A stretch of DNA of 34,660 nucleotides from ANME-2 cluster archaeon. GTDB lineage: Archaea > Halobacteriota > Methanosarcinia > Methanosarcinales > Methanocomedenaceae. The notes below the pieces were generated by a model. The model was not told the origin of the DNA, ran no database searches, and saw nothing but the letters and a program-made list of their open reading frames with translations. The DNA lies in NCBI GenBank assembly GCA_023544495.1, contig JAMJFV010000002.1, positions 1 through 34,660 of the forward strand, in the 5' to 3' direction. How positions within the stretch are numbered: position 1 is the stretch's first letter; each line of letters begins with the position of its first letter. The position numbers and the translations under genes were made by a program. This document shows, piece after piece, positions 1 to 34,660 of the stretch.

Positions 1-217
1 TATATTGTTGAAACGGGATTAGAATATCTGAAAAAGCCGCCATGGTCATGCCCATCAGCGTAAAGGTGAGCATCAATCCAGCAATAATTGCAAGTGGCCT
101 GAACTTACCCCTGCCAGTGGAATATGCCAGTATTGCTGGTAACAGAGGCAGTATGCAGGGAGAAAGGATACTGATTATACCAGCCAGCAATGCCAGGAAC
201 GGGAGTGGCAGGTCCAC
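1..217 (-). CDS. ccdA: CcdA/DsbD-family thiol-disulfide transporter (cytochrome c biogenesis membrane protein), N-terminal part; 3' end runs off the window
   Basis: My own reverse-strand translation from GTG at 217 gives VDLPLPFLALLAGIISILSPCILPLLPAILAYSTGRGKFRPLAIIAGLMLTFTLMGMTMAAF... The SPCxLPLLPxxLAY segment is the signature first TM/Cys motif of CcdA/DsbD. It is absent from the ORF track because there is no stop inside the window. The GTG start is tentative. Confidence 0.75.
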   Translation of the reverse strand, partial: MDLPLPFLALLAGIISILSPCILPLLPAILAYSTGRGKFRPLAIIAGLMLTFTLMGMTMAAFSDILIPFQQY

Positions 218-252
218 GGTTGATAATGCGTTTTCTATTTGAAGAAGAATGG

Positions 253-693
253 TCATTCTTTCGCGTCCTGCCGGATCATTTCCTCAAAAACGTTCTCATA
301 GGTGATCCTGGTGAATGTTTTCAGGATATAGCCTTCATCATCGATGACAACGGTCGTAGGCGTGGTTTTTACCCGGTAGCCTTCCTTAGCATCAAAACTT
401 TCCGGATTATCTGTTGCATAGGGGAGCACAATCACTGAACCGGCGTGGTTCTGCGTGAGGTTGTACAGTATTGTCAACTGCTCCTGGCTCGTACCCGATG
501 AAGGTTCATAGAAGAAAAGGATAACTAAAGCATTCCTCGTATCAATTGCACTCCGGATCTCAGGAGTACTTAATGGAGCCTTTTCTCGGGTTTCCATGCA
601 CCCTGCAGTCGCAGATATGATAAGGACTGTGAGCATCAGTAGTATCATTCGTTTCATTCGTTTCATTGTGATTGCACTGTCATGGTTAACCAT
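253..693 (-). CDS. Thioredoxin-fold lipoprotein lacking the redox cysteines (SGTS in place of CxxC)
   Basis: Signal peptide plus lipobox (LIISATAGC). The body aligns by eye to the neighbouring thioredoxin: FYEPSSGTSQEQLTILYNL versus GAGRCPSCVEQKPIVEEL. It lies 35 nt upstream of ccdA on the same strand. The true start may be the internal MKRMKRM (about 666). Confidence 0.55.
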   Translation of the reverse strand: MVNHDSAITMKRMKRMILLMLTVLIISATAGCMETREKAPLSTPEIRSAIDTRNALVILFFYEPSSGTSQEQLTILYNLTQNHAGSVIVLPYATDNPESFDAKEGYRVKTTPTTVVIDDEGYILKTFTRITYENVFEEMIRQDAKE

Positions 694-706
694 AAGATTA
701 TTGAAA

Positions 707-1183
707 TTATGATCCGGTATTTCTTAGCTTGAGCGCATCCTGGATGGTGACTTCAAGTACGTTTTTGGATGTCAGGCCAACCATCATGGCTTCCTGGCGG
801 TCATTCGTCAGAGCACCCAATCGTGTAAGGTACGTGAATTCACCACTATCAGAGCTGACTATCATGGTCAGGTCTGGAATGTAATATACCTTGAAATATT
901 CAGATAATTGTGGCTGTCTGTCAATATCGATATATACGAAAGTTACCCTCCCCCTATACTTTGCTGCAAGTTCTTCAACAATAGGTTTTTGCTCAACACA
1001 ACTGGGGCACCTGCCAGCCCCCATCTCAATGAACACCGGGCCCTTCTCAAGCAATGTTTCAATTTCGCTGGTTGAATTCACCATTAACAATTCGGCTCCC
1101 GGCCCGGTTTCCTGGTCAATGCAGCCACTGTTGAGGAGTACTGCTGTCAGTAATAGTGATGTTATGATGATCAGGTTTTTCAT
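707..1183 (-). CDS. Extracytoplasmic thioredoxin-like lipoprotein with a CPSC active site
   Basis: N-terminal signal and lipobox (LLNSGC). Thioredoxin motif GAGRCPSCVEQKPIVEELAAKY..VTFVYIDID. The gene is 13 nt upstream of the next thioredoxin-fold gene. Confidence 0.75.
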   Translation of the reverse strand: MKNLIIITSLLLTAVLLNSGCIDQETGPGAELLMVNSTSEIETLLEKGPVFIEMGAGRCPSCVEQKPIVEELAAKYRGRVTFVYIDIDRQPQLSEYFKVYYIPDLTMIVSSDSGEFTYLTRLGALTNDRQEAMMVGLTSKNVLEVTIQDALKLRNTGS

Positions 1184-1342
1184 GGTATCACGTAATATAG
1201 TTGTATTTATATTAACATTTTATCTATATAATATTTAGTATGGTTATGTAAACACTGTGCACACCTGTACCAGAAATATTAATATAACCTCTTCCCAATG
1301 GAACATATATATTCATTATATTCCCTTGGAGGTGAAATATCA

Positions 1343-1495
1343 ATGTGCAGTGTAGGCGATGCATTCAATGTGGATGTAGCAGATTCTTTGAATACAAAGA
1401 GCTGTAAATGCAAGGATTGTGGAAACGAGTTCCAGGGTATGGGCAAGAAAATCATCTGTCCCGCATGCCAGTCCGGGAACGTGGAAGTGGTATAA
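1343..1495 (+). CDS. Small zinc-ribbon protein (50 aa)
   Basis: Two CxxC pairs (CKCKDCGNEF...CPACQSG). A strong SD site (ggaggtgaaatatcaATG) favours the internal ATG at 1343 over the track start at 1298. Confidence 0.5.
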   Translation: MCSVGDAFNVDVADSLNTKSCKCKDCGNEFQGMGKKIICPACQSGNVEVV

Positions 1496-1518
1496 AGTTT
1501 AATTATCAGTTTTTTCCT

Positions 1519-1980
1519 ATGATACCTTTACATGATAACGAGATGTTGATGCTCCACGGCAATAGTGGAGTTATCGGTATTGTCAAGGCCGGAACAAATA
1601 ACTTGTTTTTTCTTGAAACCGAAGAAGAGGAGATCGTGCTTGGTTTAGAACCTGACGACCTGCTGGTATCATCAGGATTTGATACTGAAAAGACCACGCT
1701 TGATGGCATTAAATGCGTACTTTACATGATACGGGAAGTGGGTACACCGTTGATCGTATTACCAAAACACCATCCTGCATCAAAACGACTTAAGATTGTG
1801 GTATCTGTAGGCCCTCGTACCCGCATAAAGTGCGATATCACTCCCGGCACCCATCCTGAACAGGACGTACTTTGCGGTGTGGACGAGTTCAGCGATGTGG
1901 AGATACTGGGTGTCCCGGGCGGGGTTGAGTTCAGGAACCTGAACTCTGGCAGTATCAAACGTATCCCTTTCACGGTCTGA
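1519..1980 (+). CDS. Hypothetical protein (153 aa)
   Basis: The long ORF begins at 1408, but its first 37 codons overlap the zinc-ribbon gene out of frame. The ATG at 1519 (MIPLHDNEML...) is the first non-overlapping start. I recognise no family. Confidence 0.45.
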   Translation: MIPLHDNEMLMLHGNSGVIGIVKAGTNNLFFLETEEEEIVLGLEPDDLLVSSGFDTEKTTLDGIKCVLYMIREVGTPLIVLPKHHPASKRLKIVVSVGPRTRIKCDITPGTHPEQDVLCGVDEFSDVEILGVPGGVEFRNLNSGSIKRIPFTV

Positions 1981-2020
1981 TTTCAATACTTTTAACATCG
2001 GATACGACTATTAAGGCAGC

Positions 2021-2602
2021 ATGACCTTCATTGACGTCATAGCTGCATCTGTCTGGCTCATGCTGCCGGCATATGTTGCAAACCCTATGGCTGCCGTGTT
2101 CGGGGGTGGCATGCCCATGGACCTGGGCAGGAATTTCAGGGATGGCCGGCGCATACTCGGGGACGGTAAAACGTTCCGGGGACTGATAGCCGGGACAGTA
2201 TGCGGCCTTGTAACAGGCATTGTCCAGATAGGTGTAGCGCCTCTTATTGCAGGTAGTGGTGTACTTGCTGGTTGGCCATTCTTCCGGTCTGCCCTTGATG
2301 CGTATTCCTCAGGCACGGTGCTGGTGGTTGGCCTGATGGCGCTGGGCGCGCTTCTGGGCGATAGTGCCGAGAGTTTCATCAAGCGTCGGCTGGACCTCAA
2401 ACGGGGTGCCATGTTCCCGGTTGCCGACCAGCTGGATTTTGTGCTGGGCGCCTGGGTACTCACCTTCATATTTGCATCGGTCTGGTTCAAAACCTATTTC
2501 ACATTCTGGATACTGGTAACAGTACTCGTCGTAACCCCCCTGCTGCACCTGATGACGAACGTGTTTGGATTTCTGATAAAGGTCAAGAAAGAACCCTGGT
2601 AG
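2021..2602 (+). CDS. carS: CDP-archaeol synthase (CDP-2,3-bis-O-geranylgeranyl-sn-glycerol synthase)
   Basis: A multi-TM protein of 193 aa carrying CarS/DUF46 hallmarks: LPAYVANPMAAVFGGG.P.D.G..F.DGRRILGDGKTFRG and GDSAESFIKRRL...G...PV.DQLDFV. Confidence 0.9.
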   Translation: MTFIDVIAASVWLMLPAYVANPMAAVFGGGMPMDLGRNFRDGRRILGDGKTFRGLIAGTVCGLVTGIVQIGVAPLIAGSGVLAGWPFFRSALDAYSSGTVLVVGLMALGALLGDSAESFIKRRLDLKRGAMFPVADQLDFVLGAWVLTFIFASVWFKTYFTFWILVTVLVVTPLLHLMTNVFGFLIKVKKEPW

Positions 2603-3138
2603 TGAAAAGTATGGATAATGAACTGATTCAGGCATTAAAGGACTGTGGAGCTGTAAAATTCGGCGATTTCACCCTTGCTTCAGGCAGGAAAAGTAATTAC
2701 TATATCGATATCAAGAAAGCCACTTCAGATCCGGGCACCCTCACATTGATAGCAGGCAGGATGGTGGCAATCATCAAAGAGCAACATATGTGCGTCGAGG
2801 CCATAGGTGGGGTTGCTGTTGGCGGGATACCACTGGCTACAGCCGTATCGCTGGCATCCGGCCTGCCCCTGGTGATCGTCCGCAAGTCCCTGAAAGATTA
2901 CGGCACAGGAGGACGGTTCATTGGTGATATAGAAGGACGAAGCCTGCTCATGGTAGAGGATGTCACAACTACAGGCGGCTCTGTGATAGAGGCTATCAGA
3001 TCATTGAGGGACGAAGGGGCGATCGTGGATTCCGTGATCACTGTTGTGGACAGGGATGAGGGGGCGCAGAGCGGTCTTAACGCGATGGATGTAAAATTGG
3101 TGCCGCTGGTTTGCGCATCCGACCTGCTGGGGCAGTGA
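2602..3138 (+). CDS. pyrE: Orotate phosphoribosyltransferase
   Basis: Contains AVKFGDFTLASGRKSNYYIDIK and the PRPP-binding loop LLMVEDVTTTGGS. The GTG at 2602 overlaps the carS stop by 1 nt. The ATG at 2611 is an alternative start. Confidence 0.9.
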   Translation: MKSMDNELIQALKDCGAVKFGDFTLASGRKSNYYIDIKKATSDPGTLTLIAGRMVAIIKEQHMCVEAIGGVAVGGIPLATAVSLASGLPLVIVRKSLKDYGTGGRFIGDIEGRSLLMVEDVTTTGGSVIEAIRSLRDEGAIVDSVITVVDRDEGAQSGLNAMDVKLVPLVCASDLLGQ

Positions 3139-3141
3139 ACA

Positions 3142-4611
3142 ATGGGAACGCGAGACATTTTTGAGATAACACACAGGGACTCGGCAGGCAGGATCGGCCG
3201 CCTTACCACACCTCACGGTATTGTGGAGACACCTGCCATCATGCCGGTCATCAACCCCAATATCCAGACCATACCGGCAAAGGAGATGAAGGATCTTGGA
3301 GCCCGGATACTTATTACCAACTCGTATATCATCTATCGCAAACCCGAATTAAAGCAGCGCGCCATCGAAGAAGGTGTACATGCCCTGCTTGGGTTTGACG
3401 GTCCGGTTATGACCGACAGCGGTTCGTTCCAGTTGAGCGTCTACGGCCAGGTAGAGGTGGACAATGCCGGGATAATCGGTTTCCAGCATGCCATCGGTAC
3501 CGATATCGGGGTCCCACTGGACATACCCACATCACCGGCTGCTGACCATGAACAGGCCGCGCAGGAACTTGTGGTCACAAACCAGAGGCTTATGGAGGCC
3601 CTGGAACTGAATAAGGGTTCAGGGATGCTGCTGGCAGCACCAGTCCAGGGCGGCACCCATACAGATCTCAGAGAACAGGCAGGCAGGGAACTGGGGCGTG
3701 CAGGATTCGATATTTATCCAATCGGTGCAGTGGTGCCGCTGATGGAATCATACCGCTATGCTGAACTGGTGGATGTCATTGTAAGTGCGAAGAAGGGACT
3801 GCCCTCATCAGTTCCTGTTCACCTGTTCGGCGCCGGGCACCCCATGGTGTTCGCACTGGCAACGGCTCTGGGTTGCGACCTGTTCGATTCCGCAGCCTAT
3901 GCCCTGTATGCCAGGGATGCCCGTTACCTGACAGCCGAGGGTACCTTCCATATCCAGGACCTGAAATACCTGCCCTGCTCATGCCCTATCTGCAGCAGCC
4001 ATACTGCCGCGGAGATCATGTCACATCCTGACAGGACAGAACTGCTTGCCAGGCACAACCTGTTTGCCACCTTTGCTGAGATGAGGCTGGTGAAACAAGC
4101 TATCTGCGACGGCAATCTATGGGAACTGGTGGAGAGGCGGGCGCGCATCCATCCCAGGATGCTTGACGGCCTGAAACGAGCTGTGACCCATGCCGGGTGG
4201 CTCGAGCAGTTCGATCCCAGTACCAAATCAACCTTCTTCTACTGCGGTCCCGAATCCACTTACCGCCCGGAGGTCCTGCGCTGGGGCAACCGGCTTGAGA
4301 GGATTGAGCTGACCGGTACCGTACTGATACGACCGGACGGGCGGCTCAAGAACGAATCCGCATACAATACTGTGCTGCACTTCAAACCGCCGTTCGGGGC
4401 GTATCCGCTGGAACTAAAAGAGACATATCCCCTGAATGCCGAGGTACCTGTTGTTGCAGACCATGAATCCCTTACCAATGCCCTTTTGAACACGAAAAAA
4501 CTGATGCAGCTTAATCCGGATGCAGAATTCTCATTCGTGTACCGCAGGTCCTGGGACCACCCCCTGGTAGAAGAAATATGCCGGATGGCAAGCCATAGCT
4601 GGTCTGTTTAA
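3142..4611 (+). CDS. tgtA: tRNA-guanine(15) transglycosylase (archaeosine TGT)
   Basis: Contains GRIGRL.TPHG..ETPA.MPV, MTDSGSFQ, and the zinc site CSCPICSSH...H. At 489 aa there is no room for a C-terminal PUA domain. Confidence 0.9.
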   Translation: MGTRDIFEITHRDSAGRIGRLTTPHGIVETPAIMPVINPNIQTIPAKEMKDLGARILITNSYIIYRKPELKQRAIEEGVHALLGFDGPVMTDSGSFQLSVYGQVEVDNAGIIGFQHAIGTDIGVPLDIPTSPAADHEQAAQELVVTNQRLMEALELNKGSGMLLAAPVQGGTHTDLREQAGRELGRAGFDIYPIGAVVPLMESYRYAELVDVIVSAKKGLPSSVPVHLFGAGHPMVFALATALGCDLFDSAAYALYARDARYLTAEGTFHIQDLKYLPCSCPICSSHTAAEIMSHPDRTELLARHNLFATFAEMRLVKQAICDGNLWELVERRARIHPRMLDGLKRAVTHAGWLEQFDPSTKSTFFYCGPESTYRPEVLRWGNRLERIELTGTVLIRPDGRLKNESAYNTVLHFKPPFGAYPLELKETYPLNAEVPVVADHESLTNALLNTKKLMQLNPDAEFSFVYRRSWDHPLVEEICRMASHSWSV

Positions 4612-4699
4612 GTCCGAACAGCCCTGTTGCAGCTTTTATTTTGTATTTGTAGGCGTCTGGGAGCTTCCATCTCCAGACATCGGTCTTCTTTATTTAGCC

Positions 4700-5431
4700 T
4701 CAACCTTCTCTTTTCAATCTCAGTTTTATCACTGCCGAGAACATCTGGGGGATGACCTTTTTCAAGTCCAGTTTTGAGCCTTCCCTGTGCCGCCACTCCA
4801 CAGGCACCTCTTTGATAGTATACCCGTGCTGTCCCAACCGCCAGAGCAGTTCAACGTCAAATGCATAATCAAATGTCCGTATCTCGCCGACCACGTTGCG
4901 GGCAGCTTCTGCCCGAAGTACCTTGCAGCCGCACTGGGTGTCCCTGAACGGCAGGCTGAACAGCAGTTTCACAAGAGCATTGAAACCCCGGCTGGCAAGT
5001 ATCCTGTGCCAGGGCTGTGCCGTATGTATCACCGAACCGGGCAAATACCGGGATGATATGACACAGTCAATGCCATCTGCTACCATATCTATCATCCTGC
5101 CCACGTCATGGGGTGATACTGCCCCGTCCGCATCCACCACTGCTATAACATTTCCCCGTGCACTCTGAATGCCAAGAAGGATCCCGCCCCCTTTGCCCAG
5201 TTTGACAGGATGGGACACGGACCTGATAGCGGAGTGGCTTTGGGCAAATTCCTCTACAATAACAGCGGTGCTATCTGTGCAACCGTCCATGACCACCAGG
5301 ATCTCGTGGGGGATATGAGAAAAATGACCGTATAATTCATCCAGGGTTTTACGGATACGTTTTTCTTCATTATAGGCAGGTATTACAAGAGAAACCATAT
5401 CCTGTTCATGTGTCACTGGTATCACTGCCAT
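4700..5431 (-). CDS. Family 2 glycosyltransferase, dolichyl-phosphate hexose synthase-like
   Basis: Contains VSLVIPAYNEE, VVDADGA (DxD region) and DTQCGCKV, typical of GT2 Dol-P-Glc/Man synthases. The start may be 5431 or the internal M at 5398. Confidence 0.85.
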   Translation of the reverse strand: MAVIPVTHEQDMVSLVIPAYNEEKRIRKTLDELYGHFSHIPHEILVVMDGCTDSTAVIVEEFAQSHSAIRSVSHPVKLGKGGGILLGIQSARGNVIAVVDADGAVSPHDVGRMIDMVADGIDCVISSRYLPGSVIHTAQPWHRILASRGFNALVKLLFSLPFRDTQCGCKVLRAEAARNVVGEIRTFDYAFDVELLWRLGQHGYTIKEVPVEWRHREGSKLDLKKVIPQMFSAVIKLRLKREG

Positions 5432-5454
5432 CGAAAAGCACCAAAAGTGGATAG

Positions 5455-5527
5455 TAGCCCGGCACGGATTCGAACCGAGGTCCGGGGATCCAGGGCCCCC
5501 AATGATTGACCGCTACACTACCGGGCT
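5455..5527 (-). tRNA. tRNA-Gln (anticodon CUG), no encoded CCA
   Basis: Hand-folded cloverleaf: acceptor AGCCCGG/CCGGGCT, D-arm GTGT-AGCGGTCAA-TCAT, anticodon stem GGGGG/TCCCC with loop CCCTGGA, T-arm CTCGG-TTCGAAT-CCGTG, discriminator A. The AGCCCGG 5' end resembles what I recall of archaeal tRNA-Gln sequences. C at position 33 and a U50:U64 mismatch are atypical. Confidence 0.8.
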
Positions 5528-5658
5528 GCGACTATCTCAATATCCCTTGTTACCTATAAGTCTAACGGATACATCGATAAAAATCAGATAAATGTTATAT
5601 ACCAAATATACCATCTATTTAACGGGAATTTTTTACAAATTAATATGGGAGGATTTTC

Positions 5659-6822
5659 ATGAATATTAGATATGTAATTGAAACCGGAGGAATATTGTTC
5701 CTGTTCATTTTTTTGAGCTACCCGGTCCTTTCAGCAATGGGGGGTCCACAGGATGGTGGTATGGGTTCACGCGATAAGGACGGCTGGAGTGCTTCTGAAA
5801 TGATGATGCAGGGCAGTGAAATGCGTCATGGCGCTGGCATGCAGGGAATGGGATTTATGCACAGTGGTGCAGGAATATACGGGGAGTACATCACTTTTGA
5901 AGTGGACAATGAGACCGGAGCCATTACCGGTTATGGGATTGCCGGTGTAGACATATTCGATTCCATTGAAGTCAGTGGATTTGATTATAATGCTACCGAG
6001 GTAAATGGTGCGGTCACACAGGTGATGGATGTCGATGGCACAACAACCGTCAATGTGCATGACAACCCGGCAGCAGTGATAACCATACAGGGTAAAGATG
6101 ATTATACTGTTACCTTTGACCTTGCCCAGGATGTTACTGCATCCGAAGAAGACAATTTCGTTGTCATCAAAACCGCTGATATTGAGATGTATATCGTATG
6201 CAGTGGAACATGTGATGTTACTGTGACCGAAGGTACAGTATCAATTGATGCGCCAGGGAACAGTGCTGTGGTGGTGCGTGCCATCCCGGTCAATATGCAA
6301 TCCTCTGGTGATATGCACAGGACATTTACCAGGGAGATGGCACGGAACCGGACCGGTGCAGAGGTCTACCTGGGTGAGGATGGTTCTATCAGTGTGGTAG
6401 ACTACTCACAACGGATGCGTGTGCAAATGCAATCAATGACAAAAGAGAGAATAAAACTTCACGTAACCAGCAACGACTCCGAAGGCAAGATGATGGCTTT
6501 CAATCTGGACAATACTTCCCTGATGCTGCAGGACAGGGACAGGCTCAGGATAGATTATGATGGTGAACCCGTGCAGAGTGTTGACGACCCGGAAATGGTG
6601 TTCAATGCCACACAGACCAGGTGTTACATATCCCGGGAATCAGGAGAGCGGGCTCAGATCATGATGAATATCCCTGAATTCTCTGAGCATACTATCGACA
6701 TCGTAGTAGAGTCTGAAGGAGCAGCCGCAACACCTTCGACCGGGGTGCCAGGATTTGGAGCCGGTATGGGCATATTGGTATTAATGCTCAGCTGGATACA
6801 CTATCAAAAACGCAGACGGTAA
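5659..6822 (+). CDS. Secreted surface protein with a PGF-CTERM archaeosortase sorting signal and a Met/His-rich N-terminal segment
   Basis: SD site gggaggattttcATG. N-terminal signal/TM segment. C-terminus ...TPSTGVPGFGAGMGILVLMLSWIHYQKRRR (PGF, then a hydrophobic helix, then a basic tail). The segment MMMQGSEMRHGAGMQGMGFMH follows the signal. Confidence 0.75.
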   Translation: MNIRYVIETGGILFLFIFLSYPVLSAMGGPQDGGMGSRDKDGWSASEMMMQGSEMRHGAGMQGMGFMHSGAGIYGEYITFEVDNETGAITGYGIAGVDIFDSIEVSGFDYNATEVNGAVTQVMDVDGTTTVNVHDNPAAVITIQGKDDYTVTFDLAQDVTASEEDNFVVIKTADIEMYIVCSGTCDVTVTEGTVSIDAPGNSAVVVRAIPVNMQSSGDMHRTFTREMARNRTGAEVYLGEDGSISVVDYSQRMRVQMQSMTKERIKLHVTSNDSEGKMMAFNLDNTSLMLQDRDRLRIDYDGEPVQSVDDPEMVFNATQTRCYISRESGERAQIMMNIPEFSEHTIDIVVESEGAAATPSTGVPGFGAGMGILVLMLSWIHYQKRRR

Positions 6823-7351
6823 ATCAGGCAGACCATCAAATATTCGGATAAGAAGGTTGGATAAAGTATCCAGGTTTTCTGGAGTGAACGGTTATTATGA
6901 AAGGTTAAGGAGTTGGGACAATTCCCAGCTCCTAAAAATTTCCCGGCTTTAAAAATATCCTAACGTTATCTAAATCCAGATATAAAGCAAATAGTCCAGT
7001 TGCCAATGCAACTACAAATCTGTATTAATCATTGAAATCTATGTCTTTATATTTTTCCGATACTGATCGACAAATATTAACACAGATTTCACCTAAAGTC
7101 GGTGTCAACAAAATAACTGATTTTTGGAACAGTGTCTTTCTTAATAATAGTAAAATACTATTAGTCATTATCGTATTCTGTGACAAACGATAATGAAGTG
7201 ACTGATGAAGAATTGGAAGACCTTCTGGCACGGCAGGCAGAACAGCAACCAGCGAAGTGCAGGATGAAAACTGCCAAACAGTTCATTAAGAAAGATATTG
7301 TGCCACCGGACGAGGGACTATGAATCATGCATTGAAGGATGGAGATACAAA

Positions 7352-8512
7352 ATGGTATATGTAACAGGTTTTCGGTGTTTCAAGTGTGGGACGCATCATT
7401 TGCCCCAAGAGATAGAGAACAAGCCGATACCCCGATGTTCGGTCTGTAACTCCGGGCTGGATGCAGAATATGATTACGGTTCGATCAGGAAGTCACTGCT
7501 GAGGGACCCGTTCATGCGCGAGAGTCCTACCCACTGGAAATACTGGGCGTTCTTACCTGTGCGCGATCTGTCCCACATCATTACCATGGGCGAGGGAGGT
7601 ACCCCTCTGCTTGAGAGCAACTCGCTGACCCGGGATATCGGTTGCGGACGGATGCTGGTGAAATATGAAGCCATGAATCCCACCGGCTCCTTCAAGGACC
7701 GGGGCTCTTCCCTTGAGATTACCAAGGCGATGGAGTACGGAAAGAAACGGGTTGTGCTTGCATCCACGGGAAACATGGGTGCTTCTGTGGCAGCGTATGC
7801 CGCATTTGCCGGACTTGATTGTATCGTGTTCGTACCCAATATTGTAGGTTCGGCCAAGATCAAGCAGATCAAAGCGTATGGGGCTGATATACGGTTTGTA
7901 AATGGTGATTATTCACATGCGATGAAAGAGGCGGAAAACTATGTAATATCACACCTTGACTCGTTCCTTACCGGCGATTATCCCTGGAGGGGGGAAGGTA
8001 CCAAGACGGTAGGTATGGAAATAGCTGACCAGCTGTACTGGACCGTACCTGATGTGGTTATTGCGCCGGTGGGCAACGGCACCCTGATCTGGGGCATCTT
8101 TGAAGCGTTCAGGGATATGTATGCTGTGGGAGTCATAGAGCGTAAACCTGCGATTTTCGGAGTACAGGTGGATGCCTGCAGACCTGTTGTGGATGCATGG
8201 GAGAAGGGAGCGTCCGAGATCATTGCTGTTGAGGACCCCCAGACTGTAGCGACTGCTATTGCATGCGGGGATCCGATCGACGGGTTGGGGGCATTGCGAG
8301 CTGTGAGGGAGACAGGAGGACAGGGGGTGAGCGTGTCTGATGGTGAGGTGATACAGGCGCGGGATTTTTTGGCAGAGAATGGTATTTTTGTTGAGCCGAG
8401 TGGTGCGGTGGCGTATGCGGGGGCGCGGAGGGTAAAAGATGGATTGGATGATAAGACTGTGGTGTGTATGGCAACAGGGCACGGGCTAAAGGATATGTAC
8501 GGAATTGAGTAA
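7352..8512 (+). CDS. Threonine synthase family PLP enzyme with an N-terminal zinc ribbon (threonine synthase or its cysteate synthase paralogue)
   Basis: Contains FRCFKCG...CSVCNSG, then the PLP-lysine motif NPTGSFKDRG and STGNMGAS. The ATG at 7352, preceded by ggagat, is preferred over the TTG at 7298. Confidence 0.85.
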   Translation: MVYVTGFRCFKCGTHHLPQEIENKPIPRCSVCNSGLDAEYDYGSIRKSLLRDPFMRESPTHWKYWAFLPVRDLSHIITMGEGGTPLLESNSLTRDIGCGRMLVKYEAMNPTGSFKDRGSSLEITKAMEYGKKRVVLASTGNMGASVAAYAAFAGLDCIVFVPNIVGSAKIKQIKAYGADIRFVNGDYSHAMKEAENYVISHLDSFLTGDYPWRGEGTKTVGMEIADQLYWTVPDVVIAPVGNGTLIWGIFEAFRDMYAVGVIERKPAIFGVQVDACRPVVDAWEKGASEIIAVEDPQTVATAIACGDPIDGLGALRAVRETGGQGVSVSDGEVIQARDFLAENGIFVEPSGAVAYAGARRVKDGLDDKTVVCMATGHGLKDMYGIE

Positions 8513-8624
8513 GGATAGAGGGAAGGGTAATCATTATTTTTCCTGGTGATTATTTACTTTACTGGGAAGCACTGAACTCAACTCTGATAATCAATGTATG
8601 AACCGTATACAATACAGGTGACCT

Positions 8625-9035
8625 ATGGTTGTAGATGTCAGGACACTTACAGTAGCAAACCTCATCATCCAGTTACTGCTGGTAATGATCATATCAGGTG
8701 CAGTATATCTGGCAAAGAACCGGGAAACTGGCAGGCACTGCACCGTCATGAATATTGCCGCACCTGTCGAGATAGCAGCAGTAGCTGCTGTAATGTTCCC
8801 CTCTATGGTAGGTTATGTCTTACATGAAGAGCCGCGTCTGGTCTTTTACCTTGTGATGGGAATACACCATACATTCGGCATTAGTGCAATTATGCTGTGG
8901 ATATACATTAATCTGGTATTCAGGGGAATCATGACAATGCCATCCAATCTCAGGACTGTCATGAAGCTGGCGCTTGCTTCGTGGATGTCATCCCTTGTCC
9001 TGGGTCTGTTCCTTCTGATACAGGTGTTATCATGA
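8625..9035 (+). CDS. Four-TM membrane protein with conserved His residues (DUF420-like layout, unconfirmed)
   Basis: Four hydrophobic helices, with KNRETGRH after TM1 and GIHH in TM3. Its stop overlaps the next start (ATGA at 9032-9035). Confidence 0.55.
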   Translation: MVVDVRTLTVANLIIQLLLVMIISGAVYLAKNRETGRHCTVMNIAAPVEIAAVAAVMFPSMVGYVLHEEPRLVFYLVMGIHHTFGISAIMLWIYINLVFRGIMTMPSNLRTVMKLALASWMSSLVLGLFLLIQVLS

Positions 9036-9895
9036 CAGGACAATATACATCATTTTCATTAAAGGAGGCCGGGGTTGAAATAGGAGAAAGTATCACTCTC
9101 ATGATGAAGATGGGCAGGAGTGGGAGCTATCCAGCTTCAAACATCCAGAAGGGGCTAGTACTTGTGTTCAGGGGTACAGATCTGTCCGAGGAGGGTATCG
9201 GGTTCGGAGTACCTCTGATCAGGTGCGGGTGGGAAGCGGTTTTCCCTGGTTCTGCCTGTATAACTCTTAAAAGAGAGGGGGACAGGACGGTAGTGAACAC
9301 TGACTACGACCTGAGGCTGGTAGAAAGGATGATAGTGAAAGAAAAAAAAAGAATAGAAAGCAGAACATTCTATAGAATAACAGGATATCTGTCCACACTG
9401 CACCGTAATTGTCCTCCCTTAAGAAAGATCCTCGCTTTGTCCTCAGGTATAGTACGGCGCATAACCGGAATGAATAACCAGTTTGAGGTCTGTAACTCCC
9501 GGGGGATCGTGAAAGTGGTCTACACCATTGAGCCCGGAGTGGGGTTGATTCATGTCAGTGTCGATGCCAGTGGAGTGAAGGAATGTGAAACCAAGGAGAT
9601 CATGATCATGAACGAACAGGGGGCCAGTCACTTCGAACAGTACACGGATACATGTGGAATAGCTCTTACGGGAGATGAAATAGGGACGTGGGATGAGACA
9701 TTTGCGGATGAAGCATCGTTCATAGATTGCAGGAATAATATCGAATTCACGCTCCAGAATGTGAAAGGTGCACGGGTGTTCAGGGGGAGGGAGCATGTTC
9801 CCGGACGTCTTGCCTGGGCAGGACTTGCCTGTGTTCTGCCTCGGTCAAAAGCCTGTTTCACCTACAGCATCAGGGTTGGGAGACACCGTGTATGA
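9032..9895 (+). CDS. Hypothetical protein (287 aa), translationally coupled to both neighbours
   Basis: ATGA overlaps at both ends (9032-9035 and 9892-9895). I recognise no family. Confidence 0.55.
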   Translation: MTGQYTSFSLKEAGVEIGESITLMMKMGRSGSYPASNIQKGLVLVFRGTDLSEEGIGFGVPLIRCGWEAVFPGSACITLKREGDRTVVNTDYDLRLVERMIVKEKKRIESRTFYRITGYLSTLHRNCPPLRKILALSSGIVRRITGMNNQFEVCNSRGIVKVVYTIEPGVGLIHVSVDASGVKECETKEIMIMNEQGASHFEQYTDTCGIALTGDEIGTWDETFADEASFIDCRNNIEFTLQNVKGARVFRGREHVPGRLAWAGLACVLPRSKACFTYSIRVGRHRV

Positions 9896-11274
9896 CATCT
9901 GTGCTTCTTATTTATCCCTATTTTGATAAAAAGTATAACAGATCGATCTTTCGATTTCCACCACTGGGTATTGGTTATGTGGCTGCCAGCCTCAGAGATG
10001 CAGGATACCATGTTGACATCATGGACTGCACTTTTATGGACAGGGATGATGCCATGGAAAAAGCAGTGAGATCCTGCCCGGATGTTATAGGTATATACAG
10101 CATGGTGACAATGCGGGAGGACAGCCTCAGATTTGCACAACATCTGAGGGGCAGTTGTGATCTTCTTGTGGCGGGAGGCCCTCTGCCTTCTTCTGATCCT
10201 GCGGCTTTTCTCCCTGAGTTCGATATTGTGCTCAGGGGAGAAGGTGAACATGTCATGGTAGATATCCTGCGTTCTTATGAAAGCGGTGATGATCCGGCGT
10301 CTGTACCGGGGATCGTGTACTGCAGGGGAAATAACGGCCGGACAACGAGCAGTGAAAACAATGATGAGATCGTTTTCACCGGTACGAGTGCAATGGAACC
10401 CGACCTTGACAGCATTTCTTTTCCTGCACGAGATCTGCTGCCGAACGATACCTATATCGAATACTGGAAAAAGAGGTTCGGATATGCTGCCACCACTGTG
10501 ATTACAACCAGGGGCTGCCCGTTTGCCTGTGAGTTTTGCAGTAATGCTGTTTTTGGTGTTTCCTACCGTGAAAGATCACCAGAGAATGTGATCGATGAAG
10601 TTGAACAGGCGCTCTCACTGGGGTATGATCATATCCACTTTGCCGACGACGTATTCACACTCAATAAGGAGAGGATTATCAGGATATGCACCGAGATAAT
10701 GAAGAGAGATCTCTGCTTTACCTGGGAATGTCTGGGCAGAGTGGATTCAATGGACCAGGAGATAGCATCTGCCATGAAGTCTGCCGGCTGTAACAGGATA
10801 TTCTTCGGAATCGAATCCGGCAGTAATCCAGTACTGGAAATGATGAACAAAAAGATTACTGTGGATCAGGCCCTCAGGGTGGTCAATGCAGTGCATTCAG
10901 CCGGAATCATGACAGGAGCCTTTTTTATCCTCTGTTATCCGGGGGAAACAGACAGTACTGTTCTGGATACACTGAGATTCTCAACATCCCTCCCCCTCGA
11001 CTACCTCTCCTTCACGATGCCGTATCCGCTTCCGGGCACTGCTCTTTATGAACGGGTAAAAGACAGGATTATCATGGAATGGGAGGCACCGGAAGGTCCT
11101 GCATCAGATCATGTCCTTACGTATAATGCCGACTTCTCAGAATCTAAAATGAAATTCGCCATTCTAAAAGGCCAGGTTCAGTTCGGGATCAGGAAGAGGT
11201 TCGGGAAATTATCCTTTTTCGTCGTAAAACCATTTGAGATACTAACTGATACTGTTTTCAGGCTTTTAAGGTGA
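9892..11274 (+). CDS. B12-binding-domain (class B) radical SAM enzyme
   Basis: N-terminal cobalamin-binding-like domain (LLIYPYF...PPLGIGYVAASLRDAGYHVDIMDC). Radical SAM cluster motif TTRGCPFACEFCSN (CxxxCxxC). Confidence 0.85.
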   Translation: MTSVLLIYPYFDKKYNRSIFRFPPLGIGYVAASLRDAGYHVDIMDCTFMDRDDAMEKAVRSCPDVIGIYSMVTMREDSLRFAQHLRGSCDLLVAGGPLPSSDPAAFLPEFDIVLRGEGEHVMVDILRSYESGDDPASVPGIVYCRGNNGRTTSSENNDEIVFTGTSAMEPDLDSISFPARDLLPNDTYIEYWKKRFGYAATTVITTRGCPFACEFCSNAVFGVSYRERSPENVIDEVEQALSLGYDHIHFADDVFTLNKERIIRICTEIMKRDLCFTWECLGRVDSMDQEIASAMKSAGCNRIFFGIESGSNPVLEMMNKKITVDQALRVVNAVHSAGIMTGAFFILCYPGETDSTVLDTLRFSTSLPLDYLSFTMPYPLPGTALYERVKDRIIMEWEAPEGPASDHVLTYNADFSESKMKFAILKGQVQFGIRKRFGKLSFFVVKPFEILTDTVFRLLR

Positions 11275-11312
11275 TTATGCCAGGGGTAGAAGAGTAACAA
11301 TCATTGTGCTGT

Positions 11313-11726
11313 TCATACTGACGCCACAAATTCAAGTACTCTGTCGCGAAGTTCATCTATATCCCCATAGCTCAGGGCATCAACCTCCTTATTCCCCAAC
11401 ACCATGGCAGACACCTTGGCCCCCTGTTCATATACACAGAGCACAGGTTTCTTCAGACCTACAGCAAGGCATATCTCATATCCGACACCTGTTGAAGGTA
11501 CGCTCACCTCTGCCACCATGCAGTCACACCGCTCGATACCGTCCATATCCCTCAGAAAGATCTCTTCCTCGGTCATGTCTTCTTCCCGGGAGAACACGTT
11601 TTTCTCTGCTACATGTTCACTCAGGACCTCCAATCCCGCATCTATCATCACATCAGCCATGAACCTGTACATTCCAGCCAACCTCCGTCCCCCGCGTATA
11701 GCGCCTGAGAGGAACACCCGCCTCAT
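11313..11726 (-). CDS. Nucleoside 2-deoxyribosyltransferase-fold protein, DNPH1 (2'-deoxynucleoside 5'-phosphate N-hydrolase)-like
   Basis: VFLSGAIRGGRR...VLSEHV...RDMDGIERCDCMVAEVSVPSTGVGYEICLAV...PVLCVY...VSAMVLGN parallels the DNPH1/Rcl motifs (GSIRGG, AEVT.PS.GVGYE, SAMI.G). Its start overlaps the U32 stop (TAATG). Confidence 0.8.
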   Translation of the reverse strand: MRRVFLSGAIRGGRRLAGMYRFMADVMIDAGLEVLSEHVAEKNVFSREEDMTEEEIFLRDMDGIERCDCMVAEVSVPSTGVGYEICLAVGLKKPVLCVYEQGAKVSAMVLGNKEVDALSYGDIDELRDRVLEFVASV

Positions 11727-14344
11727 TACAATACACCCCTGAAATAATGGCCTGAGGTCAGGCCGCTGGTAAACATCTGCTTCACCTGTGCCAGGTACTC
11801 GCTCCCATCGAACTGTTCTCCCGCTGCAATGCAGGAATCAAGGGCCTGCCTGTAGAGCCCCGTAATCTCGCTCACCTGCGCATTATTATATCGATGTGCA
11901 TCGATCCTTAATGATCTGGCACCCGCATCCAGCACACCCGGCAGGCGGTCTATCATGCACAGTTCCCGGGAATTGTACACATGCGTCCTGCACCTGCTGT
12001 CCTGCTCGACTGGGAACGTGAATTTCTTCTCATCCCTGATGGCATAGGGAACATCACACAGTCTTTCGACCCTGAATCCACGAACGTCATTCTTATCTCT
12101 CTTAGGATTATCACATCCTTTGATCCCCCCGATGAGGCAATGTTCAGATACCATCAACTGCACACTCCCCTGCACAACACATTCAATATTGTACCCTTCA
12201 GACATGCCCGCTATCTCCTCAAGGGTAAGTTCAGGCGAAATAGTAATGCTGCCCGCTCCCATATCGGTCAGGACATCCAATGTATGGCGGTTGAAAGCAT
12301 TCGCAGGATAGTCCACTGCCAGTGCAATGTCCATATCCCTGAACATGTATAGCTGGTCCGGTGCAGCCGCAAGTATACCGTCAATCGTGCTCAATCCCCT
12401 GACCGTGTTAATGACCAGGTCTGCCTCGCTGTCCTTTATAATATCCGGCAACCGGATAAATACGGTTGCACCTGCCAGATGTGCTTTCGTTATCGCGGCA
12501 TCGGTCAGGGGTATATTCCCGGTGATGCCCTCACTATCAAGATAAACCCTATCAGCACCGGCTGACACAGCGGTATGGACGCCATCAGGTCCGGATACCC
12601 GAACGGACAATAGTGGTCTGGCGGCTTCGTTACTATTTGCATGAAGGATAGTACCGGATCGGAGTATATCGGATCGGAGTGTATCGGATAGAGGTGTATC
12701 GGATAGAGGTGTATCGGATAGGGGTATATCGGATAGGAGTGTATCGGATGGAAGCGTATCGGATCGGAGTGTATCGGATGGGGGTATATCTGAGAGGAGT
12801 GTATCGGATACTTTTGTTTTACATGTGCGCCGATATTTTTCTACACGCAGTTGCGCAAGCTTATCCACAGCCTCGCGCCTCACAGAATTTATGACACCTA
12901 TGGGTATGAAAATATTCTCATCCTTCTGTATGTCAACATTTTCAGCCGCAAACACGGTATCACCCAATTTGCTGACCCGTACCTTCATACCCTTTTCATC
13001 CAGCGGCCGCTGCCTTGCAGATGAAACGACGGTATCCGATACTGCCCGGGCTATTGATCCATCCCTGTCAGTTAGCTTTATCAGTAATTCTTTCCCGGCC
13101 ATTGCCTCCACTTCAATATCCACCGGGACCTTTCTCTGGATCGAATGGTATGTCTGGGTTATCCATTCCATCAGCACAGGGTCAAAGTTCCTGTACACAG
13201 GAGTACCGTTGGGAACCGGTGTGTCAAAAGTAAAACTTACTGTGGAACCAGCCGATCCCGTGTCGATCTTCTCTCTTCCTATCCATAATGTGTTGACAGT
13301 TGTGCCAGTATCGCCGATCGAGACTCCATCACCCTGATTGAGGGGGACATCCAGCTTCACAGACACTCTACCACGCCCACCACCGCCGTATCCGGTCACA
13401 CGTCCTATCAGCGTACCGCGATTACCAGACTTATCCATGCTCATAAGAGAACTGCCAGGATCACCTGCCATATACCCTTCTGTGAATCCCCTGCTGAATA
13501 TGGTCTCAAGACGCTGCTGTTCTTCTGGTGTAATAGTGGCATCCGGGTCACGGGAAAACCTGTCCAGGATATCCCTGTAGGTCTTTGTGACCGCAGCTAC
13601 ATATTCAGGACGTTTCATGCGCCCTTCTATCTTCAGGGAATCAACGCCTGCTTCCATCAGGTCATGCAGCCGGAAGGACAGGTTGAGGTCCTTTGGACTC
13701 AACAGGTATCCGGTACTGTTCCTGCGCCCAGGCAATTCATACAATTTCCTGCATGGTTGCGCACAGTGTCCACGGTTACCGCTTCTGCCGCCCATGAGAC
13801 TGCTCATAAGGCACCTGCCCGAATAGCAGATACATAATGCTCCGTGTACAAAAACCTCAAGTTCGATATCTGTGCCCGAACGGACAGACCGTATCTCGTC
13901 AAGGCTCATTTCCCTGGAAAGCACTGCCCGTTTCACTCCCAGGTCCCGGAGCATTCGTGTTCCTGAGCTATTATGGATGGTCATCTGCGTACTTGCAGTG
14001 ATGGGCAGACCGGGCATGTGTCTCCTGAGCATCCTCAGCAATCCTATATCCTGGACGATCACAGCATCTGCCCCGTGAATGCAGAGCTGTTCCAGATACG
14101 CTGTGGCATCACTGAGTTCACGGTCCTTCAAAAGAGTATTGACAGTAATATAGGCCGGGACATCTCTCTGGTGGGCAAAATCAATTGCCTTCAGTAATCC
14201 CTCTGTGTCAAAATTATCGGCCGATTGTCTGGCACTGAACTCCTTTGCTCCCAGATAGACTGCATCTGCTCCGTTCTCCACAGCCGCTTTCAATGATTCC
14301 ATACTGCCGGCAGGGGACAGCAATTCCGGTGTTTTACGATTCAT
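11726..14344 (-). CDS. Double-domain peptidase U32 family protein (872 aa) with a repeat linker
   Basis: The N-terminal unit has LLSPAGS...AV.NGADAVYLG and EVFVHGALCICYSGRCLMSS. The second, U32-like unit has VQGSVQLMVSEHCLIGG. The halves are joined by an SDTLx pentapeptide repeat. Confidence 0.9.
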   Translation of the reverse strand: MNRKTPELLSPAGSMESLKAAVENGADAVYLGAKEFSARQSADNFDTEGLLKAIDFAHQRDVPAYITVNTLLKDRELSDATAYLEQLCIHGADAVIVQDIGLLRMLRRHMPGLPITASTQMTIHNSSGTRMLRDLGVKRAVLSREMSLDEIRSVRSGTDIELEVFVHGALCICYSGRCLMSSLMGGRSGNRGHCAQPCRKLYELPGRRNSTGYLLSPKDLNLSFRLHDLMEAGVDSLKIEGRMKRPEYVAAVTKTYRDILDRFSRDPDATITPEEQQRLETIFSRGFTEGYMAGDPGSSLMSMDKSGNRGTLIGRVTGYGGGGRGRVSVKLDVPLNQGDGVSIGDTGTTVNTLWIGREKIDTGSAGSTVSFTFDTPVPNGTPVYRNFDPVLMEWITQTYHSIQRKVPVDIEVEAMAGKELLIKLTDRDGSIARAVSDTVVSSARQRPLDEKGMKVRVSKLGDTVFAAENVDIQKDENIFIPIGVINSVRREAVDKLAQLRVEKYRRTCKTKVSDTLLSDIPPSDTLRSDTLPSDTLLSDIPLSDTPLSDTPLSDTLRSDILRSGTILHANSNEAARPLLSVRVSGPDGVHTAVSAGADRVYLDSEGITGNIPLTDAAITKAHLAGATVFIRLPDIIKDSEADLVINTVRGLSTIDGILAAAPDQLYMFRDMDIALAVDYPANAFNRHTLDVLTDMGAGSITISPELTLEEIAGMSEGYNIECVVQGSVQLMVSEHCLIGGIKGCDNPKRDKNDVRGFRVERLCDVPYAIRDEKKFTFPVEQDSRCRTHVYNSRELCMIDRLPGVLDAGARSLRIDAHRYNNAQVSEITGLYRQALDSCIAAGEQFDGSEYLAQVKQMFTSGLTSGHYFRGVL
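12656..12811. repeat. Imperfect 15-bp tandem repeat, about 10.4 copies, in frame inside the U32 gene
   Basis: Units ggatcggagtatatc / ggatcggagtgtatc / ggatagaggtgtatc (x2) / ggataggggtatatc / ggataggagtgtatc / ggatggaagcgtatc / ggatcggagtgtatc / ggatgggggtatatc / tgagaggagtgtatc / ggatac. They encode SDTLL SDIPP SDTLR SDTLP SDTLL SDIPL SDTPL SDTPL SDTLR SDILR. Confidence 0.95.
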
Positions 14345-14405
14345 ACAATTTCCTGTTCCTCATAACAAGATGGAAAGATATAAGAGTGTCTAAAAATAAG
14401 ACTAA

Positions 14406-14660
14406 ATGAAGGTGAATAACGTGCTAAAAGAATTAGTCGATTCAGAGTTAAAATTATATTACCTGGCCCTGGCAACAGCAATAGTGGCTGCCTTTATGGG
14501 CATCACATTTCTTATATTCAAGTCAACATCCACACTGGTGATGATGATGTCCGGTATTCTTATCTTTATAGCTGCAATTATTATCCTGGTGGTTGCTGTA
14601 TACCTTGATTATATCGAGGGCAGGTTTAACACTTCGTATCAATACAGTTCCGGAAGATAA
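14406..14660 (+). CDS. Small two-TM membrane protein, hypothetical
   Basis: An 84-aa ORF with two hydrophobic helices. No homology recognised. Confidence 0.4.
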   Translation: MKVNNVLKELVDSELKLYYLALATAIVAAFMGITFLIFKSTSTLVMMMSGILIFIAAIIILVVAVYLDYIEGRFNTSYQYSSGR

Positions 14661-14756
14661 AGATCAAGTAGTCACTGTTTGATAGTGCAAGAAGTATTAC
14701 TCTGTATCAGTACATAAGGTAACCTTGTGTAGAAGGCACAATTGGAAGTAACCTAC

Positions 14757-15914
14757 ATGCCTGTCGACCCTATCTGCAAACGTGAAGTCCCACTGACAAC
14801 TCCGTATATTACCGAATCAGAAGGACAAACATATTATTTTCATGATCCTGAATGCAAAAAGAAATTCGATGACATGGCAAAGAACATTGTCAGGGTCAAA
14901 CGCAGCCTGAAAGATAAAGAGAAGATATCATTCGGACGGCTGCGAAAGGATATTATCAAAGCAGGTATCTGTGCGGCATGTGGCGCCTGTGCTGCCAGCT
15001 GTCCCTCCATAATCATGGATGGCGAAAAGCCCAAGCTGATAGGGCCGTGTACAGCCTGCAGTATCTGCTACAACCAGTGTCCCCGCACCATTACCACCGA
15101 GAACGGGCTTATCGGCAGGATACGATATCCCTATGCAGCCCGGTCGACCATAAAAGAGATCAGGGGACAGGACGGGGGTGTGGTCACGGCCCTGCTGGCC
15201 TATGCACTGGAGGAAGGCCTCATAGACTGTGCCATCGTGACAGTAAAATCCAGGGATGACCCCTGGAGACCCGTACCTGTCATTGCCACAACCCTCGATG
15301 AATTGATGGAGTCTGCCGGCAGCATCTACACTCACAGTATGACCATCCAGGCCCTTATGAACGCTGTCCAGCAGGGTATGCGGAGTATTGCTTTCGTGGG
15401 ACCATCCTGCAATATCGATGCGGTCTATAAGATATACAAAAGCCCTTACGGATTGCTGCACATGTTCATGCGTGCCAATATTCTTCCCCTGGGCTTGTTC
15501 TGCATGGACACGTTCTCCCATGAAGGTATTGAAGAGTTTGTTGCATCCAAGAACATAAAACTGTCCGAAATTGAGAGCATGAAGATACGGCGGGGAAAGA
15601 TCGAACTGGAAACTGGCGGGGAGACCATGGTGTACTACCTCGGTGAACTTGATCCTTACCGGAGTTCTTCATGCAAGTACTGTACCGACCTGACTGCCGA
15701 GAATGCGGCTATCAGTTTTGGGGGTGTTGGCACTCCTGACGGCTGGACCACGGTATTTACCAGGACTGGCCGGGGGTACGAAATATTCAACGAGGCGGTA
15801 GAGGCTGGTTATATCGAATCCAGGGACCTTGAAGAAAAGGAGATGACAAGGGTATTGAACCTTGCCAGGATGAAAAAGGTCCAGAAGTATGGCGTCATGC
15901 GCAGGGAAAAATAA
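14757..15914 (+). CDS. YHS/TRASH-like domain + 2x[4Fe-4S] ferredoxin + coenzyme F420 hydrogenase/dehydrogenase beta subunit (FrhB/FpoF-like) fusion protein
   Basis: N-terminus MPVDPICKREVPLTTPYITESEGQTYYFHDPECKKKFDD (YHS-like). Cluster motifs CAACGACAASCP and CTACSICYNQCP. FrhB N- and C-domains (DGGVVTALLAYALEEGLIDCAIV; FVGPSCNIDAV). The ATG at 14757 is preferred over the TTG at 14742. Confidence 0.8.
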   Translation: MPVDPICKREVPLTTPYITESEGQTYYFHDPECKKKFDDMAKNIVRVKRSLKDKEKISFGRLRKDIIKAGICAACGACAASCPSIIMDGEKPKLIGPCTACSICYNQCPRTITTENGLIGRIRYPYAARSTIKEIRGQDGGVVTALLAYALEEGLIDCAIVTVKSRDDPWRPVPVIATTLDELMESAGSIYTHSMTIQALMNAVQQGMRSIAFVGPSCNIDAVYKIYKSPYGLLHMFMRANILPLGLFCMDTFSHEGIEEFVASKNIKLSEIESMKIRRGKIELETGGETMVYYLGELDPYRSSSCKYCTDLTAENAAISFGGVGTPDGWTTVFTRTGRGYEIFNEAVEAGYIESRDLEEKEMTRVLNLARMKKVQKYGVMRREK

Positions 15915-15918
15915 CAGG

Positions 15919-16278
15919 TCAACCGAATATGCCCAGGAAATCCTTGAGTTCGGACAGTCTCTGCGGCACTCGTTCTTCTATAACCTCAATAAATGCGTTC
16001 GTATCCCCTTCTGCCAGCCCCCTGGTGTCCTCCTGCGCTTTGAGGCCAAGGTCCAGCAGGTATTCCAGTTCCTCATCGGTGAGCCGGAGCAAGCGCTCCT
16101 TAAAATCTTCACTCGACTCGGCCACCTTGTGGGACAGAGGGCGCAGGATGAACAGGTACTGGTGACCGGCCGGGGAATTCAGGTTGCCTTCCATTTCGGG
16201 AGCCAGCTTGTTGAAAATGTCGATGTCTTTTTGGCTGAATTCTCTTGACATTAACAGTGAAATGGTGTTATTTGTCAA
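15919..16278 (-). CDS. Hypothetical acidic protein (119 aa)
   Basis: The ORF is convergent with the FrhB-like gene and has block-1 composition. No family recognised. The start could be the internal M (MSREF...). Confidence 0.45.
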   Translation of the reverse strand: MTNNTISLLMSREFSQKDIDIFNKLAPEMEGNLNSPAGHQYLFILRPLSHKVAESSEDFKERLLRLTDEELEYLLDLGLKAQEDTRGLAEGDTNAFIEVIEERVPQRLSELKDFLGIFG

Positions 16279-16616
16279 TAGTATTTTCCCTTCTATGATG
16301 TGCCGGGTGTTTTTTTGGCTAAGCTTGTGATGCTTGTTCTAAGGGCAGGGCACAGAAAGAATATTTATAAACAATGAGTTTCTTTGGCCGGCTTTCATAA
16401 CCAAATCGCATGTACGGATTTTAACCTGCAGTAGGATGTTTTTTACTTTAGTTTATGGGTTGGTTTTCTTTCTTATGGTTTATGGTATGCCATCACGGAC
16501 CGGCCGGATTGGAAATCCGGGGCATCCCGGGACGGATGCTCGTGGTTCAAACATCCAGTTTTCTGGGTTTTTGCTTTTCTTTTCAGGTTAGATTTTTTTT
16601 CAAAAGCAGTTTTTAT

Positions 16617-16679
16617 TTAGCCTAAATATTCTAAGAACTTAATAAGTTCTTTGCCTTTGAATACAGGAAGTTTAGGCAT
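16617..16679 (-). pseudogene. hicA: HicA-type toxin remnant (only the first 20 codons are recognisable)
   Basis: MPKLPVFKGKELIKFLEYLG followed by a stop. This matches the conserved HicA N-terminus (MPKLP..SGKE.IK.LE..GF). Downstream sequence in the same frame is only vaguely HicA-like. Confidence 0.55.
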
Positions 16680-16695
16680 TCTGAGCAACTTCTAT

Positions 16696-16877
16696 TTATC
16701 TAAATCCTACAAATTTATTTAACTCTTCGAGGCATATCTCTACGACTTCTTTTATGTTCTCCAGGGCTTCGTCTATAGTCTCACCGTAGGAATGGCCACC
16801 TTTGAAGTCTGGGCAACTTACTATATATAACCATCTTCGTCAACTTCAATTATTATTGGCAGATGTAATGTTTCCAT
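16696..16877 (-). pseudogene. hicB: HicB/UPF0150-family antitoxin, frameshifted
   Basis: METLHLPIIIEVDEDGYI runs into a stop. After a 1-nt shift it continues VSCPDFKGGHSYGETIDEALENIKEVVEICLEELNKFVGFR. Together these reproduce the HicB N-domain pattern (..EDGGY.A..PDLPGC.S.GET.EEAL.NIKEAIE..LE). Confidence 0.65.
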
Positions 16878-17371
16878 ATCTGTTACTTCCTGTTAGATAA
16901 ACAGGTATTCAAATATTCAGATATTTCGCCTATTGCTGTAATCGATCTCTCCTCTGCTCTTCATATCAAAGCTTTTCCCTACACTTCTGAGCAGCGGATA
17001 GGTCTTATTACAGCGATAATAGTATTAGTAAGCGCGATTGCTGGATTAACTATAAAGAATAAGCATTCTCCGCGTAGGAAGATGGCTCATCTCTTGGTTG
17101 CTGCATTTGGATTAATCTTAACCTTCAATGCCCTGATTAGGCTTGTAAAAAACTTTATTATTTGCAGACTGGCTTTCGTAGAGGCTTGATGGAAGTATGC
17201 TAAAACAATACCGAACAAGAGCGTTTTATTTTTGGTACGACAAGATATAAGAAAAAAAGAACTGCCACCTAAGGTTAACCCACAAACAATAGATAGAATC
17301 AGAATCATTATACTTAAATATGTTAGAGTTGTTTATTTTACCATCAGGATAAATAAAATTGGGGTGAAAAT

Positions 17372-17659
17372 ATGCAAAAAATGACTTTTGAACAGAATAT
17401 GGAAGCCATGAGTAAGATGACTCCTGAAGAAAGAGTAGCAAAAGTGGGGGAACTTACGAAGATTTGCATCTGTGCTGACTGCCCTACTTATGTTGGCACG
17501 GGAGAAAAGAGCTTATTATTCTGTGCAACCGAAAAAAGTAAAATAATAAAAAAAGAGAAAGGCTGTATCTGTCCGGGTTGCCCTGTTTATGAGAATATGG
17601 GTCTGAGATGGGATTACTATTGCACCAGAGGTTCTGGTAAAGAACAGGCTGGGAAATAA
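17372..17659 (+). CDS. DUF2769-type cysteine-rich protein
   Basis: ICICADCPTY...LLFCA....KGCICPGCPVY....DYYC matches the DUF2769 pattern as I remember it. SD site ggggtgaaaatATG. Confidence 0.7.
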   Translation: MQKMTFEQNMEAMSKMTPEERVAKVGELTKICICADCPTYVGTGEKSLLFCATEKSKIIKKEKGCICPGCPVYENMGLRWDYYCTRGSGKEQAGK

Positions 17660-17666
17660 TAACAGC

Positions 17667-18896
17667 ATGGCTAAATGGCTCTGTACGGTCTGTAATATCT
17701 ATATTTACAATGAAGAGAAAGGGGATTCTCTTACAGGATTAGAACCTGAAACAAAAGTTTCGGACTTTCCTGATTCCTGGAGATGTCCCGTCTGCGGAGT
17801 AGCCAGAGACAAGCTTGTTCAGATTTCCGAAGAGGAATACTGGCTAAAAGCTAAGGCTTATACGGATTTTATTGAGAAAAAGGAGCAAATAAGAAGCATT
17901 TTAGTTGGGGTGGATAATCCACAAACAACGCCTGAATTAAGACAGGAATATGGAAAACCTCTGGGCTTGCGGGGAATAGGTCAGGGACTCGGCTATCTTG
18001 CCAATTTTAAAGCACTCTCAAAATACAGTTTGAAAAAAAGGCTGATAACAGAGCATGAAGACCCTGTTACAGAAACCACGTTCCTGGGGAAAACGATATC
18101 CATCCCTATACTTGGGGCTCCTATGAGCGGTTTGAGCTATGTGAGCAATATAACCGAAGAGGACTTTGCTTATAATATCCTGGAAGGATGCAAAGTCGCA
18201 GGTACTATTGGATTTACAGGAAACACATCTAAAGACTATGAGATTATGCATCCTGCAATAATGGCTCTTAAAAGAGTCAAAGGGCACGGGGTAAACATTT
18301 TCAAGCCACAGTCGCAGGAAGTCCTTTCAGAGCTGATAAAGCAATCCGAGAATGAAAAAACAGTGGCTGTAGGTGTGGATATTGACGGCGCAGGTTCTGT
18401 AAACGTCGCGCTTTCCGGAAAGCCTGTTTTCAGGAAAACGATCGATGAACTGAAAGAACTCAAAAAATCAACAATGCTTCCTTTTATTGTAAAAGGTATC
18501 ATGTGCGAGGAGGATGCACTTGTTGCTGTTGAAGCAGGGGTTGATGTGATAGGCATTTCCAATCATGGCGGCAGGGTTATAGATTCAACTCCGGGGGTTG
18601 CGGATGTTCTTCCTGAAATTGTGAAAGCCGTAAGAGAAACGGAGGAAGGTAAAAGAGTTGTGATCACGGCAGACGGGGGAGTAAGAACAGGATTTGATGC
18701 TGTCAAGATGTTAGCTCTTGGTGCTGATTTTGTCTTGGTGGGAAGACCGCTGGCAAGAGAGGCAGTTTCAAGCGGGGTAGAAGGAGTCAAGAGAATTTTG
18801 GAAAATTTGAAAACAGATTTTAAGATCGCAATGATTATGACTTCATGCAATACGCTGGAAGACATAAATGAAAACATTCTTATCAAGAGCGGTTAG
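17667..18896 (+). CDS. Rubredoxin-domain fused to an FMN-dependent alpha-hydroxy-acid dehydrogenase/oxidase family enzyme
   Basis: N-terminus WLCTVCNIYIYNEE...DFPDSWRCPVCGV (rubredoxin CxxC...CPxCG). The C-terminal TIM barrel has ISNHGGRVID and ADGGVRTGFDAVKMLALGADFVLVGRP. Confidence 0.85.
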   Translation: MAKWLCTVCNIYIYNEEKGDSLTGLEPETKVSDFPDSWRCPVCGVARDKLVQISEEEYWLKAKAYTDFIEKKEQIRSILVGVDNPQTTPELRQEYGKPLGLRGIGQGLGYLANFKALSKYSLKKRLITEHEDPVTETTFLGKTISIPILGAPMSGLSYVSNITEEDFAYNILEGCKVAGTIGFTGNTSKDYEIMHPAIMALKRVKGHGVNIFKPQSQEVLSELIKQSENEKTVAVGVDIDGAGSVNVALSGKPVFRKTIDELKELKKSTMLPFIVKGIMCEEDALVAVEAGVDVIGISNHGGRVIDSTPGVADVLPEIVKAVRETEEGKRVVITADGGVRTGFDAVKMLALGADFVLVGRPLAREAVSSGVEGVKRILENLKTDFKIAMIMTSCNTLEDINENILIKSG

Positions 18897-18917
18897 CATC
18901 CATGCAGGAAATAAAAT

Positions 18918-19215
18918 GCAGATTTTGATACCTGTCTTGTTCTCCATGCCGAACATTCTTTCAACGCATCCACGTTTGCTGCGGGGTGGTTGTATCAACC
19001 CGGGTAGACATGTATTCATGCGTTGGCACCGCACTGGGTGCGCTTTCGGGTGAACTCCACGGCGGCGCCAATACTCAGGTGATGAAAATCTCTTTGAAAT
19101 TGATAATGCATTGATTCTTTACGGCATTTCAGAAAGACTGGCGGAAAGAACCGGAGATGCAAAATGGTTCGAGCTATCAAGAAAGATCGAAAATGTGGTA
19201 AGGGAATACGCCTAA
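18918..19215 (+). pseudogene. Citrate synthase relic (about 100 codons spread over three frames)
   Basis: Three reading-frame pieces: ADFDTCLVLHAEHSFNASTFAAG; VVVSTRVDMYSCVGTALGALSGELHGGANTQVMK; ..FEIDNALILYGISERLAERTGDAKWFELSRKIENVV. They match the citrate synthase blocks L.LHADHE.NAST.AARVV.ST..D.YS....A.GAL.GPLHGGAN..V. The GFGHRVY region and both termini are missing. Confidence 0.7.
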
Positions 19216-19239
19216 AATTTACATTCGCCGCCTTTCATT

Positions 19240-20607
19240 TCAGTATACCGATACAGATTTGATGTTCATGAATTCATAGAGCCCGAATTTAGAGAGCTCT
19301 CTTCCAATACCGCTTTTCTTCACTCCCCCGAAAGGAAGGCGCGGGTCGGACTTGACGAGTGAATTTACAACTACAACGCCTGCTTCAATCTCTTTTGCAA
19401 GACGAAGTGCTTTGTCCCTGTCCTCGCTCCATATACTTGCCCCAAGCCCAAGCTCTGATTCATTAGCCACTTTTATCGCGGAAGACTCATCTTTCACTGG
19501 AATTACAGGCGCCACAGGACCAAAGGTCTCCTCCTTTAACACCTTCATTTCCTGTGTTACATTTGAAAGTACGATAGGAGAATAGAAGAACCCATTCTTT
19601 TGAAGTCTTCCTCCCTCAAGCAGAGCTTTTGCTCCTTTCGATAAAGCATCCTTCACCTGCTCTTCAAGGAGTTCTATCTGCTCCTCCCTCACAAGCGGGC
19701 CTATATCAGTATCAGGATCCATAGGGTCGCCGACTTTAAGGTTAGAAGCATGCTCAACAAATTTTGTGGTAAACTCTTCCGCTATACTTTCTTCGACTAT
19801 GAAGCGTTTTGCGGCGATACAGCTCTGACCTGCATCGAGAAACCTGCTGGCAACAGCAATCTTCGCAGCTTTTTCAATATCGGCATCCGCAAGAACAATG
19901 AAAGGATCGCTTCCACCAAGTTCGAGGACGAACTTTTTCATGTTCCGCCCGCAAACCTCTGCCACCTTCTGTCCTGAGGAAACACTCCCTGTCAAGGATA
20001 CTGCGTCTATCTCCTTTCTCTTGATAAGCGATGATGCAGTTGATCCATCTATCAGTAATGTCTGGAAGACCCCGTCGGGAAAACCTGCCTCTGAAAAAAT
20101 CTTTTCGAGTTCAAGTGCGCATAAGGGAACGTAGCTTGAATGTTTGAGCAATACAACATTCCCGCCTGATAGTGCCGGGGAAGCGAAACGCAAAGCCTGC
20201 CAGAATGGAAAGTTCCAGGGCATGATACACAGTATCGTTCCACGCGGTTCAAATGAAACATACGCTTTCTGTGCATCTGTTTCCACGATCTCATGCTCCA
20301 AAAACCGCTCAGTATTCTGCGCGAAGTACTCAAGAGCCCATGCGCATTTTTCAACCTCGGGTATTGATTCTTTTATGGGTTTACCCATTTCCGATGTGAT
20401 AATTTCACCAAGTTCCTTCTTCCGTCTTCGCAGCACATTCGCAGCGTTTGTAAGATATTCTGCCCTGTCAGAGATATCCAGGTTCTTCCATTCTGAAAAG
20501 GCATTCCTGGACTTTCTAACTGCTTCGTTTATCTTTTCCTGTGAATAAAGTTCGAATTCCCTGTTAATGTCCCCTGTGGCAGGGTTAATAGAGACCATCT
20601 TTTTCAT
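19240..20607 (-). CDS. NAD(P)-dependent aldehyde dehydrogenase, succinate-semialdehyde dehydrogenase-like
   Basis: 455 aa. Contains SINPATG..., LELGGSDPFIV (catalytic Glu region), AGQSCIAAKRF (catalytic Cys) and EETFGPV. Confidence 0.9.
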   Translation of the reverse strand: MKKMVSINPATGDINREFELYSQEKINEAVRKSRNAFSEWKNLDISDRAEYLTNAANVLRRRKKELGEIITSEMGKPIKESIPEVEKCAWALEYFAQNTERFLEHEIVETDAQKAYVSFEPRGTILCIMPWNFPFWQALRFASPALSGGNVVLLKHSSYVPLCALELEKIFSEAGFPDGVFQTLLIDGSTASSLIKRKEIDAVSLTGSVSSGQKVAEVCGRNMKKFVLELGGSDPFIVLADADIEKAAKIAVASRFLDAGQSCIAAKRFIVEESIAEEFTTKFVEHASNLKVGDPMDPDTDIGPLVREEQIELLEEQVKDALSKGAKALLEGGRLQKNGFFYSPIVLSNVTQEMKVLKEETFGPVAPVIPVKDESSAIKVANESELGLGASIWSEDRDKALRLAKEIEAGVVVVNSLVKSDPRLPFGGVKKSGIGRELSKFGLYEFMNIKSVSVY

Positions 20608-20611
20608 TGTT

Positions 20612-23386
20612 TCAACTCCTTTTATTACTTAATATATTTCTCAGGAATGTATGCAGGATGCCGCCATTTCTATAAAATTCCATTTCAATTGGTGAGTCCA
20701 GTCTTGCCATGACGTTAAATTTCTTTTCTTTTCCATTTTCATCTCTTGCAACCACTTGTAGCTCTCCCCCCGGCTCCATGGTACTTATGCCCAGGATATT
20801 CAATGTTTCACCTCCCTTGATGCCCAGCCCATCTGCGTTCTCCTCTTTCATGAACTGCAGCGGCAGAACGCCCATTCCCACGAGGTTGCTCCTGTGGATA
20901 CGCTCAAAGGATTCAGCTATTACCGCGCTGACCCCAAGAAGACATGTGCCCTTGGCAGCCCAATCGCGGGAACTGCCTGTGCCGTATTCTTTCCCTGCTA
21001 TGATGACCAGAGGGATGTCATTCTTTTTGTAAAGCATCGCTGCATCGTAAATTGTCATCTCTTTTCCAGAAGGAAAATAACGAGTCCATCCTCCATCTTT
21101 ATCAGGAACCAGCCTGTTCCTGAGATTTATGTTTCCAAATGTTCCCCGCATCATTACCTCATGATTTCCCCTCCTTGACCCGAAGGAATTGAAATCTTTC
21201 GGAGCCACCCCACAGGATATCAGATACTGTCCTGCAAGAGAATCTTGAGAAAATTCCCCGGCCGGGGAAATGTGATCCGTGGTGATGCTGTCTCCCATAT
21301 ATGCAAGTACACGCAGACCCCTCAAGTCGCCCTTTTCAGGAAGCTTTACCAGGAAATCCTTGAAGAAAGGAGGCTCCTGGATATATGTTGATCCGCTGTC
21401 CCATTCATAGAGTTTGCCGGAAGGGACTTTAAGATTCTCCCATAGCTCTGTGCCGCCTGATATCTCTGAATACTGTTCAAACAAGTGAGGGCTGATGGTG
21501 TTTTTTATAACCTGCCGGATTTCCTCCTGATCTGGCCAGATATCGTTTAGATATACAGGCTCGCCATTCGGGTCGTATCCGATGGGTTCTGTCTTAAGAT
21601 CGATATCTACAGTACCAGATATAGCATATGCTACCACCAATGGAGGCGAGGAAAGGTAATTTGCTTTGACGAGCGGGTTAATCCTGCCCTCAAAATTACG
21701 GTTTCCACTTAATACCGAAGCGACTATCAGATCATCTTCTTTCACCGCCCTGGCAATGTTCTCCGGGATCGGACCGCTGTTGCCTATGCATGTCGTACAT
21801 CCATATCCCACGAGATGGAATCCCAGAGCCTCAAGATAAGGCATGAGTCCTGAGTTCACAAGGTATTCGCTGACAACACGCGAACCCGGAGCAAGGCTCG
21901 TTTTAACATATGGCTTGACCTTGAGTCCTCGCTTTACAGCGTTTTTTGCGAGAAGACCCGCTCCGATCATCACAGAAGGGTTTGAAGTGTTGGTGCATGA
22001 GGTTATGGCTGCGATTACTATAGAGCCGCTTTTTACCGGGACTTTCATCTCATATTTTGCGTCAAGCTCTTCCCTTCCAGTATGTTCATGCTCGACCCTG
22101 AAGCTTCCCCCCTCCCCCAGCCAGCGGTGATATTCATGATCCGCTTCTACCTCGGTTTTTTTACGGAGAAACGTCTCCTCCATGGCCTTATGGAAACTTG
22201 CTTCCATTTCATCAAGAGGTATACAATCCTGAGGTAGTTTCGGTCCAGCAAGGCTTGGTTCAACGGTGCTCATGTCAAGTTCCAATATCTCGCTAAACAG
22301 AGGTTCGGGACTTTCATCGGTGCTGAAGAGACCCTGCTCAATTGCATATAATTTAACCAGATTAACGTGCTCCTTTTTCCTTCCCGTAATCAGGAGATAC
22401 TTTAACGTTTCATCATCGATTGGAAAGAATCCCACAGTTGCGCCGTATTCGGGAGCCATATTTGAGATGGTAGCCCTTTCGGGCAGGCTCAATGTGCTCA
22501 AACCTGGCCCGTAAAATTCAACGAATTTGCCCACAACTTTGTGCATCCTTAATATCCGGGTAATGGTAAGAACAAGATCGGTGGCCGTCACTCCATCCTT
22601 CAATTCACCATAAAGCCTGAACCCCACAACTTCAGGAACAGGCATGTGGTATGGCTGGCCCAGCATAACCGCTTCTGCTTCTATCCCTCCAACACCCCAT
22701 CCCAGCACTCCCAGGCTATTTATCATCGTGGTATGGGAATCCATCCCGACAAGGGTATCAGGATAAGCGACAGGTTCGCCGTTCACTCTCTTGACCTGTA
22801 CCACTGATGCAAGATATTCAAGATTTACCTGATGGACTATTCCTCTGCCCGGCGGAACGACACGAAAATTATCAAAAGCCTGCTGCCCCCATCGAAGAAC
22901 GGCATACCTCTCGCGGTTCCGCTCAAGTTCCTTTTTCTCATTATAAGCACTGGCGTACGAGGTGCCGTAATAATCCACCTGGATGGAATGGTCAATAACC
23001 AGGTCTGCTGGTATAACAGGATTGATCTTTGCCGACTCGCCCCCAAGCCTCTGAACGGCCGACCTCATGGCAGCCAGGTCAACCACTGCGGGAACTCCTG
23101 TGAAATCCTGCAGAAGCACCCTTGCAGGAATAAAAGGTATTTCGCGCTCAACTCTATTTTTTGGATCCCATCCTGCTAATGATTCAACATCCTTTTCGGT
23201 TATAATTCGCCCATCCAAATGCCGCAAGAGCGCTTCAAGCAGTATCCTGATGGAGTATGGAAAGAGAGAGATTTTTCCTAACCCCATCTCCTCAAGTCTG
23301 CTGAGGCGGTAGATTGCTACACGACCCCTGCCAGTATCGATAAAATCTTTAACCCCAAATGGATTCATATCAGCACTCATATCCAT
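20612..23386 (-). CDS. acnA: Aconitate hydratase A (AcnA/IRP type)
   Basis: 924 aa. Contains LPYSIRILLEALLR, DHSIQVD, GMDSHTTM, ITSCTNTSNP, GCTTCIGNSG and the swivel domain GKEYGTGSSRDWAAKG. Confidence 0.95.
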   Translation of the reverse strand: MDMSADMNPFGVKDFIDTGRGRVAIYRLSRLEEMGLGKISLFPYSIRILLEALLRHLDGRIITEKDVESLAGWDPKNRVEREIPFIPARVLLQDFTGVPAVVDLAAMRSAVQRLGGESAKINPVIPADLVIDHSIQVDYYGTSYASAYNEKKELERNRERYAVLRWGQQAFDNFRVVPPGRGIVHQVNLEYLASVVQVKRVNGEPVAYPDTLVGMDSHTTMINSLGVLGWGVGGIEAEAVMLGQPYHMPVPEVVGFRLYGELKDGVTATDLVLTITRILRMHKVVGKFVEFYGPGLSTLSLPERATISNMAPEYGATVGFFPIDDETLKYLLITGRKKEHVNLVKLYAIEQGLFSTDESPEPLFSEILELDMSTVEPSLAGPKLPQDCIPLDEMEASFHKAMEETFLRKKTEVEADHEYHRWLGEGGSFRVEHEHTGREELDAKYEMKVPVKSGSIVIAAITSCTNTSNPSVMIGAGLLAKNAVKRGLKVKPYVKTSLAPGSRVVSEYLVNSGLMPYLEALGFHLVGYGCTTCIGNSGPIPENIARAVKEDDLIVASVLSGNRNFEGRINPLVKANYLSSPPLVVAYAISGTVDIDLKTEPIGYDPNGEPVYLNDIWPDQEEIRQVIKNTISPHLFEQYSEISGGTELWENLKVPSGKLYEWDSGSTYIQEPPFFKDFLVKLPEKGDLRGLRVLAYMGDSITTDHISPAGEFSQDSLAGQYLISCGVAPKDFNSFGSRRGNHEVMMRGTFGNINLRNRLVPDKDGGWTRYFPSGKEMTIYDAAMLYKKNDIPLVIIAGKEYGTGSSRDWAAKGTCLLGVSAVIAESFERIHRSNLVGMGVLPLQFMKEENADGLGIKGGETLNILGISTMEPGGELQVVARDENGKEKKFNVMARLDSPIEMEFYRNGGILHTFLRNILSNKRS

Positions 23387-23778
23387 TTATTCGCTTTTAA
23401 CTCCTTCCCCAGACCTCATTATTCTATCTATCAAACCATACTCCACTGCATCCTCTGCTGACAAGAAGAAGTCCCTGTCCGTATCTTTCTCAATGACCTC
23501 TATGGGTTGCCCCGTGTGATGGACCAGGATTTCATTGAGATGTTCTTTGACCCTTGCCATCTCTTTTGCCTGAATAGCGATATCCGATGCCTGTCCCTGT
23601 GCGCCCCCGAGGGGCTGGTGAATCATCACCCTTGCATTGGGAAATGCCATCCTTTTTCCCTTTGCTCCCGCTGCCACACCTGTGAGGAGTATTATCTGGT
23701 CGTCCAGCAGGCGGGAATAAATATCCAGCGTATGCGGGGGGTTTGCTCTGATACATAAAGCATTTTTGGAATTACCAT
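23387..23778 (-). pseudogene. clpP: ClpP protease subunit relic: N-terminal frameshift plus an internal deletion removing the catalytic Ser region
   Basis: aaaggaggacaaaacaATG gives [15 protein letters not shown]. The frame is then lost at a C6 run. It resumes as [17 protein letters not shown] joined directly to [22 protein letters not shown]...[20 protein letters not shown]. By comparison with the canonical family layout as I recall it, roughly 75 residues that normally contain the GxAASMG serine are absent. Confidence 0.75.
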
Positions 23779-23812
23779 TGTTTTGTCCTCCTTTAATGTT
23801 TAAATTAATATA

Positions 23813-24262
23813 TCACATCAAACTGAAATCCATTTTTGAAATGATGAGATTATTGCAAACTGACATGATCCCACTATAGAAAATAATACCCAAAAATAGC
23901 GCTGTGAACCATAAAAGAAAAACAATTCTCATGGGGATAATGGTCTTCCTGATCAATCTATCAAATGCAAAGAATACGCCTCCGAACAATGCCAGCGATC
24001 CAATAGCCGCATGCAGAATTAGCAAATTCCCGGTAATATCAAGAAATAACGCCCCAGTCAGGAGATGAGATATTATAGAATATCCCATCCATATCAAAGA
24101 TACGAATCCCAAAAAGACAGCGAACCTTGCCAATTTAAAATGTTTTGAAAGATCGTTTCTTTTTACAAACACACTGGCAGAAAAAAGGATAATAAAACCT
24201 GCAATCTGAAAGACTAAGGTCATATCTGCAAATGAGCTTGCCACAGTTCCAAGAAAACCCAT
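23813..24262 (-). CDS. Four-TM membrane protein with conserved His residues (same layout as 8625..9035; DUF420-like, unconfirmed)
   Basis: Four hydrophobic helices, with KRNDLSKH after TM1 and LILHAAIG in TM3. It lies 35 nt downstream of the P460-like gene. Confidence 0.5.
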   Translation of the reverse strand: MGFLGTVASSFADMTLVFQIAGFIILFSASVFVKRNDLSKHFKLARFAVFLGFVSLIWMGYSIISHLLTGALFLDITGNLLILHAAIGSLALFGGVFFAFDRLIRKTIIPMRIVFLLWFTALFLGIIFYSGIMSVCNNLIISKMDFSLM

Positions 24263-24297
24263 ACAGACTTCGTCCTTTTAAATTTCCGGATGCATTT

Positions 24298-24825
24298 CTA
24301 TCTAAGGTCACTTGACCATACGTAATCATTGGTTTTGTCTTTGAAGATATCTTTTGGCAGAGCGTGGCAGTCGATGCATCCTTCTACCTTCCCCTCGGCA
24401 TCTATCGTGCCATCTGGCTGGTACTTAGCCCAGAACCAGTCATTGTGAGCCGGATCGTAGCCTTTTTCTTTGTACATAACTGTTATTGCGGCCAGTTTTT
24501 TGTCAGGACCATAGTTTTCTTTTACTATTATGCTCTCTTCAGGCAGGATTCCTTTTTTGCCTTCTATTGCTGCAAAAGCGTCATCGTTCACGTATGTTGT
24601 CAGAAAAGCACCATGCGGTTCGCTTGGTTTTTCTGTTGACTTTGGATATATTTCACCCGTGCCGGGCCACTTCTTCCAGTTTTTATAGTTCTCTTTTATT
24701 ATAAAGTCGTATACAGATTTCCCATCAGCCTTGAGTTCTGTCTCTGGTGGCGCACTTACACAGCCCAGAAAAATTGACACCATAAATATAGCCAATATTG
24801 CGTATGCAATGCTTTTCATTTCCAT
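24298..24825 (-). CDS. Cytochrome P460 / c'-beta family haem lipoprotein
   Basis: Lipobox SIFLGC. HGAFLTTYVNDDAF...LPEESIIVKE...ITVMYK....NDWFWAKY.PDG...G....CIDCH (a single CxxCH near the C-terminus) follows the P460-family pattern. The GGGAG SD site favours the ATG at 24825; the track start is 24840. Confidence 0.7.
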   Translation of the reverse strand: MEMKSIAYAILAIFMVSIFLGCVSAPPETELKADGKSVYDFIIKENYKNWKKWPGTGEIYPKSTEKPSEPHGAFLTTYVNDDAFAAIEGKKGILPEESIIVKENYGPDKKLAAITVMYKEKGYDPAHNDWFWAKYQPDGTIDAEGKVEGCIDCHALPKDIFKDKTNDYVWSSDLR

Positions 24826-25036
24826 AATTTCTACTCCCATCTATTTATTCATTGAGATGACATATATAACTATCTTTCTCGAACTATTAATTGACCTTCC
24901 ATTCCTAAATCCCTGTGATTTGCCACTTCTCACCACATCTTAGAATATTCCTGATTTATCCGCAACAAATTCCATAACCTGATTTTTCCCGGAAGACGCC
25001 ACGTTAACCCTTTGATCATATCCTTCCACAAACAGG

Positions 25037-25423
25037 TCATGTGTACCCTGCATGCCCATAACTCTCGTAAAAAGGCTCGAAAATGATAACCTCATCTCCC
25101 TCGTTTATGATTGCAAGCATGGCAGCCATTAAAGCTTCCGTGGCTCCGCAAGTTACCGTAATTTCAGTTTCTGGGTCAGCTTCGATGTGATTGTATTTGA
25201 GGGCTTTTCGAGAGATTGCATTTCGGAGATCTTTTCCGCCCCACGTGATGGAATATTGATTGTAGTCTTCCAAAATTGCAGATGCGGCAACGTGCTTTAT
25301 CTCATCCGGAGCCGGAAAGTCAGGAAATCCCTGGGCAAGGTTCACGGCATGACGTGTTACTGCAAGCCGGGACATGTCGCAAATTACCGATTCGGTAAAA
25401 TGTTCCAGTCTGTGAGATAACAT
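25037..25423 (-). pseudogene. Class I/II aminotransferase, N-terminal fragment of about 125 aa only
   Basis: INLAQGFPDFPAP....QY....G...LR.AI......VTCGATEAL......INEGDEVIIFEPFYESY is a typical YbdL/KAT-type N-terminus. The ORF then stops. The PLP-lysine half is not found in any frame downstream. Confidence 0.7.
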
Positions 25424-25426
25424 CGA

Positions 25427-26125
25427 TCAGTACCCCGGAAAATTTTCACTATGTATCATAGCGTCTTGAATTTTCAATGTCTTAAGAATTTCAATTGAAC
25501 TTGTTACCAGGGACGGTGGACCGCATACATAGAAAACACATTCTTTATAATCGGGTATCTCTTCTTCAATAATCTGAACGTCTATATGGCCTCTCCTTCC
25601 TTTCCATTTCTCATCCGGCTGGGACAGTGTATGGATTACCCTGAGGTTTTGATTTGCCTTTTCAAGGCGGTCCAACTCTTCCTTGAAAACTATGTTTTCT
25701 TCATTCCTGTTTCCGAATAAAAAAGTAATACGGGAGTTCATTCCCTTATCCGTGCAGTATTTAATCATGCTCCTGAGAGGCGTTATGCCGATGCCCCCTG
25801 TTATCATCACTACTCTGGGATATTCGCCTTTGAAGGTAAAATCTCCATAGGGAGCATTAAGGTATGCCCAGTCTCCGATTTTGAGCATGTCAAGAGCGAC
25901 TGAGAACTCATGGTCTGTGATCTTTTTTGTGAATTCAATGAACTCTTTTTCTGTCGGACTGCTTGATATCGTAAAATGCTTTGTGATTTTTTTACCCTCG
26001 TTCAGAATTGTTACGAATAAAAATTGACCGGGATCGTAGTCAAACCCCTTCGGTCTCCTGAACCTGAAGCTCTTTACATCTGGTGTCCGTTTTATTATCT
26101 CTTCCACTCTGGTTTCAAATTTCAT
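25427..26125 (-). CDS. FNR-like FAD/NAD(P)-binding oxidoreductase (PyrK/sulfhydrogenase-gamma type without the C-terminal Fe-S domain)
   Basis: Contains VKSFRFRRP..FDY.PGQFLFV, HFTISSSP (RxxS-like FAD site) and ITGGIGITPLRSM (the NAD(P) GGxGxxP motif). Confidence 0.8.
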   Translation of the reverse strand: MKFETRVEEIIKRTPDVKSFRFRRPKGFDYDPGQFLFVTILNEGKKITKHFTISSSPTEKEFIEFTKKITDHEFSVALDMLKIGDWAYLNAPYGDFTFKGEYPRVVMITGGIGITPLRSMIKYCTDKGMNSRITFLFGNRNEENIVFKEELDRLEKANQNLRVIHTLSQPDEKWKGRRGHIDVQIIEEEIPDYKECVFYVCGPPSLVTSSIEILKTLKIQDAMIHSENFPGY

Positions 26126-26128
26126 AAA

Positions 26129-26332
26129 TCAACCAACCTCTTTTCTACTGCTATCGAACTCTGCCGCTTCCTTCGCTAAAAAGTACCCCATCACCGTTCT
26201 GATGCTGACAGTAGCACCAAGGAAGAGAATCTCTTCCCGGCTGGGAGCAACAATCGTCCTCAAGATGTATGTGGACAAGAGCCCAGGGGGAAAACCTGAC
26301 TTTTTTGACCTTTTCTTAATGGGTACGACCAT
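26129..26332 (-). CDS. Hypothetical small protein (67 aa)
   Basis: It fills the gap between the GltB-like and FNR-like genes (18 nt and 3 nt spacers). No recognisable motif; it may not be translated. Confidence 0.3.
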   Translation of the reverse strand: MVVPIKKRSKKSGFPPGLLSTYILRTIVAPSREEILFLGATVSIRTVMGYFLAKEAAEFDSSRKEVG

Positions 26333-26350
26333 TGTATATGCCTCTATTCC

Positions 26351-27835
26351 CTAAACATGTGTGATCTCCGTATGATTTGAGATCTCAGAATTTGTCGTAC
26401 ACAGATCCTTTATGCTCAATTTATGCACATCATCATTTCCCGTCAATCGTGCAAAATCCTTTAATTCCTCCGTGGAAACCCTTAAAAAATTTTCCAATTT
26501 CTTGGCAGAGTACTCAACTTTTAACCTTCCCCTTAATTCCGGGTTATGTGTAGTGACGCCGACAGGGCATTTACCCGTGTCGCACAGCCTGTACTGCTGG
26601 CATGCGCATGCCATCAGCGCTGCAGTTCCTATTGCAACAGCGTCAGCCCCTAAAGCTAACGCTTTAATGAAATCCGAGGACACCCGAAGACCTCCTGTGA
26701 TAATAAGGGATATGTCTTTTATCCCTTTCCTGTCAAGATATTTCCTTGCCCTGTATAGGGCAAAAACAGTAGGTACTGACGTTGCCTGTTTTACGAACCT
26801 GGGCGAAGCCCCGGTTGCGCCCGGTCTTCCATCGATGGTTATAAAATCAGGTCCCGCATAGGTCGCTATTTCCAGGTCATCTTCTATATGACCTGCTGCG
26901 ATTTTTATCCCGATGGGCTTTCCATCGGATTTTTCTCTTAGCCAGTCCACTTTCTTTTTCAGATCATCCCTGTTTCTTATGTCTTCAAAATGAGACGGAC
27001 TCACAATATCGGTCCCTTCAGGGAAACCTCTGATTTCCGCAATCTCCTGGGTCACCTTCTCTGCAGGCAAATGACCTCCCATGCCTGGTTTTGACGACTG
27101 ACCGATCTTTATTTCTATGGCATCCACTTTCCTGAGGTTCTCATCAGTGACGCTGTACCTGTTGGGCACGTATTCAAAAATGTATCTATAGGCATTGTCA
27201 AGAGACTCCTTCATAATCCCGCCTTCTCCTGAACCCATGGCGGTTCTGGCAGCAGCGCTCCCTTTTGCTAAAGCAGTTTTAACTTCTTTTGACAGAGCGC
27301 CAAAAGACATATGGGTTACATAAATAGGTGTTTCGATTATAAGAGGATGCTTCGCCGCAGGACCTATTGTGGTTCTGGTATTCACAGGCTCGTCTTTATT
27401 TAAGGGAATTTTCGCCAGTTGAGCACCTTTTATCAGAATGTCATCCCATGAGAGCACATTTTTTGTCGTCCTCATTGGTTCGATGATTGACTCCCCGGTC
27501 ACGGAAATCGTATGGATATCCGCCATGTATATTTCCAGGTCATCCCTGTCCCGTTTCCATTCTGCCAGATATCCGCCCAGATCAATTTTAGCAGTGGAAA
27601 TTGTCACTTTATTTTTGGCTCCGCAATGGGGGCAGGTCATGATCTCATCTATCTGCGCAATCTCCTCTTCCTCTTTGACAGGCTTTAAGTGTGATTTATC
27701 CGACGCACAAATGGGGCACTTCCACTCATCAGGGAAGTCTTCAGGTTTTGTGCCGGGTTTTATCCCTGTAAGCGAGTTCCCCCGCGTATCATCATATTCG
27801 AAAACATTGCAAACATCGCATCTGTATTGTGTCAT
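26351..27835 (-). CDS. Rubredoxin-domain + zinc-ribbon + glutamate synthase FMN/Fe-S domain (GltB domain-2-like) protein
   Basis: N-terminus YRCDVCNVFEYDD...DFPDEWKCPICAS, then TCPHCGAKNK. The core has SSKPGMGGHLPAEKV, ITIDGRPGATGASP, TGGLRVSSDFIKALALGADAVAIGTA and the cluster motif CDTGKCPVGVTT. Confidence 0.85.
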   Translation of the reverse strand: MTQYRCDVCNVFEYDDTRGNSLTGIKPGTKPEDFPDEWKCPICASDKSHLKPVKEEEEIAQIDEIMTCPHCGAKNKVTISTAKIDLGGYLAEWKRDRDDLEIYMADIHTISVTGESIIEPMRTTKNVLSWDDILIKGAQLAKIPLNKDEPVNTRTTIGPAAKHPLIIETPIYVTHMSFGALSKEVKTALAKGSAAARTAMGSGEGGIMKESLDNAYRYIFEYVPNRYSVTDENLRKVDAIEIKIGQSSKPGMGGHLPAEKVTQEIAEIRGFPEGTDIVSPSHFEDIRNRDDLKKKVDWLREKSDGKPIGIKIAAGHIEDDLEIATYAGPDFITIDGRPGATGASPRFVKQATSVPTVFALYRARKYLDRKGIKDISLIITGGLRVSSDFIKALALGADAVAIGTAALMACACQQYRLCDTGKCPVGVTTHNPELRGRLKVEYSAKKLENFLRVSTEELKDFARLTGNDDVHKLSIKDLCTTNSEISNHTEITHV

Positions 27836-27854
27836 TTATATCTACTTCCTCGAA

Positions 27855-28844
27855 TCACCTGAAACCGATATATAATAAGGCGATCGCAAGAATGACAAAA
27901 AGCGCTGAGAGCACTTTTTCCAGAACTGCGGTATTCATTCTTGCTGCGACATACGGTGCAAGCTGACCGCCGATTATGACCGCAGGAACTGTCATGGCAA
28001 TAATGTTCCACGGTGTCTCTACACCCCCAGTTGCAGACGCCCTTAAAAGATGTGCGGTTGACGCCACAATGGCTGTTCCCGCCACGATAATATGATTTGT
28101 TCCGACTCCTACTTTAGCCGGAATGCCCGAGATGATCATTGAAACCACGCCCATTTCCCCGATTCCGAACCCCGACACCCCCTGGAATATACCTCCCAGA
28201 GAATACCCGAACAGCCTGGTCCTGTATGCACACCTGCAGTAATTGTAAACTTTTCCATTCCTGTCTGTAAGTGTTACATTTTCTGGAGTTGCCTTATGTT
28301 GATGTGTGACGGTAAGGCTTTTTTTGGATGCCAGTTCTTCCCCAAATGCCCTGATCCTTTCAGCATGCCCTAAAGAATAGACTGAAATAAGCAATGCAAA
28401 GCTTATGAGAAAATAGATGATTTTTTCCGGGAAATAGAAGGATACAACTGAAGAAATTATAACCACAGGCACCGCTCCGGTAAGAGAGCGAAAAGCCATT
28501 TTCTTATCTACGAGGCCAAATCGCATAAAGGCAAAAGTGGAACTTGATATCCCGAAGGATTCGGTTATCAATCCCAGCATCACGCTCTGCCCCGGAGTGA
28601 GCCCGAATGCAAGTGCAGGGAATACGAGTGCAAAAAAAGGGACAAAAAGGGCCGCGCCGCTTATGCCCACCGTATTTACGACAGTTGCGATCACGATGGC
28701 AACAGGGAACATCCACCAGAATTCAGTCCAGTAACCAGCATCACTCTTGACAATACCTGTCAGGATAAAAAGAAAAATCGGGATTATGAGAAGAATTAAA
28801 TAATTCTCGTATTCAAGTGCTTTATCTGATATTCGCTTTAGCAT
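27855..28844 (-). CDS. TauE/SafE (TSUP) family anion permease
   Basis: A multi-TM protein with two internally similar halves: GISGAALFVPFFALVFP..., GLITESFG, and GFGIGEMGVVSMI in the second half. A roughly 50-aa hydrophilic loop with Cys/His residues links them. Confidence 0.8.
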   Translation of the reverse strand: MLKRISDKALEYENYLILLIIPIFLFILTGIVKSDAGYWTEFWWMFPVAIVIATVVNTVGISGAALFVPFFALVFPALAFGLTPGQSVMLGLITESFGISSSTFAFMRFGLVDKKMAFRSLTGAVPVVIISSVVSFYFPEKIIYFLISFALLISVYSLGHAERIRAFGEELASKKSLTVTHQHKATPENVTLTDRNGKVYNYCRCAYRTRLFGYSLGGIFQGVSGFGIGEMGVVSMIISGIPAKVGVGTNHIIVAGTAIVASTAHLLRASATGGVETPWNIIAMTVPAVIIGGQLAPYVAARMNTAVLEKVLSALFVILAIALLYIGFR

Positions 28845-28929
28845 GAAATCGTTACTTTTTGATACTACAAACTCTCATTTATCCCGCCAGAGTGCGATTG
28901 TAATTTAACTTTCACTCTTCTCAAGCTTC

Positions 28930-29034
28930 TTATTTGGACTTTTCATGTTCTTTTTTTGCGTGCTCCATTAGCTCTGATTCAGACTCAAATGTAGCACCGC
29001 ACATATTACACTTGTATTGCTTTTCTTCAGCCAT
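28930..29034 (-). CDS. Micro-protein (34 aa) with a classical C2H2 zinc-finger pattern
   Basis: Not in the ORF track (under 60 aa). SD site gggaggtgacaagatATG. MAEEKQYKCNMCGATFESESELMEHAKKEHEKSK fits Y-x-C-x2-C-x3-F-x5-L-x2-H-x4-H exactly. Confidence 0.55.
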   Translation of the reverse strand: MAEEKQYKCNMCGATFESESELMEHAKKEHEKSK

Positions 29035-29129
29035 ATCTTGTCACCTCCCTTTGGCAGCAGTAGCTTTTCATTGCGATATATTATATTCCCTCACTGATAT
29101 TTAACGCACATTTGCATTAAGTCCTATTT

Positions 29130-29363
29130 TCACGGTGCTTTCCCAATATCACAGAAGTACATATCCTTCAGCTTATATCTGGCATATACCATACAAGCAG
29201 GGCATTTACAGCCTTTTTTTACGATTTTTTCTGGCGATTTACCCCTTGCACAGAACAGCATTGGCTGCTGGGGATACGGCAGACTTGGACAGGTTCCGCA
29301 GTAATTCATGCAGATAGCCAGATTTTCCTTTGTATCATCAACTGGCATTTCAAATACCTCCAA
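29130..29363 (-). CDS. DUF2769-type cysteine-rich protein (second copy)
   Basis: ICMNYCGTCPS....MLFCA.....KKGCKCPACMVY......MYFC shows the same Cys spacing as 17372..17659. Confidence 0.7.
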   Translation of the reverse strand: MEVFEMPVDDTKENLAICMNYCGTCPSLPYPQQPMLFCARGKSPEKIVKKGCKCPACMVYARYKLKDMYFCDIGKAP

Positions 29364-29375
29364 AAGAATTAAAAA

Positions 29376-29888
29376 TCACATCAGCATTTTCTTAAACATA
29401 TTCCGGACCATCATTCTCTTCAGGATGAAATAATCCTGTGTAGCAGCCATCATCGCACGCTTTTCCATCATCTTCCTATCTTCAGGCCACGCTGACATTA
29501 TTTTCTTCAAAGCTCCCATCAGGATTTCTCTCTTTTCTTTTGGAAGTTTTGTAATTTGATCGGTCCTGGTTTTAACAACCTTGATCCTGTCTTCTTCAGA
29601 CAGTTCTGATATCCCGTCGAGCATGTCGGTTATTGCGGCTATCCTTTTGTCTTCTGGCAGAACGGAAAATTGCTCCATCCGTGCCCCCAGGATCTGACGT
29701 CTGTCTTCCTCGGGTTTTGATGCCAGCATTTGCATCATGTCGGTTATTTGTGCGAGCTTTTCAGCTTTTGCCTTGCGTTCCTGGCATGCAGGGCACTTCT
29801 CAAAATGTTCTTCGAAAGACGCTGCATCTTTACCGGCACATTCTTCACATTCTTTTGCTAACTTTTCTAATTCTTCTCTTGCAGTCAT
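29376..29888 (-). CDS. Helical-repeat protein with an N-terminal CxxC...CxxC site, hypothetical
   Basis: CEECAGK...FEKCPACQ, then repeated about 25-aa helical units marked by KPEEDR / LPEDKR / LSEEDR / LPKEKR / WPEDRK. It ends 12 nt before the DUF2769 gene. Confidence 0.55.
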   Translation of the reverse strand: MTAREELEKLAKECEECAGKDAASFEEHFEKCPACQERKAKAEKLAQITDMMQMLASKPEEDRRQILGARMEQFSVLPEDKRIAAITDMLDGISELSEEDRIKVVKTRTDQITKLPKEKREILMGALKKIMSAWPEDRKMMEKRAMMAATQDYFILKRMMVRNMFKKMLM

Positions 29889-29955
29889 AAAATAATTCGC
29901 CCCTAAGTGATATTTGCAGTTTTTATGATATATAGTTTCTTATATTATTTTTTCC

Positions 29956-30036
29956 TCAGCAATCCTTGAATTTCTTTCCTGATCCACATGTGTCATCCGG
30001 TGCAAGGGTCTTTTTTGGTGTGCAACATCCAGCCAT
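29956..30036 (-). CDS. Micro-ORF (26 aa) with a SEC-C-like metal-binding motif
   Basis: SD site ggaggtaagacaaatATG. MAGCCTPKKTLAPDDTCGSGKKFKDC; the CGSGKKFK.C part resembles the SecA C-terminal SEC-C motif. Coding status is unproven. Confidence 0.4.
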   Translation of the reverse strand: MAGCCTPKKTLAPDDTCGSGKKFKDC

Positions 30037-30172
30037 ATTTGTCTTACCTCCATTTATGCATCTTTTTTTGACATTGGTACAAATTACATCATACATGATA
30101 ACTCTCTGTATGTCGTGAGTAAAATAAGCACAAGCAAACTGAAAAATTCAAAACATTATTGGGAGGTAAAAT

Positions 30173-30532
30173 ATGGCTGAACCAAAAATATTGATAGTAT
30201 ATGCATCGAGAACAGGTAACACGGAAAAACTCGCACAGGCGGTCGCTGAAGGGGCAAGGAGTGCTGGCGGGGTCAGTGTCGAGTTGAAGAGAGCAAGGGA
30301 TACTAAACCCTCAGATGCAGATGCTGACGCTTTTGCATTTTGGTCTCATTCGGCTTTTGAATATATGGCAGGGGAGCTTAAAAGCCTATTTGAAGATTTT
30401 TATATTGTAAGGGATAAACTGGCAGGCAAACCTGTACTGCTTTTCACCACAGGACAGGGAGGGCAGAGTTCGACTCTGGCATCGATAGACAGGGACGTGG
30501 GTGTATTCAATCCGGGTCAGGACTGGTATTAA
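30173..30532 (+). CDS. Flavodoxin-family protein (short, 119 aa)
   Basis: SD site gggaggtaaaatATG. KILIVYASRTGNTEKLAQAVAEG is the FMN phosphate-binding loop T/S-x-T-G-x-T. The C-terminal third looks divergent or possibly truncated. Confidence 0.7.
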   Translation: MAEPKILIVYASRTGNTEKLAQAVAEGARSAGGVSVELKRARDTKPSDADADAFAFWSHSAFEYMAGELKSLFEDFYIVRDKLAGKPVLLFTTGQGGQSSTLASIDRDVGVFNPGQDWY

Positions 30533-30533
30533 A

Positions 30534-31178
30534 TTATTTAATTATTTTAATAAATCCATCTCTGATTTTATGCCCTATTTCATTTGCTATCTCAATGACA
30601 TCCTTCTGGTCTTCTATAGTCGTATATTTATCCTTCGAAGGCACAGCACCTTTGCTGAACAATAACGGAACTGCGCTTATCTTGCAGGTACCTCCATATC
30701 CGCATGAAAGACATGAGACGTTCCCGGTTCCGCTGAGCTTACCGATGACATTAATTCCTTCCATTTCCATAAAAGCAGCAATCTGATCCATGGCATGATC
30801 TACACTTGGTATTCCTCGTCCAATCCCGACTGCCACAGCTACTCCAATTTTACCTTTATTTAGCATTTTTTGATGATGCATGGAGTACATCCGTTCTGTC
30901 AGCATCTTAGTTCTTGAGTCAAGAGTGCCGTAAGTAGGATAGCCACCAATAATTAGAGCAGCACATTCTTTGATCTTATTTTCGATTATATACCAGTCGT
31001 CCTGCTGCTTGCAGATGTTGTCCCCGGCACAGCCAAGACATGCCCTGCATGGATGGATATCGTACTCTGAAAGTTTAATAAATTCATAATCAAGGCCTGT
31101 AGCTTCAAGCACTGTTTTAATCAGCCTGTCGGTATTGCTGTTTTTAACCGGACTCCCGCTTATTCCTAACACTTGCAT
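30534..31178 (-). CDS. isf: Iron-sulfur flavoprotein (Isf family, NADPH-dependent FMN reductase fold)
   Basis: MQVLGISGSP.KNSNTD, the compact cluster motif CRACLGCAGDNIC (CX2CX2CX5C), and IIGGYPTY. Confidence 0.85.
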   Translation of the reverse strand: MQVLGISGSPVKNSNTDRLIKTVLEATGLDYEFIKLSEYDIHPCRACLGCAGDNICKQQDDWYIIENKIKECAALIIGGYPTYGTLDSRTKMLTERMYSMHHQKMLNKGKIGVAVAVGIGRGIPSVDHAMDQIAAFMEMEGINVIGKLSGTGNVSCLSCGYGGTCKISAVPLLFSKGAVPSKDKYTTIEDQKDVIEIANEIGHKIRDGFIKIIK

Positions 31179-31906
31179 TTTGAATCGCCTGCTATCATTT
31201 TGCTGTTCTCTATTCTCTCTTTGATCAGCTTTCCGATCCTCTGCGCCTCAGCCATTACCAGGAGTTCATCCTTAACCGACCTGTAGCTTTTCAGGAATTT
31301 AGCAGAGCCATGTGCATATGGCTTGTTATCAGGGAGAAGTTCAAGATACCCCTTGTACGCCTCCTCAACGCCCAACTCCATGCCTGTCAGTTCTTTCGAG
31401 TAGGCATTCCAGACAGTATAATTGCATGTCTCACCCGGTCCGCAAACAAAACAGCACGGTGTTCCTTTGGCTGTCATGCTGCCTACTATTTCCATCCCTC
31501 CGGCACGAAGGGCATTTCCCATCCACTCTGCAACCATCTTTTCAGCAGCAACCCCTACAGCCACTGTCGCTACGATTTTTCCGCGCATCAGGAGTTTTAC
31601 ATGCCTCTTAGAATACAGCCTCTCTATAAACGCTTTCATAAAAGCGCTTGCAGCACCATAGTATGTTGGCGACCCGACCACGATAGCATCTGCTTCCATG
31701 ACTTTCTTTGAGAGCCACTTGAAATGATCGTTGAGGACGCATTCATTGGTCTGGACACATTTCATGCATGCTATGCAGGGACCTACATTTATTTCCGATA
31801 ATTTGACAAATTCAGTCTCTGCACCCGTAGCATCAAGTATTGCATTTATCAATGCATCAGTATTGCTATTCTCTGTGGGACTTCCACTCACTCCAAGAAC
31901 TTTCAT
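31166..31906 (-). CDS. isf: Iron-sulfur flavoprotein paralogue (Isf family)
   Basis: MKVLGVSGSP.ENSNTD, CIACMKCVQTNEC (CX2CX2CX5C), and VVGSPTYYG. It overlaps the downstream isf by 13 nt. Confidence 0.85.
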   Translation of the reverse strand: MKVLGVSGSPTENSNTDALINAILDATGAETEFVKLSEINVGPCIACMKCVQTNECVLNDHFKWLSKKVMEADAIVVGSPTYYGAASAFMKAFIERLYSKRHVKLLMRGKIVATVAVGVAAEKMVAEWMGNALRAGGMEIVGSMTAKGTPCCFVCGPGETCNYTVWNAYSKELTGMELGVEEAYKGYLELLPDNKPYAHGSAKFLKSYRSVKDELLVMAEAQRIGKLIKERIENSKMIAGDSKCKC

Positions 31907-31971
31907 TTCCTACACCTCTTCGAAATTAATTTTTTATCTAAGTAAGCGGTACAGCGAGTGAATCCAGGAAT

Positions 31972-32172
31972 TTATTGTAGCCTGTGAACAATTCCATCAC
32001 TCCAAGCACTTCTACGATCTGGCTCTCTGTAATCCCATCCGCAACCTGATTTGCATGTGGTATTTGCGCCGTCCGGGAATGCTGCAAGGAGTTGTTCCGG
32101 AGTCTTTATCGGGAACTTCCCACCTGCAAGTCCTCCAACGATCTGGGCATGGATTTCATCTTGGACGCTCAT
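31972..32172 (-). CDS. MTH865-like small protein whose C-terminal third appears replaced; possibly a relic
   Basis: [37 protein letters not shown] resembles the MTH865 family N-terminal half as I remember it. The tail [14 protein letters not shown]... does not. An AhpD/CMD-like tail is readable in another frame over the same bases. Confidence 0.4.
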
Positions 32173-32333
32173 GCTTCTTCCTCCAACATTGCTTTTATGT
32201 CACCTGTTGTTTTTGAGATCGGGCAGCCGGAACCATGTGTTTCACATTTGAAACATGCGCTCTTTACGGCAGCTAATGACTTTTGAGCTTCTTCTTTTGT
32301 CACACTTTTGTTTGTATATTTCCATTCAGGCAT
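32169..32333 (-). CDS. Small Cys-containing protein (54 aa), hypothetical
   Basis: Not in the ORF track. [54 protein letters not shown]. Its stop overlaps the next start (ATGA at 32169-32172). Confidence 0.4.
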
Positions 32334-32480
32334 TTATTTCACCTCAATAACAGATTGTCAGGTTATTTAGATATATTTAGCCGTCATAAAAATATACCAA
32401 CTACATTTTAATATACAAACATAACCTTCAAGGTTTTAATAGAAACCTTTTTAGCCTGATACGACAAAACAACTTCTCAT

Positions 32481-33230
32481 ATGGCTAATAAAAGAGAGAG
32501 TTCTCACAGGGAAATCCTCGAAATAAAAGAAAAGCTGTATGAGATGCACAATGACCTGAAAAGATTTATGGAGAAGTCAAGCCAGCAGCACCTTGAACAT
32601 GTTCTTTCAGGTTCCCGTACTAATTTTACGAATGCGATCATCGGGCATGTTCTTGACGATATCGAGGGAGGTCTTGAAAGTAATATGGTTAAAAAATGCG
32701 AGATGAGGGAGACTTGTAAATCAAACTTCACAGGATTCCTGCACAATAATGCAAACCTGATAAAACAGGATGAAGTTCATGAAGATGTTATTTTGAAAAA
32801 CCAGTCAGATTTAACCGATATGAGGAGCAATTCACCCTCGAAGCAGTGCGAAAAATGTTTTTCAAATGTCCAGAACCTCTTTGGAAAACAGATAAGTTTG
32901 ATGCGTTCTCTTCGAATCTATAATGCAAATGGAGAAAAAAAAGAGGAGATCCCCACTGTTCCAGAAGAATTCATAGTCGATGTATTTGAGCCACTATCCA
33001 ATAAACAACGCCTGCAAATACTGAAAGCAATAGCAATAGAAACAAAAACATTTTCTTCACTTTCAGAACTTACAGGGCTTCGCGGAGGGAATTTACTTTT
33101 CCATTTGCAGAAACTGCTTGACAGCGGAATGATCTTACAGCGCCATGAGCGGGGGGACTACATGATCACAGATAAGGGATTCAAGGTCTTGAGAAGTATA
33201 GGTGATATGTATTCCGTATTGAACTCTTGA
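32481..33230 (+). CDS. ArsR-type winged-helix regulator with a long Cys-containing N-terminal domain
   Basis: The C-terminal LSNKQRLQILKAIAIETKTFSSLSELTGLRGGNLLFHLQKLLDSGMI is an ArsR/SmtB-type HTH. The N-terminal 160 aa carries CEMRETC and CEKC. Confidence 0.7.
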   Translation: MANKRESSHREILEIKEKLYEMHNDLKRFMEKSSQQHLEHVLSGSRTNFTNAIIGHVLDDIEGGLESNMVKKCEMRETCKSNFTGFLHNNANLIKQDEVHEDVILKNQSDLTDMRSNSPSKQCEKCFSNVQNLFGKQISLMRSLRIYNANGEKKEEIPTVPEEFIVDVFEPLSNKQRLQILKAIAIETKTFSSLSELTGLRGGNLLFHLQKLLDSGMILQRHERGDYMITDKGFKVLRSIGDMYSVLNS

Positions 33231-33264
33231 AGTTATACATAGTATTCAATAATAAGGTGAAGTT

Positions 33265-33783
33265 ATGGATTCTTTGAATATTGAAAAGAAGATAGAATTC
33301 CAGACCGTGGAAGAACTTATGATGGCCCCCGAGCCTAATTTTAATGATGTCATACGATGCGTTTTTAAGATAAAGGATTATGAGATAGAGGTCTATTTTT
33401 ATCTTCTCGATCATCCCGAATCTACCATTTCTGAAGTATCAGAGTCTCTTAAAAAGGATAGAAGTTCTATCCAGCGTTCGATCCAGACATTAAAGGATAA
33501 AGGTATGATAAACCGAAAATTCAGGGTGTTCAGGGTGGGCGGTTTTACATACATTTACATTGCATTACCGCTTGAAGAAACAAAGAAAATCATGGAACGT
33601 GAGCTTCAAATCTGGTATAATATGATGAACGGACTTGTAACGAGTTTTGAAAAAAGTGGCTCATCGCTATTATGTATGGGTACTTATATCAGCGATGGCA
33701 CTACAACTGTATATGACGTAACTACCGGCGCTATGGCCACAGTAGATGGTTATATTCCGCATGCATCAGCAGTGATCTGGTAA
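33265..33783 (+). CDS. TrmB/MarR-like winged-helix regulator
   Basis: YEIEVYFYLLDHPESTISEVSESLKKDRSSIQRSIQTLKDKGMINRK is a TrmB-type N-terminal HTH. Confidence 0.6.
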   Translation: MDSLNIEKKIEFQTVEELMMAPEPNFNDVIRCVFKIKDYEIEVYFYLLDHPESTISEVSESLKKDRSSIQRSIQTLKDKGMINRKFRVFRVGGFTYIYIALPLEETKKIMERELQIWYNMMNGLVTSFEKSGSSLLCMGTYISDGTTTVYDVTTGAMATVDGYIPHASAVIW

Positions 33784-33785
33784 GG

Positions 33786-33814
33786 GGGAAAACATTTTTC
33801 CCTTTTATTTTTTT
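33786..33814 (+). terminator. Hairpin plus T-tract terminator candidate
   Basis: GGGAAAA-CAT-TTTTCCC is followed immediately by TTTTATTTTTTT, directly after the stop of the TrmB-like gene. Confidence 0.45.
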
Positions 33815-33871
33815 AAAATCGTGCTATGGAAAAATAACTGAAAGGGAAAGAAATAACAAGGAATGGTTTGA

Positions 33872-34228
33872 ATGATAAAAGTGGCGATTGTAATTTTAGC
33901 AGATATAGAAACGCATGAAGATACGGCAAGAGTTCACAATGCACTTCTTGCAGCAAAAGAATTCAAAGATGCAAAAGATGAATTTAAGCTCATCTTTGAT
34001 GGAACTGGAACCAAGTGGATTAAAGTGCTTTCTAAACCTGAGCACATGTTTCATGAACTATTTGAATCATTAAAGGGCAATTCTACCGAAGTTTGCAGCT
34101 ATTGCGCAGGGGCTTTTGGGGTCAAAGAGAGTGTAACGGCATCCAGCATTCCTCTGATAGAAGAATATGAGGGACACCCGAGCTTCAGGGAACTGCTGTT
34201 GAAAAGTTATCAGATAATTACATTTTAA
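33872..34228 (+). CDS. DsrE/DsrF-like family protein
   Basis: 118 aa. IKVAIVILADIETHED..R..NAL..A.E........KLIFDGTGTKW, with a later CSYC. The layout resembles small DsrE-fold proteins. This is a recollection-level match only. Confidence 0.6.
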   Translation: MIKVAIVILADIETHEDTARVHNALLAAKEFKDAKDEFKLIFDGTGTKWIKVLSKPEHMFHELFESLKGNSTEVCSYCAGAFGVKESVTASSIPLIEEYEGHPSFRELLLKSYQIITF

Positions 34229-34319
34229 AATAGCCAGTAGCACTTGTTCTGCATCTAGAGACATTCTCAATAACATTTATATGAAATAACATCTGTAATT
34301 GATATGCGGGGAATTTATT

Positions 34320-34481
34320 ATGTATAAAAAAGTGATAATACCTTTTTTAATCCTGTTCTCTTTCCTCATAATGGGATGTGTGGAAAAGACCCAAAACCCT
34401 GAGACTAAGGTTGTCAAGGAGAGGGACTTCTGGTTTGCGTGGTATGCATTCCATCCAGATACCACGATTTACTCAAGATAG
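34320..34481 (+). CDS. Small lipoprotein, hypothetical
   Basis: MYKKVIIPFLILFSFLIMGC has a signal peptide and lipobox. The ATG at 34320 is preferred over the track start at 34299. Confidence 0.4.
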   Translation: MYKKVIIPFLILFSFLIMGCVEKTQNPETKVVKERDFWFAWYAFHPDTTIYSR

Positions 34482-34544
34482 TACCTCACATGCAATGCAA
34501 TCAGGTAGATTAACATCGAAACCAAAAATCTCTGGAGCTGGATT

Positions 34545-34660
34545 ATGGTTAGTGACTCTGAAATAAAGGAAATATTGGAAAACTACAAAAATGTGGCAGT
34601 TGTGGGTCTGTCGCCTGAAAAAACAAAGTACAGCTACATAGTGGCTGAGTACCTGAAGGG
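34545..34660 (+). CDS. CoA-binding domain protein (YccU-like), 5' part; runs off the window
   Basis: MVSDSEIKEILENYKNVAVVGLSPEKTKYSYIVAEYLK matches the start of CoA_binding_2-type proteins (IAVVG.S....K.S..V..YL). Confidence 0.6.
   Translation, partial: MVSDSEIKEILENYKNVAVVGLSPEKTKYSYIVAEYLK

Follow-up and report, generated by a model that had tools for sequence, protein, structure and literature searches.

The analysed window, a 34,660-nt stretch of contig JAMJFV010000002.1 from an ANME-2 cluster archaeon (assembly GCA_023544495.1), contains two genes for small Cys-rich proteins of the DUF2769 family, and two genes for enzymes that begin with a rubredoxin (Rd) domain, which is fused to an FMN_dh barrel in one case and to a Glu_synthase barrel in the other. 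The coordinates of these genes and of their relevant neighbors are listed in Table 1. Pfam confirmed the four domain assignments made in an earlier sequence-only reading of the window, and the Rd consensus proposed there was also correct. Conversely, several details of that reading required correction. The second copy is not a direct pair, since the TauE/SafE gene lies between DUF2769_2 and Rd-Glu_synthase, with a 285-nt gap after DUF2769_2. Further, orthologues of DUF2769_2 start at MPVEDTKEN, and thus its real start is probably the ATG at 29348, not the TTG at 29363. Finally, the two FMN barrels, which had been taken as unrelated, are not, as each cross-hits the Pfam model of the other at about 1e-8.

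Table 1. Features of the window relevant to the DUF2769 genes and the rubredoxin-fused enzymes.
Coordinates	Strand	Feature	Description	Profile matches
17372..17659	+	DUF2769_1	95-aa stand-alone protein; two N-terminal helices followed by an 8-Cys core made of two CxCxxCP-x13-C repeats	PF10967, E=8e-18, 65.2 bits (cutoff 22.8)
17667..18896	+	Rd-FMN_dh	N-terminal rubredoxin domain fused to a divergent alpha-hydroxy-acid-oxidising FMN barrel; starts 7 nt after the DUF2769_1 stop codon	Rubredoxin (residues 3-49, E=4e-14); FMN_dh (PF01070, E=5e-58, 197 bits)
17667..17834	+	Rubredoxin domain of Rd-FMN_dh (Rd1)	CTVCN...CPVCG; CxxCN subtype with a one-residue insertion	Rd HMM, E=2e-28
19240..20607	-	Aldehyde dehydrogenase	Convergent with Rd-FMN_dh	Pfam
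20612..23386	-	Aconitase	924 aa; convergent with Rd-FMN_dh	Pfam
25427..26125	-	FNR-like FAD/NAD(P)H reductase	Downstream of Rd-Glu_synthase; candidate pyridine-nucleotide-linked electron donor	FAD_binding_6 plus NAD_binding_1; NCBIfam matches are reductase components, all below their cutoffs
26351..27835	-	Rd-Glu_synthase	494 aa; rubredoxin domain fused to a GltB FMN-domain homologue; C-x5-C-x4-CP Fe-S motif retained, no amidotransferase domain	Rubredoxin (residues 3-48, E=7e-15); Glu_synthase (PF01645, E=1e-99, 334 bits, profile positions 37-367 of 369)
27668..27835	-	Rubredoxin domain of Rd-Glu_synthase (Rd2)	CDVCN...CPICA	Rd HMM, E=1e-29
27855..28844	-	TauE/SafE-family membrane protein	329 aa; between DUF2769_2 and Rd-Glu_synthase	PF01925, E=7e-24
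29130..29363	-	DUF2769_2	72-77-aa DUF2769 paralogue; first motif is Cx3CxxCP	PF10967, E=3e-14, 53.6 bits
29376..29888	-	p170	170-aa protein; invariant N-terminal CxxC-x14-CPxC motif and helical LSxEE(D/R)R repeats	Only weak zf-HC2 (E=0.006, below threshold) and DUF3106 hits

The DUF2769 core is an internal duplication, as its two halves are homologous (hhalign 97%, E=1e-10). In the alignment of DUF2769_1, residues C32, C34, C37, C51, C65, C67, C70 and C84 are invariant, and 158 of 186 family members have two CxCxxC motifs, whereas half the members have no His and a few display Tat-like leaders typical of cofactor-loaded exported proteins. DUF2769_2 is 39% identical to DUF2769_1, uses a known variant of the first motif and forms its own clade. 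An AF2 model built from 101 sequences was confident (pLDDT 95.7; a shallow alignment of 23 sequences gave 54.6), however, neither a Foldseek search of the PDB (best E=3.8) nor a PDB sequence search gave any relative. A profile-profile comparison of DUF2769 with rubredoxin and Rd-like domains showed no relationship, no Fer4 family hit was obtained at E<=0.01 for either protein, and no HypA family hit was found in Pfam or NCBIfam, although one source automatically labels a homologue as HypA/HybF.

The two Rd domains (52.8 and 55.3 bits against a cutoff of 23 for PF00301) contain all four Cys and align without gaps at 46% identity. By overall identity, Rd1 and Rd2 (44-46%) are no closer to each other than to textbook rubredoxins (Rd1 vs C. 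pasteurianum 51%, Rd2 vs D. gigas 49%). Nevertheless, they share derived characters absent from canonical Rd, namely Asn instead of Gly after the first CxxC, a one-residue insertion (CN[IV][YF]xY versus CG-YxY) relative to the Cp, Dv, Pf and Dg rubredoxins, and FPD; they form a subtype within the family. Therefore, the comparison of the two domains is ambiguous as support for a common module.

Regarding the catalytic domains, the VKGI, SNHGGR and DGGVRTG motifs of Rd-FMN_dh, which include the catalytic His-Arg pair and the Lys of VKG, align to L-lactate oxidase (7f20), glycolate oxidase and flavocytochrome b2, and no NCBIfam equivalog reaches its cutoff. Close FMN_dh relatives carry a Rieske domain in place of Rd, showing that this N-terminal position is a swappable electron-transfer module. 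The Rd-Glu_synthase is a stand-alone domain-2 protein and not a complete GltB, since only the Rubredoxin and Glu_synthase domains were found and NF008730 scored 138 bits against a cutoff of 1047. Its family is very large and conserved, as all 8000 scored candidates passed E<=1e-10, and the 120 best, which span several methanogen orders and are named rubredoxin or glutamate synthase-related protein by their sources, are at least 70% identical. Nothing distinguishes the copy in the window from these homologues; what is new is the recurrent DUF2769 neighbor, not the enzyme.

In order to assess whether DUF2769 and Rd domains are associated beyond chance, we surveyed 70 DUF2769 loci from species-representative genomes; this sample was selected through one peptide pattern, and many of its loci are related by descent. 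Of 61 genes immediately downstream (+1), 33 carry an N-terminal Rd-type domain, comprising 12 Rd-FMN_dh, 19 Rd-like FMN reductases and 2 Rd-like ferredoxin:thioredoxin-reductases. In contrast, the 25 commonest families among 60 genes immediately upstream (-1) include no Rd-type family, and 36 Rd-type domains start just downstream of DUF2769 against 6 elsewhere in 1.03 Mb. A tblastn screen with the two Rd domains of the window, followed by a canonical-Rd HMM, had suggested an association confined to Methanoperedenaceae, but this was an artefact of sensitivity, and Pfam on the +1 ORFs revealed the short RUBY_RBDX-type domains. Other loci added Rd-TPP (pyruvate-oxidase-like) and Rd-Glu_synthase partners. 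Thus, five different catalytic scaffolds (FMN_dh, flavodoxin-like FMN reductase, FTR-like, pyruvate-oxidase-like TPP enzyme and Glu_synthase) follow DUF2769, and all begin with a Rd-type domain, in lineages that include Methanoperedenaceae, Methanomicrobiales, Methanomassiliicoccales, Nano-, Woese- and Aenigmarchaeota-labelled MAGs, Aminicenantes and Eubacteriales. The shared feature is the Rd-type domain, not the FMN barrel. The order DUF2769 to Rd-FMN_dh is kept in 13 Methanoperedenaceae loci with 1-18 nt spacers, and the ORFs of the FMN-reductase pairs abut or overlap, which suggests co-translation, although exact spacers depend on the start-codon choice.

The converse association was also observed, as 6 of 7 independently sampled Rd-Glu_synthase contexts have DUF2769 within three genes, noteworthy for a family as rare as DUF2769 (646 clusters among 1.84 billion representatives). 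In the exception, from Methanococcoides, a stand-alone rubredoxin of the same subtype (77% identical to Rd2) occupies the upstream slot, suggesting that DUF2769 and a small electron carrier are interchangeable there. Other small Fe-S modules (CDGSH/Fer4_19, ferredoxin) are fused to or flank Rd-Glu_synthase, which fits an electron-wire context. Nonetheless, the partnership is frequent but not obligate: about half of the surveyed DUF2769 genes have no Rd-type domain within 10 kb; Rd-FMN_dh orthologues outside Methanoperedenaceae, in Methanolobus, Methanococcoides and one other lineage, have no DUF2769; and M. nitroreducens keeps DUF2769_1 but has a citrate synthase after it. Furthermore, no fusion of DUF2769 to an enzyme was found among 240 enzyme homologues or the 150 best family representatives.

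The surroundings of the two copies differ. Linkage of aconitase and/or citrate synthase to Rd-FMN_dh, as seen at copy 1, recurs in five loci, and to DUF2769_1 in one locus. At copy 2, the tight and invariant partner of DUF2769_2 is the upstream p170, an arrangement found in the window, in two other loci (L078 and L080) and in all 8 metagenome loci (L085-L092), with the Cys4 motif of p170 conserved in eight orthologues. The TauE gene directly follows DUF2769_2 in L078 and is broken into two ORFs in L085, whereas proximity to Rd-Glu_synthase varies between strains, and a 93%-identical relative lacks the Rd-Glu_synthase there. In L078, a Pyr_redox_2 flavoprotein occupies the slot next to Rd-Glu_synthase instead of the FNR-like reductase. 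Consequently, copy 1 fits a strict definition of the module, that is, a DUF2769 gene immediately upstream of, co-directional with and closely spaced to a gene whose product starts with a Rd-type domain, but copy 2 does not. An Rfam scan of the window, including the 1.1-kb gene-poor stretch upstream of DUF2769_1, found nothing relevant.

With the integration of these findings, our results support the proposal of the sequence-only reading that DUF2769 and the Rd domain belong together rather than sitting together by chance. As a tentative explanation, held with somewhat less than even confidence, DUF2769 would be a small stand-alone metalloprotein working as a dedicated partner of N-terminal Rd-type domains on redox enzymes, most likely a metal-binding electron-relay subunit docking on the Rd domain; metal binding, docking, electron transfer and its direction are inferred, with no experiment or structure showing them. 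For copy 1, considered as a two-gene operon, the lactate/glycolate-oxidase-like barrel would oxidise a 2-hydroxy acid at FMN, which would pass single electrons to the fused rubredoxin iron centre, replacing O2 or the haem of flavocytochrome b2 as acceptor, and the co-translated DUF2769 would dock on the Rd domain and relay the electrons through its own one or two metal centres to the cellular redox pool. Copy 2 is a looser locus, in which a p170-DUF2769_2-TauE cassette lies beside Rd-Glu_synthase and the FNR-like reductase, and the same kind of relay may run in the reductive direction; however, FNR-like or Pyr_redox_2 reductases next to Rd-Glu_synthase could by themselves be the redox partner of the Rd domain. 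A bolder view, which we regard as possible but less likely than not, is that DUF2769 constitutes a previously unrecognised class of small metal or Fe-S protein, with a fold absent from the PDB, and forms with the Rd-type domain a portable electron port that anaerobic archaea and bacteria attach to oxidase-type flavin, TPP and Fe-S enzymes (lactate-oxidase-like, pyruvate-oxidase-like, GltB-like, WrbA-like, FTR-like) in place of O2 or soluble carriers.

Among the alternatives, the one we consider least improbable, although unlikely, is that DUF2769 acts as a maturation factor or metallochaperone, delivering Fe to the fused Cys4 site or keeping Zn out of it, without carrying electrons during catalysis. 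The gene linkage is equally compatible with this view; each Rd-enzyme class has its own co-diversified DUF2769 paralogue, as expected for a client-specific assembly factor, which fits a structural subunit or a maturation factor at least as well as a diffusible carrier; the protein is small and Cys-rich, like HypA-type metallochaperones; and Rd-FMN_dh works without DUF2769 in some genera, so that the latter is dispensable for catalysis as such. Against it, no chaperone family was hit in Pfam or NCBIfam, rubredoxins seem in general to acquire iron without a dedicated chaperone, near-zero spacers imply roughly equimolar synthesis, and the equivalent slot in Methanococcoides is occupied by an electron carrier. 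A regulatory thiol or metal switch, such as a Zn-finger-like miniprotein sensing redox, heat or metal stress and modulating the adjacent Rd-enzyme or the p170/TauE module, appears less likely still. The only expression datum places a DUF2769 protein, detected by proteomics, exclusively under heat stress in Methanosarcina mazei (PMC12704099), the N-terminus of p170 weakly resembles the zf-HC2 anti-sigma zinc finger, and some orphan DUF2769 genes lie among thioredoxin, DsbA and Msr genes; nevertheless, a general stress sensor does not explain the strict +1 directionality and the linkage to five enzyme classes that share only the Rd-type domain, and no DNA-binding or partner-switching domain is present.

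The absence of any direct functional link, with adjacency reflecting inherited synteny and clustering of redox genes in islands, is already disfavoured and considered very unlikely. It is true that 13 of the Rd-FMN_dh pairs come from a single family, and that the right half of the window is a general redox island with P460, flavodoxin and FMN_red genes, which, together with the loose arrangement of copy 2 and the orphan DUF2769 loci, would fit coincidental neighbors; however, five unrelated or only distantly related scaffolds in distant archaeal and bacterial lineages share only the N-terminal Rd-type domain and the upstream DUF2769, and the asymmetry between +1 and -1 positions is strong. Similarly improbable, and the least favored of these readings, is that the DUF2769 ORF acts mainly in cis as an upstream coupling or leader ORF, whose translation, possibly sensitive to Cys or metal supply, would set that of the downstream gene. 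Short or overlapping junctions and a fixed upstream position agree with this, but the sequence is under strong protein-level constraint, many orphan copies have no downstream Rd gene, and the protein was detected by proteomics.

Several known systems offer points of comparison. In flavocytochrome b2 (yeast L-lactate:cytochrome c oxidoreductase), an N-terminal one-electron redox domain is likewise fused to an FMN_dh-family barrel, to which the window enzyme aligns (E about 1e-22), and a small separate metalloprotein, cytochrome c, takes the electrons, as proposed here for DUF2769; however, the domain fused in Rd-FMN_dh is a rubredoxin Fe(Cys)4 centre rather than a b5 haem, the proposed partner is an 8-Cys protein encoded in the same operon, and the N-terminal half of the barrel is divergent. 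Flavorubredoxin NorV with its reductase NorW, and rubredoxin/rubredoxin-reductase pairs, also combine a rubredoxin domain fused to an FMN enzyme with a redox partner encoded next door, and the Rd domains of the window weakly match the flavorubredoxin model (NF003954, E=7e-7), but there the Rd domain is C-terminal and the partner is a roughly 380-aa FAD reductase, whereas here it is N-terminal and the recurrent neighbor is a 60-100-aa Cys-rich protein of unknown fold. Clostridial-type 2x[4Fe-4S] ferredoxins resemble DUF2769 in the size of the Cys core (about 55 residues), the eight Cys, the internal duplication, a Cys-Pro after each motif, and their occurrence as small stand-alone proteins encoded next to redox enzymes, but their motif is CxxCxxCxxxCP and not CxCxxCP-x13-C. 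HypA/HybF Zn/Ni metallochaperones are also small Cys-rich proteins encoded beside the enzyme they might serve, with a different Cys pattern and predicted fold.

DUF2769 has no assigned function, and literature searches on rubredoxin-fused FTR, GltB or Methanoperedens enzymes found nothing bearing on it. Our analysis gives the family a specific context, as it follows the Rd-type domain rather than any particular catalytic domain, and provides a simple annotation rule for hundreds of orphan genes. If the partnership is physical, it defines a new small metalloprotein class with a fold not seen in the PDB, explains how strict anaerobes such as the methane-oxidising Methanoperedens re-wire oxidase-type flavoenzymes and TPP enzymes to internal one-electron acceptors, and supplies the missing redox partner needed to reconstitute a set of very widespread but uncharacterised enzymes, notably the rubredoxin-fused glutamate synthase-related protein found across methanogens.

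The ORFs are located exactly where the sequence-only reading had placed them, and Pfam confirmed every domain assignment proposed there, namely two DUF2769 proteins and two rubredoxin (Rd) fusions, one to an FMN_dh and one to a Glu_synthase domain (see table). The closest relatives of all these proteins are from Candidatus Methanoperedens, and L012, one of the loci compared in this work, is syntenic with the window at 92-97% identity. Copy 1 is a tight pair, with 7 nt between the DUF2769_1 stop and the Rd-FMN_dh start. Conversely, copy 2 is not, as its gene order on the minus strand is p170 (a 170-aa protein), DUF2769_2, a 285-nt gap, TauE/SafE, Rd-Glu_synthase, a 67-aa ORF, and an FNR-like FAD/NAD reductase. 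Further, the two barrels, which had been considered unrelated in the sequence-only reading, are distantly related, since each one hits the Pfam model of the other at about 1e-8.

Coordinates of the features described in the window and in the compared loci
Sequence	Coordinates	Strand	Feature	Assignment
Window	14742-15914		FrhB/FdhB-like F420-dependent oxidoreductase beta-subunit homologue	N-terminal YHS (metal-binding) domain and a ferredoxin-like segment
Window	16279-17371		~1.1-kb AT-rich stretch upstream of DUF2769_1	GC about 0.41; no convincing ORF; no Rfam family at gathering threshold
Window	17372-17659	+	DUF2769_1	DUF2769, E=8e-18
Window	17372-17470		N-terminus of DUF2769_1	
Window	17667-18896	+	Rd-FMN_dh	Rubredoxin plus FMN_dh
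Window	19240-20607		ALDH	
Window	20612-23386		Aconitase	
Window	23387-23677		96-aa ORF	C-terminal half of ClpP only (profile positions 94-180 of 182)
Window	24298-24840		Cytochrome P460-like protein	PF16694, E=7e-11
Window	25037-25423		128-aa ORF	N-terminal third only of a class I/II aminotransferase
Window	25427-26125	-	FNR-like FAD/NAD reductase	
Window	26351-27835	-	Rd-Glu_synthase	Rubredoxin plus Glu_synthase
Window	27855-28844	-	TauE/SafE	
Window	29130-29363	-	DUF2769_2	DUF2769, E=3e-14
Window	29376-29888	-	p170	
Window	30173-31906		Short flavodoxin and two tandem FMN_red genes	Iron-sulfur-flavoprotein-like (FMN_red)
Window	33969-34046		Borderline Rfam hit to the C/D-box snoRNA family SNORD36	30.2 bits against a 30 gathering score, E=0.48
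L077	6001-7344		Close homologue of the FMN_dh barrel	Rieske [2Fe-2S] domain instead of the rubredoxin
L085	6400-11750		Rearranged region, compared with window 25427-29130	
L096	4332-4991		Separate gene between DUF2769 and Rd-Glu_synthase	CDGSH and Fer4_19

The rubredoxin domains of Rd-FMN_dh (Rd1) and Rd-Glu_synthase (Rd2) are 44-46% identical, which is no more than the identity of Rd1 to C. pasteurianum rubredoxin (51%) or of Rd2 to D. gigas rubredoxin (49%); likewise, the mean identity between the Rd domains of the two enzyme families is 45%, compared with 42-49% to canonical rubredoxins. Therefore, read literally, one of the outcomes that the sequence-only reading had named as contrary to its proposal, i.e., that the two domains are no more similar to each other than to generic rubredoxins, was observed. 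Even so, the fused domains share derived characters that canonical rubredoxins lack: Asn instead of Gly after the first CxxC, a one-residue insertion (CN[IV][YF]xY versus CG-YxY), and FPD. Noteworthy, a stand-alone rubredoxin encoded directly upstream of the Methanococcoides Rd-Glu_synthase (locus L082) belongs to this subtype and is 77% identical to Rd2.

An exhaustive profile search for DUF2769 identified 646 clusters at 50% identity among 1.84 billion representatives, and all 150 best hits are short proteins of 61-189 aa. Eight Cys are invariant among close relatives, 158 of 186 members have two CxCxxC motifs, nearly always followed by Pro and with a modal spacing of 13/13/13, and half the members have no His. 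A few members carry Tat-like (KRRDFF, KRRSFF) or lipoprotein-like leaders, which implies that some work outside the cytoplasm and are probably exported already folded. The two halves of the protein are homologous (hhalign 97%, E=1e-10), and the protein is unrelated to rubredoxin (probability below 4%). Using a 101-sequence alignment, AF2 produced a very confident model (pLDDT 95.7, pTM 0.84), with two predicted N-terminal helices followed by a loop-rich Cys core; however, neither a PDB sequence search nor Foldseek (best E=3.8) found a relative. In the literature searched, three papers contain the term DUF2769; one mentions it once as a structurally unclassified cluster, and another once as a small protein detected only under heat stress in Methanosarcina mazei.

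In order to assess the genomic neighborhood of the family, as the sequence-only reading had proposed, 70 DUF2769 loci (1.03 Mb) were retrieved from species-representative genomes; as the scan used one peptide pattern, this sample is biased towards DUF2769_1-like sequences. Pfam analysis of the 61 genes immediately downstream on the same strand revealed 12 Rubredoxin plus FMN_dh proteins, 19 flavodoxin-like FMN reductases with an N-terminal rubrerythrin-type rubredoxin-like domain, and 2 ferredoxin:thioredoxin-reductase-like (FTR) proteins with the same Rd-like domain, i.e., 33 of 61. In contrast, among 60 upstream neighbors no Rd-type family appears in the 25 commonest families, of which radical SAM leads with 5 members. 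With HMMs for both Rd types, 36 Rd-type domains were found to begin just downstream of a DUF2769 gene, in 34 of the 70 loci, and only 6 lie anywhere else in those loci. Spacers are 1-18 nt for the Rd-FMN_dh pairs, whereas the ORFs abut or overlap in the FMN-reductase pairs, and three pairs have 49-58 nt spacers. Furthermore, the DUF2769 proteins cluster by partner: one clade with Rd-FMN_dh, one with the Rd-like FMN reductase (21 of 23), and a mixed clade holding the partners of Rd-TPP, Rd-Glu_synthase and Rd-like FTR.

Independent contexts were also reached from the enzyme side. In L078/L079, the order is Pyr_redox_2, Rd-Glu_synthase, p170, DUF2769_2 and TauE, and on the other strand a second DUF2769 precedes a Rd-like FMN reductase. 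In L080/L081, p170, DUF2769_2, DUF1622, another DUF2769, a Rd-TPP enzyme (pyruvate-oxidase-like), Rd-Glu_synthase and an aminotransferase were found, while L083/L084 (Methanomassiliicoccales) harbor an aminotransferase, DUF2769 and Rd-Glu_synthase, with a 6-nt spacer between the last two. In L094 (Methanoculleus), two DUF2769 genes lie within two genes of the enzyme, and in L095/L096 (Aenigmarchaeota-labelled MAG) the order is DUF2769, a CDGSH/Fer4_19 protein and Rd-Glu_synthase. In this regard, some Rd-Glu_synthase proteins are 720-750 aa long and carry additional CDGSH and Fer4_19 iron-sulfur domains, the same module that in L096 is a separate gene. Conversely, L082 (Methanococcoides) has no DUF2769, and the stand-alone rubredoxin sits in the upstream slot. 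Counting the window, 6 of 7 contexts have DUF2769 within three genes, although DUF2769 is a rare family. As intact aminotransferases of ~440 aa flank Rd-Glu_synthase in L080 and L083, the 128-aa aminotransferase-like ORF of the window looks like a pseudogene remnant of a conserved Rd-Glu_synthase/aminotransferase pairing.

Rd-FMN_dh behaves differently. Thirteen Methanoperedenaceae loci keep the pair, but Methanolobus, Methanococcoides and a third lineage lack DUF2769, and M. nitroreducens (L005) keeps DUF2769_1 directly followed by a citrate synthase in place of Rd-FMN_dh. In addition, Rd-FMN_dh is repeatedly linked to TCA-branch genes, as observed for the aconitase and ALDH of the window and in loci L006, L012, L017, L075 and L076: citrate synthase plus a ~920-aa aconitase lie divergently next to it in Methanolobus and Methanococcoides, and citrate synthase lies downstream in L006 and L017. 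This hints that the unknown 2-hydroxy-acid substrate is a TCA-related acid such as malate, 2-hydroxyglutarate or isocitrate. Close homologues of the FMN_dh barrel (66-70% identity) carry a Rieske [2Fe-2S] domain instead of the rubredoxin, and the one context examined (L077) has no DUF2769 neighbor.

A metagenome scan for DUF2769_2 orthologues returned 8 loci; in all of them, as well as in L078, L080 and the window, p170 lies directly upstream, whereas Rd-Glu_synthase is nearby in only three arrangement types. The p170 protein consists of an invariant N-terminal CxxC-x14-CPxC motif followed by about five helical 'LSxEE(D/R)R' repeats. Since the N-terminal helices of DUF2769_1 carry a similar 'MSKMTPEER' motif, which DUF2769_2 lacks, p170 plus DUF2769_2 might be a split equivalent of the longer DUF2769 form. 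In L085, a locus about 93% identical to the window, TauE is broken into two ORFs, and an ALDH, a class-III aminotransferase and a saccharopine-dehydrogenase-like gene stand where the window has Rd-Glu_synthase; the same trio lies next to the second DUF2769 pair in L078, and this region is being rearranged between closely related strains. Hence, the specific DUF2769_2 paralogue is tied primarily to p170, which is itself a Cys4 protein, and its adjacency to Rd-Glu_synthase is recurrent at family level but labile locally. The flavodoxin and tandem FMN_red genes next to the p170/DUF2769_2 cassette are conserved in this arrangement in L085, and none of the three has a Rd-like N-terminus. Regarding other features of the window, the P460-like protein has a hydrophobic N-terminal segment that may be a signal peptide, and is conserved at 97% in L012, with a 60%-identical copy in L085. 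A match of similar length to the ClpP-like ORF recurs at 91-92% identity in L005 and L012, so it is either a conserved split or frameshifted gene or an ORF-start artefact, and the SNORD36 hit is probably due to chance, although archaea do have C/D-box sRNAs.

Taken together, our results show a directional, closely spaced gene linkage between DUF2769 and genes whose products start with a rubredoxin-type domain, which holds across five catalytic scaffolds and across distant lineages. The simplest reading is a physical partnership with the Rd-type domain, and we tentatively favor an electron-relay subunit. The partner enzymes are homologues of O2- or carrier-dependent oxidoreductases in which an N-terminal one-electron module is the expected exit or entry port, with flavocytochrome b2, which aligns to the window enzyme, as the precedent, and the Rieske-bearing homologues indicate that this module is swappable. 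Likewise, a stand-alone rubredoxin replaces DUF2769 in the same slot in one lineage, other small Fe-S modules gather around or fuse to Rd-Glu_synthase, and a few DUF2769 proteins have Tat-like leaders. A client-specific Fe chaperone for the Rd site seems less probable to us, yet it explains the one-paralogue-per-enzyme pattern equally well and cannot be excluded. A regulatory thiol or metal switch, mere synteny and a cis-acting leader ORF are, in this order, increasingly unlikely.

The enzymes themselves are ordinary members of large families that are already annotated ('alpha-hydroxy-acid oxidizing protein', 'glutamate synthase-related protein'); no NCBIfam equivalog reaches its cutoff for either, and DUF2769, p170 and the TauE-like protein have no NCBIfam model at all. 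The observation made in the sequence-only reading is confirmed, and its interpretation, that DUF2769 and the rubredoxin domain may form a dedicated unit rather than sitting together by chance, is supported, subject to the corrections described for copy 2, the barrels and the rubredoxin domains. What is new is the rule that DUF2769 travels with rubredoxin-type domains, which we found neither in the literature searched nor in any annotation. Small metalloprotein partners of modular redox enzymes are already known, and the one inferred here differs in that its fold and family are unassigned; this finding turns an orphan DUF into a directly testable hypothesis.

Follow-up and report, generated by a model that had tools for sequence, protein, structure and literature searches.

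A conserved rubredoxin and glutamate synthase-type gene core beside deletion scars in an ANME-2 archaeon: a candidate oxidative-stress electron-supply module

Introduction

Nine closely spaced open reading frames on the minus strand of a 34,660-bp contig from an ANME-2 (Methanoperedens-like) metagenome-assembled genome (MAG), here called the window, raise the question of whether they encode one system. A sequence-only reading described one or two transcription units with a flavin reductase, a GltB-like enzyme, and an aminotransferase performing NAD(P)H-driven chemistry, accompanied by small metal-binding proteins. We report that the nine ORFs do not constitute one pathway. On balance, we read the region as a mosaic of a conserved module, an archaeal variant of an oxidative-stress electron-supply module, and deletion scars.

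Results

All nine ORFs were found in the order and with the spacing originally described (Table 1), and the gaps of 12, 19, 3, and 3 nt hold for the program's ORF calls. Tightly spaced, co-directional gene runs are ordinary in prokaryotes; the feature of this locus that rises above chance is the recurrence of its core in other genomes, not its close spacing.

Table 1 Features of the cluster and of neighboring genes in the window
Feature	Positions	Strand	Remarks
SEC-C-like micro-ORF	29956-30036	-	26 aa from ATG 30036; 46 aa if start is 30096
CxxC helical protein (CxxC170), 170 aa	29376-29888	-	AF2 all-alpha model
DUF2769a	ORF 29130-29363; from ATG 29130-29348	-	PF10967, E 3e-14
C2H2 micro-protein, 34 aa	28930-29034	-	zf-C2H2_6
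TauE, 329 aa	27855-28844	-	PF01925, E 7e-24
Rd-GltB2 (rubredoxin + Glu_synthase), 494 aa	26351-27835	-	PF01645, E 1e-99; PF00301, E 7e-15
67-aa ORF	26129-26332	-	CorA'/DUF1622' chimera
FNR-like, 232 aa	25427-26125	-	FAD_binding_6 + NAD_binding_1
Aminotransferase N-terminal third, 128 aa	25037-25423	-	Profile positions 2-105 of 361
Two iron-sulfur flavoprotein (Isf-type FMN reductase) genes	30534-31906	-	PF03358; just upstream of cluster
DUF2769b	17372-17659	+	PF10967, E 8e-18
Rubredoxin-fused FMN-dependent alpha-hydroxy-acid dehydrogenase	17667-18896	+	PF00301 + PF01070; 7 nt after DUF2769b

The conserved core spans positions 29888 to 26351 in the order CxxC170, DUF2769, C2H2, TauE, and Rd-GltB2, and recurs, permuted, in relatives whose Rd-GltB2 proteins are 74-94% identical, so that the synteny sought by the sequence-only reading does exist for the core genes. 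The window is collinear with locus L081 from 29604 to 26268 (Rd-GltB2, 94% identical), and the adjacent pair CxxC170 and DUF2769a sits close to Rd-GltB2 in at least four different arrangements (the window and L081; L082-84; L088-90; L141). This synteny is drawn from related lineages, and part of it may therefore reflect shared ancestry. Values of dN/dS were 0.04-0.25 (CxxC170, 0.08 vs L082; TauE, 0.07-0.11; FNR-like gene, 0.11; C2H2 micro-protein, 0.25), with dS already saturated at 86% protein identity.

Central to the core module is Rd-GltB2, in which an N-terminal rubredoxin is joined by a linker of ~50-100 aa to a glutamate-synthase FMN/[3Fe-4S] domain. The enzyme can be aligned with the PDB GltS FMN domain and retains the motifs KPGxGGxLPxxKV and C-x5-C-x4-C-PVGV; the rubredoxin cysteines C6/C9/C40/C43 and the cluster cysteines C412/C418/C423 are invariant among its homologues, which extend across methanogen orders at 70-94% identity. 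It is not a canonical GOGAT, because GATase, GXGXG, and GltD homologues were all missing within 10 kb of the Rd-GltB2 homologues in 139 loci, a result that answers the concern that the protein might be a fragment of ordinary glutamate synthase. The slot adjoining the enzyme is occupied by DUF2769 in the ANME-2 window, by a free rubredoxin in Methanococcoides and L001, and by a CDGSH/Fer4_19 protein in Methanoregula, which in other homologues is fused to Rd-GltB2.

Two small cysteine-rich proteins accompany the enzyme. The homologues of CxxC170 fall into 56 clusters, almost all of exactly 170 aa, from Methanoperedens, Methanosarcinales, Methanococcoides, and Thermoplasmata, with invariant residues C14, C17, H28, C32, and C35 forming a CxxC...HxxxCxxC pattern. 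Its AF2 model is all-alpha with nine helices (pLDDT 92) and had no PDB fold match at E<0.1, and its Pfam matches (DUF3106 and zf-HC2) were all below threshold; we regard it as a candidate Zn/thiol redox sensor or scaffold. DUF2769a, which directly follows CxxC170 in all examined loci, has eight conserved cysteines (AF2 model of low confidence, pLDDT 41) and is a candidate metal/Fe-S redox relay. Its true start is at 29348, because a GGAGGT box lies 8 nt upstream of that ATG and the NCBI protein (MCL7412060) has 72 aa; the gap to CxxC170 is therefore 27 nt, not 12. Elsewhere, DUF2769 genes neighbor rubredoxin-fused or flavin enzymes, Isf-like FMN reductases, and rubrerythrin, and in Methanoperedenaceae and Methanotrichaceae DUF2769b immediately precedes Rd-GltB2.

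Between DUF2769a and TauE, the C2H2 micro-protein is a lineage-specific insertion. It scores 29.3 bits for zf-C2H2_6 (cut-off 25) and 26.9 bits, above the cut-off, for zf-C2H2; GGGAGGTGA precedes its ATG. L081 shares the gene, which is also annotated in Methanoperedens but is absent from L082. The TauE/SafE (TSUP) permease, with hydrophobic segments at both ends and a polar central loop of ~120 aa, is probably co-transcribed with Rd-GltB2 across the 19-nt gap. Its adjacency to the core is confined to the window, L081, and L082-83; in L141 a comparable position, between Rd-GltB2 and CxxC170, is filled by a ZIP-like protein. The proposed sulfonate role of the permease found no footing, as neither the window nor any related locus contained a sulfonate enzyme. 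The linked TPP enzyme of relatives scores much higher against pyruvate oxidase (496 bits) than against sulfoacetaldehyde acetyltransferase (270 bits).

At the opposite edge of the cluster, the SEC-C micro-ORF is doubtful as a gene and probably lies outside the module. A GGAGGT at 30051-30046 precedes its ATG, and a TATA-like A/T-rich tract separates it from the next gene. Its Pfam score is 19.5 bits, below the 20.4 cut-off, with 10 residues matching; no homologue was detected among 1.84 billion representative proteins, the sole match being an irrelevant repeat protein, tblastn found no counterpart in L001-L090, and the ORF is absent from the syntenic loci.

The suspicion that the cluster is partly decayed was borne out, and decay extends beyond the truncated aminotransferase to the 67-aa ORF, which is a rearrangement scar, or junction artefact, and a doubtful gene. 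Its initial 19 codons come from the CorA 5' end (the L081 CorA matches residues 1-19 at 89%; window 26332-26276), and codons ~18-60 come from the 3' end of a DUF1622 gene (26281-26144), matching the C-terminal 43-46 residues of DUF1622 proteins at 63% in L088 and 52% in L093 and profile positions 43-77 of 78 in Pfam. DNA collinearity with L081 stops at 26268, 66 nt into CorA.

The FNR-like gene and the aminotransferase have a separate origin. In L082-83 they end an operon encoding aminobutyraldehyde-dehydrogenase-like, GntE-like transaminase, saccharopine-dehydrogenase-like, FNR, and 381-aa aminotransferase proteins (Aldedh-AT3-SacDH-FNR-AT381), whose fourth gene shares 88% identity with the FNR-like gene, and window DNA from 26127 to 25056 is collinear with the L082 FNR gene and aminotransferase codons 1-123. 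The FNR-like gene is thus an intact FAD/NAD(P)H reductase from a neighboring amine-type operon and not a conserved partner of Rd-GltB2. The aminotransferase ORF is a pseudogene stub: ~123 first codons of a 381-codon class I/II gene, sharing 93% identity with residues 1-123 of the L082 enzyme, are followed by five unrelated codons once the nucleotide match ends at 25056, and residues 124-381 have no match anywhere in the window. The functional trio proposed for these two genes and the GltB-like enzyme is unsupported, as is the NAD(P)H-driven chemistry.

CorA, aldehyde dehydrogenase, class-III transaminase, and saccharopine-dehydrogenase-like genes were all absent from the contig. Comparison with the related loci indicates that a recent deletion of ~5 kb removed these four genes and left the CorA'/DUF1622' fusion ORF, the intact FNR-like gene, and one third of the aminotransferase, which abut Rd-GltB2 only because of that loss. 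This 3' end, at 26332-25037, lies outside the module; the breakpoints at 26268, 26127, and 25056 rest on one MAG assembly.

The two Isf translations upstream of the cluster each contain CxxCxxCx5C, and we consider these flavoproteins candidate terminal O2/H2O2 reductases of the neighborhood. In Methanotrichaceae (L094), a 60%-identical FMN_red gene, with MTH865 and a DUF7347 regulator next in line, is encoded beyond a HAD gene at ~1 kb from Rd-GltB2. Positions 17372-18896 are a second module of the same design as the core, DUF2769 with a rubredoxin-fused flavoenzyme (named 'alpha-hydroxy-acid oxidizing protein' by NCBI); in L141, an FMN_dh protein 50% identical to this flavoenzyme is encoded beside CxxC170-DUF2769a.

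Discussion

The sequence-only reading missed a link, already made in bacteria, between the Rd-GltB2 family and oxidative stress (PerR, rubrerythrin, and C. difficile CD0828). Across 80 diverse genomes, the 62 immediate same-strand neighbors of Rd-GltB2 homologues belonged most often to FUR (8) and rubrerythrin (6-7), and the Fur-family regulators near bacterial homologues are PerR-like. A rubrerythrin gene is adjacent to an Rd-GltB2 homologue in 12 loci, is fused to the GltB2 domain in six, and flanks six of the eight nearest homologues outside methanogens (57-63% identical).

Rd-GltB2 shares with C. difficile CD0828 an FMN/[3Fe-4S] glutamate-synthase-type barrel and a tethered N-terminal rubredoxin. 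CD0828, a 480-aa FMN protein with an N-terminal rubredoxin and a C-x5-C-x4-C motif, has been called an 'oxidative-stress glutamate synthase'; deleting its gene makes the bacterium sensitive to H2O2 and air, as in the rbr mutant, and the protein raises H2O2 reduction by Rbr in vitro (PMC11980386; bioRxiv 10.1101/2024.09.17.613384). CD0828 passes electrons to Rbr and Sor slowly in vitro, and the mBio authors doubt that the partnership is physiological; the protein also takes electrons from NADH slowly in vitro.

Although rubrerythrin adjoins or is fused to Rd-GltB2 homologues in bacteria, none is near the enzyme in the ANME-2 window, and the contig and the archaeal loci fetched with Rd-GltB2 (L081-L094, L141) yielded no rubrerythrin, superoxide reductase, or Fur-family gene. 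Among the archaeal neighbors are also an aspartate-aminotransferase-like gene, aconitase, isocitrate dehydrogenase, and fumarase/fumarate reductase, which would suit an anabolic role, the conversion of 2-oxoglutarate to glutamate, equally well. Our best reading remains a stress role of the archaeal enzyme, carried over from bacterial homologues that are 53-63% identical.

Under a stress role, we propose that Rd-GltB2 takes two electrons at its flavin site, from a donor that may be a glutamate-like amino acid or NADH, and would pass them from FMN through [3Fe-4S] and rubredoxin to H2O2- or O2-reducing proteins. The acceptor in bacteria is rubrerythrin; in ANME-2 the relays and acceptors are likely to be DUF2769 and the upstream Isf-type flavoproteins. 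CxxC170 could act as a thiol/zinc redox sensor or scaffold, and TauE as an accessory anion exporter, plausibly of sulfite formed when sulfide meets O2.

As the sequence-only reading supposed, the combination of Rd-GltB2 with small metal-binding proteins had no description for archaea in the literature, and the three publications found to mention DUF2769 gave the family no function. The core may represent a conserved, lineage-specific redox-stress module of a methane-oxidizing archaeon, and what would be new in this archaeal variant are its small cysteine-rich partners, DUF2769 and CxxC170, and the Isf flavoproteins next door.

Gene content of the cluster

All nine ORFs that the sequence-only reading had reported on the minus strand were found where it had placed them, and their family assignments hold, securely so for DUF2769, C2H2, TauE, rubredoxin plus Glu_synthase, and FAD_binding_6 plus NAD_binding_1. 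The intergenic gaps it gave agree with the earlier ORF calls, except that the DUF2769 start shifts to 29348, because a GGAGGT box precedes that ATG and the NCBI protein is 72 aa long. Against PF10967 (cut-off 22.8 bits), this protein (DUF2769a) reached 53.6 bits when called at 29130-29363, and the second DUF2769 subtype of the window (DUF2769b) reached 65.2 bits. The gene described as a CxxC helical-repeat protein (hereafter CxxC170, a 170-aa Cys/His protein) is confidently modeled by AF2 as nine helices (pLDDT 92), and the aminotransferase is indeed truncated, covering only positions 2-105 of a 361-position profile. The weakest member is the SEC-C-like micro-ORF, which scored 19.5 bits against PF02810, below the gathering score of 20.4, is missing from the syntenic loci of relatives, and has no homologues, drawing one irrelevant match among 1.84 billion representative proteins. 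It reads DTCGSGKKFKDC-stop, so that the first and last ligands of the C-x-C...C-[CH] set are missing. A/T-rich, TATA-like tracts lie upstream of CxxC170 and of the C2H2 gene and are, besides the tight spacing, the only visible signs of transcription units.

The window spans a complete contig (34,660 bp) of the MAG named 'ANME-2 cluster archaeon'. Its proteins correspond to MCL7412054-061, and their 90%-identity clusters are filled with Candidatus Methanoperedens sequences. An archaeal origin is consistent with the CDP-archaeol synthase, archaeal TGT and FrhB-like genes on the contig. Downstream of the cluster lies a cytochrome P460-like gene (PF16694, E = 7e-11; N-terminal hydrophobic segment) in a host resembling nitrate-dependent methanotrophs, followed by a gene for a 149-aa multi-pass membrane protein with no family match. 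An Rfam scan returned nothing in the cluster region; elsewhere, a borderline match to the C/D-box family SNORD36 (30.2 bits against a gathering score of 30, E = 0.48), which falls inside a DsrE-like ORF, is probably a false positive.

Coordinates of features in the window and in related loci
Feature	Locus	Coordinates	Strand	Remarks
PALP enzyme	window	7298-8512		threonine synthase
FrhB/FpoF-like F420-binding protein	window	14742-15914	+	
DUF2769b	window	17372-17659	+	95 aa
DUF2769b and rubredoxin-fused FMN-dependent alpha-hydroxy-acid dehydrogenase	window	17372-18896	+	7 nt apart; dehydrogenase 409 aa
Aconitase start	window	23386		abutted by the ClpP stop codon
ClpP fragment	window	23387-23677	-	profile positions 94-180 of 182
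Cytochrome P460-like protein	window	24298-24840	-	
Whole cluster	window	25037-30036	-	
67-aa ORF, FNR-like gene and aminotransferase stub	window	26332-25037	-	scars
Block matching L082	window	26127-25056		86.6% DNA identity
Rd-GltB2	window	26351-27835	-	494 aa
Block matching L081	window	29604-26268		ends 66 nt into CorA
DUF2769a	window	29130-29348	-	72 aa
CxxC170	window	29376-29888	-	170 aa
Flavodoxin-like ORF	window	30173-30532		119 aa; profile positions 1-95 of 143
Isf-type FMN_red genes	window	30534-31906	-	two genes
MTH865-family gene	window	31972-32172	-	matches residues 1-43 of 79
DsrE-family gene	window	33872-34228		
SNORD36 match	window	33969-34046	+	
Operon ending in FNR-like gene and aminotransferase	L082	15169-21038		
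Counterpart of this operon	L081	4460-8459		
Methanococcoides-type locus	L001	4602-10145		
Methanococcoides-type locus	L091	9083-15383		
Aconitase C-terminus remnant	L088	6301-6399		33 residues

A rubredoxin-glutamate synthase enzyme with the architecture of CD0828

The conserved core of the cluster (CxxC170, DUF2769a, C2H2, TauE and Rd-GltB2) is built around an enzyme with the architecture of CD0828 (CD630_08280) of C. difficile. Rd-GltB2 begins with a rubredoxin (residues 3-48; PF00301, E = 7e-15) whose C6, C9, C40 and C43 are invariant among 12 homologues, and continues with a glutamate-synthase FMN domain (PF01645, 334 bits, E = 1e-99) whose cluster motif, C412-x5-C418-x4-C423-P, is invariant in Rd-GltB2 homologues. 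Residues 173-466 align with the glutamate synthase (GltS) chains of the PDB, keeping KPGxGGxLPxxKV and C-x5-C-x4-C-PVGV, and the motifs lining the GltS 2-oxoglutarate site (Q-x2-K-P-G-x-G-G-x-L-P, the following Arg and C-x5-C-x4-C-P) are identical; we take their residues to be GltS Q969, K972 and R992. The FMN/3Fe-4S synthase domain of GOGAT is thus present in Rd-GltB2, which differs from a glutamate synthase large subunit in that the amidotransferase, central and GXGXG domains and GltD are all missing, both in cis and within 10 kb. Canonical GOGAT was ruled out on these grounds: tblastn searches of the window and 139 loci with E. coli GltB residues 1-430 for the amidotransferase, and with GltB residues 1201-1486 and GltD for the GXGXG domain and GltD, found none of these within 10 kb. 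Among all the E. coli GltB and GltD pieces, the FMN domain alone gave matches, and PF00310 was absent from the gene tables of the relatives' loci. With the split archaeal GOGAT subunit of the M. jannaschii MJ1351/Q58746 type, Rd-GltB2 shares the PF01645 FMN domain and the 3Fe-4S cysteines; MJ1351 presumably has a ferredoxin-type domain where Rd-GltB2 has rubredoxin. Literature searches on MJ1351 and on rubredoxin in combination with 'glutamate synthase-related protein' yielded nothing useful.

The link to CD0828 is one of shared architecture and of homologues in Fur/rubrerythrin loci rather than of direct sequence alignment: the two proteins (480 aa in C. difficile and 494 aa here) have an N-terminal rubredoxin, a flexible linker of ~40 aa or more, and FMN with a C-x5-C-x4-C [3Fe-4S] motif. 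CD0828, described as an 'oxidative stress glutamate synthase' and named GltD in one paper, comes fourth and last in the rbr-perR-sor operon, which PerR and OseR control; deleting it lowers survival in H2O2 by 3-5 logs and makes the cells sensitive to air, as in an rbr mutant, and the purified protein, with its rubredoxin, FMN and predicted [3Fe-4S] cluster, is slowly reduced by NADH (PMC11980386). Electron transfer from CD0828 to Rbr and Sor was slow as well, so that its physiological partners may be others (PMC11980386). Rbr and CD0828 together gave more-than-additive NADH-dependent H2O2 reduction, and glutamate was suggested, untested there, as the electron source of CD0828 (preprint 10.1101/2024.09.17.613384).

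Linkage and fusion of GltB2 enzymes to rubrerythrin and linkage to Fur run through the bacterial family. Among the immediate same-strand neighbours of homologues in an unbiased genome set, FUR accounted for 8 of 62, rubrerythrin for 6-7 and N-terminal-Rieske TPP enzymes for 4, and HMM scans of the loci of bacterial homologues found Fur-family genes in 14 and rubrerythrin in 18. Rubrerythrin flanks six of the eight closest non-methanogen homologues (57-63% identical), and clostridial homologues with 53-57% full-length identity sit beside Fur-family regulators and rubrerythrin. In six Clostridia loci the GltB2 domain carries a rubrerythrin at its C-terminus as a fusion (Glu_synthase + Rubrerythrin + RUBY_RBDX by Pfam, 525-719 aa), which is the strongest available hint that rubrerythrin may be the acceptor. 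These fusions (L017, L026, L029, L030, L032 and L057, all Clostridia/Lachnospiraceae; L-numbers denote loci around Rd-GltB2 homologues in other genomes), several with a Fur-family gene in front, go unmentioned in the C. difficile reports PMC11980386 and 10.1101/2024.09.17.613384. Elsewhere (L013, L073, L076 and L080, from Rhodopirellula, Ilumatobacteraceae, Mycobacterium and Roseibium), GltB2 homologues without rubredoxin adjoin a 645-743-aa Rieske 2Fe-2S + TPP-enzyme fusion protein, mirroring the rubredoxin-fused pyruvate-oxidase-like TPP enzyme beside Rd-GltB2 in Methanosarcinales-type loci (L085, L088); the pairing of a TPP enzyme with GltB2 seems to be shared between domains of life, with an exchange of the redox domain.

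The archaeal setting differs from the CD0828 locus in having DUF2769, CxxC170, C2H2, TauE and Isf in place of adjacent perR, rbr and sor, and HMM scans of the window and L081-L094 gave no match to Fur or rubrerythrin. Where bacteria encode peroxide defence in Fur(PerR)-rubrerythrin loci, the homologous enzyme keeps its place next to the peroxidase or is fused to it; the window has neither Fur nor rubrerythrin, and the Isf-type flavoproteins are its only nearby candidate O2/H2O2 reductases. By analogy with the bacterial homologues, we suggest that the archaeal enzyme may also act in oxidative stress. Rd-GltB2 would be reduced at its glutamate-synthase-type site, and electrons would flow from FMN through the [3Fe-4S] cluster and rubredoxin to oxidant-reducing proteins. 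A glutamate-like donor is suggested by the conservation of this site and by the repeated presence of 2-oxoglutarate-node neighbours; NADH, which reduces CD0828 in vitro, would be the alternative.

The main rival to an oxidant-defence role, which we consider unlikely, is that Rd-GltB2 is an anabolic, ammonia-dependent glutamate synthase, into which low-potential electrons would enter by rubredoxin, perhaps via DUF2769, to turn 2-iminoglutarate into glutamate whose amino group the neighbouring aminotransferases would then distribute. The identity of its 2-oxoglutarate-site motifs with those of GltS agrees with this, as do the UniRef name of the homologues ('Archaeal glutamate synthase'), a 440-aa aspartate-aminotransferase-like gene adjacent in L088 and L094 (a fragment in L093), and the proximity of enzymes that make 2-oxoglutarate: aconitase in the window, isocitrate dehydrogenase (ICDH) and aconitase in L141, and fumarase/fumarate reductase in L001 and L091. 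However, an amidotransferase, GXGXG or GltD partner occurs in no locus, bacterial homologues sit in Fur/rubrerythrin loci or are fused to rubrerythrin, and the phenotype of the CD0828 mutant is sensitivity to oxidative stress. The use of rubredoxin also fits poorly, since rubredoxin potentials are normally too high to drive reductive amination.

A further gene of the window codes for an F420-binding protein of the FrhB/FpoF type, which has a ferredoxin-type segment and, unusually, a YHS domain at its N-terminus. For a putative F420-dependent glutamate synthase, FrhB-like modules have been suggested as the subunit that takes in F420H2 (PMC9295563). Such a gene lies next to Rd-GltB2 in none of L001-L090 and is 10 kb away from it in the window.

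Small Cys-rich proteins, Isf and the permease

DUF2769, for which the literature gives no function, has eight conserved cysteines, with invariant Cys columns in the alignment; its AF2 model (pLDDT 41) is unusable. In 45 metagenome loci, retrieved with an alignment of the DUF2769b subtype only, the neighbours of DUF2769b were Rd-GltB2, rubredoxin-fused pyruvate-oxidase-like TPP enzymes, Isf-like FMN reductases, FAD_binding_2 flavoproteins, fumarase and rubrerythrin. The DUF2769b gene of the window precedes a rubredoxin-fused alpha-hydroxy-acid dehydrogenase, a pair of the same DUF2769-plus-rubredoxin-flavoenzyme design as the cluster. The slot beside Rd-GltB2 is taken by a free rubredoxin in Methanococcoides and L001, and in Methanoregula by a CDGSH/Fer4_19 iron-sulfur protein that in other homologues is fused to Rd-GltB2. 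These replacements are our main argument that DUF2769 would be a small redox-metal partner, through which Rd-GltB2 may reach its archaeal acceptors.

In the Methanococcoides-type loci L001 and L091, TusA, DsrE-like protein, free rubredoxin, Rd-GltB2, fumarase and a fumarate-reductase/succinate-dehydrogenase flavoprotein follow one another in this order, and sulfur-carrier proteins stand in the place taken by TauE and the Cys-rich proteins in the window, where a DsrE-family gene is also found.

The two FMN_red (Isf-type) genes just upstream of the cluster carry a compact CxxCxxCx5C motif like that of Isf from Methanosarcina thermophila, which is reported to reduce O2 and H2O2, and an Isf-MTH865-DUF7347 trio lies within about 1-2 kb of Rd-GltB2 in Methanotrichaceae. 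Isf, rather than rubrerythrin, may be the terminal reductase here, as a putative acceptor of electrons from Rd-GltB2 or DUF2769.

The CxxC170 family comprises 56 clusters restricted to Methanoperedens, Methanosarcinales, Methanococcoides and Thermoplasmata, and its CxxC...HxxxCxxC pattern is invariant. An invariant H-x3-C-x2-C with upstream cysteines recalls the zinc-containing (ZAS, RsrA-type) anti-sigma factors; the matches of CxxC170 to zf-HC2/RsrA profiles are weak and below the cut-offs (17.1 bits against 22.2 for PF13490; 16.2 against 62.5 for TIGR03988), and its nine-helix repeat has no match in the PDB, where searches with the confident AF2 model returned generic helical repeats at best (E > 0.1, TM <= 0.33). 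Sigma factors are not known from archaea. A role of CxxC170 in sensing thiol or zinc stress is conceivable.

TauE is a secure family member (PF01925, 85.3 bits against a cut-off of 32.6), as had been claimed, and shares its Pfam family with the TauE/SafE (TSUP) exporters of sulfite and sulfoacetate in bacterial taurine and sulfoacetate degradation. It differs from them in having no xsc, tpa, tauXY or safD-type neighbours, and its association with the core is confined to Methanoperedens-like relatives. The sulfonate reading of TauE thus found no backing: Xsc, Tpa, SafD, SuyAB and other sulfonate-pathway enzymes are absent from the window and related loci. A coenzyme-M/sulfonate pathway was rejected as well, the PALP enzyme of the window being a threonine synthase (301 bits) and not a cysteate synthase (73), and so was an Xsc identity for the TPP enzyme linked to the core in relatives, which is pyruvate-oxidase-like. 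TauE may export sulfite that arises when sulfide meets oxygen.

It is also conceivable, though we think it improbable, that CxxC170, DUF2769a, C2H2 and the permease form a sub-module that handles metal (Zn/Fe) and not electrons, with the small Cys/His proteins buffering or delivering transporter-imported metal and loading the rubredoxin and Fe-S sites of adjacent enzymes. All four small proteins have Cys/His metal-ligand patterns, HxxxCxxC of CxxC170 being a zinc-type motif; CorA follows Rd-GltB2 in L081; and the membrane protein beside the CxxC170-DUF2769a pair is TauE in the window and L082 but ZIP-like in L141. However, the match to ZIP is weak, its 31 bits falling short of the cut-off of 35, TauE is not among known metal transporters, no metal-responsive regulator is adjacent, and the partners of DUF2769 are flavoenzymes generally, with or without rubredoxin domains.

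Conservation of the core and deletion scars at its 3' end

CxxC170 and DUF2769a are neighbours in every locus that has them, with Rd-GltB2 nearby in four arrangements. The first is the order of the window and L081. L082-84 have Lpd-like, Rd-GltB2, CxxC170, DUF2769a and TauE; L088-90 and several metagenome contigs have CxxC170, DUF2769a, DUF1622, DUF2769b, rubredoxin-fused TPP enzyme, Rd-GltB2 and the 440-aa aminotransferase; and L141 has DUF2769b, TPP enzyme, Rd-GltB2, ZIP-like, CxxC170 and DUF2769a, with FMN_dh, isocitrate dehydrogenase and aconitase opposite. DUF2769b lies directly 5' of Rd-GltB2 in Methanoperedenaceae (L093) and Methanotrichaceae (L094). Since synonymous sites have reached saturation even between proteins that are 86% identical, the retention of these adjacencies across many rearrangements argues for selection, as far as synteny in related lineages can indicate. 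The association of TauE with the core is limited to the window, L081 and L082, and that of C2H2 to the window, L081 and some genomes of Methanoperedens; when 80 loci from diverse genomes were searched, tblastn found none of the window's partners (FNR, TauE, DUF2769, aminotransferase) adjoining Rd-GltB2 homologues. In L088-L090, a 33-residue remnant of the aconitase C-terminus lies ~70-170 nt upstream of CxxC170; aconitase is ~3 kb downstream of the cluster in the window and, with ICDH, adjacent in L141. The 2-oxoglutarate-branch neighbourhood seems old and repeatedly eroded.

The 3' end of the cluster consists of scars. In L081, the closest relative found (Rd-GltB2 94% identical), the order is CxxC170, DUF2769a, C2H2, TauE, Rd-GltB2, CorA, aldehyde dehydrogenase, class-III transaminase and a saccharopine-dehydrogenase-like gene, and the DNA match to the window ends within CorA. 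In L082-83 (86% identical), a separate operon has at its 3' end a 232-aa FNR-like gene and an intact 381-aa aminotransferase, preceded by aminobutyraldehyde-dehydrogenase-like, GntE-like transaminase and saccharopine-dehydrogenase-like genes, the first two assigned above the NCBIfam cut-offs. The second matching block of the window covers exactly the L082 FNR gene and the first 123 aminotransferase codons; searches of the window for aminotransferase residues 124-381 and for the operon's upstream genes gave no match, and the full PLP fold of ~360-400 aa is absent. Between the two collinear blocks, 140 nt encode the C-terminal ~43 residues of a DUF1622 protein. The 67-aa ORF thus consists of CorA codons 1-19 joined to a DUF1622 tail. 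Compared with an L081-like ancestor, the window has lost about 5 kb. Repeats or mobile elements were sought at the breakpoints, where only short chance matches appeared. The dN/dS values of the FNR gene (0.11) and the aminotransferase stub (0.04) are low, indicating that the events happened recently in comparison with the split from L082. The evidence for the deletion comes from a single MAG assembly, and an assembly artefact could be its source.

The operon of L082 and L081, in which the transaminase is of class III, GntE refers to the guanitoxin NCBIfam model and the third gene is also carboxynorspermidine-dehydrogenase-like, may serve an amine or polyamine pathway in Methanoperedens relatives and is mostly deleted in the window. 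Other genes on the contig are incomplete as well: of ClpP the C-terminal half alone is left, the MTH865-family gene is truncated or frameshifted relative to its 79-aa L094 orthologue, and the flavodoxin-like ORF covers part of its profile.

Truncated genes on the contig (ClpP', MTH865', the aminotransferase stub and CorA'/DUF1622'), its origin in a MAG, and the restriction of TauE and C2H2 to close relatives would fit the absence of any functional unit, the cluster being an accident in a rearrangement-prone region or a partial MAG chimera and the shared order a matter of recent common descent. We regard this as quite improbable, since CxxC170 stays paired with DUF2769a, and DUF2769 adjacent to Rd-GltB2, through at least four gene orders, family-level divergence and saturated dS, all intact genes are under purifying selection, and a 140-nt DUF1622 piece between two novel junctions would be atypical of an assembler artefact. 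The sequence-only reading takes the nine genes as one or two operons for a new NAD(P)H-driven pathway of amino acids, oxo acids or sulfonates (FNR-like reductase to GltB-like enzyme to aminotransferase, with TauE exporting sulfite or sulfonate). It has the tight, co-directional spacing, the solid TauE family membership and an intact FNR-like gene under purifying selection in its favor, but is very improbable and largely refuted by the synteny of relatives, in which the FNR-like gene and aminotransferase, joined to Rd-GltB2 here by a deletion scar, belong to another operon and the FNR-like gene adjoins Rd-GltB2 in no other locus, while the aminotransferase has lost two thirds of its length and no sulfonate-pathway enzyme is present. 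That an apparent operon is partly a deletion scar is a warning against pathway inference from gene adjacency alone.

A possible oxidant-defence network in Methanosarcinales

A more speculative possibility, to which we give a rather low probability, is that ANME-2d/Methanosarcinales possess a metabolite-fuelled oxidant-defence network, unlike the bacterial NADH-NROR-rubredoxin chain. Rubredoxin-fused flavoenzymes (GltB2-type, pyruvate-oxidase-like TPP and alpha-hydroxy-acid dehydrogenase) would oxidize glutamate, pyruvate and 2-hydroxy acids, all plentiful central metabolites, and DUF2769, as a novel family of small redox proteins with eight Cys, would hand the electrons on to O2/H2O2 reductases of the Isf or rubrerythrin type, with CxxC170 as a thiol/zinc stress sensor in the place of PerR.

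Methanoperedens-type archaea oxidize methane with nitrate at oxic-anoxic interfaces. Our analysis connects an archaeal cluster that lacked annotation with a bacterial family whose genetic link to peroxide tolerance is recent; for C. difficile, the enzyme family and its connection with stress have been described before, but the archaeal partner set has not. In archaeal loci, the recurring companions of Rd-GltB2 are DUF2769, a pyruvate-oxidase-like TPP enzyme fused to rubredoxin or Rieske, and enzymes of the 2-oxoglutarate/glutamate node. DUF2769 and CxxC170, both uncharacterized families, gain a testable context.

Follow-up and report, generated by a model that had tools for sequence, protein, structure and literature searches.

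A 34-residue single C2H2 zinc-finger gene beside Cys-rich genes in an ANME-2 cluster archaeon

The finger gene and its neighbours

The window, by which we mean the whole stretch of DNA that was analysed (34,660 nucleotides of one contig), carries the features collected in Table 1. An open reading frame of 34 codons lies between the genes for a DUF2769 protein and a TauE/SafE-family permease. A previous sequence-only reading of this DNA had described such an ORF between these two genes, preceded by a Shine-Dalgarno (SD) site at typical spacing and missed by the ORF track because of its length cut-off. All of this is as described: the ORF exists, on the minus strand, and its absence is limited to that one track.

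Table 1. Coordinates of the features of the finger locus
Feature	Position in window	Strand	Evidence and remarks
Single C2H2 zinc-finger gene, 34 aa	28930..29034	minus	Stop TAA at 28930-28932; ORF list, Pfam, AlphaFold2, Foldseek, purifying selection
Predicted zinc ligands of the finger	Cys9 29008-29010; Cys12 28999-29001; His25 28960-28962; His30 28945-28947	minus	
SD site GGGAGGTGA	29041..29049	minus	6 nt before the finger ATG; complementary to the 16S 3′ end of the same genome
DUF2769 Cys-rich protein gene	29130..29363	minus	PF10967, 53.6 bits; immediately upstream of the finger
p170, 170-aa protein	29376..29888	minus	N-terminal C-x2-C-x10-H-x3-C-x2-C, helical repeats; first large gene of the trio
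TauE/SafE-family permease gene	27855..28844	minus	PF01925, 85.3 bits; follows the finger after a gap of 85 nt
Rubredoxin-fused GltB-like FMN enzyme gene	26351..27835	minus	Pfam Rubredoxin and Glu_synthase; next after TauE, same orientation
Inverted repeat AGAGTG ... CACTCT	28889..28918	minus	12 nt past the finger stop
Methanoperedens-like block carrying the finger	17300..34660		~18 kb; 83-94% nucleotide identity to Methanoperedens loci

There is an in-frame TGA two codons upstream of the finger ATG, and this ATG is therefore the only possible start. Upstream of it, GGAGGTGA pairs perfectly over 8 nt with the 16S 3′ end of the same genome, GGATCACCTCCT, and no other of the 32 window genes inspected has so long an SD match. 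The SD region is conserved, with 12-13 of the 15 bases upstream of the ATG kept in every orthologue, while sequence farther upstream decays; beyond the SD the flank drops to background, amounting to 30/85 identities for the most distant paralogue. As far as sequence can show, the finger would be translated from a strong SD of its own. The 16S 3′ ends found on two contigs of the genome (C92 and C322) share their last ~48 nt and have different downstream spacers, so that the genome has two rRNA operons or else the bin holds two populations.

The DUF2769 protein likely starts at the ATG at 29348, which has GGAGGT upstream and gives 72 aa, and not at the TTG that the mechanical ORF list uses; the gene calls in five related loci are also 72 aa long. 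The N-terminal motif of p170 is kept in homologues that are 55-69% identical. It includes the H-x3-C-x2-C and upstream Cys of the ZAS-type zinc anti-sigma factors, with which p170 was compared, while the Pfam matches of p170 are all below threshold (zf-HC2 17.1 bits against 22.2, RsrA 16.2 against 62.5, and DUF3106). Ahead of p170 the window has a further Cys-rich micro-ORF of 26 aa (29956-30036, minus strand). For its 26-aa counterpart in FZMP01000085 a Pfam SEC-C match is on record, and the cluster may thus carry two zinc micro-proteins.

The intergenic gaps around the finger are only 48-95 nt long, and no T-rich terminator was seen beside it in the window, suggesting that the finger is probably co-transcribed with its neighbours. 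Loci L021, L023, L064 and L038 retain the inverted repeat that follows the finger stop, and L065 retains part of it; it persists even beside flanks that are otherwise diverged, and in L067 its place is taken by a T-rich run. It is a candidate for an RNA end, a processing site or a stabiliser. The TauE gene is truncated, split or lost in four loci (L021, L022, L062 and L064), all of which have an intact finger, and in L021 the rubredoxin-fused GltB-like gene comes straight after the finger.

Most copies of the finger come straight after p170 and DUF2769, and in Methanoperedens the three usually precede a TauE permease and a rubredoxin-fused flavoenzyme. This trio, p170-DUF2769-finger, recurs at loci L021-L025, L062-L065, L067, L068 and L084, and at coordinates in G316, G326, G329 and G331. 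A close form of p170 (at least 89% identical) is present in 6 of the 7 finger-bearing Methanoperedens species representatives, and genomes with a p170 of 69-76% identity are without the finger. A Methanocomedens locus has the 170-aa protein and DUF2769 and no finger ORF. The reverse is also found: in Ca. M. nitroreducens ANME-2d (G294) both finger copies lie away from p170 and DUF2769, and similarity to the window is confined to 28865-29061, a stretch of ~190 bp that consists of the SD, the ORF and the inverted repeat, while another genome (G313) has a finger without p170. The link between the finger and p170/DUF2769 is not obligatory.

Consensus, predicted fold and selection

The translated peptide has the pattern aromatic-x-C-x2-C-x3-F-x5-L-x2-H-x4-H. 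Its ligand spacing, C9-x2-C12-x12-H25-x4-H30, falls within the classical C-x2-4-C-x12-H-x3-5-H, and the hydrophobic core positions are occupied by Tyr7 (Phe in L067), Phe16 and Leu22. This agrees with the earlier claim of an exact C2H2 consensus, and a search with finger profiles gave scores above the curated Pfam cut-off for zf-C2H2_6 (PF13912, 29.3 bits against 25) and zf-C2H2 (PF00096, 26.9 against 25.2), with PF13894 remaining below (25.2 against 27). A scan of the complete 2.34-Mb genome in six frames gave E values of 9.8e-6 and 6.3e-5 at the finger site, and a finger cut-off is passed at just one further site, from which it is concluded that the match is not due to chance. PF13912 was above its cut-off in 0 of 14 control genomes.

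AlphaFold2, run with an alignment of eight rows, predicts a β-β-α finger with a pLDDT of 85, in which residues 7-8 and 15-16 form strands and residues 19-29 a helix. Nearly all of the best 50 PDB matches listed by Foldseek for this model are classical C2H2 fingers (probability 0.80-0.99, rmsd 0.3-4.1 Å); the E values are weak (0.05 or greater) because the finger is so short. Matches by sequence in the PDB are to fingers of ZNF568, PRDM9, CTCF and similar proteins. A phmmer search of 1.84 billion representative sequences gave 33,234 matches at E ≤ 1e-3, the best 150 of which are exclusively long multi-finger proteins, with 9-36 matching stretches in the best of them. These matches confirm the consensus and are uninformative on small prokaryotic relatives. 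In a classical finger one Zn(II) is held by Cys2His2, and by analogy we infer that one Zn(II) would be held here by Cys9, Cys12, His25 and His30 around a core of Phe16 and Leu22.

Conservation was analysed on 11 distinct DNA versions of the gene, collected from the contigs of the 90% cluster of the window protein (which has four further members, each of 33 aa), from loci found via the p170 neighbour, and from a profile search of Methanoperedenaceae. All encode 33-34 aa, and the sole length difference is an in-frame indel of 3 nt, giving one extra GAA (Glu) in the window. Cys9, Cys12, Phe16, Leu22, His25 and His30 are invariant in all 11, and the codons for invariant residues do vary (TGT/TGC, TTT/TTC, CTA/TTA, CAC/CAT). 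In every copy the frame is closed at least two codons ahead of the ATG, and the antisense frame is interrupted by stops in 3 of the 11.

The first five relatives were uninformative for dN/dS, because the ORF and its flanks are near-identical in them, and more diverged copies were used later. Variable sites at codon positions 1, 2 and 3 number 11, 4 and 20, respectively. The window copy differs from that of L065 by 10 synonymous and 5 non-synonymous changes, and pN/pS in diverged pairs is 0.04-0.28. Summed over four phylogenetically independent pairs, 17.7 changes are synonymous and 13.3 non-synonymous, against a chance expectation of 17% synonymous (binomial p = 3e-7). The sequence-only reading had named loss of the frame in related genomes as the result that would overturn it and dN/dS as a further check; frame, length, SD and ligands are kept in the 11 versions, and the excess of synonymous change points the same way. 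On these comparisons, the finger is very probably a real C2H2 micro-protein gene under purifying selection.

Some indication of what an unselected copy looks like is given by a decayed paralogue in Ca. M. nitroreducens Mnv1 (FZMP01000084; L066:4861-4953, plus strand), which lies behind a second p170-DUF2769 pair. It has an internal duplication of the CG knuckle (ICGICG), and has lost the helix and both His. This decay and the shortness of the ORF are what could be said for a spurious frame, or for a dead relic of a larger multi-finger gene, but such an origin is extremely improbable given the selection statistics, the conserved SD, the constant length, the invariant ligands, the frame closure upstream of the ATG in all copies and the antisense stops, and the spurious-ORF reading is contradicted already by the conservation tests.

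Distribution, related micro-fingers and origin of the block

The ORF had been described as unannotated, which it is not. NCBI nr contains the 34-aa protein letter for letter, and in Candidatus Methanoperedens orthologues at least 90% identical carry the RefSeq name "C2H2-type zinc finger protein". The gene belongs to a known domain family and is annotated correctly, and its orthologues have names. All loci with a named source come from Candidatus Methanoperedens (strain ANME-2d JMIY01, Mnv1 FZMP01, several MAGs, and METP1). A profile search of Methanoperedenaceae found true orthologues in 7 of 49 Methanoperedens species representatives, with 1-3 copies each. In 40 relatives of the window genome, 7 of them from its own genus, the search found no orthologue, and the best match among the 40 was at chance level (E 0.006).

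A pattern scan of 241 million metagenome records gave one further true locus and one chance match. Neither a set of 50,697 phage records nor IMG/VR gave a match to the back-translated pattern, and a viral origin for the finger was rejected on the basis of these collections. A search of the literature on Methanoperedens and zinc fingers, and on oxidative-stress transcriptomes, found nothing on the finger gene.

Nor is a lone finger of this kind as exotic as had been hinted. A Pfam scan of 301 Methanosarcinia genomes gave matches in 17, mostly in open frames of 34-50 aa. When these micro-fingers were combined with the orthologues into a custom profile, one-finger ORFs similar to that of the window (32-41 aa) were matched in 104 of 392 Methanosarcinia genomes, or about a quarter, a figure that is an upper bound for one family because the profile catches any C2H2 finger. 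The matches are distributed as 56/105 in family f7 (one member of which is labelled Methanothrix by RefSeq), 33/177 in Methanosarcinaceae and 8/53 in Methanoperedenaceae, and ~85% of them lie in frames of 77 aa or less. A single-finger group in Euryarchaeota had also been described in 2013: about 20 single-finger ZNF proteins, placed as the sister group of the viral AFV1p06 family and without the viral extension (Guilliere et al. 2013, PMC3541406).

Within this wider set, micro-proteins of Methanothrix, Methanohalobium and Methanosalsum (WP_348305291.1, ADI73146.1, AEH60917.1) are annotated as C2H2 zinc-finger proteins. Like the window protein they have 32-41 aa, one finger, an acidic N-terminus and a Lys-rich tail, and they are 31-61% identical to it; the Methanothrix group is 47-61% identical to it and has H-x3-H where the window protein has H-x4-H. 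Their neighbours differ from those of the window finger, being genes for GH15 glucoamylase and glucokinase. In five loci from these three genera (L035, L042, L043, L014 and L049) the micro-ORF adjoins a conserved GH15 glucoamylase gene, which is 64-71% identical between the two families, and in two more Methanothrix loci it adjoins a glucokinase gene, so that there is a recurrent pairing with glycogen genes.

The window genome has a second C2H2 finger (G000:C180:822-1358, minus strand; locus L030), at the C-terminus of a 178-aa protein for which two membrane helices are predicted and whose linker is strongly acidic. Three genomes of the same genus (G003, G004 and G005) have similar frames, of 185-202 aa, that match the same finger profile as this protein.

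The window itself is a mosaic. Positions 1-16251 match same-genus genomes G003 and G005 at 81-89% nucleotide identity, and the block that carries the finger is absent from both of them. The block is much closer to Methanoperedens than are core genes, which are only 65-67% identical between the window family and the Methanoperedens family. GC content is not discriminating (genome mean 0.452, sd 0.03; block 0.434). Contamination of the whole bin by Methanoperedens was tested using ~130 kb of Methanoperedens loci and rejected, only the contig of the window (C222) matching at 85% or more. A tRNA at the block junction, which could have marked an integration site, was sought with ARAGORN and Rfam and rejected, none being found by either. 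The block has two possible origins, either transfer between families or a chimeric contig joined in the gene-poor stretch at 16.25-17.3 kb.

Two dispersed repeats were observed in passing. An element of ~160 bp at 6972-7134 has dozens of copies in the same-genus genome G005. The junction has a GC-rich repeat of ~51 bp (16493-16543) that recurs in G003 and G005 and in a Methanoperedens genome, G026; within the window genome a second copy of the junction stretch is absent.

Possible roles and comparison with known systems

Classical C2H2 fingers are the commonest DNA-binding module of eukaryotes, and their prokaryotic history is thin. The predicted recognition helix of the window finger looks ill suited to reading DNA sequence-specifically: the DNA-contact positions -1, +2, +3 and +6 are Ser18, Ser20, Glu21 and Glu24. 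The window copy is acidic overall (pI 5.6), and the net charge at pH 7 swings from -2.3 in the window copy to +3.7 among orthologues. The acidic contact residues and the swinging charge favour an adaptor over a DNA-binding regulator, as does the genomic link to Cys-rich upstream products, and the finger is probably not a sequence-specific transcription factor. The reading that we prefer is of a real 34-residue C2H2 gene that would act as a zinc-stabilised binding adaptor in a redox-type cluster, to which as a whole we give a probability of roughly 0.55. The adaptor role by itself, which is drawn from charge and context, is tentative. The finger would bind a partner protein, most plausibly the Cys-rich p170 or DUF2769 products or the rubredoxin enzyme; alternatively, it could bind nucleic acid without sequence specificity.

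The first alternative to such an adaptor is a sequence-specific DNA-binding regulator of the cluster, in which a short operator would be recognised by the helix, perhaps in oligomeric form or jointly with the ArsR-type regulator close by. In its favour, reading DNA is what classical C2H2 fingers most often do, DNA-bound fingers head the PDB matches, and the C-terminal tail is Lys-rich. A single finger, on the other hand, contacts only 3-4 bp. The contact residues are those described above, the window copy is negatively charged and its charge is not conserved, and the gene is found in unrelated neighbourhoods. There is a precedent in AFV1p06, a single finger from an archaeal virus that binds and shifts DNA (PMC3541406), but the window protein has only a four-residue tail after its last His, with no extension like that of AFV1p06 or GAGA and no further basic stretch. 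Taken together, this makes a DNA-binding regulator unlikely.

The related micro-fingers beside glucoamylase and glucokinase genes make a context-independent role possible, such as general binding of nucleic acid. On such a view the finger would belong to a housekeeping-like family across Methanosarcinia, a zinc micro-protein associated with RNA, ribosomes or nucleic acid in general and unrelated to its neighbours. The breadth of the one-finger set, particularly in f7, whose proteins are 47-61% identical to the window protein and lie in other contexts, is in keeping with this, as are weak matches to zf-C2H2_jaz and zf-met, but these matches are below their cut-offs. The orthologues proper are patchy, occurring in a minority of Methanoperedens species and in none of the window genus, which indicates an accessory gene and not a housekeeping gene, and the H-x4-H spacing differs from that of the Methanothrix group. 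We therefore regard a general binder as rather improbable.

Of about the same standing is a composite proposal, and it too must be called improbable, in which the finger is the newest and separable part of a zinc/thiol redox-sensing module made up of p170, DUF2769 and the C2H2 protein, works by protein-protein contact and not by reading DNA, and arrived when the whole ~18-kb block moved recently from the ANME-2d (Methanoperedens) lineage into a genome of the Ca. Methanocomedens family.

A shade less probable again is that the finger is itself part of a stress module and responds to metals or to thiol redox state. Oxidants or metals would be sensed through the zinc occupancy of the finger together with the HxxxCxxC of p170 and the eight Cys in DUF2769, and the flavoenzymes or the permease downstream would be switched in response. 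The neighbourhood is suggestive, having the SEC-C-like micro-ORF, p170, DUF2769, rubredoxin fusions, FMN reductases, a flavodoxin and ArsR, and distant p170 homologues keep the C-x2-C-x10-H-x3-C-x2-C motif and have weak similarity to RsrA and zf-HC2. Every family match of p170 is below cut-off, however, classical C2H2 sites are usually structural rather than sensory, and the finger is also found away from p170.

As an annotation result the gene is ordinary, since the protein and its orthologues are already public under the correct domain name. Its interest lies elsewhere: in methane-oxidising archaea a minimal C2H2 version of 33-34 residues appears to be a gene under selection, a broader and patchy set of one-finger micro-proteins in Methanosarcinia includes it, and the chemistry of its helix is unlike that of a DNA reader. 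The family would be a cheap target, using a synthetic peptide or a Methanosarcina host, for finding out what use a cell that has no tandem arrays makes of a solitary finger.

The window protein shares the full consensus and the predicted fold with the classical eukaryotic fingers (PF00096/PF13912; ZNF568, PRDM9, CTCF). It differs from them in being a lone finger, without a tandem array or TGEKP linker, and in having acidic contact residues, H-x4-H in place of the commoner H-x3-H, and a prokaryotic SD. With the Ros/MucR proteins it shares Cys2His2 coordination of zinc in a prokaryote. Ros has C-x2-C-x9-H-x3/4-H within a β-β-β-α-α domain of ~58 residues, whereas the window protein has a spacing of x12 in a total of 34 aa, and there is no Ros/MucR profile among its Pfam matches. 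Two Haloferax proteins of the C(P)XCG type, HVO_0758 and HVO_2753, are likewise archaeal zinc micro-proteins (<70 aa), with regulatory or adaptive roles; they have two C(P)XCG knuckles (Cys4), whereas the window protein has one CxxCG (CNMCG), its second ligand pair being the His of HxxxxH.

The AFV1p06/fusellovirus family resembles the window protein as a single classical finger in an archaeal setting. AFV1p06 is longer, at 59 aa; its last His is replaced by Glu, and its fold continues into an extension with conserved residues, made up of a loop, a 3-10 helix and a third strand (PMC3541406), none of which is present in the window protein, where the chain stops 4 residues past His30. The closest relatives are the Methanoperedens RefSeq orthologues (WP_394295708.1 and WP_241763358.1 / KCZ71540.1, ANME2D_02273), which have 33 aa, are 70-97% identical, have the same SD and ligand spacing, and mostly have p170-DUF2769 neighbours. 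Compared with them, the window copy has an extra Glu and an acidic net charge, and is found in a genome of another family.
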